Position numbers and translations under genes: made by a program
DNA from: a virus
Lineage: Duplodnaviria > Caudoviricetes
DNA length: 64,000 bases
Reading direction: 5' to 3' (one strand)
IMG/VR virus record: IMGVR_UViG_641736227_000002
In this document: in pieces, positions 1 to 64,000 of the stretch
Layout of the letters: every line of letters begins with the position of its first letter
Position numbering within the stretch: position 1 is the stretch's first letter
The notes under the pieces: model-generated
The model's input: only the letters and a program-made list of their open reading frames with translations
What the model was told of the DNA's origin: nothing
The model's database searches: none

Positions 1-22
1 TCTTTTCGTTCATATTTAATGA

Positions 23-271
23 TTAGTCAAAATCATAAGGATTGCTATAGCACATCCAATCAAGCGGATACATAACACCATGCTCAGCTTCAAATTCTGC
101 TTGACGCTTGGCTTGACGTTTAGCATCCTGCTTACGAGAGACTTTCTTTGTCATCTTATCATTTGACATTCTGGCCTTGTAAGCTTTGTTGTTTGGATTG
201 TTCTGATTTGCATAATCATCAAGTTGTTGTTTTGTATGTGTCTTTGCAGACACTCCTTTTTTCTTTGCCAT
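23..271 (-). CDS. Small basic hypothetical protein (moron in tail operon)
   Basis: GAAAGGAG RBS before ATG at 271 (MAKKKGVSAK...); own sigma-A promoter upstream. Confidence 0.75.
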   Translation of the reverse strand: MAKKKGVSAKTHTKQQLDDYANQNNPNNKAYKARMSNDKMTKKVSRKQDAKRQAKRQAEFEAEHGVMYPLDWMCYSNPYDFD

Positions 272-435
272 GAACGTTTCTCCTTTCTCCTTGACTCCTA
301 ATATATGATTACGCACAAGATAGCGGACACTACGTCACCTTCTTAGCTGAATCCTGAAAAGGATTATCTCTGCATTTAATCAAAATGCAAGGTTGGAGAA
401 CAATTTTTACATCTAGTGTAAAAATCTTCGCTAAT

Positions 436-464
436 ATTATATCTCCATAAGCCAAAAAATTCAA
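436..464 (-). promoter_or_regulatory. Sigma-A promoter of moron
   Basis: TTGAAT-17-TATAAT on minus strand. Confidence 0.7.
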
Positions 465-468
465 TGTA

Positions 469-633
469 TTAGAACTTATCAAAATCCTCCTGCGTAGCTA
501 AACTGTCATACTTCACGGAGTCATTTGCTTTCTCCGTCCAAATGTCCATCACCATCCCGATAGTCAGATAATCAAGGTCTGTAATCGAAATGCCAATTTC
601 AAGGCATCTTAGCAGGAACAGGGGAGTTGTCAT
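469..633 (-). CDS. Tail assembly chaperone frameshift extension (gpT-like), 54 aa, not in ORF track
   Basis: MTTPLFLLRCLEIGISITDLDYLTIGMVMDIWTEKANDSVKYDSLATQEDFDKF lies in the -1 frame of the upstream chaperone. Confidence 0.85.
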   Translation of the reverse strand: MTTPLFLLRCLEIGISITDLDYLTIGMVMDIWTEKANDSVKYDSLATQEDFDKF

Positions 634-1004
634 CTCACGGCTTGAGCGTTTAAGTTTTTTTTAGAGTCAATATCAGTAATAAGATTCGTTCCCCACAAAG
701 CAAGAATCTCCGGCAGTACCTCATAAATTGAGAACATCTCAAACTGGTCAAGCCAGTCATCAATATTATCCGGAATGGTATTATCCGCATGATATGCCAT
801 GATATATGCCACATTCTCGAAAATCTCCAAATCGTCAATGGCAAATTCCTCTCCATCATCCTTGCTGCCTTTATATGATTTTTCAAGTTTTGCTAAGTCC
901 TTAAAGATATCTCGTTTAAACTTTGCACGATAAAGACGAGGCACCGTTGCAGAAGAGCGGAAAGCCACATCTTTATCTCCGATTTTAATTACTTTCTTCA
1001 GCAT
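630..1004 (-). CDS. Tail assembly chaperone (gpG-like)
   Basis: Directly after major tail gene; ends in slippery A-run. Confidence 0.8.
   Translation of the reverse strand: MLKKVIKIGDKDVAFRSSATVPRLYRAKFKRDIFKDLAKLEKSYKGSKDDGEEFAIDDLEIFENVAYIMAYHADNTIPDNIDDWLDQFEMFSIYEVLPEILALWGTNLITDIDSKKNLNAQAVR
654..662 (-). other. -1 ribosomal frameshift site (A AAA AAC)
   Basis: TCT AAA AAA AAC; a -1 slip reads ...KLKRSSREMTTPLF into ORF 469-633. Confidence 0.8.
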
Positions 1005-1006
1005 GA

Positions 1007-1594
1007 TTATTTACCTCCGTTTGCAGCTTCAGTTTTTGCTACTGGAACATATACAGACTTGTACCAATCGTTATAGGTTGCATCAGTAGTGGTATCCCCA
1101 GTTCTTGATTTTACAAGACCATCTTCTCTAGGATCTGCCGTAAGAGATAATGTTTCTGTTCCTGGTTCAATCGTATCCTCTTTTGTTTCTGACTCGATAG
1201 AAGGACGAGATGCAGAGCAATTATATAAAACGTGACGGATGCACTTCACATCTCCGTCAAATTCAAATAGCAGTGCAAATTTCTCTGTTTCTGCAATATT
1301 AGAGTTCTCAACAAGAACACCATTCTTATCAAGTTCTTCTTTCAAGATTTCCGTTCTGAACCATTCCGGGATAAGTGCAATTTCCAAATCACCGCTGTAT
1401 CCGTTATTAGATACAGAACGGAAATATACAATGCCATCCGCATAGAACGGAGAAGAATCACCCTCCGCATCCAAACTGATGCTTACAGCACCGGGGATTG
1501 CCTTTGGTGTTTCATACGAATAACTTCCATCTTCACCTTTTGTCAGCTTTGCGGCATGAACATTTTTTAGATTGTATTTTACTTTATTAGCCAT
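1007..1594 (-). CDS. Major tail protein (phi13 family)
   Basis: MANKVKYNLKNVH...FYADG...NNGYSGDLEIA motifs. Confidence 0.9.
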   Translation of the reverse strand: MANKVKYNLKNVHAAKLTKGEDGSYSYETPKAIPGAVSISLDAEGDSSPFYADGIVYFRSVSNNGYSGDLEIALIPEWFRTEILKEELDKNGVLVENSNIAETEKFALLFEFDGDVKCIRHVLYNCSASRPSIESETKEDTIEPGTETLSLTADPREDGLVKSRTGDTTTDATYNDWYKSVYVPVAKTEAANGGK

Positions 1595-1598
1595 AGCT

Positions 1599-1916
1599 TT
1601 ATGCCTCCATTTCAAATGAATATAGGACTTCGTACATCTTTTCACTTTCTATCCACGTTTCTGTGTGGTCATAAAAAATGCCATACTTATCAAGCACGGA
1701 TTCTACTTTACTTTCTACCGACAAGTCCTTGAAATCAGTATAAAGTTCAATATGAATTTCATTTATTTTTTGATACACTCTTCCATCAGCTGAAAAATTA
1801 TCAGAGCCGGGAATGAGGTAACAAATAAACGGTGGATCCGGACTTTCGCCTTCTGCAAAGTGGTCATAGGCAAAAGGAATGTCCATCTCCTTAAGCATCT
1901 GTAATATTTTATTCAT
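1599..1916 (-). CDS. Tail terminator/completion protein
   Basis: Position; PFAYDHF...PPF...NFSADG motif. Confidence 0.75.
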   Translation of the reverse strand: MNKILQMLKEMDIPFAYDHFAEGESPDPPFICYLIPGSDNFSADGRVYQKINEIHIELYTDFKDLSVESKVESVLDKYGIFYDHTETWIESEKMYEVLYSFEMEA

Positions 1917-2296
1917 CAGTGACCTCCCAGTGCTTTCGCTATTTCAGACTCCAGTGTTTCCACGGCAGACTGTTCTGTCTGTGCGATATGGGGTCTTGCC
2001 GCAACTCTGCCTCCGCCACGTTTTGCATGACCATGCTCCAGAAGATGAGCAAGCTGATATCTGTTCTTTGAATGAACTGTTACTTCCAAAGAATTTGATG
2101 TTTCCTTGGTTTTCTTCACACTCCATGACTTCGCATACTTTCCGGTATCAATGGGAGCAGATGCAGCAATTTCTTTTCTGACGGTATTGCCTGCCTTTCT
2201 GACTGCCTTTTTCACATCATCAGAAGCGAGGTCAGCATATTCTTTCAAGCCTTCCATAATCTCATTGGCAAGGTTATCAATCTTTGTATTTGCCAT
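1916..2296 (-). CDS. HK97 gp10-family neck protein
   Basis: APIDTGKY...AHLLEHGH...ARPHI. Confidence 0.88.
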   Translation of the reverse strand: MANTKIDNLANEIMEGLKEYADLASDDVKKAVRKAGNTVRKEIAASAPIDTGKYAKSWSVKKTKETSNSLEVTVHSKNRYQLAHLLEHGHAKRGGGRVAARPHIAQTEQSAVETLESEIAKALGGH

Positions 2297-2631
2297 TACT
2301 TCTGCCTCTCTTTCTCGCACTTGAATTTCAGAGATTTCCTCTTAAAATTCATATGGTCAATTGATACGATGTTATAGACATTACTGTCAAAGATGATTCT
2401 GCATTTGGTGGAATCGACATCAGACAGCTTTTTGCAGTATCTGACCGTAAAGGAAATATCCGAATCATCTACAATAAGTCCTGCAACTGCTTTTTCTGAA
2501 CCACCCTCACCGCTAACTGTAGCAAAGCAAGAATAAAAGTCAGTCCATACATTCTTGTGATTGCCGATGGAATCAGTAATGACTTCACTTTTCTGTATTG
2601 TGATTTTTACATTTAGAAGTGCTATATCCAT
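2296..2631 (-). CDS. Head closure / head-tail adaptor
   Basis: Position; DSIGN..VW, FTVRY, YNIVSID motifs. Confidence 0.85.
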   Translation of the reverse strand: MDIALLNVKITIQKSEVITDSIGNHKNVWTDFYSCFATVSGEGGSEKAVAGLIVDDSDISFTVRYCKKLSDVDSTKCRIIFDSNVYNIVSIDHMNFKRKSLKFKCEKERQK

Positions 2632-2915
2632 CAGAACACGCTCCTTCTTACACCCTCAAGCAGTGAGCGAAGGGAGATTGTAAGCTGATGGTGGTCTGCA
2701 TCTTCTCGATGTTCATATAAATAAGCAACAGCATACATAACTGCAATCTTTGACGATGGTATCTCGGATAATTCTTCCACTGATAATCTGGCAATATCTG
2801 CACAGAGATTTTCACCTGTTACAATAAAATGTCCAATCAACTCATCATCGTCATCAAAGTCAACTCGAAGATATCCCTTCATCTCATCAATTCCTACAAT
2901 CAATTCAATCACCAC
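2631..2915 (-). CDS. Head-tail connector (gp6-like)
   Basis: KGYLRVDFDDDDELI...YLYEHRE. Confidence 0.9.
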   Translation of the reverse strand: MVIELIVGIDEMKGYLRVDFDDDDELIGHFIVTGENLCADIARLSVEELSEIPSSKIAVMYAVAYLYEHREDADHHQLTISLRSLLEGVRRSVF

Positions 2916-2974
2916 CTCTAATTACATCCAAGGCAGTACCGTTCTATAAACAGCACTGCCTTGATTTATTTACG

Positions 2975-4165
2975 TTACGCTCCTGCCTTAGAAGCAGCCT
3001 TTCCGGTTACTTTAAGAATCTGAACAGCCTCCGGAAGGATAAGCTTACCATCGACTCTTTCCTTTGCTACAAAACCAATCATGCCATTTCCGGCAAAAAG
3101 TTCTGTAAGCTGTTTGAAAGAACGAGTACCTCTGTCACCGATGTTGTAATATTGATAATCACCAAAAGCGATACCATCGACAGGGCAGAACGGAGATGTA
3201 TAAACGGCATAGCCAAGAAGTCTGTCCGGCTCTCCCTGTGTAAGTGCAGGTTGCCACATAAATGCACCATTGTTGTCCTTAAGAGTACGAATGGATGCAA
3301 CTGTCTGATCGTTCATTATGAAAGATGCATTTTTTCTATATGGGCGTTTCAACGAATACACGAGACTGATGATATCTTCCGCCTTGAGTGTTGTCGTACT
3401 TCCTGCTACAGTACCACCGCCCTTATCAGCGAAAAGTCCAAGCGGTTGACCGACACCACTACCATTAAGGAATGCATCTTCTTCGGCATTTGCAAGTGCC
3501 TTACCGAACTGAGTGATAATGTAATTTTCAAGACCGAATGCATTATCATATAACAACTCTTCTGTTACTTTGATGGCAACATGGAGTTTGTGAGCATCGA
3601 GCAAAATCTGATCAAATGTTGCCTCGCCAAACTGCAATGCGCCGCCTTCTTCGATCCATGCAGCTGCAGGCTTTGTAGCTGCAATGTTGATCTTGTGTTC
3701 ACCGGAAGTTGTAATCTTATGACCAAGTTTTCTCATAATGTTTTCTTCATCAAGTACATCAATCAATCTATTGTCATATTCTTCCGGTACTAAATATCCG
3801 CCGTCAGCATCTACGCCTTCCTGCAAAATATTTGTAATCTGCTTGAAGTTGGAACGAAGTGCCTTAAGCATTCCTTCCTTATACTCATCAGATGCACGTC
3901 CTGTTCTTACATCTTTTGGTTTATCAGTTGCCGGCTTTGTAACGATTGGAGTATTGATAGGCTTACGCATCTCGTTTTCGAGCGCATCCATCTGCTCCAT
4001 TCTTTCGATTTCAAGGCTGTAATCCTTGACCTTCTTTTCCATTTCGGCATAGGTCTTTGCATCTTCTTCAGAAAGCAATCCGTCTTTATCACGCTTGCTT
4101 TCTACAAATGCTTTAGCACCTTCCCATGCCTTGTTTCTTGCTTCTCTTAATTCCTGAATAGTCAT
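2975..4165 (-). CDS. Major capsid protein, HK97 family
   Basis: Coiled-coil delta domain; DGGYLVPEE, GQPLG, IAFGD, ERVDGK. Confidence 0.95.
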   Translation of the reverse strand: MTIQELREARNKAWEGAKAFVESKRDKDGLLSEEDAKTYAEMEKKVKDYSLEIERMEQMDALENEMRKPINTPIVTKPATDKPKDVRTGRASDEYKEGMLKALRSNFKQITNILQEGVDADGGYLVPEEYDNRLIDVLDEENIMRKLGHKITTSGEHKINIAATKPAAAWIEEGGALQFGEATFDQILLDAHKLHVAIKVTEELLYDNAFGLENYIITQFGKALANAEEDAFLNGSGVGQPLGLFADKGGGTVAGSTTTLKAEDIISLVYSLKRPYRKNASFIMNDQTVASIRTLKDNNGAFMWQPALTQGEPDRLLGYAVYTSPFCPVDGIAFGDYQYYNIGDRGTRSFKQLTELFAGNGMIGFVAKERVDGKLILPEAVQILKVTGKAASKAGA

Positions 4166-4172
4166 AGTATAA

Positions 4173-4904
4173 TTACCTCCAATTTTTCATTAAATTTAGG
4201 CGATCCATAAGTGAATCGGCTTTTGTTTTTGTTTCTTCTGCTTTTGGTTCAATCCTGCATTTCTTTGCAATCTTGCTCATAAGTGAGTTCGTAACTGCAA
4301 CCTGCGAATAAACCATGTTGACCTGTGGAATTTCGATTTCATCTGTCACACTTCTCTGTAAGATTTCATCTGCAAATCCCATCTCAACGGCACTGTTGGC
4401 ATCCATCCAGGTTTCTGCATCCATAAGGTGAGAAATCTTGGCTCTGCTCATGCCGGTCTTAATTTCATAGGCATTGACAATTGACTCTTTTACTTCATCC
4501 AGCATTTCAATTGCCTTTTGCATTACCGCTGTATTTCCATAAATTCCTGCTGATGGATTATGGATCATCAGCATTGAAACAGGGGATACACAAACCTTTG
4601 TACCTGCCATAGCAATAACAGAGGCTGCACTTGCTGCAATGCCGTCAATCTTAACTATGACATTTCCTTTGTATTCCATCAGCATGTTGTAAATTTGTGC
4701 TGCCGCAATACAGTCACCGCCCGGAGAGTTGATCCAAACCGTGATATCACCACTTCCTGCATTCAGTTCATCTCTGAATAGCTGAGGTGTCACATCATCA
4801 TCAAACCAGCTTTCCTCTGCGATTGTCCCGTTGAGAAACAACGTCCTCTCCGTTGTCTGTTCCTTCTGATTCGTCTGGTTCTTCCACTTCCAGAACTTCT
4901 TCAT
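4173..4904 (-). CDS. ClpP-like prohead protease
   Basis: INSPGGD, GIAASAASVIAMAG, MIHNP, ETWM; start MKKFWKW with RBS. Confidence 0.93.
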   Translation of the reverse strand: MKKFWKWKNQTNQKEQTTERTLFLNGTIAEESWFDDDVTPQLFRDELNAGSGDITVWINSPGGDCIAAAQIYNMLMEYKGNVIVKIDGIAASAASVIAMAGTKVCVSPVSMLMIHNPSAGIYGNTAVMQKAIEMLDEVKESIVNAYEIKTGMSRAKISHLMDAETWMDANSAVEMGFADEILQRSVTDEIEIPQVNMVYSQVAVTNSLMSKIAKKCRIEPKAEETKTKADSLMDRLNLMKNWR

Positions 4905-6147
4905 CTGATTGCTCCTTTCCGCCTTTTGCAAAGATTCCCGCATCGGCAAGTTTTGTCATGTTTCCATTGATGAGGTATAAATTTCCACCCTCCTCGACCG
5001 GAATCAAGTCGAGGTTTTCAAGTTCACGGATATCATTTGCTGACATCCAGCCATTCTGTCTTGCAGTGGCATATCCGCTCATACGGCTCTGATAATCACC
5101 ACGAAGAAGTCCGTCCACATTGAACTTGACAAAGTATGTGGATTTTTCATTTGGTGAGAGAAGTGCTCGGTTGATGCTCTGCTCCCATCTCATCAGCCAC
5201 GGCTCAAGCGTGTATTTCACAAACTCCAGTGACTGCTGCTCAATATTAGAAAAGCTCGACTTTTCAAGGTCACCTACCATATGGGGAGGAATCCTAAAAA
5301 TTCGAGCTATCTCATCAATCTGAAATTTTCTTGTTTCTAAAAACTGTGCTTCATTTGGAGAAATGGAAATCGGAGTATATTTCATTCCTTCCTCCAAGAT
5401 GGCAACCTTGTGAGAATTTCTTCCGCTGAACCCCTTATTCCAACTTTCCCTTACTCTGTCCGGGTCTTTTACTGTTCCAGGATACTCTAAGATTCCTCCG
5501 GGTGTTGCACCATTAGCAAAGAACTTAGCACCATATTCTTCTGTGGCAATGGAAAGTCCAATCGCATTCTTAGCCATTGCAATTGGTGAATATCCAACAA
5601 GACCATCAAATCCAAGACCGGGAATATGAAGTACATCTTCCTTTTTAAGATTAACCGTTCCTTCTTTCATAGTCGGCGCATCTGAATCGGATACTAGGTA
5701 CTGATAATAAATCTGACCTTTATCATCTCGATCCACCGTCATTCTATTTGGCATGAGCGGATATAAACCGATAACTTCACCTTTGCCGTTACGAATAATT
5801 TGTGAGTAGGCATTTCCATAAAGGAGAAGATGTGTCATCATCGTTTCTCTGAATACAAATGATGTCATCTCCGGATTTGGCTCATCATGAAGTAAAAAAT
5901 ACAACGGATGTTTGATTGCCTTTTCCTTACTACCTGTTTCTGTGTAGTGATAAAGGTGTAACGGAAGTCCTGCGATTGCCTCGGATAAAATTCTCACGCA
6001 GGCATATACTGCTGTCATCTGCATTGCAGATTGTTCGGTCACACGATTGCCGGAGGTTGTTCCACCGAATAAGAATCGATAATTGCTGCCATTTGTACTG
6101 TCCTTCGGCTTATCCCTTGAATGAAATAATCCGCTTAAAATACCCAT
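4801..6147 (-). CDS. Portal protein, HK97 family
   Basis: AVYACVRILSE, LLYGNAY, GYSPI, IARIFRIPP. Confidence 0.95.
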   Translation of the reverse strand: MGILSGLFHSRDKPKDSTNGSNYRFLFGGTTSGNRVTEQSAMQMTAVYACVRILSEAIAGLPLHLYHYTETGSKEKAIKHPLYFLLHDEPNPEMTSFVFRETMMTHLLLYGNAYSQIIRNGKGEVIGLYPLMPNRMTVDRDDKGQIYYQYLVSDSDAPTMKEGTVNLKKEDVLHIPGLGFDGLVGYSPIAMAKNAIGLSIATEEYGAKFFANGATPGGILEYPGTVKDPDRVRESWNKGFSGRNSHKVAILEEGMKYTPISISPNEAQFLETRKFQIDEIARIFRIPPHMVGDLEKSSFSNIEQQSLEFVKYTLEPWLMRWEQSINRALLSPNEKSTYFVKFNVDGLLRGDYQSRMSGYATARQNGWMSANDIRELENLDLIPVEEGGNLYLINGNMTKLADAGIFAKGGKEQSDEEVLEVEEPDESEGTDNGEDVVSQRDNRRGKLV

Positions 6148-6165
6148 ATCTGCTCACGCTCCTTC

Positions 6166-7767
6166 TTAAATAAAAAGAATGCCTCGGTTATCGTATACAG
6201 ATTCCGTATTGACATTCCCATTTCTGATTGCTCTATCCAGTGCCATAATCGTTGCAATAGCACCGTCTATCTTTTCTGTTGATTTTTCTTTATCTGCCTT
6301 GATGTTTCCGGCAGGGTCTGTCCGTATAAAGATGTTATCCATATTCCATCTAAGTACAGGATGTCCGCCATGTGCGATTTTTTCTTCAAGCACTAACTTC
6401 ATCAGTTCTTTGGTCGGCGGACTCATATCTTTAAATCCCTGTCCGAACGGAACAACTGTAAATCCCATGCCTTCAAGGTTCTGTACCATTTGAACAGCAC
6501 CCCAACGGTCAAAAGCAATCTCTCGGATATTAAATCGTTCACCTAACGATTCAATGAACTGCTCAATATACCCATAATGAACTACATTTCCCTCTGTAGT
6601 TTGCAGATAGCCTTTTCTCTCCCACAAATCATACGGCACATGATCTCGTCTGACTCTTAGGTCAAGCGTATCTTCCGGCACCCAAAAGTAAGGCAAAATG
6701 ATGTACTTATCTTCTTCATTCGTAGGCGGGAATACCAATACAAATGCCGTGATATCGGTTGTAGATGATAGGTCAAGACCACCATAGCAGACACGACCTT
6801 CCAGTTCATCTTCATCAACCTTAAAATCACAAGCATCCCACTTTTCCATTGGCATCCATCGTACCGATTGTTTCACCCACTGATTCAATCTCAGCTGTCT
6901 AAAAGAGTTCTCCTCTCCCGGATTCTGCCTTGCTGAATCACATGCCGCCTGAACCTTATCAATTCCTACTGTAATGCCAAGTGATGGATTGGCTTTTTCC
7001 CAAACTTTTGGATCCGTCCAATCTTCCGATTCATCTGCTCCATATATGACAGAATAAAAGGTAGGGTCAATCTTTCGCCCTGCCTGTATATCCAGTGCCT
7101 TTTGATGAATTTCGTAACAGATAGAATTTGTATCATTTCCAGCTGTAGTAATCAGAAAATACAGTGGCTGCATTCTGGCATCACCACTACCTTGTGTCAT
7201 AACATCATACAGTTTTCTGTTTGGCTGCGTATGAAGTTCATCAAAGATAACACCGTGTGTGTTAAATCCATGCTTATTGGCCACATCGGCAGAAAGCACT
7301 TGATAAGAACTATTGGTTGGCTTAAAAATAATCTTTTTCTGTGATTCAAGGATTTTCACCCTCTTCATCAGTGCAGGGGAGAATTTAACCATATCAACCG
7401 CCACATCAAATACAATCTTTGCTTGGTTTCTGTCTGCTGCACATCCGTAAACCTCTGCTCTTTCTTCTCCGTCACCACAGAGAAGAAGCAGTGCTACGGC
7501 AGCTGCAAGCTCACTCTTACCTTGTTTCTTAGGTATTTCAATATAGGCTGTATTAAACTGACGATATCCGTTTGGCTTAAGTACCCCAAACAAATCTCTT
7601 ATAATCTGCTCTTGCCAATCAATCAGTTCAAACTTCTTTCCCGCCCATGTTCCTTTGGTATGACAAAGCTGTTCAATAAAGCTGACAGCATAATCTGCCA
7701 TTGTTTCATCATAGTGGGAGATCTTTGCCATGAACTCTGTCGGTTTGTAATTCTTTAGTTTTCGCAA
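6166..7767 (-). CDS. Terminase large subunit
   Basis: IPKKQGKS Walker A, IFDELH Walker B, GGLDLS nuclease, KIDG. Confidence 0.96.
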   Translation of the reverse strand: MRKLKNYKPTEFMAKISHYDETMADYAVSFIEQLCHTKGTWAGKKFELIDWQEQIIRDLFGVLKPNGYRQFNTAYIEIPKKQGKSELAAAVALLLLCGDGEERAEVYGCAADRNQAKIVFDVAVDMVKFSPALMKRVKILESQKKIIFKPTNSSYQVLSADVANKHGFNTHGVIFDELHTQPNRKLYDVMTQGSGDARMQPLYFLITTAGNDTNSICYEIHQKALDIQAGRKIDPTFYSVIYGADESEDWTDPKVWEKANPSLGITVGIDKVQAACDSARQNPGEENSFRQLRLNQWVKQSVRWMPMEKWDACDFKVDEDELEGRVCYGGLDLSSTTDITAFVLVFPPTNEEDKYIILPYFWVPEDTLDLRVRRDHVPYDLWERKGYLQTTEGNVVHYGYIEQFIESLGERFNIREIAFDRWGAVQMVQNLEGMGFTVVPFGQGFKDMSPPTKELMKLVLEEKIAHGGHPVLRWNMDNIFIRTDPAGNIKADKEKSTEKIDGAIATIMALDRAIRNGNVNTESVYDNRGILFI

Positions 7768-7883
7768 TCACACCACCTCCGTAAATAAAAATAGCCACCA
7801 TCATTGGTGACAACAATAAATATTCCTATACGAGATACAGAAGCCTTTCAGCTTCCGTTCCCGATAACATTTCGTTATTCACT

Positions 7884-8126
7884 TTAATTAAAATCGTTCA
7901 GCAAAATGCAAAGGGCAAGTTCTGCTTCTTCGCAGGTCGGCTTGATATCCCATCCTCTGTCGTAGTTGGCAATCCACACGCCATCCATCTTAAGGCTGAG
8001 TTTTGAAATCTTGCCACCGTTGATGCCGTAGTCTTCGCTAGGCTCTTCAAAATGTTTCACCCAGTATTTGACGCTCTTGTATCCGCCGTCCTTCTTAGGA
8101 ATTCCGATTGTTCCTTCTTTCCACAT
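7884..8126 (-). CDS. Conserved phage hypothetical protein
   Basis: RBS and own promoter; YGINGGKISKL...NYDRGWD. Confidence 0.75.
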   Translation of the reverse strand: MWKEGTIGIPKKDGGYKSVKYWVKHFEEPSEDYGINGGKISKLSLKMDGVWIANYDRGWDIKPTCEEAELALCILLNDFN

Positions 8127-8247
8127 ATTCGTGTACCTCCTTGCTTTCTTTCCTTTTGGTAGTACTATATATCACTCTAAAAGCACATAATAGCAAGTCA
8201 ATTACTGGCATATATGTAACAATTATTTCAGAAAAAATCTGTGTATT

Positions 8248-8424
8248 TTAGTCATCACCGTAAAGGATAAAATGGACATAATCCGCACGATTATCTTCCA
8301 GAAATACCACAAGTTCATAGAAACCATATTCATTCGCAAGTCTCTGCACCATAGGAACATCAAACATATTGGTAAGGCCGGTGGATCTGATATATAAAAT
8401 CTGTTCTTTTATCTTCTTATCCAT
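8248..8424 (-). CDS. DUF5049-like small protein
   Basis: IKEQIL.IR.TGLTNMFD..VQR. Confidence 0.75.
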   Translation of the reverse strand: MDKKIKEQILYIRSTGLTNMFDVPMVQRLANEYGFYELVVFLEDNRADYVHFILYGDD

Positions 8425-8428
8425 AGGC

Positions 8429-8653
8429 TTATTCCTCAATCCTTCTGCATCTGTCTTCTCCATAAACCACATTCAAGCCGGAACCGTTATCCCAAGCGAC
8501 CATAATGCTTGCTGTATCATCAACACCAATAACTGTTCCTTTTGTTCCAATCGGTGGTGCCTGCACATCATCCATATGGGTAAGTTCTACTCGGCAACCG
8601 ACCGGATATTCTTGAAGTACCTTTGCCACAATCTCTTTACTCGGAAATCTCAT
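8429..8653 (-). CDS. DUF4314-like protein
   Basis: YPVGCRVEL..MDD.QAPPIGTKGTV..VDD...WDNGSGL. Confidence 0.8.
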   Translation of the reverse strand: MRFPSKEIVAKVLQEYPVGCRVELTHMDDVQAPPIGTKGTVIGVDDTASIMVAWDNGSGLNVVYGEDRCRRIEE

Positions 8654-9335
8654 CGCCTGCTGCCTCCTTCTTTGCACCATTTTTAAATGCGGATGAGCCT
8701 TCAAGGTTCTGCAACAGAATCTTTCTATCCAACTTGTACTCCGCTCCAATAAATCCAAGTCTTAAAAGGAAACATCTGAATGCGTATTTTTCATTATCGG
8801 CTTTCTTTTCCGTGGCATTGATTCTCTTCTGTTCCTTGCTCATTTTACAAAGTGCAGAAATGAAATCGGTGTAGGCTTTTGCAGTATCGCAGTCTGGCAG
8901 AGTTTCAAACCAAGGAAATGAAATTGTTTCTTCTGTAATTTCGATAGGAGTATCTTTGATGCCAAGTGCCTTTTTAATGAGATCACCTTTTGCATCCAGA
9001 AGGTTTGTAAGGTTACCGACTCCAACATGCTCAATTGGAATCGCCACCGTAAGCCCCACATCTTCGCCCTGTGGCGTTTCTTCCTGCTCTTCAGATACTT
9101 CATTATCCTCTGCGGCAAAGCCTCTGTCGGCAAGTTTCTGCAAAAGATCTTTGATATCCTTTGGAAAAACGTTCTCGTCAAACTCTAATGCTCCGGTCTT
9201 ATCAACGATAAGACCTCCAAAGTCATATGCCGCAGTTGGCATTCCCATGTACTTTGCCTTTGTTCCAAGAATTTCAGAAATGGTTGTAACTAGCACTTTC
9301 CTTTCTGCACCTGTTCTGTTAAATTCTACTCTCAT
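8637..9335 (-). CDS. Phage 'virulence-related' hypothetical protein
   Basis: YMGMPTAAY N-terminus; NEKYAFRCFLLRLGFIG C-terminus. Confidence 0.75.
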   Translation of the reverse strand: MRVEFNRTGAERKVLVTTISEILGTKAKYMGMPTAAYDFGGLIVDKTGALEFDENVFPKDIKDLLQKLADRGFAAEDNEVSEEQEETPQGEDVGLTVAIPIEHVGVGNLTNLLDAKGDLIKKALGIKDTPIEITEETISFPWFETLPDCDTAKAYTDFISALCKMSKEQKRINATEKKADNEKYAFRCFLLRLGFIGAEYKLDRKILLQNLEGSSAFKNGAKKEAAGDEISE

Positions 9336-9434
9336 GCTGAGTACCTCCTTTATTTTTCGGTACTGTATTAATCACTCTAAACCACATATATATCAAGCGA
9401 TATCTGTGAATATCGAAGTAGAATATTGACCGAT

Positions 9435-11282
9435 TTATTCTGCTTCCTTTTGTGCATAATAGGCTATGCCGGAAAGCACAAATACAACATTAGGAAGTGC
9501 CACACCATTGCCCCACATCTTATATTCCGCTGAATCCGAATGTGAATTCTTAAGCCATTTTCTGATTTGATTATCAGACTTAGGCTTTGTCTTCTTTCCG
9601 AGTGCGTCAGCGTGTGTCTGAAAGATTTCTCTCCACATAGAAATATCCTCATCTGTAGGATTTTCTATTTCAAGACCGTCACACCACCAATCCGGAAACC
9701 CTTGCAGTCTTGCACATTCCGTAGGCGTGAGTCTTCTTACGATGTACCTTGGCTCGTTTACAATCGGAGGATCTTTGTAATCCGTTGCCACCAGTGTTCC
9801 GGCTAGGTTCTCCTCTGCAATCGTATGGAAAGATGCTTTGCTTGTGCAGTACACCGGATGCGCCACTCCACTTGCACCTGCAGCAACAATAGTCGGCTCA
9901 ACTTCCTCTTCAATCTGAAAACTGAACTTTGCATTGTAGCCTTGGTTCATAGCAGGTCTGCCGATACCATAGGCAGGTTCTCCGACAAAGTTTTCTTCCG
10001 GAGTTCCTAACATCTGAGAAGATGGTCCTTTAGGTCCGTCATTAGCAGATAAGGTTGCATGAACATCTGCAAATGCCACTGCGTGCTGTTCTGTCGCATT
10101 CAGCGTGTACATGACATCCGATTCCTTGTACCCGTCACCCTTATGAGAAGGACGAGTACCGTTTCCTTCAATTACAGCAATACCGCCCTGATTGCAGACA
10201 GGATTTCCGCCATTGCCATCAATCGTTCTGCTTGTATCTGCTTCATAAAATCCGCTGTTCGGATTATCTGATTTCATGGAATTGCTGTCCTTGGAACAGA
10301 TGCCATAAGCAACTACTGCCACTCCGCCTTGATTGGAGTCCGGAAAATTACCGCCGGTATCAATGGTTCTTGATGTATCTGTTTCATATACATTATTTCT
10401 TGCATTTCTTGTACCTTCGGAGGTTAGTCTTACATCAAAACTTTTCACATCTTCCACAATAAACGGCTGATTATTGCCACCAGTTCCATAGGTTGATAAA
10501 ACTGTCTGTGATACATCAAGTGGCCCTGTGTATCTGCTGTCTTGTCCGTGGTTTTCAAACATTAAGCCGATGCCTGCATCTCCAGTGCTTTCTGAAGAAG
10601 TGGCGGCAGAACTTTGCCACGAACGGATGCTCTTCGGAGAATACCCAGACAAGCCTTCTGACTCAAATAATATTTTTCCGGCACACCAATCTGCAAAATC
10701 TGCGACAAGGTAGATACGTTTTCTTCTCTGGGGTACTCCCCAAAACTGAGCATCAAACTGTCTCCAGGCAACGGAGTAACCATCTCCCATGATCTTTCCT
10801 GCGCTGTTCCACTTTGTAGGTTTAGGCACTGACACTGATTCGTCTTTGATTTTGCAGACCTCTTCGAGAACCGCACGGAAGTCTTCGCCTTTGTTGGAGC
10901 TAAATGCTCCGGGGACATTTTCCCAGACGATAAATCTTGGTTTTTGTCCATTTGTCTTACACCTCATTTCTTTTATGATTCTGACTGCCTCATAAAACAG
11001 GGAAGAACGGGAACCGGATAAGCCGTCACGCTTGCCCGCAATACTCATATCCTGGCATGGACTGCCAAAGGTAATGATATCGACAGGTTTCAAATCTGCT
11101 CCGTTCATCTTAGAGATATCTCCATAGTGTTTTACCTGCGGCAGTCTTTTCGTTGTTACACGAATAGGAAAAGGCTCAATCTCCGATGCCCACAAAGGGG
11201 TAATACCGGAAATCAAGCCTCCTAAAGGAAATCCACCTGAACCATCAAACAGACTCCCAAGTGTTAAATTGTTATTCTCCAT
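9435..11282 (-). CDS. Phage C5-cytosine DNA methyltransferase (long, repeated variable region)
   Basis: SLFDGSGG, GSPCQD, ENVPG, QRRKRIY, RRLTPTECARLQGFP, WGNGV. Confidence 0.93.
   Translation of the reverse strand: MENNNLTLGSLFDGSGGFPLGGLISGITPLWASEIEPFPIRVTTKRLPQVKHYGDISKMNGADLKPVDIITFGSPCQDMSIAGKRDGLSGSRSSLFYEAVRIIKEMRCKTNGQKPRFIVWENVPGAFSSNKGEDFRAVLEEVCKIKDESVSVPKPTKWNSAGKIMGDGYSVAWRQFDAQFWGVPQRRKRIYLVADFADWCAGKILFESEGLSGYSPKSIRSWQSSAATSSESTGDAGIGLMFENHGQDSRYTGPLDVSQTVLSTYGTGGNNQPFIVEDVKSFDVRLTSEGTRNARNNVYETDTSRTIDTGGNFPDSNQGGVAVVAYGICSKDSNSMKSDNPNSGFYEADTSRTIDGNGGNPVCNQGGIAVIEGNGTRPSHKGDGYKESDVMYTLNATEQHAVAFADVHATLSANDGPKGPSSQMLGTPEENFVGEPAYGIGRPAMNQGYNAKFSFQIEEEVEPTIVAAGASGVAHPVYCTSKASFHTIAEENLAGTLVATDYKDPPIVNEPRYIVRRLTPTECARLQGFPDWWCDGLEIENPTDEDISMWREIFQTHADALGKKTKPKSDNQIRKWLKNSHSDSAEYKMWGNGVALPNVVFVLSGIAYYAQKEAE
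10562..10951 (-). CDS. Nested out-of-frame MTase partner (M.EcoHK31I beta-like polypeptide)
   Basis: 129-aa alternative-frame ORF with STLSQILQ..VPEKYYLSQKACLGILRRA..RGK.LP. Confidence 0.65.
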   Translation of the reverse strand: MDKNQDLSSGKMSPEHLAPTKAKTSVRFSKRSAKSKTNQCQCLNLQSGTAQERSWEMVTPLPGDSLMLSFGEYPREENVSTLSQILQIGVPEKYYLSQKACLGILRRASVRGKVLPPLLQKALEMQASA

Positions 11283-12540
11283 CCGCTCCCTCCACCTCTT
11301 TTACAAGGTCGGAGTAAGCAAGTTTCTCTCCGTTTCTAATAACGAATACATTCTCTGCATCACCCGTATCTTCCACATATCTTCGTAAGATAACCGATGC
11401 GTACTTTTCATCAAGTTCCATCGTATAACAGATACGGTTTGTTTTTTCACAGGTCATAAGGGTTGAGCCACTACCACCAAAAGTATCGATAATAATAGCA
11501 TTCTCTCGACTTGAATTGCCCACAGGATAAGCAAGTAAATCTAATGGCTTAGAAGTCGGATGATTTTTGTTTTTCTTTGGCTTATCGAAGTTCCAAATCG
11601 TAGTCTGACTTCTGCCTGCCGCCTTGCTCCAGTAATGTTTACCGGGTAAGAATCCATATAGCACAGGTTCGTGCTGCCACTGATAATCACTTCTTCCAAG
11701 AACAAGCGAGTTCTTTACCCAAATACAACATCCACTTAAATGAAATCCAGCGTCAATGAAGGCTCTTCTGAAATTCAAACCTTCTGTATCTGCATGAAAT
11801 ACATAAGCAGAGCCACCGCTTTCAAGATGGTTTGCCATATTCTTAAATGCAGACAGCAAAAACTCATAGAACTTATCATTTGCCATTTTATCGTTCTTGA
11901 TGGAAAGTCCATCTGAACTTTCAAAGGCAACATTGTATGGAGGATCTGTAATCACAAGATTGGCTTTCTTACCGTCCATAAGTGCATCCACATCTTCAAT
12001 TGATGTAGCATCTCCGCACATAAGTCTATGCCTGCCAACCGTCCAGATATCTCCCTTTTCTACAAAAGCAGCTTTTTCAAGTGCGACAGACAAATCATAC
12101 TCATCATCTTTTACATCGGATGTATCATCATTTCCAAATAAATCAGCAAGGTCATTTTCATCAAATCCTGTGAGTCCAATATCAAAATCAGCATCTTGCA
12201 AAGCCTCGATTTCAACTCTTAATAGTTCTTCATCCCAGCCTGCATCCATTGCCATTCGGTTATCTGCAAGAATGTAGGCTTTCTTTTGTGCCTCGGTAAG
12301 GTAATCTACAAATACACATGGTACTTCTTTGATTCCTTCTTCTTTGGCAGCCATGATTCTTCCATGTCCGGCAATCACGTTATAGTCTCTGTCGATAATG
12401 ACCGGATTGATAAAACCAAACTCACGTAAAGAGGAGCGAAGCTTCATAATCTGTTCTGCAGAGTGAGTTCTTGCATTATTTACATAAGGAATAAGTTTTG
12501 TTACAGCTACAAGCTGCATTTCTGTTGTTGTCTTGCTCAT
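11272..12540 (-). CDS. ParB-domain N6/N4 DNA methyltransferase
   Basis: N-terminal ParB (IAGHGR, LADNR); DPPY; HPTSKP; DTFGGSGST. Confidence 0.93.
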   Translation of the reverse strand: MSKTTTEMQLVAVTKLIPYVNNARTHSAEQIMKLRSSLREFGFINPVIIDRDYNVIAGHGRIMAAKEEGIKEVPCVFVDYLTEAQKKAYILADNRMAMDAGWDEELLRVEIEALQDADFDIGLTGFDENDLADLFGNDDTSDVKDDEYDLSVALEKAAFVEKGDIWTVGRHRLMCGDATSIEDVDALMDGKKANLVITDPPYNVAFESSDGLSIKNDKMANDKFYEFLLSAFKNMANHLESGGSAYVFHADTEGLNFRRAFIDAGFHLSGCCIWVKNSLVLGRSDYQWQHEPVLYGFLPGKHYWSKAAGRSQTTIWNFDKPKKNKNHPTSKPLDLLAYPVGNSSRENAIIIDTFGGSGSTLMTCEKTNRICYTMELDEKYASVILRRYVEDTGDAENVFVIRNGEKLAYSDLVKEVEGADGE

Positions 12541-12549
12541 AGCTGCCTC

Positions 12550-13341
12550 CTAAAACAATCCCCACTCAGCGAACTTTTCAAATCCACCGATGGAATGAAT
12601 ATATTCTCTTGCGATTTCCACGATTTCAGAATAAGGTCTGCCGTCAATAAACTCATCACCAATCGCACAGGCAAGCTGCACAGGTTTACCTGTAATCTGT
12701 GCTTTTAAGAAAGCATAGATATTAACGGACACATCAGCCTTGGATAGGTCTTTCCCATGAAGGCCACCGCCTGTAATTGAATCAGCCATATCAGAACCAA
12801 GTTTTCTGTTTGTTGCTCCGGTATCTACATTTGTGCCGCCAGTCCAATCGCCAAGTGGATTTACTTCAGCGTTTGGATATGTGCATTTCAAATCTGTAGT
12901 TTTTGCATTGCTCTGGCAGATGATAAGACGGTCACCATCAAGAATGTACTTTCCATCAAACGGATAAGAAGTGTAGATTTCTCTTGCAATCTTAGACAAT
13001 TCTTTCTGTTCATCCGTTAGCGGCATTCCCTTAAAGATGCCATTATCACCACAGCGTATTTTGTCCTCTTGATTTTTTGAAAGATGCTCGTCCTGCGGAT
13101 AAATTCGTATATCACAGCGAATCTCATTCTTACCGCCTGCGATACGTTCAAATATCATTGCAATATCTTCTTTTTCAAAATCTACATTTGTTTCAATAAT
13201 GATGTGTCCGTACCCATGTCCGATAAGTACTTCCACAGCAATCTTTGGATTATCATGTAATTTATATGCCATGTCAACAATCGCACCGGCTACTCTGTCA
13301 CAAATTTTATCTGGGTGCATTGGATTTACTTTTTCTATCAT
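12550..13341 (-). CDS. metK: Short phage S-adenosylmethionine synthetase-like protein
   Basis: HPDKICD, GDNGI, DTGATNRK, GGGLHGKDLSKAD. Confidence 0.85.
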   Translation of the reverse strand: MIEKVNPMHPDKICDRVAGAIVDMAYKLHDNPKIAVEVLIGHGYGHIIIETNVDFEKEDIAMIFERIAGGKNEIRCDIRIYPQDEHLSKNQEDKIRCGDNGIFKGMPLTDEQKELSKIAREIYTSYPFDGKYILDGDRLIICQSNAKTTDLKCTYPNAEVNPLGDWTGGTNVDTGATNRKLGSDMADSITGGGLHGKDLSKADVSVNIYAFLKAQITGKPVQLACAIGDEFIDGRPYSEIVEIAREYIHSIGGFEKFAEWGLF

Positions 13342-13343
13342 CT

Positions 13344-13895
13344 TTACCTTCCTTCCCTTGCCCTGAGCAAACGTTCCATCAAATCGTCTTGTGGAGCTGC
13401 ATCGTCATAATCGGTACTGCAGTTCTCTTTGACAATCTGAAATATTTCATTCCACAGCCTTACGGCTTGGTTCATATAGTTGATGCCGATATTGATAAAC
13501 GGAGATGGGATTGGTTTCTGTGTGGTCGGATGCTTGGAAAGAAATCCCAGCTTATTTGTCATCTCTTCACACTGAATCCAACGAGCAGAACACATTGCAT
13601 ATCGCTCAATCAGCTGTGTCGATACCTTGCTTGCACATCCTATTTTCTTAAGCCACTGCCATGTTTCTTCATAAATCTCGGATGCCTGCAGCTGCGAACC
13701 GTCACGCTGTTCGGCCGATAAGAAATCATGTGGCTTTGGCATCTCCACACCTTCTACTTCCGGGATATCCAGAACTTCTAATTTTCTTCCGCCCGGATTT
13801 CCGTTATTTGCTTTTTCTTTGACAGCCGATTTCTTACGTCCGGCACCAGGTCTGGCACCGCCACGGCCACCTATGTTATTTGATTTTGTAGGCAC
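13344..13895 (-). CDS. Terminase small subunit (P27 family)
   Basis: RGGARPGAGRK..GNPGGRKL; position after HNH. Confidence 0.85.
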   Translation of the reverse strand: MPTKSNNIGGRGGARPGAGRKKSAVKEKANNGNPGGRKLEVLDIPEVEGVEMPKPHDFLSAEQRDGSQLQASEIYEETWQWLKKIGCASKVSTQLIERYAMCSARWIQCEEMTNKLGFLSKHPTTQKPIPSPFINIGINYMNQAVRLWNEIFQIVKENCSTDYDDAAPQDDLMERLLRAREGR

Positions 13896-13944
13896 GTCTC
13901 ATGTCCCTCCTTTATTACCCTTTTGATTTCGCCTTTTTTACACG

Positions 13945-14003
13945 CAAGACCCCACGCCGTTCCCCGGTGGTCCCGGTGTCAGAGATTTTGACCGCCCCTG
14001 GGG
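13945..14003 (-). other. Probable cos region
   Basis: GC-rich GGGGCGGTCAAAATCTCT...GGGGAACGGCGTGGGG between HNH and terS, the usual cos location in HK97-type phages. Confidence 0.5.
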
Positions 14004-14390
14004 TCAGTCATCATATCCGTAAACTCGATGTTTTTTGCCACCTTGATAATCACCACGCTCGGCATGAATCTTTGCATGACATGATTTGCAAAGAGAGATC
14101 AGATTATCTTTGTTATGATTGCCACCCTCTGACAGCGGCAGCTTGTGATGAACTTCATCCACCGGAACAATGATTCCTTTTTCAAAACAAATCTCACAGA
14201 AAGGATGTTCCTTAACATAACTGTCACGGATTCGTTTCCATGCTCTTCCGTACCTACGGCGTACAGCTTTATCTCTGCCATACTTCTCGTAGGATTGGTT
14301 CATTAGTTTCTCATGCTCCTTGCAATATCTACCCTCTGTTAAATTAGGACAGCCAGGATAACTGCAGGGACTCTTTGGTCTTCTTGGCAC
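14004..14390 (-). CDS. HNH endonuclease (terminase-associated)
   Basis: GTG start; CSYPGC, CEIC, VHHKLPLSEGG, NLISLCKSCH. Confidence 0.9.
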   Translation of the reverse strand: MPRRPKSPCSYPGCPNLTEGRYCKEHEKLMNQSYEKYGRDKAVRRRYGRAWKRIRDSYVKEHPFCEICFEKGIIVPVDEVHHKLPLSEGGNHNKDNLISLCKSCHAKIHAERGDYQGGKKHRVYGYDD

Positions 14391-14502
14391 ACCTGCACCT
14401 CCTTCCAGACATAACAAAAGCCTCTGCGGGATTGCTCCTACAAAGGCTCTGTCGTTTTTATATAATTTTCTACAATACCATTTTACTGCATTTTCACTGG
14501 AA

Positions 14503-14937
14503 CTAACAGTGGCCTGAGGGTGAACTAGGGTGGCTTTTTTCAAAATGCACCAATGCTCTGGCATGTACACGTTTAATCCATCTGACTGAATACTGCATTT
14601 CTCTTGCGATGTCATCAATCTTCATAAGTTTGGAATACCTATATCGAAGTACGAGTTCTTCCATCGGATCTTCCATGCCATCAATTGCTACATCTACCAT
14701 ATGCTTTAAATCTTCTAACTTTAAATAATCTTTTATCAGTTCTTCTTCCAAAACATTAATCTTTTCAAGATATCTCACAAATGGTGCTTTTGTATTTCTG
14801 GTAGCTGAATAATGTGGTTCCAAACTTGGGGAAGACGGACTGCTTGCCAGTTCTCGATAGCACTGTATCCTTTTTTCTTTTATTCTAATTACCCTTTGCA
14901 ATTCAAACGGCTGGTTTAAAAATTCTCTTGCTGTCAT
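14503..14937 (-). CDS. ArpU/DUF1492-like late transcription regulator
   Basis: MTAREFL start; VLRYRY...IAREMQYS..W..RVHARAL HTH. Confidence 0.75.
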   Translation of the reverse strand: MTAREFLNQPFELQRVIRIKEKRIQCYRELASSPSSPSLEPHYSATRNTKAPFVRYLEKINVLEEELIKDYLKLEDLKHMVDVAIDGMEDPMEELVLRYRYSKLMKIDDIAREMQYSVRWIKRVHARALVHFEKSHPSSPSGHC

Positions 14938-14993
14938 AAGCCTAACCTCCGAAGATTTAAATTTCCCTCGGATTGACTCTGATTGTCTTTGAT

Positions 14994-16352
14994 TTACAAT
15001 TCTGCTTTTACTGCATCGATCAGTGCCGATTGTGTGCTGTCTTTATCAGCCAGTGCTTTCATGATTTTCTCATCAACCGTACCTTGAGTTAGGATATGAA
15101 TTATGGTTACTGTTCTGCTCTCTTGACCTTGCCGATAAAGTCTTGCTACGGTCTGCTGATAAAGTTCTAGGCTCCAGGTGATTCCAAACCATACAAGTGT
15201 AGAACCGCCACTTTGAAGATTAAGTCCATGTCCCGCTGATGCCGGATGAATCAGTGCCACAGGAAGTTCTCCCTTATTCCATCTTTTCATACTGGCATCT
15301 GTATCAAGTTTTTGAAACGGAATCTTCTTTTCATTCAAACGTTGCTCGATTCTCATAAGGTCATGCTTAAACCAATATGCAACCAGCAGAGGTTTTCCAT
15401 TGGCAGATTCAATAATGTCCTCCAAAGCGTCCAGCTTTCTTTCATGGACGGACAGAATGCTCTCATCATCTGCATAGACTGCACCGTTTGCCATCTGTGA
15501 AAGCTTATTTGAAAGAGATGCTGCATTTGCTGCTGTAATCTCACCTTCCGGAAGTGCAAGAACAAGTTCTGCTTTCATATCTTCATACTTTTTCTTTTCC
15601 TTATCTGACAGATGCACCATATATTTTGTATTTATGAGTTCCGGCATTTTCAAATGATCTGCTGCCTTCATGGAAATCGTGATGTCAGATATCTTTTGAT
15701 AAATCGCATCTTCTGCTCCGGGAAGAGGCTTATAGCTGTAAACAATAGGACCGTTCACCTTATCCGGTTTAAAATATGAGTTGCGATATTGACCGATGAA
15801 TCGTCCAAGCCTTGCTCCCATATCTAAGATTTTGAATTCTGCAAACAAATCCATAAGACCGTTGCTGCTTGGTGTTCCTGTAAGTCCCACGATTCTTTTG
15901 ACCTTGGGTCTTACTTTCATCAGTGCCTTAAATCGCTTTGCTTGATGATTCTTAAAGGAACTCAGTTCATCAATTACCACCATGTCATACTCAAAGGGTT
16001 GTCCACTCTTTTCTATCAGCCACTGCAGATTTTCACGGTTGATCATTGTGATATCCGATTTTTGCGTTAGTGCTGCAATTCTTTCTTTTTCTGTTCCAAC
16101 TGCAATCGCAAAGGTAAGATTATGAAGATGATCCCATTTTTCAATTTCATCCGACCATGTATTTCTTGCCACACGAAGCGGTGCTACTACTAAGATGCGA
16201 TGCACATCAAAATAATCAAACAGCAGATTGTTAAGTGCAGTCAGCGTGATGCTTGTTTTTCCTAAACCCATATCAAGAAAGACTGCAGCTGCCGGATGTG
16301 ATTCAATATATTCTGTCGCATACCTTTGATAATCATGTGGATTGTATTTCAC
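14994..16352 (-). CDS. SNF2-family helicase
   Basis: DMGLGKT, IDELS, LTGTP, GHGLNLQ, RLYRQGQ. Confidence 0.93.
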   Translation of the reverse strand: MKYNPHDYQRYATEYIESHPAAAVFLDMGLGKTSITLTALNNLLFDYFDVHRILVVAPLRVARNTWSDEIEKWDHLHNLTFAIAVGTEKERIAALTQKSDITMINRENLQWLIEKSGQPFEYDMVVIDELSSFKNHQAKRFKALMKVRPKVKRIVGLTGTPSSNGLMDLFAEFKILDMGARLGRFIGQYRNSYFKPDKVNGPIVYSYKPLPGAEDAIYQKISDITISMKAADHLKMPELINTKYMVHLSDKEKKKYEDMKAELVLALPEGEITAANAASLSNKLSQMANGAVYADDESILSVHERKLDALEDIIESANGKPLLVAYWFKHDLMRIEQRLNEKKIPFQKLDTDASMKRWNKGELPVALIHPASAGHGLNLQSGGSTLVWFGITWSLELYQQTVARLYRQGQESRTVTIIHILTQGTVDEKIMKALADKDSTQSALIDAVKAEL

Positions 16353-16614
16353 GAATCACACCTCCAATCTGTTCCGTTCCATCAATGACATATACTCTAA
16401 ACCCTAGTCCCATCAAAATTTTATGCCTTGCGGCCTGCAAAGGTCTCGGTTTCTGCCCCGGTGCCTTAAGTTCTGCAAAAGCAATCTTGCCTTTCGGAAG
16501 CAGAATGATTCTGTCCGGCATACCTGCATATCCAGGAGATACAAACTTAGGACAAATACCGCCATTCTTTTTAACTTCTGCCACAAGTCTTTTTTCTATT
16601 TCTTTTTCTCGCAT
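16333..16614 (-). CDS. VRR-NUC nuclease
   Basis: GMPDRI...FAELKAPG...LQ. Confidence 0.9.
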   Translation of the reverse strand: MREKEIEKRLVAEVKKNGGICPKFVSPGYAGMPDRIILLPKGKIAFAELKAPGQKPRPLQAARHKILMGLGFRVYVIDGTEQIGGVIREIQST

Positions 16615-16750
16615 AAGTACCTCCAATTTCTTTTATGGTGGAGGTCGATGAAGTCATTTCTAAAACTTTATATAGAGAGATTTTTGCCAAAAATTCTGCC
16701 CTAAAGGGGTTTTATACATAGACCTCCTACGACCTCCACCCTTAAAAACA

Positions 16751-18994
16751 TTAATCTTCTAAAAAGTCTGATTTTAAGCGTATTCCAAGCACATAGTTGC
16801 AGCCTTTTGTTTTCTTTCGGTTAAAGCCTGCATTCTCAAGTGCCGTATAGAAATCAGTGGTACTTCTCGTATATTCACCCGTCCTTGCACAGTAAGAACG
16901 ATACTCCTGGTAGAACTCGCCCGACTTCTGCGTATAAGTGGCATCCACCTCACAGCATTCCTCAACAAACGTAGAAAACCAGTCATTATTCTCACGATAT
17001 TTATTGATGGCATCTTCCACCACCTTCGGAGTCTTCAGCTTATACTTATTTTTGATGGCTTTCGCAGCACCATCAATAATCCATGTAAGTACGGCACCTC
17101 CTGCATTTTCATAAAGGTAATCAGCATAATTTTTTCTGTCACTGCTGCCAGTGATTTTAGCATTGAACGGTATCACAATAAGCCTTCGCCATATGCCATC
17201 ATCATTGGCTCCCACCCTTGGGAGATGATTGGTATATAACACGAGGGTGTGTGTCGGCACATATTTGAATGGATCCTTATATTTCTTTTCAGCTGTCACT
17301 TCATCTGTGGAGCATAGCTGTTTTACAATAGAAGTATTCAGACGCATTCCTTCTTCCAGTTCGGCAGCAATGACTAATCTCTTACCTTTCAGTTCTGCCA
17401 TCTCCGGCTTTACATTACGCTTACATCCCACGGTCAAAGCATCTGCGGAAATAGTTCCGCTGTATGTTCCTAGTACTCTGGCAATGGTATTCCAGAAAGT
17501 GCTCTTACCGTTGCTTCCTTCGCCATAGGCAATTACCAATGCCTCCACATACACTTTTCCAATAGCTGAAAGTCCCACAATCTGCTGCACATAATCGATC
17601 AGTTCCTTATCACAGCAGAAAAAGCTGTCCAGGGCATCCTTCCATAAATCCATGCCCTCTGTACTTGGAGAAACTGCAGTCATCTTCGTGATCAGATCTG
17701 CTGCCGCATGCTCCTTACTGCTTCCGTCCTGCAAATCGTAAGTAGCATCGGGAGCATTTAAGAGGAACTCCTGGCTGTCAAAATCTGCGATTTTCTTAAG
17801 GAGCATTGGCTTTGCTGCCTGAAGTGCAGAAGTTACAAACTTCATATCCCTTCGTTTCATAACAAAGGCATAATATTTTGATGCAATCACAAATTCCTTG
17901 AATGCTTTTTCACTTCCTTCATCAATAGCTTTTTCCAGTGCCTTGCCGCCTGCCATAACAGTATCTTTATCGATGCCCGCATCAAGGAGCATTTTCTTTG
18001 CTTTCTCCACTGCGGCTATTGCTTCCTTTAGCTGTTCATCCAGGAACTCCTCACAGGCACCCACAGCCATCTGCTTTGACTCTGCCCAATGCGTACCGTC
18101 ATATCGCATATAATCTGTGGAATCGGTAAATACAAGTTCACCCGCATATTCACGAGACAACACTTTTGCCTGTCCAATATCTGAGTAATCATCCGGCTTT
18201 AGACTAAATCCCTTATTAAACTCTTCCGGTGACACATAGCCAACCTGTGACTGCACCTTCTTTCCGAACTTAACAGCACTGCTCCAAATCAGAGCAAGTT
18301 CACTGTCTTCAAGCGGTGGATTGCAAAGCTGCGCCTTTTCCAGATAAATATCATGTGCCTTTTCTGTATTGCCATATCTCTTAATCAATCTTCCGGCAAT
18401 ATGGCTCATGGTACTGTTTCTGGAACCTTCGGTAATGCCCTGCGTAGCTTTGTCATATTCGGCAAAGTCCAGTTCATCCAAAAATTCCTCTATGGTCCTG
18501 CTTCCTTCATGCCAAACAATATCGTCCGGAGCATGACCAAAGATAAACCTTGCTGCATCGAGTGCATTGTCATCAAAAAATGGAGCATACTCTTGAAGTT
18601 TTGTTTTAATGCCTACTACTTCATCGGCAGATGTAATTTTGCCATGAGGAAAGTAAATATGATGTCTTGGTCTTGCAGACCTATTGCCTTTTACCTTTCC
18701 ATCATTTCTGCTTGGAACTAAGATGAACGATACATCCGGGAAGAGTTCTTCATATTTTTCTGCAGTAATCCAGTCCTTTGGATTATCACTATGGTCATTA
18801 TCACAATCCATCACTTCAACATCTGAATAAATAAAATCATCCACAGAACGATGAAACCTTTTAAATTCGGCGCACACATGATCTCTGGCAATAACCGCTA
18901 TCATGTCATCTGCATTTGAAATTTCTGCTTTATTCGGATATAGTGCATTTGCCGCATTTCCTACGCAGTTTGCACTAAAAATAGTCAACTTCAT
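16751..18994 (-). CDS. P4-family primase/helicase (PriCT, D5-type ATPase)
   Basis: DCDNDH, EGSRN, GEGSNGKST, LYTNHLP, WRRLIVIPF. Confidence 0.93.
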   Translation of the reverse strand: MKLTIFSANCVGNAANALYPNKAEISNADDMIAVIARDHVCAEFKRFHRSVDDFIYSDVEVMDCDNDHSDNPKDWITAEKYEELFPDVSFILVPSRNDGKVKGNRSARPRHHIYFPHGKITSADEVVGIKTKLQEYAPFFDDNALDAARFIFGHAPDDIVWHEGSRTIEEFLDELDFAEYDKATQGITEGSRNSTMSHIAGRLIKRYGNTEKAHDIYLEKAQLCNPPLEDSELALIWSSAVKFGKKVQSQVGYVSPEEFNKGFSLKPDDYSDIGQAKVLSREYAGELVFTDSTDYMRYDGTHWAESKQMAVGACEEFLDEQLKEAIAAVEKAKKMLLDAGIDKDTVMAGGKALEKAIDEGSEKAFKEFVIASKYYAFVMKRRDMKFVTSALQAAKPMLLKKIADFDSQEFLLNAPDATYDLQDGSSKEHAAADLITKMTAVSPSTEGMDLWKDALDSFFCCDKELIDYVQQIVGLSAIGKVYVEALVIAYGEGSNGKSTFWNTIARVLGTYSGTISADALTVGCKRNVKPEMAELKGKRLVIAAELEEGMRLNTSIVKQLCSTDEVTAEKKYKDPFKYVPTHTLVLYTNHLPRVGANDDGIWRRLIVIPFNAKITGSSDRKNYADYLYENAGGAVLTWIIDGAAKAIKNKYKLKTPKVVEDAINKYRENNDWFSTFVEECCEVDATYTQKSGEFYQEYRSYCARTGEYTRSTTDFYTALENAGFNRKKTKGCNYVLGIRLKSDFLED

Positions 18995-19446
18995 CTTGTT
19001 ACCTCCTTCATCGTTTCTGTAAAATATCTGATTTTCATTCTGCGTTTTTCTGCTAATGCTATCTCACGAGCCATTCCTTCCGATATATCTTCTCCAAACA
19101 CCCACACTTCACTGCATTTGCCTAGAAGGACATAATTAATTGTGTGAGTGACTAGGTATCTCTCTTCCGGATTACTATCATCCATAAACTGTGGATACAG
19201 AAGATGCGGAGTCATAGGAATTGCTTTATTTTCAATGGCAAAGCGTGAATACTTTCTTGCTTTTTCGACATTCTTCGTAATGTCTCCACGATACGGACTG
19301 CAGATATATACAAGTGGTCTATACCCGTCATACAAGCAGAAGTTGGCAGCCTTTTGGACCGCCTTTTCTTTCTTTTTGATATTTGAAATTGCCCCGAAGG
19401 ATGTCATATCTATGTATCCCTCTAAATTTTTCTTATCGATATTCAT
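18991..19446 (-). CDS. DUF4406-like (nucleoside deoxyribosyltransferase fold) protein
   Basis: VYICSPYRG, PHLLYPQF, CSEVWVFG..ISEGM..EI. Confidence 0.75.
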   Translation of the reverse strand: MNIDKKNLEGYIDMTSFGAISNIKKKEKAVQKAANFCLYDGYRPLVYICSPYRGDITKNVEKARKYSRFAIENKAIPMTPHLLYPQFMDDSNPEERYLVTHTINYVLLGKCSEVWVFGEDISEGMAREIALAEKRRMKIRYFTETMKEVTR

Positions 19447-19449
19447 CCG

Positions 19450-20247
19450 TTAATCCTCCTGTTCCATGATTGGTAATATTCCATCTTTCTTTAAAAGGTC
19501 ATAAATGAATAAGCGACCCTTTTGTGTCCAATAAGTATGAGGCTTGGAATGAGCTGAACCGTCAGAACCACTGTAAGTATGTGTCTTAGTTGATGTAAGT
19601 CCCATTTCCGCATATTCCTTATACAAGAGCCAAATTTTCTTACCTTGCTTAAACTGAATGCCTTTTTCGTGCAAATACTGGTTCATGTGATTTGCTGTCC
19701 AACCATAATCTTTTGCAATAACCGAGATTGCTACTAAATCCTTACAATTAAGAACCACATCGTAATAACTGGCTTTCGGCTTCATTTCTATAATCTGCTG
19801 ATTCTGAATCGCAACAATCTGCTGCAATGCTGATTTTTCCTCTCGTTCTTTCTTAAGTTCCATAAGAGCATTAATAAGAACATCCGGATTTGCAAGCACC
19901 TCATCAACTGCAAATACTCCGTGTTTTCGGATTGCCGGAAGAACTTCTGATGTCACCCAGTGTTTGAACTTCTTAGCATTAGGCATTTTGCTTGAAAGAA
20001 TCAAACTGTAAAGACCGCTTTCGTTTATAACCGTTAATCCTCTATTGGGAATTTCTAAGGTCGTGTTTTCCGACCTTTGGATTACAGTTCTGTCTTCCTC
20101 ATCTACATGGGTTGAAATTGCGTCCTTGGTATTGCTATAGCCGAGAATCTCTGCAATATCACGTCCTACAAAATATGGCTCCCCATTGATTGTTGTTGTG
20201 CGGATTGAGCCAAACTCCGCATTCTTAAAAATTTGTAATTCGTTCAT
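19450..20247 (-). CDS. Antirepressor (BRO-N + KilAC)
   Basis: INESGLYSLIL...WVTSEVLPAIRK; WTQKGRLFIY. Confidence 0.92.
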   Translation of the reverse strand: MNELQIFKNAEFGSIRTTTINGEPYFVGRDIAEILGYSNTKDAISTHVDEEDRTVIQRSENTTLEIPNRGLTVINESGLYSLILSSKMPNAKKFKHWVTSEVLPAIRKHGVFAVDEVLANPDVLINALMELKKEREEKSALQQIVAIQNQQIIEMKPKASYYDVVLNCKDLVAISVIAKDYGWTANHMNQYLHEKGIQFKQGKKIWLLYKEYAEMGLTSTKTHTYSGSDGSAHSKPHTYWTQKGRLFIYDLLKKDGILPIMEQED

Positions 20248-20338
20248 ATGAATTACCTCCTGTTAGATATTCGAGGTGTATCCCTCTAAGTAACAGGCAA
20301 AGAAAAAGGGCGAGATTTTAACTTCGCCCAGAAAAAAA

Positions 20339-22330
20339 TTAATCTTTTTTATAAAATTCTGTTTCGTACCCATCAGCACGAAGTAAAATGCCCTCAATCC
20401 AAGGTGGTGTTCTACCCATCTGTTCACAGATAACATCTAATGACACGCTTTTACTGCACTCAATAATCAATTCATCATGGACATGACCGCAGATAAAGCA
20501 ATGTGATAATGTTCTGATAGCATACATCAAAATATCACGGCTGATTGCTTGTACGATATTTTCAACAAACTTAGGTCCGTAGCTTTCAATTCGCTCCCAT
20601 TTCTTTGTACCTCCGACTCCTTCATAAGTAACAGATTCAGAACCGAATTGATTAATTCCCATTTTAGGTTTTACATATGAAAGGCATCTGCCGCTGGGAA
20701 GTCCAATGAATAGCATTCCACTTTTGTATGAAAATGTGATAGAACCAATGCTTGATGGTTCTCTTTGCTTTACTGCTTTTTTAACGGCTCTGTCAACATC
20801 CCACCACAACTTTACGATATTGGGGTTTGCCTCACGCCACATATCTACAAGCGGTTTTAATTCATCCTCTTCAAGTCCCATATCCAGAGCCCCCATTGAC
20901 TTTAAGGCTCCAACAGATCCGCCATAACCAAGTGCAAGTTCTGCAATTTTTCCTTTTTGCCTTAAGTGACCGTTCACACCATGCTTTTCAACCGGTACCT
21001 TAAACATCTGGCTTGCCGATGCACAGTAAATATCACCGCCACTAGCAAAGACATCTGTTCTCCATTTTTCTCCTGCAAGGTGTGAAAGAACTCTTGCTTC
21101 AATTGCAGAAAAGTCCGATACAATAAATTCCATCCCTTTTCGCGGCACAAAAGCAGTACGAATAAGCTGTGATAATGTATCCGGAACATCGTCATAAAGC
21201 ATATTCATTGCCTCGTAATTTCCCTGTTTAACAAGAGAACGAGCCTCTTCTAAATCAGACATATGGTTTTGAGGCAGATTTTGTAACTGAATGAGCCTTC
21301 CGGCCCATCTTCCACTTCTATTTGCACCATAAAACATAAACATTCCTCTTGCTCTCCCGTCAGAACACACTGCATTTGCCATAGCTTGATATTTCTTGAC
21401 GGATGATTTTGCAAGCTGCTGACGAAGTGTTAATACAGTCTTTAATGGTTCCGGTGCAGTATTTAATACTGCTGCCACTTCCTTTTTGCCAAGGCTGTCC
21501 ATTTCCAAGCCGTTACAGCTGAGCCACTGTTTCATCTGCTGTACCGAGTTTGGATTTTCAAGACCGGTCATTTCCTGCATTTTATCCGCCAGAACGGCCT
21601 TTGATTTTTCGTCAAAAGCGATTGCGTTCGTTACTACATCCATATCAAGTGTAATGCCTCGGTCATTGATTTCTTGGTCAAGGTGATATTCTTCCCAAAC
21701 AAAATTTGGAACAGGGAAGTGACGTAGTTTGTCTTGGATGGACATCTCCACCTCTACGTCTCGCTTGTTATATTTCTTAAACATCTCCCACTTAATCATA
21801 TCGTGCTGCGGTAGATTTCTGGTTCTTCCGCCATTGACCTTAGTAGGTTTACATGGAACACAGAAGTATCTGATGAGTTCTTTGCCCTCTGTCAGTTTTT
21901 GTTCCTCAAGTCCTAAAACAGCACCCGCTCCTGCAAGTAACAAAGGAAGTCCCATATATGCAGACCACACCATAGAACATTTCCATGATGATGGATCAAG
22001 ATAATTACCAACCGAATCTTCTGGGATGCTGTAGCTTACAAACTTTTTAGGATAAAAGCGTCTGAGGTATTCTGACAAACACACCCTCTCGAAATTAGCA
22101 TTAAATGCCCATTTTGTTATATTCTCATCGGTCAATGCCATTATGATTTCCATAGGTATTTTTTCACCTTGTTTCAAATCTACAACACTAACCTCACCAC
22201 CGTCCACGGAATATCCGAATAATAATATTTCAAAGCTGTCAGACTGAACATATTTATATACGCCACACTTCTGTAAATCCACATCCGAATAAGTTTCTAT
22301 ATCAATTGATATTGTCTTAATTTGACTCAT
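20339..22330 (-). CDS. Phage DNA polymerase, family A
   Basis: DIETYS exonuclease; SGRWAG; DFSAIEAR; RQKGKIAELALGYGG; HVHDE. Confidence 0.95.
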   Translation of the reverse strand: MSQIKTISIDIETYSDVDLQKCGVYKYVQSDSFEILLFGYSVDGGEVSVVDLKQGEKIPMEIIMALTDENITKWAFNANFERVCLSEYLRRFYPKKFVSYSIPEDSVGNYLDPSSWKCSMVWSAYMGLPLLLAGAGAVLGLEEQKLTEGKELIRYFCVPCKPTKVNGGRTRNLPQHDMIKWEMFKKYNKRDVEVEMSIQDKLRHFPVPNFVWEEYHLDQEINDRGITLDMDVVTNAIAFDEKSKAVLADKMQEMTGLENPNSVQQMKQWLSCNGLEMDSLGKKEVAAVLNTAPEPLKTVLTLRQQLAKSSVKKYQAMANAVCSDGRARGMFMFYGANRSGRWAGRLIQLQNLPQNHMSDLEEARSLVKQGNYEAMNMLYDDVPDTLSQLIRTAFVPRKGMEFIVSDFSAIEARVLSHLAGEKWRTDVFASGGDIYCASASQMFKVPVEKHGVNGHLRQKGKIAELALGYGGSVGALKSMGALDMGLEEDELKPLVDMWREANPNIVKLWWDVDRAVKKAVKQREPSSIGSITFSYKSGMLFIGLPSGRCLSYVKPKMGINQFGSESVTYEGVGGTKKWERIESYGPKFVENIVQAISRDILMYAIRTLSHCFICGHVHDELIIECSKSVSLDVICEQMGRTPPWIEGILLRADGYETEFYKKD

Positions 22331-22389
22331 AATATTCCTCCATAGCAGACAAAGGCGGCAAAGGAATTCTCTGCCGCCACGTCAATGTG

Positions 22390-22572
22390 TTACTTCAAGT
22401 TCTTCATTCGTTCCTCGTGGTATTCACGGTTTCTTGCATCTCTTTCCAGTTCACGCTTTTCACGTCTTTTGTCATAGATGAAACCTTGAATGGTTGAAAT
22501 AAGCATCGAAATACCAAAACAACCCCAAATCACCACCAACAATGTCATAAAAATCCATTCACTTGTTGTCAT
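22390..22572 (-). CDS. Small membrane protein
   Basis: Hydrophobic N-terminus, charged tail, AAGGAAAGGA RBS. Confidence 0.65.
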   Translation of the reverse strand: MTTSEWIFMTLLVVIWGCFGISMLISTIQGFIYDKRREKRELERDARNREYHEERMKNLK

Positions 22573-22593
22573 AACTTGTCACCGTTCCTTTCC

Positions 22594-23157
22594 TTAAGCC
22601 AAGAAATCATCATCGTCTTCAGTTGCAAAATCGTCCTCTGCTCTAGACTTGCCGCCAAGAGGTTCTCCGTCCTTAATCTTCTGAAGATTGTTAAGCCCGC
22701 AGGCGATACCCTTATTGCCATTGGAATTGAATGCGTAAAGATTGATAGATGCTCTGCCGTATACACCGCTGTAAACCTCACTACGATCAATGATGGTATT
22801 TCTGTCTGCATCTACAATGCCCGGTGCTGTTGCAGAATTTGCATTGATAAAGTAGCTATTTGCATATGTCTCATCATCCGGACGCTCCAAATCTCCGTCA
22901 CGAAGAGGAGTCTTAAGTACTGAAAGTGCCGGTACTGTCTTGCCGTTTCCTTTTAATTTCGATTGACCTTCCTCATATGCAGCCTGAATTGCTTTCTTGA
23001 TTTTCTCCACGGTTACCTTATCTGACTTCGGAATGATAAGGCTGACACTGTACTTCGGTGTACTGCCATTAATTGATTTAGGTTCCCACACATTTGCATA
23101 ACTCCATCTTGTGTTAGGTCCTGTTATTACTTTCATTGGATTATTAAACTTTGCCAT
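22594..23157 (-). CDS. DUF2815 ssDNA-binding protein
   Basis: RWSYANVWEP, PLRDGD, YSGVYGRAS, acidic tail. Confidence 0.88.
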   Translation of the reverse strand: MAKFNNPMKVITGPNTRWSYANVWEPKSINGSTPKYSVSLIIPKSDKVTVEKIKKAIQAAYEEGQSKLKGNGKTVPALSVLKTPLRDGDLERPDDETYANSYFINANSATAPGIVDADRNTIIDRSEVYSGVYGRASINLYAFNSNGNKGIACGLNNLQKIKDGEPLGGKSRAEDDFATEDDDDFLA

Positions 23158-23171
23158 AATATAAATTCCTC

Positions 23172-24293
23172 CTAATTTTCACTAAAATCGTCTTTTGCTG
23201 TATTCATTTCTGGACGCTTGTCACTCTCCGGAACGAGTGTTGGTTTGCCCTGTGGCTTATAAACCAAATTGCCTAAAAGTTCATTGAACTTTGTCTTGCC
23301 GAGAAGAGAAGTCATTGCTGTAATCCCTAACAGCCTTTGTTCATATGGATTGTGTCCTGCCTTTGTTACAGTTTCTGCCACTTTCTCTTCATCGGTGTAT
23401 TTGCGGTTGGAACGTCCCTCGACTATTTTGAAGCCATCGTAGTGTGTTCCGTTCATTGCCTGTGCAAGAGCATATTCTTTAATATCTGTTACCCATGCAA
23501 CAAGCTCATCTGCCTTTTCCAAAATGACTGAGATTTCTGTGTCATCTAAAGTGGATGGCATCTCAAAGTCATATTTTGCAAGTTCCATGTTGTACTCAGC
23601 ACGCTTTCTGCAGGTTGCTTTGGCCTTACAGAACTGACAGTGATTTCCTGCTTTAAATTCACCTTCGCCCTTAAATGCAAGTTGTGCGGTCGGAGCAAGA
23701 ATGGTATCTGCCCAGGAATATAAATCTTCTTTCTTCATAACGAAGGTACTCACATTTTCCCTGCGCGGCTGAAAGATTGTCATGGATACTTCCGTGATGT
23801 CATAAATTCCATCAAAGAGATTCAAAGTACCAAGTGCATAGCACATCATCTGTGGGTTGTTTTGTGCTGAAACTTCCACACCCTTTCCGTGCTTATAATC
23901 AATCACATACAGAGTACCGTCACCGATAATGACACAGTCACCGGTTCCGAACCCCTCTGGAACATACTTGGAAAAATCAAGTTTCTGTTCTATCAGCACC
24001 ACCGGATCTTTGCAGATTTTCTTTGCATCTTCTACTACAGAGGAACAATACTGTGCATATTCTTCAGCACACTGTTCCATCTCTTCATCGTAGTAAGTAA
24101 GGTTGTTTGTCGGATTTCTGCTTTTCATACCGATTGCTTTTTTCAGCTTATGTTCGCAAAGCGTATGGGCATCGGTACCCTGCAGTGCATACTCGCTTGC
24201 CGGATCTTCCTTATCTGCACAAAGCCTTGCTGAAGGCGGACAGTTTAACCACCTGTGGCTTGCTGATGCAGAAAGTATTGCGTGTGCCGCCAT
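23172..24293 (-). CDS. DUF2800 Cas4-like PD-(D/E)XK nuclease
   Basis: LSASASHRWLNCPPS, FGTGD, IDYKHG, HCQFCKAKATC. Confidence 0.88.
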   Translation of the reverse strand: MAAHAILSASASHRWLNCPPSARLCADKEDPASEYALQGTDAHTLCEHKLKKAIGMKSRNPTNNLTYYDEEMEQCAEEYAQYCSSVVEDAKKICKDPVVLIEQKLDFSKYVPEGFGTGDCVIIGDGTLYVIDYKHGKGVEVSAQNNPQMMCYALGTLNLFDGIYDITEVSMTIFQPRRENVSTFVMKKEDLYSWADTILAPTAQLAFKGEGEFKAGNHCQFCKAKATCRKRAEYNMELAKYDFEMPSTLDDTEISVILEKADELVAWVTDIKEYALAQAMNGTHYDGFKIVEGRSNRKYTDEEKVAETVTKAGHNPYEQRLLGITAMTSLLGKTKFNELLGNLVYKPQGKPTLVPESDKRPEMNTAKDDFSEN

Positions 24294-24613
24294 CAGATCA
24301 TCTCCACCTTTTTAAGTAATTCTTCGTACTGTGAAGGGTCAATCGCAGATAGCTTATCTGCACCAAAGCTAGAAATAACCGCTTTTACTTCCTCCGTATG
24401 TCCATCTCTTGACCTACGAGCGAGTACTGCTCTAACTTCTTCTAATGTCAGTGGTCTTTTCTCTGCTGATTCCGGCTTAGGTTCATCTTTTATTGGCTTT
24501 TCTATATCTGCTGCCGAGAACATCTCAGTCAGTGTTTCTGAAATACCAATAAGAATTTCACCACATTTTTTAAGTTCTGTTACCTGTTCAGCTAACTCTT
24601 TCATTTTTCCCAT
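24293..24613 (-). CDS. Conserved phage hypothetical protein
   Basis: LTLEEVRAVLA...FGADKLSAIDP. Confidence 0.75.
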   Translation of the reverse strand: MGKMKELAEQVTELKKCGEILIGISETLTEMFSAADIEKPIKDEPKPESAEKRPLTLEEVRAVLARRSRDGHTEEVKAVISSFGADKLSAIDPSQYEELLKKVEMI

Positions 24614-24815
24614 TAGACTTACCTCCTTCCTTGATTTCTCTTACATCCACGGATTCAACCGTCTGTCCGGGAGCAAGCAAATATACCTGTGTGAAGTCAC
24701 CGAATAAGAATCTTGCAATTCTTGACGGCAATCGCATATCCGCTGCTCTGAGGACGTTGGCTTTCTTACCGTTGGAGTCTGAAACATTGATTGTGATTTT
24801 GTGTTTCAATGCCAT
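24588..24815 (-). CDS. Hypothetical protein
   Basis: RBS AAAGGATGG; first gene after repeated promoter motif. Confidence 0.7.
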   Translation of the reverse strand: MALKHKITINVSDSNGKKANVLRAADMRLPSRIARFLFGDFTQVYLLAPGQTVESVDVREIKEGGKSNGKNERVS

Positions 24816-24904
24816 ATCTGCACCATCCTTTCTGTAAGGCGTTCTCCCTTACAAGTAACAGGCAAAGGAAAATAACGCTTTTTTAACTTTTACCGAAAAA
24901 TTTT

Positions 24905-25519
24905 TTAAAAGTTTTTTCGGATGAACTCAATGGCTCTGTCATATGTCTGTTTAATATTGGCCGGAGATGTCCCTTTTTCCTTAGCAACATCAGTAAATGA
25001 CATTTCTTCAAACCACACCTTTTGAACAACATCTCTTTGTTTCGGTGTCAGCTGACTGATAAGTTCTCGAACACGCAATGTTTCTGGACTTTCTTCCTTT
25101 TCTTCTATAGTTGTCGCTACCTCTAATAAGATTTTGCTTTTACTCATATCTGTATCCGATTCATCATCACCAAACCGATAATCAAGTGAAAGATTGTAAT
25201 TGCTCGGAAATGCCTCTTTGACTGCTGCCTTAACTTCATCATCGCATGGTGCATATCCACGATAGGCTGTTTCTTTTTTTATGTACTCTTCTGTCCAAGC
25301 CTTAATAGTTGCTTTTTCTTCTGCAGTTCTTTCCGGTCTAAGATTTTTGAGATTGTAGTAAACCTCGCTGTCATCTAAGGAATGAAGCATTTTAATATCT
25401 GCCTCTGTTATTCCGTTTTCACCGGGACGAAGTGTCACCTTTTCTTCGTTTCCATCTACGTTTGTAAATGTGTAAGTGTAAGTTCCTCTTTTTGTGGTAT
25501 TTGTCTTAAAAATTTTCAT
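24905..25519 (-). CDS. Sigma-70 region-4 family factor
   Basis: C-terminal LTPKQRDVV...MSFTDVAKEKGTS HTH; start MKIFKT after AGGAGG. Confidence 0.75.
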   Translation of the reverse strand: MKIFKTNTTKRGTYTYTFTNVDGNEEKVTLRPGENGITEADIKMLHSLDDSEVYYNLKNLRPERTAEEKATIKAWTEEYIKKETAYRGYAPCDDEVKAAVKEAFPSNYNLSLDYRFGDDESDTDMSKSKILLEVATTIEEKEESPETLRVRELISQLTPKQRDVVQKVWFEEMSFTDVAKEKGTSPANIKQTYDRAIEFIRKNF

Positions 25520-25920
25520 AAATTGCCTCCTAACTCGGAAGGCAATCATGACAAGATATAAAAATAGGTCTGTTGTAGAGATACACACAGACCCGTTAAG
25601 CCTAAAAAGAGCGCAACAAAGTAAGGGTATCTCTGCACGGCTCGTCCACTGTCTTTATCACAGTGAATCGAAACCTATGAGATATCCTGTCTGATTGCGC
25701 ACTCCGACACGATTTTCTATTTCTTATTTGTGGGGTTCTCCCCTAAAGGGAAGACTTTAATTTGTAGTCTTATACAAAGAAGCCTTTAATTTCGAACCGT
25801 ATGGTTCAAGATTGGTTGTCCAAATCATATTCCTCTACTTAGTAGCCACGAAAAAACGTAAAAAGGACGTCCTCGTTATATATAACGATTGTGATAATTA
25901 AAAAAGATTGGGCAGTATTC

Positions 25921-26124
25921 CTATCGAAGATCGGCTTCGATTGCGTAAAGCTCCGAAAATACATCTGGCAGGTAGGTTGGGTTTAAGTCATAAACGCTAT
26001 TAGCCCCATATTTCTCAAACACAGACTCAGCTACTCGACTATCAAGTTCAGAGCTAATAACAGAAACTGACTGCATGATGCTTGCAATGTAATCGGAATC
26101 ACGGATATTTGCCATTGAAATCAC
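25921..26124 (-). CDS. Hypothetical protein
   Basis: ORF with GAGGTG RBS, divergent from 26344. Confidence 0.6.
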   Translation of the reverse strand: MISMANIRDSDYIASIMQSVSVISSELDSRVAESVFEKYGANSVYDLNPTYLPDVFSELYAIEADLR

Positions 26125-26343
26125 CTCGTTTTTGTTTTGCTTATGCCCTTATTTTAGTCATTTCATATAAGTAAGTAAATTTCTAACATTATCACTTACT
26201 TTTGAGGGTTTACACTTGTATTTCTGCAAATAAGATATATAATAGTAAGTAGTAAAAACTATATTTCAATTATTTTTCACTTACTATTACACATAAAAAA
26301 GCTCCCCCTTTATGCAGGAGAGCTTAATTAAGGAGCATATTAT

Positions 26344-27549
26344 ATGATAGATGCTGAAAATTTTTTTAATTTAGGAACAGATTATTTTTCATTTATTGGA
26401 CAAAAATGTCATTTTGAGATCCAAAAAAATGACAATCCACATTTCGTTTCAAAAAATATTCTTACCGTCGTCTCTGATAGTGATGAACAACTATTTTTTT
26501 CCTTTAGCGGAAACGATGGGCTATGTTTAACTACTGAATTTGGATCAATCATTCATAAAAATATATTAGGAAAATTTCTATCATTACCCTCAAACAATGC
26601 AAAAGCCTTATTGGAGTTTTTTGAAAACTACGGCTACTTTTTCAAAATGCCACCTAATGAAACTAATATTGTAGATTTTAGCCATCTTATACAAGTAACC
26701 TACCACATCAAAGCTGCATTATTACTCATGAATGAATTACAAAATGTCACAATCAATTATGATGAGATCCTTCGTTTAACCCTATTTTTATTACTAGCAC
26801 CACCAATAGAAATGAAAATTACTGAAAAACAAACATATACCGGATATCATGATTCTGTATTTAAAACTTTAGATTCTGTAATTACAATAAATGATAGTTC
26901 TGACTATATCACAATAGATAATGAAGATTATTATAGTATTCCGGACATCATATATGGGAAATCGTTTAACTTGCGTGTTGATGAATATGAAGACATTTCA
27001 ACTGGAGAAAAATTTATGTATTCTTATCCAGGCATTGATGACTCAAGATACAGGAAGATTACAGTAGCCTATAAGAATTGCCATCATGTATCCAAAATTC
27101 AAAGGTTGCTAATTGATTTTCTTTTTCATTTTATGAATTCTAATGGGGTTATTAAGAATGTCTCATTTGATTTGGGCATAGAATTCTATGGAACATCAAA
27201 TTTAGATCTTGATGATAAAATGAAAAAAGCACTGTTAATTATTGCTAAACATGTGCTGTCACAAGAAATCAATCACCATGTTTCTCGAATGAAACCAATA
27301 TATAATCCAGTAACATTAGAACCTTCATGGAAGGCTCCTAATCTCTTGACTGCTTTATATTTTTCTCTCTTCTACATGAAACCAAAATCGGAAATATATA
27401 GAAAATGTGCAAACCCTTCTTGCACCAATTTCTTCCTTGTCAAAACATCAAATAGCAGAAAAAAGTATTGCTGTGATGCTTGTAGGAATGCAAGTAATCA
27501 GCGAGACTATCGCTCTAGACAAAAAAAAATAACCAAGGCAGGCGGATAA
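26344..27549 (+). CDS. CGNR zinc-finger domain protein (possible regulator)
   Basis: C-terminal CANPSC..FF......KKYCCDACRN. Confidence 0.75.
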   Translation: MIDAENFFNLGTDYFSFIGQKCHFEIQKNDNPHFVSKNILTVVSDSDEQLFFSFSGNDGLCLTTEFGSIIHKNILGKFLSLPSNNAKALLEFFENYGYFFKMPPNETNIVDFSHLIQVTYHIKAALLLMNELQNVTINYDEILRLTLFLLLAPPIEMKITEKQTYTGYHDSVFKTLDSVITINDSSDYITIDNEDYYSIPDIIYGKSFNLRVDEYEDISTGEKFMYSYPGIDDSRYRKITVAYKNCHHVSKIQRLLIDFLFHFMNSNGVIKNVSFDLGIEFYGTSNLDLDDKMKKALLIIAKHVLSQEINHHVSRMKPIYNPVTLEPSWKAPNLLTALYFSLFYMKPKSEIYRKCANPSCTNFFLVKTSNSRKKYCCDACRNASNQRDYRSRQKKITKAGG

Positions 27550-27567
27550 TTCCACTTGTCTTGGTTT
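27530..27567. terminator. Bidirectional terminator
   Basis: AACCAAGGCAGG...CTTGTCTTGGTT hairpin between convergent genes. Confidence 0.65.
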
Positions 27568-27572
27568 CTAGA

Positions 27573-28847
27573 TTAATCTACCTCTGGCAAAGAACCATTA
27601 TTTTTAGCCAACTCTTCATCTATGACCTTGGCCAATTTTCTAATTTTGCTTTTATGCGACCCCGTATAATTATTCATTAAAAATCGTATATCAATAACAA
27701 CACCTTGAACATGCTCATATAATTTAGCATCATTTTTCCATTCACCTGTTGCTTCACCGATATTCAAGAAATAATCATCAGATACATTAAAAGGATTCTC
27801 GCCTCTATTAAATGGCATTAAAAAAGCATTGTATATAGGCAAATCTCCATACTTGGTTTTAAGTTCTTGGCAATTATCAATGTATTCGCCATATGTAATT
27901 TGCTTATTTATTGATGACGATTCTGGAAGATGCCTTGGCTCACCAGTCACACCATATCTATAATACTTTGCATCAAGAACATAAATTTTATCATCACATA
28001 TCATGATACTATCCGGCTCTAATGCGTGATTGTCTTTATTTGCATTAAATTTGAGATTCCATTTGGTTCTTGGGAAGAATTCTTCTTTTCCCCGGATTCC
28101 AAAAACTTCATCTATGAGTTTTTCCCAGACATACTCAAATCTATCTGTTCCAAAATAATACTGTTTATTATCATTCTCTGTATCTAAGTATTCCAGCATC
28201 TGAATCATCGCTTGAAATAACAACTTATCCTTGTCGTTATGAGTAACGCTAAGTTTTTTTCTCAAAGCAAATAAAAAGCGTTCTGATTCTAATGTAATAT
28301 GAGGATCTGGAGGAAGATGCGGTGTAAACAACCACCCCAATGTACTAAAAGCCTCATATACGCAGTACTTATGGATTTGAGTAATCAGATTTTTCTCATT
28401 TGGACTGGAGCCCTTTACAGTATATCTATCAAAGAAAGGCGAGCCATCTTCTTGAAAAAACTTCACATTTTTTCTAAGAGATGCAGGAAAATCTATTTTC
28501 CCTCGGTCAGCAGTTTTCCTTACCTGTTCTCTCTCCTTGTAGTAATCACTCTGTTCCAAAAAGTATCGGATAATATTCATATATGCATTTACAGGAAAGT
28601 TTACAGACTGTGGTGCTGCAAACTCATCCATAGCTAAAAGTCTATCTTTCGAATCATTAAAAGTAGATATTACCTCTATAAGTTTTAGAATATCTTCTCT
28701 TATATCTTCTTCACTATCTGGCAAACGATAACCCATTGGGAAGAAAACCATAGCATTATTTGTGTCAGCTTTTACTCCAACAAAGCGGTCGCCATCACCA
28801 TTTTTATTAACATGACATCTGACTTTCAAATTCAATCCTAAGTCCAT
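27573..28847 (-). CDS. LlaJI-family restriction endonuclease (McrC-like)
   Basis: FVG..., FEYVWEKLID, LEPDSI...VLDAKYY, SSINKQITYGEY, YNAFLMP. Confidence 0.88.
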   Translation of the reverse strand: MDLGLNLKVRCHVNKNGDGDRFVGVKADTNNAMVFFPMGYRLPDSEEDIREDILKLIEVISTFNDSKDRLLAMDEFAAPQSVNFPVNAYMNIIRYFLEQSDYYKEREQVRKTADRGKIDFPASLRKNVKFFQEDGSPFFDRYTVKGSSPNEKNLITQIHKYCVYEAFSTLGWLFTPHLPPDPHITLESERFLFALRKKLSVTHNDKDKLLFQAMIQMLEYLDTENDNKQYYFGTDRFEYVWEKLIDEVFGIRGKEEFFPRTKWNLKFNANKDNHALEPDSIMICDDKIYVLDAKYYRYGVTGEPRHLPESSSINKQITYGEYIDNCQELKTKYGDLPIYNAFLMPFNRGENPFNVSDDYFLNIGEATGEWKNDAKLYEHVQGVVIDIRFLMNNYTGSHKSKIRKLAKVIDEELAKNNGSLPEVD

Positions 28848-28867
28848 CGGTTTTCCTCCTTTCGTAA

Positions 28868-30541
28868 TTATTCGTTATCTTCATCAGAAACTGAATTATT
28901 CTCATCTACACCTTCAATAATCAGCTTTCTTAAATTCTCATGATATACCTTAAATCTATCATTGCCTTTTGAAGCATTAAATGTTTCAATTACCGTTTCA
29001 AGACTCTTATATCTGCGAGTATCAAATGTATCCGGATGAGAAAATTTGAATGCATCATCCCAAAGATATTTAATTACCTTTTCTGCAAATCGAGCATTCT
29101 TATGTTCAGCCTCTATGATTTGTTTCTCAGAATCCCCATCTTGTGTTTCAACATAAGCTAAGTCATCTGCAGATACAAAGTAAGCACCTAAACGCTTATC
29201 TTCAGAAGACGTCACATTATTTCTACGCAGGATTTCTTCATTAATTGCCTCACAGAACTGTTTCCAAGATACAGTAGTATCAAGAATCGGTTTGTCAGCA
29301 TATTCATGCTTAACAAAAGAATTCTTTATCATTCTCATAATCCATCTGCGTTGGAAAGCTGTATCAAGAGTAAAAACATTTTGGTCAGATGTATTCATTG
29401 TACCAAGAATAGAGAGGTTAGCAGGTATACGAACCTTTCTTTCTGAATCACCATATACCTCTAAAGCAATATTTTCATTAGTAATTCCGTATTCACTTGT
29501 ACCTTTTTTAAAGCCATCCTTATCTTTATCCATTCTATCAAGCAGCTGGAATATCTCACCAAAGATAGCCGGTGCGTTACCTCTATTAATTTCTTCGATG
29601 ACAAGATAATATGACCTTTGTGGGTCTTCATATGCCTTCTTTAAAATCTTGGTAAATGGTCCCGGTTTGAACTCGTATCGCACCTTTTCCTTGCCTTCGT
29701 CATCTTTTTTTACAACAGGAAGAATTTGACCCACAAAATCAGAGTACATATAATCTGGATGGAAAACTAAACGCTCCATACACTCCTCAACATCACAATA
29801 TTCGTGCTGGATTGTCCAACTCTTTCCAGAACCAGGAACACCATATAAAAGAATATTTTCGCCACTTGTTTTTCTAAGTTGCTCTTTTTGAGCATAAGAA
29901 AGTCCATCCGTACCATTTCCTTGTAATTCCTCAACATTTACAGGTGTATTAGTTGCCAATTTGAAAAACTGATTGTTAAGCAAAGACAACTGTCCGTCTC
30001 CATCAATGCCTCTATTAGGAATTACGCCAAATACATCGTAACTAAACTGAGTCTTTTTCTTCATAATAATCAAATACGAACCCGCATGAATCATTTTTCT
30101 GAAGCTGACAAAATCTTCCCCATCAAAATTTATCAAGGAAACTTGTATTTGATCTGCTTGATTCTTTCTTCGACTTCTTACAATTGATGTACAACTTTTC
30201 TTTTTTGCATCACTGAAGAATATTTCTGTCTGATTATCACCACTTAAATATTTAATATTGCTCTCATATAAAAACATGGGAACTTGGGTAATAAAGTATT
30301 TTTTTAACGTTGCATCTGACTCGATGTTGTTAAAATACCCATCAGACCTCAAATAAGGAAAAATATCTATCTGATTTCCAGTAATAGCAATATGTGTTTG
30401 ATTTGTTGTTCTATTATCATCAAGTGTATTAGAAGCCTCTAATTTCTTTATTATTAACCCGTCATAATCATTCGAATCAATAATAGTTCCCGTAGAATCA
30501 AGCACAGACACAACCAATGAAACTGCTGAATTAAAATCCAT
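28868..30541 (-). CDS. McrB-like AAA+ GTPase restriction subunit
   Basis: GVPGSGKS, FHPDYMYSDFVG, IEEINRGN, GTMNTSDQN, DTAFQRRW. Confidence 0.92.
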   Translation of the reverse strand: MDFNSAVSLVVSVLDSTGTIIDSNDYDGLIIKKLEASNTLDDNRTTNQTHIAITGNQIDIFPYLRSDGYFNNIESDATLKKYFITQVPMFLYESNIKYLSGDNQTEIFFSDAKKKSCTSIVRSRRKNQADQIQVSLINFDGEDFVSFRKMIHAGSYLIIMKKKTQFSYDVFGVIPNRGIDGDGQLSLLNNQFFKLATNTPVNVEELQGNGTDGLSYAQKEQLRKTSGENILLYGVPGSGKSWTIQHEYCDVEECMERLVFHPDYMYSDFVGQILPVVKKDDEGKEKVRYEFKPGPFTKILKKAYEDPQRSYYLVIEEINRGNAPAIFGEIFQLLDRMDKDKDGFKKGTSEYGITNENIALEVYGDSERKVRIPANLSILGTMNTSDQNVFTLDTAFQRRWIMRMIKNSFVKHEYADKPILDTTVSWKQFCEAINEEILRRNNVTSSEDKRLGAYFVSADDLAYVETQDGDSEKQIIEAEHKNARFAEKVIKYLWDDAFKFSHPDTFDTRRYKSLETVIETFNASKGNDRFKVYHENLRKLIIEGVDENNSVSDEDNE

Positions 30542-30554
30542 TTGCTATTCCTCC

Positions 30555-31985
30555 TTATAAATATTTTTTTATGACCGTAGCAATTGCTCTTCCTAATAAA
30601 GGAGGTACTGAATTGCCTATCTGCATATATGTTTTTGTATAAGCACCCCTAAAGAAATAATCGTCTGGGTACGATTGAACCCTTGCAGCTTCTCTCGGTG
30701 TTAATCCTCTTGCTTGTGTTGGATGAATATACATATTGCAATCAAATTTCATATGTGCTGTTATAGTCTTACAAACTTTATTTTCTTCAAGTTTAAAATA
30801 CTTGTCTTTGAATATTCCGTTTCTGCGACTATATGGCATTATATCAGCGATTTTAGGATCATCCGACCTATCACCTTGATTCAATCTTCCATAAATTTCG
30901 ATATCTCTATCATTATTAAATCTAGCTTTGTGATTAAATGTGACCTTGCAGTTTCTATTCTGATTAATCATTGCAAGGTATGGCGTCATAACTGTATTTA
31001 CTGCGCCTTCTATCTTTCTTCCCGATACCTCTGAATCAAGCTCGGTAGAATTTCTTTTCCTTGAAGCCCTTAATGAACGTAACCCATACAATGCATCTGC
31101 AAGGTTATAATCCGGTATTGTCTTCGACAGAGATTCTATTTCATCAAATAAAACCTCATTGTCTATTCCAAGTTTATTACCTATGAAAATTAATCTTTCT
31201 CTATTCTGTGGAACACCAAAATCTTTTGCATTTAAAATTCTACATGATACCTTATATCCAATATTAGTAAAGTCCTCTATAACTTGAGAAGATACAGATT
31301 TCATGCCCTTAACATTTTCCATAACAAAAAATTTCGGAGAAACAATGCTTACAACTTTCACATAACTCTTGTAGAGCTTGTTTCTTGGATCATCAATAAG
31401 ACGTTGTCTATTTGCCATACTAAATCCCTGGCAAGGAGGACCACCTACAACTACATCCACACTTGAGAATCTTTGAAGCTCAGTGATATTTTCTATAACA
31501 TTGTTAATATCTCCTAAGATAATGTTTTCCCGAGGCGTATCCGGATGATTATGTGCATAAGTATCAACGCAACAAGGTTCAATATCGTTAGCTAAGCTTG
31601 TTATAAATCCATTTTGAGTAAAACCTAATGATAAACCCCCTGCTCCACAAAACAAATCAATCATGACAGGAGCATTTCTATCATAGCTTTCTATTCTTGA
31701 TTTGATATAAGAATTACAATACTTATTTATTGGGCAAGAATCGCAATTACCATCTCTGCAGCATTCATCATAAAGCCTTGTAAGATATTTCTGTAGTTTA
31801 GATGATTTTTTAACTTTTTGCTTAAACTCTGATGTTCTGCCATCAAGCATTTCATTGCCGATTGACAATGCCATTCGTTCTGCAACGCTTATTGCCTGTT
31901 CTTTATCATAATCATTTACACCTTCATATGACGCTGACAAAATAGATGTAATTTCTGCTATTTCATCATTGTAATTATTCATCAT
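30555..31985 (-). CDS. C5-cytosine MTase with Cys-cluster N-terminal extension
   Basis: DLFCGAGG, GGPPCQGFS, ENVKG, QNRER, IGNSVPP. Confidence 0.93.
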   Translation of the reverse strand: MMNNYNDEIAEITSILSASYEGVNDYDKEQAISVAERMALSIGNEMLDGRTSEFKQKVKKSSKLQKYLTRLYDECCRDGNCDSCPINKYCNSYIKSRIESYDRNAPVMIDLFCGAGGLSLGFTQNGFITSLANDIEPCCVDTYAHNHPDTPRENIILGDINNVIENITELQRFSSVDVVVGGPPCQGFSMANRQRLIDDPRNKLYKSYVKVVSIVSPKFFVMENVKGMKSVSSQVIEDFTNIGYKVSCRILNAKDFGVPQNRERLIFIGNKLGIDNEVLFDEIESLSKTIPDYNLADALYGLRSLRASRKRNSTELDSEVSGRKIEGAVNTVMTPYLAMINQNRNCKVTFNHKARFNNDRDIEIYGRLNQGDRSDDPKIADIMPYSRRNGIFKDKYFKLEENKVCKTITAHMKFDCNMYIHPTQARGLTPREAARVQSYPDDYFFRGAYTKTYMQIGNSVPPLLGRAIATVIKKYL

Positions 31986-32913
31986 TCCATTCGTCCAACC
32001 TTTCTAATTCTTGTCTAACTTTCGCAGCAACAGCTCTAGAAACATTAACTGTTACAGCATTTCCAAACTGCTTATAAGCTTGGGAATCAGATACAGGGAT
32101 AACAAAATCATCTGGAAATCCTTGTAATCTTGCACATTCTCGAGGAGTCAATCTTCTAACACGATTATTCTGAGTAACGTAGTTATCTTGACATGCTCTA
32201 TGCATTTTGGCCATGGTTGCACACAATGGTCTTGCTATTTTCAAATCTATTTCCGATTTAGCTTTGTACCCTCCAGTACCGTCAGATAAAATAGTTGGTA
32301 ATATTCTTTCGGATAAGAAGTATTTATCATCCACCTCTGTCTCTAATAAATCTTGCAATGTCAGATTTAATTCTTGTTTGTCTGGAAATTCAAACTCTGC
32401 ATTATCATTTGCAAAGCACACTATATATGTACGATTTCTAGTCTGAGGGATTCCATAATCTGCAGTATTAAGAACTTGATCAAACACTTTGTAATTCAGC
32501 TCGTTTTCTAAAACTCTTTTTATAGTTTTAAATGTCTTTCCTTTATTGTGTGTTCTTAACGATCTAACATTCTCAAGAATCACAGTTCTCGGTTTTCTAC
32601 CTTGATCAATCTTATATTTTAAAATCTCAGCAATTCTGAAAAAAAGTGTTCCTCTCGTATCCTCAAATCCTTTTTCAGCCCCCATCATGCTAAAAGGCTG
32701 ACACGGAAATCCACCTATCAAAACATCAAACTCAGGTAAAGAGTTCAACTCAATTTCATTTATATCGCCCAATATGACATTATCGCCAAAATTTGCCTTA
32801 TATGTTTCTACTGCATATTTATCAAAATCATTAGCCCATACAATATTGTAGCCTGTTTCATCAAATCCTTTGTCCAAACCACCACAACCACAAAATAGGG
32901 ATAGTACTCTCAT
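31975..32913 (-). CDS. C5-cytosine MTase
   Basis: SLFCGCGG, GFPCQPFS, ENVR, PQTRNR, QFGNAV. Confidence 0.95.
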   Translation of the reverse strand: MRVLSLFCGCGGLDKGFDETGYNIVWANDFDKYAVETYKANFGDNVILGDINEIELNSLPEFDVLIGGFPCQPFSMMGAEKGFEDTRGTLFFRIAEILKYKIDQGRKPRTVILENVRSLRTHNKGKTFKTIKRVLENELNYKVFDQVLNTADYGIPQTRNRTYIVCFANDNAEFEFPDKQELNLTLQDLLETEVDDKYFLSERILPTILSDGTGGYKAKSEIDLKIARPLCATMAKMHRACQDNYVTQNNRVRRLTPRECARLQGFPDDFVIPVSDSQAYKQFGNAVTVNVSRAVAAKVRQELERLDEWNDE

Positions 32914-32918
32914 TGATA

Positions 32919-33110
32919 TTACTCCTTTTGATTTTTCTCTTTAATGTATTCCCTAATCCATACGCCAATTTCTATCGATGCTTTTTTGCCTTCTTCACTT
33001 AATAATTGCATAAATTCTTTTTTGATTTCTGGCTCAATGGCTATTTCAATTTTGGCAGTTTTGACTTTCCCACAAGGTCTACCATAGTTTTTCGTTCCTT
33101 TGTTGCTCAT
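32919..33110 (-). CDS. Small ribbon-helix-helix-like controller of the RM operon
   Basis: 63 aa; GRP, alternating KIEIAI strand then two helices; first gene of RM operon. Confidence 0.55.
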   Translation of the reverse strand: MSNKGTKNYGRPCGKVKTAKIEIAIEPEIKKEFMQLLSEEGKKASIEIGVWIREYIKEKNQKE

Positions 33111-33510
33111 AAGTCTCCTCCATCATTATTTAATCCACATTAGATATGGTTCTAATCAGGGTTTTTAATATTATAGCATAAGATGGTGTGCAATTTCAAT
33201 CTGTAATAGTGAATACAGATGTAAATTTTTTATATATTTATTGGCATGTTATTATTAATTATGTATAATTTAATTTTATACTAATTCTGACAGATACGGT
33301 GTGCATACTTGAACGATAGACATTTTTCACTTTACTTCTGAACGATAACTTTCATAAGCAATCGTTCAAGCGTTGTGCATTGTGAAACTCTGTAAATTAT
33401 CCTCAAAGATTTTGCAGGGAAAAAAAATAAGACCTCAAATCGGTCTGTTCTCAAAACCCCTTATATCAAGCACTTTCTCGTGGTGTGCATATCTTGTAAT
33501 GGTATCAATT

Positions 33511-33807
33511 TCATAGTGGCGATTTCACAAGTTTGTTAAATGCAGCAACCCGCTCATGGATGTCTGTATCAGAAAACATTTTCTTTGCCGCACCATCTCC
33601 CAGCAACTTATCAAATGTCTGGTCAATAATCTTACATTCTGCCCGGACACCCTCTGCATTTAAGGCTCCGTCAATCCCATGTTTCTTTTCATATTCCATT
33701 AGTTCTTCAAACGTCTGCTGCTTCACATTGTTAAATCGCTCTATCATATCCGCATCCAGAGCAGAGAATTTAAACTCTGCCCCATTCCATTTAAAAATCT
33801 TGTTCAT
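33511..33807 (-). pseudogene. Tail assembly chaperone of prophage B, 3'-truncated at junction with element A
   Basis: Follows tail tube genes; ends abruptly ...NKLVK|SPL* and is followed by unrelated AT-rich DNA instead of tape measure. Confidence 0.7.
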
Positions 33808-33841
33808 ATCCTTTACTCCTCCATGTTCACTGTCTTTTTCT

Positions 33842-34087
33842 CTATGCTCCTGCTGTTACCGTAATGGCGCAGGTTGCCGTCTTATTTCCATCTGTCGTTG
33901 TCACTGTCACATCCGCGGCCCCTGCTGCAACCCCGGTCACTTCCCCAGTATCAGATACCTTTGCAATACCAGTATCCGTGCTGAACCATGTAACTGTCTT
34001 GTCTGTAGCATCTGCAGGCTCTACGGTTGCCGTAAGTGTCTCTTTCGCCGCAACTGCAAGGGACAGCGTTGTTTTATTCAACGCCAC
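33842..34087 (-). CDS. Ig-like (Big_2) domain, likely +1 frameshift extension of tail tube
   Basis: VTGVALNKTTLSL...TLTATVEPADATDKTVTW...G.VTGV..G...VTVTT.DG. Confidence 0.88.
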   Translation of the reverse strand: MALNKTTLSLAVAAKETLTATVEPADATDKTVTWFSTDTGIAKVSDTGEVTGVAAGAADVTVTTTDGNKTATCAITVTAGA

Positions 34088-34100
34088 CCCGGTTACGGCT

Positions 34101-34604
34101 TTAAGAGGGTGTATCGCCTTTCGCTGTAAATTTCTTAGTGCTGGTATTAAATGTTCCCTCGACTACATCCCCGATACCTAACAGGTTACCTTCACAGTTC
34201 ATTTCTCCATCTTCGTTTCCAAAGCTGGCTACTTCGATCGCCACGTGGAACTTGCGGGCATGGTAGGTATTCTCTGCGCTTTCCTTCTGATCCAGATCTA
34301 CGATCACGTAGTCTGTCTCTGCATCTGCTCCTGTTTTTAAAAGTTCTCCGATCTCACAGATATAGGCAATCGCCTCTTCTGATCGAATCTGGTCCGCTGT
34401 GTACGGTGCCTGCCACTCGTACCCGGTGATTCCCTTGCTGGTAGATGCATCGTTTACGTACCGTTTTGAACTGGTCTGCGCTCCCGGTTCCTCATTAAGA
34501 TCCGTGAACCCTGTCCCCATCAGGACAAAATTTTCTGCCTCTGCGGTCCCAATGTCCAGATAGTTCGCCTGCATCCTTCTCTGTCTTACACTTTTTAATG
34601 CCAT
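34101..34604 (-). CDS. Major tail (tube) protein
   Basis: Position; MGTGFTDLNE.P...KRYVND; ends CCC TCT TAA. Confidence 0.8.
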   Translation of the reverse strand: MALKSVRQRRMQANYLDIGTAEAENFVLMGTGFTDLNEEPGAQTSSKRYVNDASTSKGITGYEWQAPYTADQIRSEEAIAYICEIGELLKTGADAETDYVIVDLDQKESAENTYHARKFHVAIEVASFGNEDGEMNCEGNLLGIGDVVEGTFNTSTKKFTAKGDTPS

Positions 34605-34605
34605 G

Positions 34606-35037
34606 TTATACCTTCCTTTCCTGGTAATAAATAAAGCGGCACTGAATCTGATACTTTGCCTTGTCAAGCTCCGTATCAAACGCATAACCGCTCGTAATCG
34701 CTTCGATTTTTATTGCTTCCTTACCTTTCTCCAATTCCGGGAACTCCCCGGCCTCAGAGAATTGTTCCAGCCAGTCTGAAAAGTGCTCAAAGAACCCGAT
34801 GTTTTCAAGGTTCTGCCGCACTTCTTCGCCGTATAGCTCCCGACTGGCAAAATTAAATAGATGTTGCCGTTTGGTATTTCCGACAATATCTTTTTTCAAA
34901 ACTGTTTGTGATGGAACGGATTCTATCGAGTAGTACGTTGTGTCACTACCCAGGTAATCCACCCCGATCCCTTTGCAATACTCATCTAGATACGGGCATT
35001 GCTTAACAATGTTCCGTATAGCCTCCACAATCGTCAT
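34606..35037 (-). CDS. Tail terminator-like protein
   Basis: Position; AKYQIQCRFIY C-terminus. Confidence 0.7.
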   Translation of the reverse strand: MTIVEAIRNIVKQCPYLDEYCKGIGVDYLGSDTTYYSIESVPSQTVLKKDIVGNTKRQHLFNFASRELYGEEVRQNLENIGFFEHFSDWLEQFSEAGEFPELEKGKEAIKIEAITSGYAFDTELDKAKYQIQCRFIYYQERKV

Positions 35038-35360
35038 TTTGGCTTTCCTCCTACAAACCTCGCAATAGATACCAGAACCTCTCGCCCTCTGTCGGCAAAC
35101 GCTCTCTTGTCCCAATGTTTTCCACGCAGTCCCTTGCCCTTATTTTCTTCGTAATTCTTCTTTGCATATGGGGTGATGTACTTTATGCAGTACGTTGTCT
35201 CAATCGCAGTATTTTTCAGTGGACCGTTGAGAAAAGGGACGTATGCATCCGATATTCTGCGCACTTCATGCACAGCAAGTCTCTGACCGGGACCACCTTT
35301 CTGCAGGTTCCTTTCTGTAAGGATTACGTTTGCAGGAGCAATCTTGACTTTTATCTTCAT
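35034..35360 (-). CDS. Minor capsid / tail completion protein
   Basis: YVPFLNGPLK, YITPYA, RGKHWD. Confidence 0.75.
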   Translation of the reverse strand: MKIKVKIAPANVILTERNLQKGGPGQRLAVHEVRRISDAYVPFLNGPLKNTAIETTYCIKYITPYAKKNYEENKGKGLRGKHWDKRAFADRGREVLVSIARFVGGKPK

Positions 35361-35785
35361 TCAGCCGTCACCTTCCAATGCTGCATTTCCGGGCTGCCGT
35401 TGTCGTTCGTCTCCACAACGGCGATCACCCGCACATCATCATAGGCATTTTTCAACCGTTCTTCGTCCTTTGCGCTGGTCAGTTCATCTTCCACGATGCC
35501 ACGGACCACCAGGTCCCCGGCTTCGACCGTAAAAAATCCCGTCTTTTCTGTCTCCTTCACAAAGTTTTTCGGTTTCCTGAACTGCTTCTCTGTCTCTGCC
35601 GTAAACGGGATATAGATTTCTGCCACATCAGCACTTACAATCCCCTTGTCTGTGGGCTGCACGGCTGTGGTATCCTGCCAGTTCACGCCTTTTAGGACTG
35701 TCCGGTAATAGCGGTTCGTCCCGGTATCCCGGTCATATACCTTGTTGTAGAGTGTTATGTCTGCGTTTGTAACCATTACCGACAC
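35357..35785 (-). CDS. Head closure-type protein
   Basis: TNADITLYN, GDLVVRG, HWKV; position. Confidence 0.7.
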   Translation of the reverse strand: MSVMVTNADITLYNKVYDRDTGTNRYYRTVLKGVNWQDTTAVQPTDKGIVSADVAEIYIPFTAETEKQFRKPKNFVKETEKTGFFTVEAGDLVVRGIVEDELTSAKDEERLKNAYDDVRVIAVVETNDNGSPEMQHWKVTAE

Positions 35786-36147
35786 CCCCTGTATAACAAC
35801 CCGGTATGGATTAAGTACGGATAAGCAGCTGCATACTGTTTCTTTGCCGCTGCCGCCTCTCTTGTTTGTCCGTCCTGCTGCTCCGTTACATAGGATACAG
35901 AGACATTTCCGACCGTCTCGGACTTCTTCTCCTGCTGTCCTACTGCATCGGCTTTATACATAACCTCCGCAACAGCACAGGCAGCCAGCCTGGCCTCTTC
36001 CGGGATCTCTGTATCATCTATCCTGCCGAACGTGATGTACTTTACATAGATACTTGCCCGAAGAATGGTAGAAGAAAAGGCAGCTTCCGGTATGGTGCTG
36101 CCATGGAACTGTTCCTGGTAAAACTTATAGTCTGCGTACTCTACCAT
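35776..36147 (-). CDS. Head-tail connector
   Basis: YADYKFY, ACAVAE, SETVGNVSVSY, TGLLYRG. Confidence 0.82.
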   Translation of the reverse strand: MVEYADYKFYQEQFHGSTIPEAAFSSTILRASIYVKYITFGRIDDTEIPEEARLAACAVAEVMYKADAVGQQEKKSETVGNVSVSYVTEQQDGQTREAAAAKKQYAAAYPYLIHTGLLYRGCR

Positions 36148-36163
36148 ACCGTATTACCTCCTT

Positions 36164-37042
36164 CTATGATGCTGGTGTTGCTGGTGTCTTTGCAAACTTC
36201 GCAAGCACAACTTTTGCATCGTTTGACAGGACAACAGTGTAATGTTCATCCGCAGTCACAAGGGTAGTCCTTGCTTTTACATTTCGGTCAGGCTCAAAGT
36301 TTACGTCACGTTTCATGTAAATTGTAAGTGCCGCAGTATCCTCGTCTACTTCCTGGTCGGACTGTGTTTTTACGATCGGACAGATATAGCAATCAATGCT
36401 ATTTACCCTTTTTACAGGGACTTTCTTAGACGGAACGACCTGACACCCGCAGATTTCACCGATGACACCCCTCATTACAACTTCAAGTGGATACTGCTTA
36501 ATGTCCTTGAAATCCGGGTCTTTTCTTAACTGTGTAATCTGTTTTGGATGTACATACATGATCTTAGCGAGCTGATCCTCTTCCTCAAACAAGTCCACAG
36601 CGTCTACAATTCCATCGTAATTAATCACATTTGCAGAGCCGTCATATGCCAGCTTTGCAGTCTGCAACGCATCCATGGCATCATTATCCACTTTGGATGC
36701 GATAGACAAGGCAATCTGATTTGTTGCCTCCCCCTGTGGATCTCCATATCCAGATAAAATTGCTTCATCGGTCAACTCTACGGCTTTTGCCGCTTTCTTA
36801 ACCTTGGCGGTCGTTGTAGATGCCGTTAAAACGGTTGTCCCCATTTCCACGCCTTCGGCTACGTCTTCCGCATCTCCGATGTATGCGTACTTTGGTACTG
36901 TAATCGTATCGCCAGGAACTCCGCTGAGCGTTGTATCTACTGCTGCAATCGGCGTGATCTTGATTTTCTTCGGCACTTTGGCGGAAATCATATCCGCCAT
37001 GACCTCCGGGTCAATAATGTTCTCTAATTTTGTTACTGCCAT
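36164..37042 (-). CDS. Major capsid protein (N4-gp56 family-like)
   Basis: IDPEVMADMI, PGDTITVPKYAYIGDAEDVAEG. Confidence 0.9.
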   Translation of the reverse strand: MAVTKLENIIDPEVMADMISAKVPKKIKITPIAAVDTTLSGVPGDTITVPKYAYIGDAEDVAEGVEMGTTVLTASTTTAKVKKAAKAVELTDEAILSGYGDPQGEATNQIALSIASKVDNDAMDALQTAKLAYDGSANVINYDGIVDAVDLFEEEDQLAKIMYVHPKQITQLRKDPDFKDIKQYPLEVVMRGVIGEICGCQVVPSKKVPVKRVNSIDCYICPIVKTQSDQEVDEDTAALTIYMKRDVNFEPDRNVKARTTLVTADEHYTVVLSNDAKVVLAKFAKTPATPAS

Positions 37043-37056
37043 TGTTACCTTCCTTT

Positions 37057-37677
37057 CTATTTTCTTAGTTCGGCATACAGATCAGGATCTTCCTTTTTCA
37101 AGGCAACTCTATCCCTGTATCCCATTTTGTTAAATGCTTCTTTTGTTACCTCTGCCCCTGGCAACGGATCACCGCCACCTGTCCCCTTGACAATTCTAGG
37201 GGCCGGCTTATCGCTTTCAAATAGATAATCATTTTCGTTTTTTAAAGTCTCAAGCTGTTTATCCAGGCCGATGATCTCTCCCTCATTGAATTTCAGGCCA
37301 TCCATATCAAGTAAAGCCTTGACTGCCTTGGTATTCTTAGCCTTTGCCCCTGTAAGAGCCTCTGAGAGCGCATAATCAAACTGCATGGCCTGGATCTTTT
37401 TATTTGCTTCTGCCTCTGCATCTTCTGCTTTCTGTTTCCAATCGTCTGCTGCCTTCTGAATACTTTCCACGTCCATGTCTTTAAATTCTTCGATCTGCTT
37501 ATCAGCATCATCAAGTCGGGTTTGTAAATCATCTACCTGTTCCTTATAGCTGTCACGAGCCTGTTCTGCCTTGGTCGTTTTTCTCTGTTCTGCAGCAATG
37601 TCTTTCCCGTTTTCTGCCATGATCTGGTCAATGACATCCTGTGAAAGATTTAAGCCTTTTAAAAATTCTGTTTTCAT
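37057..37677 (-). CDS. Scaffolding protein (Phage GP20 family)
   Basis: MKTEFLKGL...IMAENGKDI; AKNTKAVKALLD; GLDKQL; YLF. Confidence 0.88.
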   Translation of the reverse strand: MKTEFLKGLNLSQDVIDQIMAENGKDIAAEQRKTTKAEQARDSYKEQVDDLQTRLDDADKQIEEFKDMDVESIQKAADDWKQKAEDAEAEANKKIQAMQFDYALSEALTGAKAKNTKAVKALLDMDGLKFNEGEIIGLDKQLETLKNENDYLFESDKPAPRIVKGTGGGDPLPGAEVTKEAFNKMGYRDRVALKKEDPDLYAELRK

Positions 37678-37700
37678 GTTTCTGTTCTCCTTTCGCATTA

Positions 37701-37763
37701 GGTTGTTTTAGGTGTGTAACCATCCACCCCGAAACCGACTATTTAAGGTCTAATCTCCTGACC
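37701..37763 (-). promoter_or_regulatory. Tandem pseudoknot leader of scaffold gene (GP20 RNA motif-like)
   Basis: GGTC-AGGAGATTA-GACC-TTAAAT-AGTC and GGTG-GATGGTTACA-CACC-TAAAAC-AACC. Confidence 0.55.
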
Positions 37764-37851
37764 GATTAATTTGTTGCATAAAAATAACACGCCATGAGCG
37801 TGTCAGTACGGCGTAGCCCTGCCGCTGGGAGATGATCGGACCACCGCCTCT

Positions 37852-38058
37852 CTAATCTTCCTCTTTTAGATAATTTAATGCCTCCACAAGTGCTGTATTT
37901 AGAAATCGGTTCATCGCTTTTAACTGCTTATTTTCATTTTTTAATGTGTCTATCTTCATCATGTATTTATCATGAGTTTCAGCGATCTGCTGGTTATACT
38001 CATCTATTGACATGCAGATTTCACTGTCCTTTTTGTTAATGAAACTTTTTTCTACCAA
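37852..38058 (-). CDS. Small coiled-coil hypothetical protein
   Basis: GAAAGGAG RBS; heptad pattern. Confidence 0.6.
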   Translation of the reverse strand: MVEKSFINKKDSEICMSIDEYNQQIAETHDKYMMKIDTLKNENKQLKAMNRFLNTALVEALNYLKEED

Positions 38059-38115
38059 TGTGATTCTCCTTTCAAAATGGGCAAAAATACCACCTGAGAT
38101 TTTATCAGGTAGTAT

Positions 38116-38421
38116 TTAGTAGGTTTCAAATCTTATCTTGATATTTCCGTCATTTTCAGACCATTCCGCCCAAAAAATAAATTCTGTCCATTTGTCAGAT
38201 ACTTTCCCCTGCTGCCATTCCGTCTCAAATTCTTTGGCTTTCTCTTTTGGAATCAGCCATCCTCGCATATCTTCACATTCCAAATCAGGAGTCTCTAAGA
38301 TATTCCCTTCTCCACAGTCAGCAAAGAATACCTTGCCTTGGCTTTTTGCCTCCATCTGCACAAGCTCCCAGAACCTATTGAATTTATCGCTTTCTTGCGT
38401 TCTTAACCCTAACATTGTCAA
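38116..38421 (-). CDS. Putative immunity protein of MuF toxin
   Basis: Small acidic ORF overlapping the 3' end of toxin-bearing minor capsid; AAAGGAGG RBS. Confidence 0.65.
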   Translation of the reverse strand: MTMLGLRTQESDKFNRFWELVQMEAKSQGKVFFADCGEGNILETPDLECEDMRGWLIPKEKAKEFETEWQQGKVSDKWTEFIFWAEWSENDGNIKIRFETY

Positions 38422-47326: not shown

Positions 47327-47581
47327 TTACTCTTCAACTATGCTCATTTCATGTTTCAATACACCGACTTCTTGACCTTCGCATTTAACAAAATATACAT
47401 TTCCGCCATCGTTTCTACATCTCTCATTTATTCTTATAACTTCATATTCCTGACCGATCGCAGGGCTTGGATTTGTCGGCACACACCGTATTATTTTTAT
47501 TTTCATTGTTTTCTCCTTTTTTAAAACATAATTATGGTTTTTTCCAAAATGGAAATAACCACCAAATCTTAAATTAAACAA
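47327..47581 (-). CDS. Hypothetical protein (true start probably MKIKII)
   Basis: AAAGGAG RBS within ORF. Confidence 0.5.
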   Translation of the reverse strand: MFNLRFGGYFHFGKNHNYVLKKEKTMKIKIIRCVPTNPSPAIGQEYEVIRINERCRNDGGNVYFVKCEGQEVGVLKHEMSIVEE

Positions 47582-48050
47582 TTTCTCTTGCCGCCGATCT
47601 AAACATCATGAGCAGCATTTCTGATACAGGTCTCTTTCTGTTTTGTCTTACTGCTTTTTTTACAGATTTTAGATCATACCAATCGCCTCGGTAATTTTTT
47701 TGTCCAGGTACATATACGCCTACTTTATACGGTATTTCATTTTTCACCTGCTCATAAACGCCTTCCGGCATAATGTAATAGTTGAAGTCGCCCAGAAAAT
47801 TATGTCCGTTTTTTGAATGAAAATCTTCTACGGAAGATTTAATTTCATAACAATAAAAATCCCCTTTCTCAATCCCTGAGACAGTATTGTTCAGGGGCTT
47901 AAACCGCATGAAATCCACTCGAACCGCAGCACTTGTACCATAGTCGAATGTAACTTCGGCAGCCATATAGACCCTTGGATCATTGCGTTGATTTATATGT
48001 TTTCTAATAGCTAAAGATAACATTTTTGTTATCTCTGGTCGCTTACTCAT
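47574..48050 (-). CDS. MmcB-like PD-(D/E)XK nuclease-fold protein
   Basis: EVTF...RVDFM...CYEIKSSVEDF. Confidence 0.65.
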   Translation of the reverse strand: MSKRPEITKMLSLAIRKHINQRNDPRVYMAAEVTFDYGTSAAVRVDFMRFKPLNNTVSGIEKGDFYCYEIKSSVEDFHSKNGHNFLGDFNYYIMPEGVYEQVKNEIPYKVGVYVPGQKNYRGDWYDLKSVKKAVRQNRKRPVSEMLLMMFRSAAREIV

Positions 48051-48073
48051 TCTGTACCTCCTTAAATCTCAAC

Positions 48074-48430
48074 TTACACCTCTGACTTAGTTTCTGCCCA
48101 CAGCCGATCCAAGTACCACCTTGACTTTTCCAGATCCTCTGTTGCCTTTCCTTTCTTGTCATACCGCCACAAATATTTCATTGCATTTCCCTTTAGGAAG
48201 CCGCAAAATTCGGCGTGCGACATGCTTGCCTTTAGTGCATCTATACATTCAATTTCCCCGCTTGTGTAATGATCTGGATGGTTTACCGGATCCGCCTCGT
48301 TCCCCTCCCAATATTTGCATTTATGATTCTCTGTAATAGCCCCGCTTATTACACTTTCACAATTTCGGCATGTTTTCTCTATAGCATCGTAAAAATAGCA
48401 TGTTCCGCACCATTTATCTTGTATTTTCAT
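48074..48430 (-). CDS. DUF3310 (SaV-like) protein
   Basis: DPVNHPDHYTSGEIECID, GNAMKYLWR..KKG..EDLEK. Confidence 0.88.
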   Translation of the reverse strand: MKIQDKWCGTCYFYDAIEKTCRNCESVISGAITENHKCKYWEGNEADPVNHPDHYTSGEIECIDALKASMSHAEFCGFLKGNAMKYLWRYDKKGKATEDLEKSRWYLDRLWAETKSEV

Positions 48431-48526
48431 ATTCCCTCCTTCCTGCCCGCCGGAGCGGGCTGTAAAACAGGATGCCTACTGGTTTCTAAGTTACGTGTGA
48501 TATATATAGACCCAATGGGTAAATAC

Positions 48527-48721
48527 CTAATTCTTTTCCTGGCTTTTTAGCCAATTTAACTGTCTTTTGTATAAATCTAGATACATTTCTTTGTTTTTTT
48601 CGTATACTCCTGTTTCTAAATCATTGTCTATTTTCCCCAGGAGCATTTCTACTGCTTCTGTTTCTACGGGCTGCGATATTCCTGTTATCTGCTCTAGTTT
48701 TTCGTGGTTTGTCATTGTCAT
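48527..48721 (-). CDS. Hypothetical protein
   Basis: GGAGG RBS, in operon. Confidence 0.6.
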   Translation of the reverse strand: MTMTNHEKLEQITGISQPVETEAVEMLLGKIDNDLETGVYEKNKEMYLDLYKRQLNWLKSQEKN

Positions 48722-48740
48722 ATTCCTCCCTTCCCTGGCT

Positions 48741-49199
48741 TTATTTTGCCCAGGTAACGTATGCAGCGGATGACGATGGATATACTGTTTTAAGCAAATT
48801 TCCTTTTCTATCCCTGTGGTTCCTATCCCGGAAGATTCTTGGCCTTTTCTCTTCTTTCTCTATTTTCTTTTCCTGGGCTATTTCCTGTTCCTTGCGTTCA
48901 AAATAATCTTCTACCCACTCATTTAAAAGCCAGAGGGAAATGCCTTGCTCGTTGGCGATCTCCTTCTTTGTCTTGCCGTATACATACTCTAATACAGCCT
49001 TTTCCTTTTGTTCTTTTGTGAATAGTGCACCGTTATTTTGTTTCTTTTGCCCTTTGGAATAATACGCCGTGGTCCAAGAGTGTACGGTGCTTTTTGCTAT
49101 GCCGTATTTCTCTGCAACTTCTCTCTCGGACATACCGTTTTCTTTGCGGTCCTTTACGACTTGCTCCTTAAAAGCATCTGTGTACCTCTTTCTATTCAT
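48741..49199 (-). CDS. Tandem-HTH protein
   Basis: Two HTH_Tnp_1-like units (YTDAFKEQVV..., FTKEQKEKAV...). Confidence 0.7.
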   Translation of the reverse strand: MNRKRYTDAFKEQVVKDRKENGMSEREVAEKYGIAKSTVHSWTTAYYSKGQKKQNNGALFTKEQKEKAVLEYVYGKTKKEIANEQGISLWLLNEWVEDYFERKEQEIAQEKKIEKEEKRPRIFRDRNHRDRKGNLLKTVYPSSSAAYVTWAK

Positions 49200-49348
49200 C
49201 TTTTTTATCCTCCATGATCCACTTTATATCACGGTAATTGAAATGATGAACTTCTTGTTTGAATATACAGGCCACGCCCAGCAGGCAAAATTCTGCGAAT
49301 CGAAAGAGAGTTTGTAATAGCTCTTTCTCTTCCTCGTTACACATGATC

Positions 49349-49762
49349 CTAATCACTTTCTGCCACCACCCTGTATGTCCCGGCACTGGCCCCGGTTTCC
49401 TTGTCAAAGACACGTTTCCCGGTCTTCTCGATCAACCCACGCTCCTCTAAGCCTTTTAACCGGGGTGCAACGGACTGCCGCTCCTTGCTGTAATGTATCC
49501 CCGCTAGACACATGCCTATTGCGATCTGATGTGCTGTCAAGTCCTGCCCCTGCTCCTTAAGCCACGCATAAATCCGGTTCTCCATGCTTCTCTTGTCTCC
49601 GGCACTTAAACCTGCTCTACGGCACTCTTTCGCCGTCTTCTCTGCAAAATATTTCTTTGCACTTTCCGGCAAGTCCTCCGGAATCGGCCGGCTTTTTTTC
49701 TTCGGCTTCGGTTCCGGCGGCTCCTTACAGCCGATGTCCTCAAAAAATCCTATCTGCTCCAT
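49349..49762 (-). CDS. Winged-helix-like hypothetical protein
   Basis: LTAHQIA...APRLKGLEERGLIEKTGKR. Confidence 0.65.
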   Translation of the reverse strand: MEQIGFFEDIGCKEPPEPKPKKKSRPIPEDLPESAKKYFAEKTAKECRRAGLSAGDKRSMENRIYAWLKEQGQDLTAHQIAIGMCLAGIHYSKERQSVAPRLKGLEERGLIEKTGKRVFDKETGASAGTYRVVAESD

Positions 49763-49765
49763 GCT

Positions 49766-50557
49766 CTAACCTCCTATCTGCCGTTTAAAGAGCTGTTTTT
49801 CCAGCTCGTCATAGTCATAGTCACGTTCCTCAAAGTTGTGGAACTGGTTATTTGTCTGCTTCTTCACAACCGCCTTTGGCTTCTCATAGTTCCCATCAAG
49901 GTAATCTACATACCCGGAATTAAAGAATGTTGATCCATTCTGCGGTTTTCTCCAATCGTCCTGTTTGAGATCCTCGATGTACCTCGCCATAGCCCGTCGC
50001 ATTTCCTCCTCGCCAATCTCAGCGATCTTTCGTTTCTTTGCATCGGACACTTGGCCTTTTCCCCGTTTATTCGGGTATGCTTTCCACAGGCGTTCAAACA
50101 GTGCGTTGGCGTCAGCCTTGCACAATGTATTTATTGTATTTGGATTAGGATTCGGATTGGATTGGATTACGGGGACATCTGAAATCATCTGCTTGCAAGT
50201 GCTTTCATGTGTAATAATCTGTGCGTCAGCTTCATCCAATGACGGGTATTTGCTTTTCTTTGCCCGTATGGTCTGATGTTTCTCCCAAGCTACAATTTGC
50301 AGATACGGCTTCTCTTCAACCGTGTAGGTGGTCACAATACCTGCCGACGATAGCTTATTAAGAGCATTTTCAATTTGATTATCAGTGACATTTTTCAATG
50401 GAAAGCAACTGCCTTTTATGATTGGTATCCTCGCATCAAACCTTCCGTAATCATCACAACTGACCATCAGCCTATAAAACAGCACTTCTTCAAACCATGT
50501 AAGGTCGTTAATACTGTCGCTGGTCCTGATGGATTCCTTGATAATGCGATTAGGCAT
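49766..50557 (-). CDS. Replication initiator protein
   Basis: MPNRIIKESI, DDYGRF, WEKHQ, FERLWKAYPNKRGK, GSTFFN...DYL. Confidence 0.85.
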   Translation of the reverse strand: MPNRIIKESIRTSDSINDLTWFEEVLFYRLMVSCDDYGRFDARIPIIKGSCFPLKNVTDNQIENALNKLSSAGIVTTYTVEEKPYLQIVAWEKHQTIRAKKSKYPSLDEADAQIITHESTCKQMISDVPVIQSNPNPNPNTINTLCKADANALFERLWKAYPNKRGKGQVSDAKKRKIAEIGEEEMRRAMARYIEDLKQDDWRKPQNGSTFFNSGYVDYLDGNYEKPKAVVKKQTNNQFHNFEERDYDYDELEKQLFKRQIGG

Positions 50558-51317
50558 CTATACCACGCTCCTCCAACAAGGGTTCTATCCGGCGTTTTAA
50601 CTGAGTCCAATTTGCACAGTCAATAACAATTCCTTTTATCTCCTGAAAATCACTCTCGGAATGGATCAGCTGCGTAAGCCATTTGAATAATTTATTTTCA
50701 TCCACATAAGAAAAATTGGTTCTGCAGATCTTTTTTATATAGTTGATATAATACAAATATGGATTGTTCTTTTCTTTTTCTCTGGAATAACAGATTCTTT
50801 CTATATAATTAAATGCTTTTGTCGTGCTCTCATCGTCACCGTCATAGTACCGATCCATAGAAATTTTAGAGGACTCATACACTTCTTCAAAGCCAAATTT
50901 GTTTATCAAGCCCTTGCACCATTTTCTCCCGTATTCTGAAAATCCTTGACCGCAAGTACTTTGTAGAAACTGTTCGATTGCATCTATCTGATCTTCAACA
51001 AAGTTATGTAATCCCTGCTCCCACTCCAGCATCATCTCTAGCTGGTTTCTTCTTTCATTTAGCTCATCAAGCTGTTCCTTTTTCTTTTTGATTGTCTCTG
51101 AATCAGATAATTCTGTTTTACCTTTTCCACGGTTACAATCTCGGCAGGATGTAATCAGATTCATGATGTCATTGTCTCCGCCGTTCGCTACCGGATTGAT
51201 ATGATCTACTTCTAAAATCACATCAGGGGCACTTCTTCCGCAATACTGGCAAGTAAATGAATCCCTTTTAAATACTTCAAATCTTATTTTTTTACTCAGT
51301 GTTTTCCTTTTCGCCAT
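50550..51317 (-). CDS. HNH endonuclease
   Basis: RFEVFKRDSFTCQYCG, EVDHINP, NLITSCRDCNRGK. Confidence 0.9.
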   Translation of the reverse strand: MAKRKTLSKKIRFEVFKRDSFTCQYCGRSAPDVILEVDHINPVANGGDNDIMNLITSCRDCNRGKGKTELSDSETIKKKKEQLDELNERRNQLEMMLEWEQGLHNFVEDQIDAIEQFLQSTCGQGFSEYGRKWCKGLINKFGFEEVYESSKISMDRYYDGDDESTTKAFNYIERICYSREKEKNNPYLYYINYIKKICRTNFSYVDENKLFKWLTQLIHSESDFQEIKGIVIDCANWTQLKRRIEPLLEERGIDA

Positions 51318-51651
51318 CCTCTAACTCCTTTCCTGCCGCCCATTCCCGGTATAGTTCTATCCAGTCATCGAGCAACATGGTAACTTTCCAAGGCTCTCGG
51401 TTTTTCCGGTGCATTACAACTGGCTTTTCGCTCTCCTTTGCATCGCTACGTGCCTGAGCCATTGCGGCATCCAGATTCAATTTCTCTACCCGCTTACATT
51501 CGATATGTATGTACGGTAGGCCGACCACGTCAGCGTCCCCGTTAGCCCCGCAGTATTGCTGGCCCCTGCGGGTGTCGTATCCATGCTCCCGGAGAATCTT
51601 AGAAAGCTCTAATTCTCCCTTTTTCCCTTTACTCCTACTGTTTATAGCCAT
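51292..51651 (-). CDS. Holliday junction resolvase-like nuclease
   Basis: SRSKGKKGELE, DADVV, IECKRVE. Confidence 0.75.
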   Translation of the reverse strand: MAINSRSKGKKGELELSKILREHGYDTRRGQQYCGANGDADVVGLPYIHIECKRVEKLNLDAAMAQARSDAKESEKPVVMHRKNREPWKVTMLLDDWIELYREWAAGKELEDGEKENTE

Positions 51652-51923
51652 GACTTGCCAAACTCCCTCCTGAATGCCTCACGGTCGCCTATGTGGTCTT
51701 CAAAATACTTTTGTGCTGCCATCTTAACTGCAAGGTCGAGGACCGGATCAAAATGTATGCCATAATTACTCATGTTGTGGTGCCAGGCACAGAGCCAGAT
51801 CTTCATGCCGTGTTCTTCGGATTTTCGCCTGTTTGCAGTTCCTTCAAAAACATGGTGGCAATGTAGGTCTTGTTCTGCCCCGCAGACATAACACACCTTT
51901 TCAGTCTGTAGTACGCTTTTCAA
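51642..51923 (-). CDS. Zn/HNH-like recombination-module protein
   Basis: CYVCG, HHVF, LCAWHH. Confidence 0.7.
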   Translation of the reverse strand: MKSVLQTEKVCYVCGAEQDLHCHHVFEGTANRRKSEEHGMKIWLCAWHHNMSNYGIHFDPVLDLAVKMAAQKYFEDHIGDREAFRREFGKSWL

Positions 51924-52470
51924 ACTTCATCCCCCACCTTTCTTCCATCCGCCTGATTTCTTCCGGCGTTGCTGTCTCTATGCCAAGAGCCTTTGCCTCC
52001 TGTACGGTTCCTTCAATTAACCGTGACATTTCTTTTGTGTTATATGTATGCGAACCTCGCATGACAAGATTGACACGAAACACCTTTCCTGCACTGTTTA
52101 TATGCGTCTCTGTCGTCGGTTGTAGGTGCGCAAACTCTACATCATAGGCGTTTATATCATCGTCCAGCGGCAAGCTCACAAGATTACCACCAATCCGTTC
52201 ATATTCTCCGTACTCGGAAATAAGACGGTTCTTTATGTAAACGTTGCTTTGCCCTGTGACATCTGCAATTTTCCCGATCAGCTCATGAAAATAAGAATTT
52301 GCATTAAGGCTCCTTTTTTCTCTGTATTGTACGATCTTCACAGACAACTTATCTTTGTCTTTCAGTCGGTCATATTCTTGCCTCACATCCTCATTTAGTT
52401 CAATTTCAATCTTCTGGCGGCCTGACACATAGTCTATTGCCAGACCACCTAATTTCCCAGTACATTCCAT
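51901..52470 (-). CDS. NinB/Orf-like recombination mediator
   Basis: KRSLNANSYFH; GSHTYNTKEMSRLI. Confidence 0.75.
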   Translation of the reverse strand: MECTGKLGGLAIDYVSGRQKIEIELNEDVRQEYDRLKDKDKLSVKIVQYREKRSLNANSYFHELIGKIADVTGQSNVYIKNRLISEYGEYERIGGNLVSLPLDDDINAYDVEFAHLQPTTETHINSAGKVFRVNLVMRGSHTYNTKEMSRLIEGTVQEAKALGIETATPEEIRRMEERWGMKFEKRTTD

Positions 52471-52473
52471 AAG

Positions 52474-53049
52474 CTACTTCTCTTTATCTGGCGTATTTTT
52501 AAATAAATCCATAGCTCTCTTAAATCCAGATGTTCTTATTTCGCTCCAGCTTTTAACGCCGATTGCATAAAACATTTTAGTTTCGGTCACTCCGGTACGA
52601 GCCATTTCTTTTTTTAATACGTTTATTTTTATTTCGTCAATCGGTTCATCGCCTTCCTGATCTTTCCCTTTGTTTGGGAGATCCTCACCACTATAAATGT
52701 ATAATCCAAGGCCAAACATCGCCAGATTCTTAGTAAGGCATCGCATGATCGTTTTATTAATATCAGTTGCTGTCGGCTGCATAATCGTCTTATTTCGATG
52801 ATCCATGACTGGAAGCCACATTTCTAAAGTTTCTCCTTCGATGGTCACATTGGTCATAACCATACAACCTACTTCTTTATCAAGGAAGTATGGAAGTCCT
52901 CTGTCGTTTTTGACCACAGTATATGTAGCATCTGGATATCTCTTTTTCACTTCTTCCCAGGCCTTGCTCCATGAAAGATATGTAAGGTGCCCTTTCATTT
53001 CTGTATAATCGTTCACATTTATATTGTTTAATGTCTCAAAAGTGCTCAT
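52474..53049 (-). CDS. Sak-type ssDNA annealing protein (DUF1071)
   Basis: LTYLSWSKAW, WLPVMD, INKTIMRCLTKNLAMFGLGLYIY.GEDLP. Confidence 0.88.
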   Translation of the reverse strand: MSTFETLNNINVNDYTEMKGHLTYLSWSKAWEEVKKRYPDATYTVVKNDRGLPYFLDKEVGCMVMTNVTIEGETLEMWLPVMDHRNKTIMQPTATDINKTIMRCLTKNLAMFGLGLYIYSGEDLPNKGKDQEGDEPIDEIKINVLKKEMARTGVTETKMFYAIGVKSWSEIRTSGFKRAMDLFKNTPDKEK

Positions 53050-53050
53050 G

Positions 53051-53281
53051 CTATGCCCTCCTTAAATAATGGATCTCCCGGTTTATATGTTGCTGTGTAA
53101 TCTCGTCTACACTTTCCATCTCATCCCCGTCCGGGTAGTAATGCCATCCCTGTTCCCATCTGTAAAACCAGTCCAGGAAAGCATCTTCCATTAATGCATC
53201 TCCGGTTTCCACGGATTCCAGAGCGTACTCAAACGCCTCACTCTCCGGTATCCGTTTCCCGTCTTTTTCATAAAATCCCAT
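53051..53281 (-). CDS. Hypothetical protein
   Basis: AAGGAG RBS, in operon. Confidence 0.6.
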   Translation of the reverse strand: MGFYEKDGKRIPESEAFEYALESVETGDALMEDAFLDWFYRWEQGWHYYPDGDEMESVDEITQQHINREIHYLRRA

Positions 53282-53600
53282 TCTTATTCTCCTTTAATAA
53301 AGATAGCAATAGATCACGACATTTCGTAAACTCCTCATTATCCAGCTCTTCGTCAAGGCGAAAATCATAAGCAAATGTCGGACTAGCAAAAGAACTCCAC
53401 CCATTCAAAAAGACTTCAATTTCTAACACCGCCACATGGCCTGAAAATCGAAAAAATACTGTAGGTCCAGATTTTTCTCCTCTCTGTCGTTTTTCTATTG
53501 TCCCGTCTTCCCCTCTCTGCACATCCATACAGAGTTGGCAAAGGTATAAATATTTATCTTTCACCATTTTCAAAAACCTCCGATCTGTGCTATAATGCAC
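53268..53600 (-). CDS. Hypothetical protein
   Basis: In operon; GGAGG RBS near 53580. Confidence 0.6.
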   Translation of the reverse strand: MHYSTDRRFLKMVKDKYLYLCQLCMDVQRGEDGTIEKRQRGEKSGPTVFFRFSGHVAVLEIEVFLNGWSSFASPTFAYDFRLDEELDNEEFTKCRDLLLSLLKENKNGIL

Positions 53601-53872
53601 ATAGACATATATTTTTAGTGTTTGCCCTTGGAAGTGCCAGCTTCCGGGGCTTTTTGTTTTTCTAAACGCTCCAATCCCTTCATGATCCCTCTTAAAACAT
53701 ACTTTTCTTGTGCGTATGGAATCGGAATCTCCTCCCGGAGTGCTGCAAGCATTACCTGCGCATCTTTTTTATCTGCCATTTATCTCACCTTCTTTCTATT
53801 GTTTTCTTCCCATATATCTCCTATAATTTAAGTACAGGTATTATTTACCAAGTACATAAAAGGAGGTGTTAC

Positions 53873-54076
53873 ATGAACAGAACTGCTGTTTCATCTAGTC
53901 GTATCAGTAGTGTTGGCTGGGAAAACTCCACACTGGAAGTGCAATTCCATAATGGAGCAATCTACCAATACTACGGCGTGTCATATGATGAGTATCGAAA
54001 TTTTATGAGTTCCAGCTCTTTAGGTTCCGAATTGTCACGGTTAGATAAGCACCATAGATACGCTAGGATTGTTTAG
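53873..54076 (+). CDS. KTSC domain protein (counter-oriented moron)
   Basis: VSSSRISSVGW...LEVQFHNGAIYQYYGV....F...SSLG; AAGGAGG RBS. Confidence 0.88.
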   Translation: MNRTAVSSSRISSVGWENSTLEVQFHNGAIYQYYGVSYDEYRNFMSSSSLGSELSRLDKHHRYARIV

Positions 54077-54349
54077 TGTTTGATGGGATAAAAGCCTGGT
54101 CTTGTACCACTTTTATTCCATCCTCTTTTATAATCAAAGATACATATGGCATTTTGTTATCTTTTAAATACTCAACAGCTTTTTCACATGCCTTTTCAAT
54201 TTTCTTAATTTCTTCTTCGTTCAAATTTCACTCCTCCTTACAATTTTCGTTTCCATGCTACCCCTGCCGCCCAGAAAGAAATGGCAAGCCATTTTTCTCC
54301 TGCTAAGGCAAACGCGCAGCCTAAAAGCAAGATGATGTTTCCATATGCT

Positions 54350-54628
54350 CTATCCATCACATCCCTCCTTTTCCGGTTGATATAAGATCCCTGTTACTTC
54401 CCAAAGTAATTTTGGACTAATGTAATAGCTCATCTTTCCGGTTTTCTCTGACGGCTTTGCATACCCGATGGGCAGCCATCCTTGTTCGATCCCAGCCCGA
54501 ATAAATGTAGCGTCCTTTTTCATTACTTTGGCGACGAACGCAACAGGTACGTTGCAGGCCGGGAACTTTGGCATGTTTATATAGGATGTAAGTAGTCTTA
54601 ACACCTGTTTATTGCTCACATTTATCAC
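54350..54628 (-). CDS. Excisionase-like DNA-binding protein
   Basis: VAKVMKK...FIRAGIEQGWLPIG...YYISP. Confidence 0.6.
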   Translation of the reverse strand: MINVSNKQVLRLLTSYINMPKFPACNVPVAFVAKVMKKDATFIRAGIEQGWLPIGYAKPSEKTGKMSYYISPKLLWEVTGILYQPEKEGCDG

Positions 54629-54714
54629 CTCATTTCTCTTGTAAATATTTCCTTTTCTCCTTATAATTTAAGTACAGGTGTTGCAGCACCGAGTACATAA
54701 GAAAGGAGAACATT

Positions 54715-54972
54715 ATGACTATTGATGAATTAATGAAGGAAATAGATAGTAAAGTTGACACTATGTTTTCAGACTATTCATTCTACGATGCAATCAAAAA
54801 CGATTCTGTTAATAAATGTAACGAATATTGCAAATCTAAAAACGAAGAGCCAGGTTTTACCTTGTTAGTAAATTTCATGGATGAAAACGTCTTGAAAACA
54901 GCTATTTCAATTTCAATGAAAGAAACAATCAAACTCTTGTACTCTCAAAATCTGTTGCGAGTTGACGATTAA
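54715..54972 (+). CDS. Hypothetical protein (counter-oriented moron)
   Basis: Own promoter and GAAAGGAG RBS. Confidence 0.7.
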   Translation: MTIDELMKEIDSKVDTMFSDYSFYDAIKNDSVNKCNEYCKSKNEEPGFTLLVNFMDENVLKTAISISMKETIKLLYSQNLLRVDD

Positions 54973-55342
54973 TTTCTTTTATATCAACAGATACGGGATT
55001 CACGGAAAAGTCTTTGGTTCTGCATTTTCTTTCTTCAATGCAAAATTCAAACGATTCCGCTTTTTTTAATGAATCTCTAATTTGACAAGCCGCACTTTCA
55101 ATGATAGCTGTTGACGGTGTGGCTTTTTCGAGTTCATTTTCAAGAATTGAAAAATTTAACCTGGCATTTCCAATGAGATATTCAAGCACATTGATATTGG
55201 TAATCCTTTCGTGTATATATACGATTTCTTCTGACTTGTTAAATTCTCTTTCTACCTTCTCTAGTGCGCCTGCCAAAGCATTTTTAACCTCACACCCTTT
55301 TTCTGCTTCTTCTATTTGCTGTATTTCTCTTTGCAAATTCAT
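54929..55342 (-). CDS. Hypothetical protein
   Basis: GGTAGGTG RBS, in operon. Confidence 0.6.
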   Translation of the reverse strand: MNLQREIQQIEEAEKGCEVKNALAGALEKVEREFNKSEEIVYIHERITNINVLEYLIGNARLNFSILENELEKATPSTAIIESAACQIRDSLKKAESFEFCIEERKCRTKDFSVNPVSVDIKEINRQLATDFESTRV

Positions 55343-55365
55343 CTTTTATATCACCTACCTTTTAT

Positions 55366-56064
55366 TTACAAAGACATCTGCGCATTGCATCCATCAATCA
55401 TCCATCTTGTTCCCTGGCTCGGACTCCACGATTTAACAAAAACAATCGCCTCGTCAAACCTCTTTTTTGGAACATTGTTTCTACTATTTACAGTGAATTT
55501 TTCTTGAATATCATGATTGATCTCAGAAAATACCTTTTTGCTCACTTCCTTGTAAGCATTTGATTCTTTTCCACCTAGAGCATTAACTACGACCTTGTTT
55601 ACCTCGTTTCTTAAAGTCAGTTGCTGTCCGTAATCAATCACCATGTTATTTTCAAGATCTGTCACTCTTCCATCAATCTTTACAATTTTTTCATCATGCA
55701 TTAAAATCGCTTTCATTTCTGTTGAGTAATTCTTCATTTCATAGGAGCCTGTTTTACGGAGAGATGGGAGGACTTCGCTTGTCACCCAATGTTTAAACTT
55801 CTTCGCTGATTCCAATTTGCTTCCGAAGATCAGAGCATATAAACCGGACTCATTTATAACAGTCATTCCTCTTGGAGAATCAAAACTGTTATTTTGGCAG
55901 TTTTGCTTATCTTCTAGGTCTACATGCTTTTTTAGTGCCCCAAAATAATCAGCGTATCCGAGTGCAGTTGCCACATCTTTTCCTACAAACCAAGGTTCGT
56001 TGTTAATAGTTACTGTTCGCATCTGCCCGAACTCAACATTTTCAAAAATCATTAAATCTTTCAT
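55366..56064 (-). CDS. Antirepressor (BRO-N + ORF6C-like)
   Basis: PWFVGKDVA, INESGLYALI, WVTSEVLPSLRKTGSY. Confidence 0.9.
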   Translation of the reverse strand: MKDLMIFENVEFGQMRTVTINNEPWFVGKDVATALGYADYFGALKKHVDLEDKQNCQNNSFDSPRGMTVINESGLYALIFGSKLESAKKFKHWVTSEVLPSLRKTGSYEMKNYSTEMKAILMHDEKIVKIDGRVTDLENNMVIDYGQQLTLRNEVNKVVVNALGGKESNAYKEVSKKVFSEINHDIQEKFTVNSRNNVPKKRFDEAIVFVKSWSPSQGTRWMIDGCNAQMSL

Positions 56065-56078
56065 ATTTCACCTTCTTT

Positions 56079-56306
56079 TTATAATGAATTTACGGTTTTA
56101 TCGTAATCTAGAGGTAAAAAAATAATCTGTGCATATTTAATGCCATACAATTTTTCAATTTTTCTTAGAACAGGTATATCTGGATATGATTTTCCTCTTT
56201 CATAGTTACTTAACGTATCTACAGATATTCCTAGCATTTTAGCGGCTTGATACTGTTTTAGCCCTCTCAATTCTCTCGCATTCTTTAATGTCATTCTTGA
56301 CTCCAA
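56079..56306 (-). CDS. Cro-like XRE repressor
   Basis: LKNARELRGLKQ..AAKMLGIS..TLSNYERG. Confidence 0.9.
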   Translation of the reverse strand: MESRMTLKNARELRGLKQYQAAKMLGISVDTLSNYERGKSYPDIPVLRKIEKLYGIKYAQIIFLPLDYDKTVNSL

Positions 56307-56334
56307 TCTTATCCCTCCTTTCTGCTTAATTAGA

Positions 56335-56420
56335 CTATACTACGATTTAAACGTAATGTCAACGTTTTTATCGTATTTTTTTAAAATTTTATTGATTTTT
56401 TTACGGTAAAAACTTATAAT
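56335..56420. promoter_or_regulatory. Lysis/lysogeny switch: divergent promoters with TACG-N7-CGTA operators
   Basis: TTGACA-17-TATAGT (minus); TTGATT-17-TATAAT (plus); operators at 56341, 56361, 56402, and another at 56091. Confidence 0.78.
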
Positions 56421-56455
56421 AGAAATACATTAATATTGAAAGAAAGGAGACGAAT

Positions 56456-57085
56456 ATGGGTGGACTAGGAAACAAGGATATAATGGCGAATAATATAAAA
56501 TACTATATGAATCTAAATGGAAAAACAAGAAACGAAATGTGTGAGGCACTGGGGGTAAAATATACAACTTTTACCGACTGGGTTAAGGGGAATACATATC
56601 CAAGGATTGATAAAATAGAATTAATGGCAAATTACTTTGGTATTGAAAAATCCGATTTGGTTGAACAAAGATCTGTAAACCGCAAACATAATGCCGTAGA
56701 AATAAATGTCTTGGGGCGTGTTGCCGCTGGAATCCCAATCGATGCAGTAGAAGAAATTATTGATACAGAAGAAATAACCGAAGATATGGCAAAAACAGGA
56801 ACATTTTTCGGACTTCAAATACACGGAAATAGCATGGAACCAAAATTTAGTGAAGGTGACGTTGTAATTGTTAGACAACAAGATGATGCAGAAACAGACG
56901 ATATAGTGATTGCTATCGTAAACGGTGATGAGGCTACTTGCAAAAAATTAAAGAAGTATAATGATGGTATTGTTCTTATCTCAACAAATCCTGCATATGA
57001 ACCTATGTATTTTTCAAACAAAGAAATAATGGACAAGCCTGTAAAAATAATAGGGGTCGTAAAGGAATTACGCGCAAAATTTTAA
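56456..57085 (+). CDS. CI repressor (HTH + S24 autopeptidase)
   Basis: VAAG cleavage site, GNSMEP, ATCKK. Confidence 0.95.
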   Translation: MGGLGNKDIMANNIKYYMNLNGKTRNEMCEALGVKYTTFTDWVKGNTYPRIDKIELMANYFGIEKSDLVEQRSVNRKHNAVEINVLGRVAAGIPIDAVEEIIDTEEITEDMAKTGTFFGLQIHGNSMEPKFSEGDVVIVRQQDDAETDDIVIAIVNGDEATCKKLKKYNDGIVLISTNPAYEPMYFSNKEIMDKPVKIIGVVKELRAKF

Positions 57086-57150
57086 ACTTAAATATACTTA
57101 ATAATAAAGAGGGATGTAGCTTTTAACTTTTTTACAATAAGGAGGATAAA

Positions 57151-58011
57151 ATGAAAAAGAGACTGTTGTTTATTGTTGCTATATTTGCATTAGCAATCCT
57201 ATCTGGCGGGTGTTCAAAGGAAGTAAAAGAATACAACATTGATGATCTATTAAAAAATTATTCTAAGGTAGAAAAAAGTATCGAAAAAGAAACACAATAT
57301 TGGAGCGATGATGAAAAGAAAAGTACAAAATATGTAGATATTGTAGAAAAATACGCCAAAAAGAACGGTTTTGAACTAAATCAAAAAATTATTGTAAGAG
57401 GAAAACTAGAATCAATACTCGGAGGGTCTATTTTTTTAAAGGCAAATTCAGAAAAATCTGATTCGTTTATGTGTTCATTCGCCAAGTTTAAACTCCCTCC
57501 AAAAATAGCCTTGTTGGAACCTGGCGAAAATATTACAGTTGAGGGAACGCTTTTTAATTCAGGTACAGAAAAGGGGGAACCTTATGTATCTATTTATTTT
57601 GATGATTGCAAAATAAAATCACCATCGTTAAAAGAAATGGAGAGCATAGAGTTTAACGATAATATATCAGATATTATATCAACAGAATATTCGCAGCATA
57701 GAATCATGGGGACAGTATCATCTGTGATAAAAATTCCTGAAACCGTAGAAAAACGACAAGAAATGCTGGATAATTATAATTCTTCGGTCAATGGGGAATT
57801 TCAGTTTGTAAGTGCTTACCGATACGGAACACACTCTGTTAATTTTGAACTAGCAGATGGCAAGCATTTAATGTGTTTTGTGAATGAAAGAAACGGAACA
57901 CTTCCAGAGGAGGGGGATAAGGTAAGTTTAATTGGAGAACATTTTACATATGACGGATACGAATGTGTAGACGCAAACGAATCTCCAATTTATATTTTTA
58001 ATGACAAATAA
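57151..58011 (+). CDS. Lipoprotein with OB-fold-like repeats (possible superinfection exclusion)
   Basis: Signal peptide with LSGGC lipobox; lysogeny-module position. Confidence 0.7.
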   Translation: MKKRLLFIVAIFALAILSGGCSKEVKEYNIDDLLKNYSKVEKSIEKETQYWSDDEKKSTKYVDIVEKYAKKNGFELNQKIIVRGKLESILGGSIFLKANSEKSDSFMCSFAKFKLPPKIALLEPGENITVEGTLFNSGTEKGEPYVSIYFDDCKIKSPSLKEMESIEFNDNISDIISTEYSQHRIMGTVSSVIKIPETVEKRQEMLDNYNSSVNGEFQFVSAYRYGTHSVNFELADGKHLMCFVNERNGTLPEEGDKVSLIGEHFTYDGYECVDANESPIYIFNDK

Positions 58012-58023
58012 AACAGTTAATAG

Positions 58024-58052
58024 AAAAACCGCCCGGCTGCAACCGGACGGCA
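58024..58052 (+). repeat. 29-bp direct repeat copy 1 (hairpin)
   Basis: AAAAACCGCCCGGCTGCAACCGGACGGCA. Confidence 0.95.
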
Positions 58053-58082
58053 GAACCTATAAATTATATAAAAAGTGAATAC

Positions 58083-58188
58083 TTGACAAGACTCTTGGAT
58101 ATGATATAATGTAGCTAATTAGTGAATGACTGCTGGGCGGTCACAATAAAGGGTCTTGGAACTTCGGTTTTGAGACTCTTTTTGTTTT
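58083..58188 (+). ncRNA. Promoter + structured leader/terminator upstream of Abi gene (abiF-type RNA)
   Basis: TTGACA-16-TGnTATAAT; hairpin TGACTGC/GCGGTCA; 15-bp TTCG-loop terminator with T-tract. Confidence 0.7.
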
Positions 58189-58194
58189 GGGAGA

Positions 58195-59163
58195 ATGTAT
58201 ATGGAGAAAAAACCACAAGAATTTACAACCATTGAGCAACAGATAGAATTATTAAAATCAAGAAATCTAGTGTTCAAATCAGAGAAAAATGCAAAAATTA
58301 TTTTAGAATCTTATGGATATTATGAAATTATCAATGGCTACAAAGATTTTTATGTAGAAAAAACTAACTCTACAGAACGATACAGAGATGGTATTACATT
58401 TGAGCAAATTGCATCTCTTTATTCCCTAGACCATTCAATCAGAAACCAATTAATAGTTACTCTACTTGATTTGGAAAGTCATTTAAGGGCGGCAACTTCA
58501 TACGTGATAGCAGAATCATTTTCATCTACCCAGAGTGAATATTTGAAATTTTCTAATTATCAAAATCGTTCAACAAAATACAAACGATTTTCACTTGGTT
58601 CTATTCTTGACAAATTTAACAAGGTTGCTCATTCAAGCAAGGAGCCGATTAAATACCACATGGATACTTACGGGAATGTCCCTCCATGGGTTTTATTCAA
58701 AGGTATATATTTGAGTGACTTGGTGAATTTTATCAGATTACTGAAACCAAATGAAAAAGAAAAACTAATACATAAAATATATAGCATCCCGGTAGAATTA
58801 ATTGATACTCATTTAAAAAATTTTTTTACAGATACATTATTTATGTGTCTTGAATACAGAAATTTAGCTGCACATGGAGACAGAATATATAATCATATTC
58901 CAAAATCTATAATTCGTGTTACTTCTGATTCGGAAAAGGAATTAAGTGAATTGATACCAAATTTTAATCATATAAACAATTCCCATTCATTAGGAACATT
59001 AATATATGCACTATCTTTATTTAAAAAGCAAGAATATGTTCACTCATTACAACAAGTTATTGAAAAAGAAATTAAACGACACTGTTCTGCTTATCCTGAC
59101 GATTTAGAATACTTATTAGATTCTGTTGGTATAGCATCAATGGTGACTATAACAAGAATATAA
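58195..59163 (+). CDS. Abi_2 (AbiD/AbiF) HEPN ribonuclease
   Basis: TIEQQIELLKSRNL, GYY..INGYK, PPWV, RNLAAH (R-x4-H). Confidence 0.9.
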   Translation: MYMEKKPQEFTTIEQQIELLKSRNLVFKSEKNAKIILESYGYYEIINGYKDFYVEKTNSTERYRDGITFEQIASLYSLDHSIRNQLIVTLLDLESHLRAATSYVIAESFSSTQSEYLKFSNYQNRSTKYKRFSLGSILDKFNKVAHSSKEPIKYHMDTYGNVPPWVLFKGIYLSDLVNFIRLLKPNEKEKLIHKIYSIPVELIDTHLKNFFTDTLFMCLEYRNLAAHGDRIYNHIPKSIIRVTSDSEKELSELIPNFNHINNSHSLGTLIYALSLFKKQEYVHSLQQVIEKEIKRHCSAYPDDLEYLLDSVGIASMVTITRI

Positions 59164-59191
59164 AAAACCGCCCGGCTGCAACCGGACGGCA
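59163..59191 (+). repeat. 29-bp direct repeat copy 2
   Basis: Identical to 58024-58052. Confidence 0.95.
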
Positions 59192-59259
59192 ACTACATAA
59201 CTCCGAAGAGATACGCTAACTCGTAAATATTGTATCATCTTCGGGCAGCTGTCACAAGA

Positions 59260-59273
59260 AGAACATCAGTTCC
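59260..59273. promoter_or_regulatory. LexA box upstream of integrase
   Basis: AGAAC-ATCA-GTTCC. Confidence 0.55.
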
Positions 59274-59321
59274 TTGATGGCTGTTATTTTTGTACCCATT
59301 TTGTGTAAGGAGGATGATAGA

Positions 59322-60578
59322 ATGGCACTCACGACTTGCCCGGAATGCGCCGGGAAGGTATCTGACCGGGCGGAAACTTGCCCACACTGCGGATACCCTC
59401 TAAAGAAAACACCACGGAAAAAGCCGAAACCGAACCGCAGGCGTAAATTGCCGAACGGTTTTGGCAGCATAACAGAAATACGTCACACAGATCTGAAAAA
59501 TCCTTTTTACGCTAGAGCCAACTGCGGAAAAGACAGATACAATAGACCGATCCTAAAGCCTCTCAAGCCGGAGGCGTATTTTCCTACCTATGAGGATGCC
59601 ATGGAGGCTCTTATTAAGTATAACAAGGGCAAGGTGGACTTATCTAAGGATATGACCGTAGAGACCTTATACAGGCTCTGGTTTGCGGAATATGAGCAAG
59701 AGGTGGAGCCCGTAACTGCCAGAGGGGCAAAGAGTGCATTTTCTTACTGCCGGTCCATTTATAAGAAGTCTGTGCAATCTCTCCGTATTGTGGACATAAA
59801 GAATTGTATCGAAAATGGAATGGCAATAGAGACAAGAGGAAAAAACAAGGGAAATCCTAAAGAGGCATCTGCAAAAACAAAGATAAACATGAAATCTACG
59901 CTTTCTATGATGCTGGACTATGCAAAAGAAATGGAGATCGTAGACAGGAATTGTGCCAGGGAGTGTAATCTGTCCAAGCCGACTGTGAAAGATGCGGCGA
60001 AAGCAGAAAACCCACACTTCTCTTTCTCTGCTGCCGAACGCAAAACTCTTTGGCAAAATCGGGACAAGGAGAACGTGGACCTACTCATAATTTCTTGTTA
60101 TTCTGGTTGGCGGCCCAACGAATTATGTGAGCTTGCCTTAGAGGACATAGACCTTAACAATAACCGCATGAAAGGCGGCAGCAAGACAGACGCAGGAATA
60201 GACCGGTATGTCCCGATCCACCCAGGGATAAAACCGCTTCTTATTGCTAGGTACCAGCAGGCACAGGAACTTGGCAGCGACCGATTAATTAATGTGGTCT
60301 CTCGTGGTAAGATACGTCCGATTACATACGCAATCTATTCAACCCGGTTTCACAAAATTATTAATGATCTGGGCCTTGATAAAAAGCACCGTCCGCACGA
60401 TACCCGGGATACGTTCGCCACTGTTGCGAAAGAGGCAGACGTAGACGAATATGCCCTGAAATATATAATCGGGCACTCCATTACGGACATAACTGAGCGG
60501 ATCTACACGGACCGGAAACCGGAGTGGTATTATAAAGAGATGTGTAAAATTGTTGTCGACAAATACTCGACAAATTAA
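59322..60578 (+). CDS. Tyrosine integrase with N-terminal zinc ribbon
   Basis: CPECAG..CPHCG; LPNGFGSI; SGWRPNE; HDTR; IIGH; IY. Confidence 0.95.
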   Translation: MALTTCPECAGKVSDRAETCPHCGYPLKKTPRKKPKPNRRRKLPNGFGSITEIRHTDLKNPFYARANCGKDRYNRPILKPLKPEAYFPTYEDAMEALIKYNKGKVDLSKDMTVETLYRLWFAEYEQEVEPVTARGAKSAFSYCRSIYKKSVQSLRIVDIKNCIENGMAIETRGKNKGNPKEASAKTKINMKSTLSMMLDYAKEMEIVDRNCARECNLSKPTVKDAAKAENPHFSFSAAERKTLWQNRDKENVDLLIISCYSGWRPNELCELALEDIDLNNNRMKGGSKTDAGIDRYVPIHPGIKPLLIARYQQAQELGSDRLINVVSRGKIRPITYAIYSTRFHKIINDLGLDKKHRPHDTRDTFATVAKEADVDEYALKYIIGHSITDITERIYTDRKPEWYYKEMCKIVVDKYSTN

Positions 60579-60923
60579 CCACTTCGGACGGGTTTTTACC
60601 GCTATTAAAAAATGCAGAAACGACCATTTTAAGCCATTTCTGCGTACACATCTACATTAAAACGTTTTTGTTTATCCAACGCTTTTAAGCCATTTCTGAT
60701 TTTTATTATAGCCAGTTTTCCTGATAAAATCAACGTTTCCTTTGTTTAGTACCAACGATTTTAATTTTATTCGCTTCTCAGCGAAAACTATCTCTAATCC
60801 GCCATTTCACGCCGCTTATCAGGTTTTCTGCCTGTTCCGGGGTTGGGAAACTCAAACGGCCTCTCTGTACGTTTCATATCACTTCTCATACTCTTCGAAT
60901 GAACCTGCTTCCTGTGATAAGGT

Positions 60924-61291
60924 ATGAGTTATTTACCACTATTTCCGTCGCACTTTTGAAATGCGCTCCTCCAATAGTGGTAAATAACTTTCGAAAAGTG
61001 GCACCTTTGATTTCTAAGCAGCCTGCTCCAGCAGATATTATGTCCATTTTCTACACTATTGGAGTGAGGCATTCTAAGAGCCGCACGGAAATCGTGTGGA
61101 AAATGTCATGAGTTATTCACTACTATTTCCGTCGCGCTTTTGAAATGCGCTCCTCCAATAGTGGTAAATAACTTTCGAAAAGTGGCACCTTTGGTTTCTA
61201 AGCAGCCTGCTCCAGCAGATATTATGTCCATTTTCTACATGATTGGAGTGAGGCATTCTAAGAGCCGAACGGAAATCATGTGGAAAATGTC
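60924..61291. repeat. Tandem 2 x 184-bp palindromic (REP/REPIN-like) repeat
   Basis: Units 60924-61107 and 61108-61291, near-identical; internal 17-bp inverted repeat. Confidence 0.92.
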
Positions 61292-61297
61292 ATACTT

Positions 61298-61417
61298 ACA
61301 GGGCACACCGTATTTCATACCCTTCGGGTGGACGTGCTTCGCACGATAAGGTATACCCACAGGGCACACCGTATTTCAATACCCTTCGGGTGGACGTGCT
61401 TCGCACGATAAGGTATA
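61298..61417. repeat. Tandem 2 x ~61-bp repeat with GAA-loop mini-hairpins
   Basis: ACAGGGCACACCGTATTTCA(A)TACCCTTCGGGTGGACGTGCTTCGCACGATAAGGTATA twice. Confidence 0.92.
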
Positions 61418-61436
61418 ATGTTGTTCAGAAATTGAT

Positions 61437-62366
61437 TTGGAGGTATCAAAAGTGAAAAAACCAGCGTTAGTCATTCTTGCCGCCGGCATGGGCAGCCGAT
61501 ACGGCGGGCTGAAGCAGATGGATCCTATGGATGACCAGGGACATGCAATCATTGATTATTCTATTTATGATGCAAAACGGGCCGGCTTTGGAAAAGTCGT
61601 GTTTGTGATAAAAAAAGAGATTGAAAAAGATTTTAAGGAGACAGTGGGTTCCAGGATACCGGACGGAATGGAAGTCTGCTATGCTTTTCAGGAAGTAGAC
61701 AGCCTTCCTGCCGGCTTCTCTGTCCCGGAAGGCAGGGTAAAACCATGGGGTACTGCCCATGCGGTTCTCTGTGCCAAGCCATTTATTGCGGAACCATTTG
61801 CCGTTATCAATGCCGATGATTATTACGGCATACACGGTTATCAGGCTATGGCCCAGTTTCTTATGAAAGAATCTTCTTCCGCCAAAGCAAAATTTGCAAT
61901 GGTCGGATACCATCTTGGAAATACCGTGACAGACAGCGGATATGTCTCCAGAGGAATCTGTGAGGTAGATAAAAACCATCAGTTAGTCTCTATCACAGAG
62001 CGGACTCATATTGAAAAACGCGGGGATCATGCTGAGTTTACGGAAGATGACGGAAACTCATGGACATCCCTCCCGTTTGACACTCTCGTATCAATGAACT
62101 TTTTTGGCTTCCGCCCTATGATCATGGATGAATTGGAGACTGGTTTTTCAAAATTCCTCTCTGCTTCCCTAAAAGAAAACCCATTAAAATGTGAATACTT
62201 TATTCCAAGCGTGGCCAGCCAGCTGATGGAGGAAGGAAAAGCTACAATGGACGTTCTGGTCTCCAAAGACCAATGGTACGGTGTGACCTATAAGGAAGAT
62301 AAACAGCATGTCATGGATGCCCTTAAGACCATGAGATCTGAAGGGCTGTATCCGGAACATTTTTAA
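61437..62366 (+). CDS. Sugar-phosphate nucleotidyltransferase family protein
   Basis: ILAAGMGSRYGGLKQ, KPWGTAHA, INADDYYG. Confidence 0.9.
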   Translation: MEVSKVKKPALVILAAGMGSRYGGLKQMDPMDDQGHAIIDYSIYDAKRAGFGKVVFVIKKEIEKDFKETVGSRIPDGMEVCYAFQEVDSLPAGFSVPEGRVKPWGTAHAVLCAKPFIAEPFAVINADDYYGIHGYQAMAQFLMKESSSAKAKFAMVGYHLGNTVTDSGYVSRGICEVDKNHQLVSITERTHIEKRGDHAEFTEDDGNSWTSLPFDTLVSMNFFGFRPMIMDELETGFSKFLSASLKENPLKCEYFIPSVASQLMEEGKATMDVLVSKDQWYGVTYKEDKQHVMDALKTMRSEGLYPEHF

Positions 62367-62399
62367 AGAAAAATAGGACAAAATCATTCCTAAGCAACA

Positions 62400-62440
62400 A
62401 AAAAACTGCTGTACATTTGGATACGATGTACAGCAGTTTC
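62400..62440. terminator. Bidirectional terminator
   Basis: AAACTGCTGTACAT...ATGTACAGCAGTTT between convergent genes. Confidence 0.8.
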
Positions 62441-62444
62441 TCAC

Positions 62445-62858
62445 TTATTTTTTAATTTTGTATACTTTGACGTTGTTCTTACGTCCGAACTGTTTTACTT
62501 TTTTATGGGATTTAAAGTAAACATCAATGTGTTTTCCTTTTACTCCGCCGCCTACATCCTCGGCAACATAAGTTTTACCCTTAATTTTAACCTTGCTTCC
62601 CAGTTTGATCTTTCTCTTATCCACGGCAATCGTACGCCCCTGTTTGGCTCTTCTTCCCGTAGCAGTTTTGTTTCCATATCCTCCGCTGCATTTTCTGCAT
62701 CCGCAGTATGCTGTCAATTTATATTTTCCTAAGTACTGTACTTTTTTAGCTTTTGCCTCTGTGGATGATGAACCGGTGAACAGTGCACCCGTCACTACTG
62801 CTGCCATCATGGCAAGCAGTAAAAGTTTTTTCTTTGCTGCTATTTTTAAAAATTTCAT
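62445..62858 (-). CDS. Secreted 3D-domain protein
   Basis: Signal peptide; TAYC, TATG, IAVD, AEDVGG, HIDVY. Confidence 0.9.
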   Translation of the reverse strand: MKFLKIAAKKKLLLLAMMAAVVTGALFTGSSSTEAKAKKVQYLGKYKLTAYCGCRKCSGGYGNKTATGRRAKQGRTIAVDKRKIKLGSKVKIKGKTYVAEDVGGGVKGKHIDVYFKSHKKVKQFGRKNNVKVYKIKK

Positions 62859-63178
62859 AATGTCCTCTTTCTAAATCAAATCATTTCGGTTACTGTATAA
62901 CCTATGATAGTTTTTTAAAATTTATTCTTACTTTTTAAATATTTGAAATATTTTTGTAACAACTTAGTGCTAGTTTACTTAACATTTGACGATTTGTCAA
63001 CCGTTGTATTAAAAAAAGAACATGTTTTTACCAAATTTCCCCAATATAATATTACAAATTCATTACAAAAAAAGAGACAAATCCATCGGATTCATCTCTT
63101 TTTTCATTAATATTTTTCTTTATTTCATTCTAATCTGATAATACAAAAAATAATTCGACATTATGTGTACAACAAATT

Positions 63179-64000
63179 TTACAGAGTTTCGATCACTCCG
63201 TCCAAATAAAGTTCCTCTACATCTTCAATCAAACCTTCATCACATGCCTTTGTAAGTTTCGGATCAATCGGAAGTTTTCCTAATACTGGGATCTGATACT
63301 TTTCGGCAATTCCGTCGATATGACTCTCTCCAAAAATAGAAATCTCTTTTCCGCAGTCAGGACATTTGATGTAACTCATATTTTCCACGATTCCGAGGAT
63401 TGGAATGTTCATCATCTTAGCCATATTGACCGCTTTTTCAACGATCATTCCAACCAAATCCTGAGGGGTAGCTACCACAACGATCCCATCCAGAGGCACG
63501 GACTGGAATACTGTCAGAGGCACTTCCCCTGTTCCCGGCGGCATATCCACAAACATCACGTCGATGTCACGCCATAATGTCCTGCCCCAAAACTGCTTGA
63601 CCACATCGGCCACTACCGGACCTCTCCAAATCACCGGCTGAGTCTCCTCTTCCAGCATCAGGTTGACTGACACCACCTCGATACCCAAGTTTGTGAGCGC
63701 AGGCAGAATAATCCCTTCCTGATTGCCCAAAAGTCTTTCATGCAGACCAAAAGCCTGGGGAATCGACGGTCCTGTCACGTCTCCATCCAGAATACCTGTG
63801 TGCAGGCCTTTTCTGTTTGCCGCCACCGCAAGCAGGGCTGTGGTCAAAGATTTCCCCACACCTCCCTTGCCGCTCACTACTCCGATCACCTTTTTTACAC
63901 TGCTGTCTTTATATAATGGTTCCATAAAATCTGTCTGTGACTGCGTTCTGTCAGAACAGCTTTCCCCGCAGCTGCTGCAGTCGTGAGTACACTCACTCAT
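63179..64000 (-). CDS. mrp: Mrp/NBP35 (ApbC) Fe-S carrier ATPase
   Basis: SGKGGVGKS, WRGP, DMPPGTG, ENMS..CPDC. Confidence 0.93.
   Translation of the reverse strand: MSECTHDCSSCGESCSDRTQSQTDFMEPLYKDSSVKKVIGVVSGKGGVGKSLTTALLAVAANRKGLHTGILDGDVTGPSIPQAFGLHERLLGNQEGIILPALTNLGIEVVSVNLMLEEETQPVIWRGPVVADVVKQFWGRTLWRDIDVMFVDMPPGTGEVPLTVFQSVPLDGIVVVATPQDLVGMIVEKAVNMAKMMNIPILGIVENMSYIKCPDCGKEISIFGESHIDGIAEKYQIPVLGKLPIDPKLTKACDEGLIEDVEELYLDGVIETL

Follow-up and report, generated by a model that had tools for sequence, protein, structure and literature searches.

A serine-recombinase prophage inside the tail module of another prophage, probably through off-target integration

The window, a 64-kb stretch of DNA analysed here at its full length, corresponds to G000:C1:2996410-3060409 of a closed single-contig genome of 3.59 Mb. 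Near its middle, the tail operon of one prophage (B) stops within a gene and gives way to the terminal DNA of another prophage (A). The locus raises the questions of whether A has truly integrated into B, why it did so in a tail gene, and what would follow for B. An earlier note had described a prophage inside a prophage and had read it as phage-on-phage parasitism or an excision-gated switch. The nested arrangement held up, as both gene sets and both junctions were found; the prophage in prophage is real, and its insertion was probably accidental.

Gene content of the two prophages

Apart from one cargo gene of A, the minus strand carries every gene from position 1 to about 56,000, with A co-oriented with B. 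The GC content falls into three blocks of about 40%–44% (1-26,000), 30%–36% (26,000-33,500) and 42%–50% (34,000-55,000). Prophage A comprises 52,713 bp (G000:C1:2977223-3029935, one copy of the overlap counted). Its right end lies at window 33526 and its left end 19.2 kb to the left of the window, which holds the right-hand 33.5 kb (1-33526, minus strand, assigned from Pfam/PHROGs matches and the boundaries). Within this part, Pfam and PHROGs searches revealed head and packaging genes at 1-8000 (minus strand; major head 2975-4165, TerL 6166-7767), followed by a replication module at 9435-25588 (minus strand). The latter includes genes for a primase/helicase (16751-18994), a DNA polymerase (20339-22330), an SSB-like protein (22594-23157), a DUF2800 exonuclease (23172-24293) and a sigma-like regulator (24905-25588), all on the minus strand.

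The right end of A carries low-GC (30%–36%) cargo on both strands (26344-33110), delimited by the GC profile and Pfam. It consists of a CGNR zinc-finger gene (26344-27549, plus strand, Pfam), which is alone among A's genes in lying on the plus strand; a minus-strand LlaJI-type restriction operon, with LlaJI (27573-28847), AAA_5 (28868-30541) and two C5 methylase genes (30555-31985 and 31975-32913), all recognized by Pfam; and a 63-aa ORF (32919-33110). To the left of the window, where 60 kb were examined, A continues with genes for a 1061-aa tape measure, tail proteins, an amidase and an HTH protein. Two overlapping large serine recombinase genes come next (597 and 527 aa), in the direction in which the earlier note had expected A's recombinase genes. 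A GmrSD-type nuclease, a DUF6508 protein and a 386-aa protein without known function complete A at its left end. Defence-type cargo is thus seen at both ends of A: the left end has the GmrSD/DUF6508/386-aa genes (G000:C1:2977563-2980877), the right end the LlaJI system.

In total, A encodes terminase, portal, capsid, tape measure, tail, lysin and replication genes. Because it possesses its own packaging, head, tail, lysis and replication genes, we regard A as an autonomous temperate phage and not as a satellite. It is collinear with phage NatCom_43819 (PV036412.1), with about 80% nucleotide identity over most of its length. Both recombinases are conserved there, and the 597-aa one is 89% identical to its counterpart. 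Judged by this nucleotide identity and collinearity with a classified phage, A is Ca. Heliusvirales-like, a group formally defined by TerL phylogeny. The two phages share the same kind of end module, LlaJI-type cargo and both recombinases; they differ in arm sequence, in flank and in the cargo beside the attachment site. The cargo at the two ends of A differs from that of this close relative.

Prophage B, of siphovirus type, begins, on the window side of the boundary, with the truncated DUF6673 gene (33511-33807, minus strand), assigned by Pfam/PHROGs and its homologues and annotated as a putative tail assembly chaperone. Preceding it in the direction of transcription are a gene for an 81-aa Ig-like (Big_2) protein (33842-34087, minus strand) and one for a 194-aa candidate major tail protein (34101-34685, minus strand), both assigned from PHROGs and the gene order in an empty-site contig. 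The Big_2 ORF starts 13 nt past the candidate major tail gene. In some phages, programmed frameshifting adds Ig domains to tail proteins. Further along lie B's head and packaging module (35034-43409, minus strand; major capsid 36164-37042, large terminase 41329-42594) and then its early genes, located between the head/packaging genes and a CI/LexA-like S24 repressor gene (56456-57085). This repressor opens a lysogeny module on the plus strand (56456-60578), which also contains genes for an Abi_2 protein (58195-59163) and a tyrosine integrase (59274-60578). The gap between repressor and integrase (57151-59163) is filled by a 286-aa gene and the Abi_2 abortive-infection-type gene at about 31% GC; the two are probably B's own defence cargo.

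Beyond the far end of A, the tail genes of B resume, as the earlier note had anticipated: the missing 3' end of DUF6673 is followed by Gp15 (221 aa, PF06854), an 1829-aa tape measure and Dit-like and Tal-like proteins. An amidase and a Rha protein of B come next, and then host PRD-type regulators. The tape measure is a single ORF of 1829 aa here (G000:C1:2970897-2976386) and two ORFs (1204 and at least 599 aa) in metagenome contig L010 (positions 4858-10085), which is 99.95% identical at 4.5x coverage; the split in L010 is either a real break or a contig error. The candidate attachment site of B is a 13-nt repeat only, found at the stop codon of the integrase (window 60566) and at G000:C1:2964608 (chance expectation about 0.16), and no tRNA gene was found near B's ends.

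Junctions, empty site and end module

The 98-aa ORF at the boundary ends in ...AAC AAA CTT GTG AAA TCG CCA CTA TGA, where the earlier note had put it, and its DUF6673 match covers profile positions 4-87 of 114. Intact homologues are 114 aa long and terminate in ...NKLVNLREAQVESYNKLVQSMAGD. Comparison with them revealed that A is inserted inside codon 95 of B's 114-codon gene, so that the 98-aa protein consists of residues 1-94 from B followed by K-S-P-L and a stop from A's DNA. The codons for the final 20 residues of the intact protein now lie 52.7 kb off, at G000:C1:2977160-2977222, where the missing end (...NLREAQVESYNKLVQSMAGD, stop) stands immediately beyond A. Between the truncated gene and A's coding genes lie about 400 nt of non-coding DNA with no Gp15 or tape measure downstream, in agreement with the view that A's non-coding terminus has taken the place of B's remaining tail genes.

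A natural empty site is provided by L010, in which DUF6673, Gp15 and tape measure follow each other in unbroken order. The window agrees with L010 up to CTTGTGAA, and the far junction agrees with it from GAACCTGCG. Therefore, the two matches overlap by GAA on the minus strand, and this trinucleotide (TTC on the plus strand, 33524-33526) is common to attL, attR and the empty site, with GA or AA as the 2-nt crossover. The place of the junction mark in the earlier note was right, its exact point 1-3 nt off the true overlap. Another candidate for the crossover, ACAAGTTT, was ruled out by the empty-site alignment. Upon in silico deletion of A, the joined sequence matches L010 over 10,085 nt with 5 mismatches and 0 gaps, and the 114-aa product of the rejoined gene has the same sequence as database protein P0023. 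The insertion of A was hence conservative, with a 3-nt GAA overlap, no duplication and no loss, which bears out a site-specific integration of A into a gene of B's tail module.

The attachment site of A has the properties of a serine-integrase substrate. The P half-site of attR is a 22-nt arm (33502-33523) that forms an imperfect inverted repeat with the arm at A's other end, the outer 10 nt of the two arms, GTATCAATTT and AAATTGATAC, being a perfect inverted repeat. Reconstituted, attP has two 22-nt arms in imperfect dyad around GAA. This agrees with the usual description of such sites, namely about 40-50 bp with an imperfect dyad around a short core and no target duplication. Both the 527-aa and the 597-aa recombinase match PF00239 (Resolvase), PF07508 (Recombinase) and PF13408 (zinc ribbon), and both contain the catalytic serine motif YxR(V/I)S, as GYARVSTD and AYARISME. 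DUF4368 gave no match at E <= 0.001 in either of them, and no candidate for the recombination directionality factor of excision emerged among the small ORFs beside the recombinase genes, which match no known family.

Next to the arm lies a subterminal module of repeats. The composite repeat GGTGTGCATA-CTTGAACGAT occupies 33298-33317 (plus strand), with partial copies at 33361-33370 (inverted) and 33482-33491. Across the 64-kb window, GGTGTGCATA occurs only at 33298 and 33482 (0.17 expected) and CTTGAACGAT only at 33308 (plus) and 33361 (minus; 0.14 expected), confirming the repeats and the inverted pair pointed out previously. In the 3.59-Mb genome, the composite GTGCAT-N3-TTGAACGAT has exactly two copies, one at each end of A and both in the same orientation, 95 nt inside the left end and about 220 nt inside the right end. 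As related copies adjoin the arm in every related element end examined, the repeats belong, by sequence comparison, to the conserved portion of the end module; binding of an accessory protein to them is a guess. A consensus scan further revealed a terminator-like hairpin with a T-run at 33430-33446 (minus strand), 78 nt inside A, which B's late transcription would meet as A is entered.

At the opposite end of A (G000:C1:2977223-2977434), a 43-codon ORF faces outward, together with a promoter-like site and a GGAGG ribosome-binding site. In circular A this ORF continues into window 33461-33523 (minus strand), amounting to 63 codons with a stop just before the hairpin. It is open in A, PV036412.1 and several relatives, and broken in others. 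In the present lysogen its reading frame differs from that of the chaperone remainder, and its stop codon lies 30 nt ahead of Gp15. Among the junction flanks, 10 of 15 are in frame with it. The idea that the leader exists for in-frame fusions was dropped, as it is not open in several relatives; the frame bias probably arises because the targets resemble a protein-coding motif in which the GA core is part of an Asp codon.

Choice of the insertion site

Where do A and its relatives integrate? Nine other contigs carry the 23-nt arm of A's left junction without any change, next to seven different flanks, none of which is DUF6673. Conservation on these metagenome-assembled contigs is limited to the last 150-180 nt, and no A-type recombinase genes were found near their ends. 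An exact-arm scan of IMG/VR with both arms and the repeat module gave no match, and among 400 genomes of the host family the arm pattern, with up to 3 mismatches, is present in this genome only. Relatives of the 527-aa recombinase with 60%–83% identity occur on more than 566 IMG/VR contigs and are accompanied by related arms. A sister recombinase cluster (L054-L057), whose members are 96.6%–98.3% identical to each other, has four different flanks. For comparison, multi-targeting large serine recombinases have been defined as clusters of at least 90% identity with more than 3 distinct target gene clusters (PMC10083194). A's own arm has 8 distinct flanks; because the contigs of the 7 other flanks lack the recombinase genes, one enzyme acting on many targets is seen directly for the sister cluster only.

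The targets of the relatives are methyltransferase, IS256-type transposase, group II intron reverse transcriptase, serine recombinase and ABC ATPase genes, besides a few short or non-coding flanks and two more methyltransferase motifs. The commonest recurring target, accounting for 9 of about 24 distinct junction flanks, is the DNA of methyltransferase motif I. At nine loci (L016, L052, L054, L061, L063, L065, L072, L110 and L120) representing seven or more arm variants, the junction with the element end falls precisely on the Asp codon of this motif (DPxCG[ST]GG). These genes encode N6-adenine methyltransferases of HsdM-like (type I) or type IIL restriction-modification systems, and one of them heads a complete hsdM-hsdS-hsdR operon. 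The nearest relative with a recombinase on its contig (83% identity, nearly the same arm) also sits at motif I. Because divergent recombinases have this one target in common, motif I looks like the primary attachment site of the family, following the logic of PMC10083194.

We thus asked how the site in B compares with motif I, using a position weight matrix built from the nine motif-I right half-sites, with B's site left out. The half-site of B, GA|ACCTGCGAGAGGCACAGGTGGA..., scores 19.6 bits and ranks 7 among the 509,803 GA positions in the genome. It is alike to the canonical site of L072 at 19 of 28 nt, read in another frame by B. On the other hand, the six higher-scoring sites of the genome are unoccupied, and neither a resemblance nor a dyad symmetry is evident in the left half of B's site. 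The site is closer to HsdM-type targets (17-19 of 28 nt) than to those of type IIL (13 of 28), which are the ones used by A's two closest arm relatives. A tblastn search with two HsdM flank proteins at 1e-3 found no HsdM-like gene in this genome. From the high rank of the half-site and the absence of an HsdM-like gene, we therefore infer that A's insertion was an off-target event at a pseudo-attB in B's DUF6673 gene, splitting the late operon, a reading to which we assign a probability of about 70%. The attP of A would have recombined with a look-alike site inside the tail-chaperone-like gene, without phage B being singled out.

The alternatives differ in how much they make of B. Had A evolved to target B's late gene, as parasite or as a switch, B's tail and lysis genes would work only after A excises, or A's outward-reading end module would drive them. 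In keeping with such a scheme, the insertion lies in a late structural gene with A co-oriented with B, excision restores the gene exactly in silico, the promoter-like site, ribosome-binding site and 43-codon ORF at A's left end face Gp15, and the composite persists in 104 blocks of the assembly collection; helper-embedded PICIs offer a precedent (PMC10111431). However, A encodes its own structural proteins and does not depend on a helper, and the outward ORF neither keeps the frame of the chaperone remnant nor reaches Gp15, ending 30 nt short of it. Relatives of A sit in methyltransferase, transposase, intron, recombinase and ABC-ATPase genes. Moreover, all other DUF6673 genes seen are uninterrupted, though the identical site is available in 1,670 blocks. 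The earlier note's suggestion of parasitism or a gated switch is therefore unlikely. The search for further insertions in homologous chaperone genes that it had proposed found none: in the 20 of 400 host-family genomes (one per genus) with DUF6673, all 23 copies have Gp15 directly downstream, and 18 of 18 homologue clusters are uninterrupted.

It is similarly improbable that B's DUF6673 site is the true primary attB of A's recombinase pair and that the other flanks stem from recombinases of different specificity. The junction is clean and reproducible across many assemblies, and recombinase genes are unseen on the identical-arm contigs, which would leave room for this reading. Yet a recombinase-binding arm shared over all 23 nt points to one enzyme or to closely similar ones, the nearest recombinase-carrying relative (83% identity) sits at methyltransferase motif I, and the DUF6673 site is abundant and almost never occupied. 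The truncated protein is present in 104 collection blocks, and on the 24 independent contigs read, the truncated gene is always followed by A's 63-aa ORF and the methylase genes. The identical intact allele is present in 1,670 blocks, with Gp15 and tape measure downstream in the 8 places listed. Given 104 versus 1,670 blocks and 23 of 23 intact copies, the interruption is confined to one lineage while the site is widely available. A tblastn search of a phage collection with the truncated chaperone gave no match. The same 24 contigs dispel the caveat of misassembly: two prophages misjoined at a repeat would hardly yield one junction on 24 independent contigs and on a closed single-contig chromosome, both junctions fit one reciprocal recombination event, and an overlap of only 3 nt leaves no repeat to mislead an assembler, which makes an artefact extremely improbable. 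A broader idea, that this Heliusvirales lineage has evolved a preference for dispensable defence or mobile genes, among them methyltransferase motif I, transposase, intron and recombinase genes and rival prophages, with lysogeny disabling a restriction system or a rival prophage as the selected outcome, is speculative and in our view rather doubtful. Under it, A would be a lock on B, whose virions are completed only once A has left, and expression of B's distal tail and lysis genes might be governed by the outward-facing promoter and leader at attL.

Consequences for B and relation to known nested elements

An AlphaFold2 model of the intact DUF6673 protein (pLDDT 92) comprises a beta-hairpin and helices, and according to this model A's cut takes away most of the last predicted helix (residues 83-111). 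Among the predicted viral structures of BFVD, the top match (E 7.6e-4, TM 0.65) bears the label tail assembly chaperone, such labels being automatic; comparison of the model with solved structures by Foldseek and VIA-align gave nothing above background. The gene order major tail, Ig-like, DUF6673, Gp15, tape measure is found in B and in every intact locus seen. No frameshift link of the G-T type was found between DUF6673 and Gp15 at this locus, where Gp15 has its own AGGTGA ribosome-binding site and ATG, with an in-frame TGA two codons upstream.

The chaperone-like protein would lose its last 20 residues, which are replaced, and Gp15, tape measure, baseplate and lysis genes would be displaced by 52.7 kb from B's late promoter, behind the terminator-like hairpin. 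Because the late genes are displaced in this way, it is a reasonable inference that B would be unable to make tails or to lyse its host unless A first excises precisely. Such an excision would restore the DUF6673 gene exactly. Furthermore, the B+A composite of about 95 kb, a size estimated from the gene maps, would exceed the packaging capacity of a phage of about 42 kb.

Nested insertion has precedents of several kinds. Streptococcal ICEs carry multiple serine integrases and are found in hsdM, in mutT or, within a second ICE, in traG; they use secondary sites when off the primary one (PMC4701971). They resemble A in their tandem large serine recombinases, in coding-gene insertion with 2-8 bp identities, in hsdM as a recurrent target and in the choice of a mobile element as target. 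In contrast, they are conjugative and have three integrases, whereas A, with its two recombinases, is a tailed phage of a gut Clostridia host and has its presumed secondary site in a phage tail gene. In helper-embedded PICIs, the inner element resides in a late gene of a prophage, and this interrupted gene can be expressed only once the element has excised (PMC10111431). These are satellites without a full structural set, carry integrases of one tyrosine-integrase clade and occupy 14 recurrent late-gene sites in Gram-negatives, whereas A is an autonomous phage with serine recombinases at a site that is not recurrent. Full-size prophages within prophages form composite clusters in STEC/EPEC (PMC8112680), where the attB copies lie in effector (moron) loci, apparently host-derived, tyrosine integrases are used and no structural gene is split. 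As for the enzymes, multi-targeting large serine recombinases use many attB sites per cluster, with DUF4368 in 63% of the clade (PMC10083194); A's recombinases differ from most of that clade in lacking DUF4368, and they are paired. TndX of Tn5397 combines a preferred Fic-domain coding target with looser secondary sites and a central GA dinucleotide (PMC4430133).

The case of A and B thus extends the known nested elements by an autonomous phage with serine recombinases that has split a tail gene in a Firmicutes prophage. Nested prophages have been documented mainly in enterobacteria, with tyrosine integrases and satellites, and serine recombinases are represented by an ICE within an ICE; here the case is base-resolved, comes from gut Clostridia and includes empty-site proof. 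Two common gut phage lineages are involved, A's being among the most widespread gut phages and B likewise a common gut prophage. The pair offers a natural setting in which to study whether a prophage is able to silence or gate a second one.

In Bacillus subtilis, SPbeta interrupts spsM and skin interrupts sigK, both by means of large serine recombinases. Prophage phi10403S in Listeria comK is a gene-interrupting switch, as cited in PMC4701971. A shares with these three the precise interruption of an ORF, reversible by excision; they reside in a host gene, at one dedicated site and with a defined excision programme, none of which was seen for A.

In our view, the family's bias towards methyltransferase motif I, and towards mobile or defence genes in general, is a more interesting lead than the nested insertion itself. 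In the phage literature searched, we found no description of phage serine recombinases repeatedly at the AdoMet-binding motif of restriction-modification methyltransferases. Landing at motif I, with spill-over to look-alike sites, bears on how lysogeny reshapes host defence, and the preference bears on the prediction of off-target sites of recombinase tools. Nesting is also seen within the family. On an IMG/VR contig (L092), the end of an A-like element adjoins, near position 6520 and in the same reading frame, the sequence for the N-terminal domain of a closely related serine recombinase, one member of the family occupying the recombinase gene of another. On the 111-kb contig IMGVR_UViG_2511231106_000004, which is called viral, two related recombinase loci (L057 and L100) lie about 50 kb apart and may represent tandem or nested prophages of the same family.
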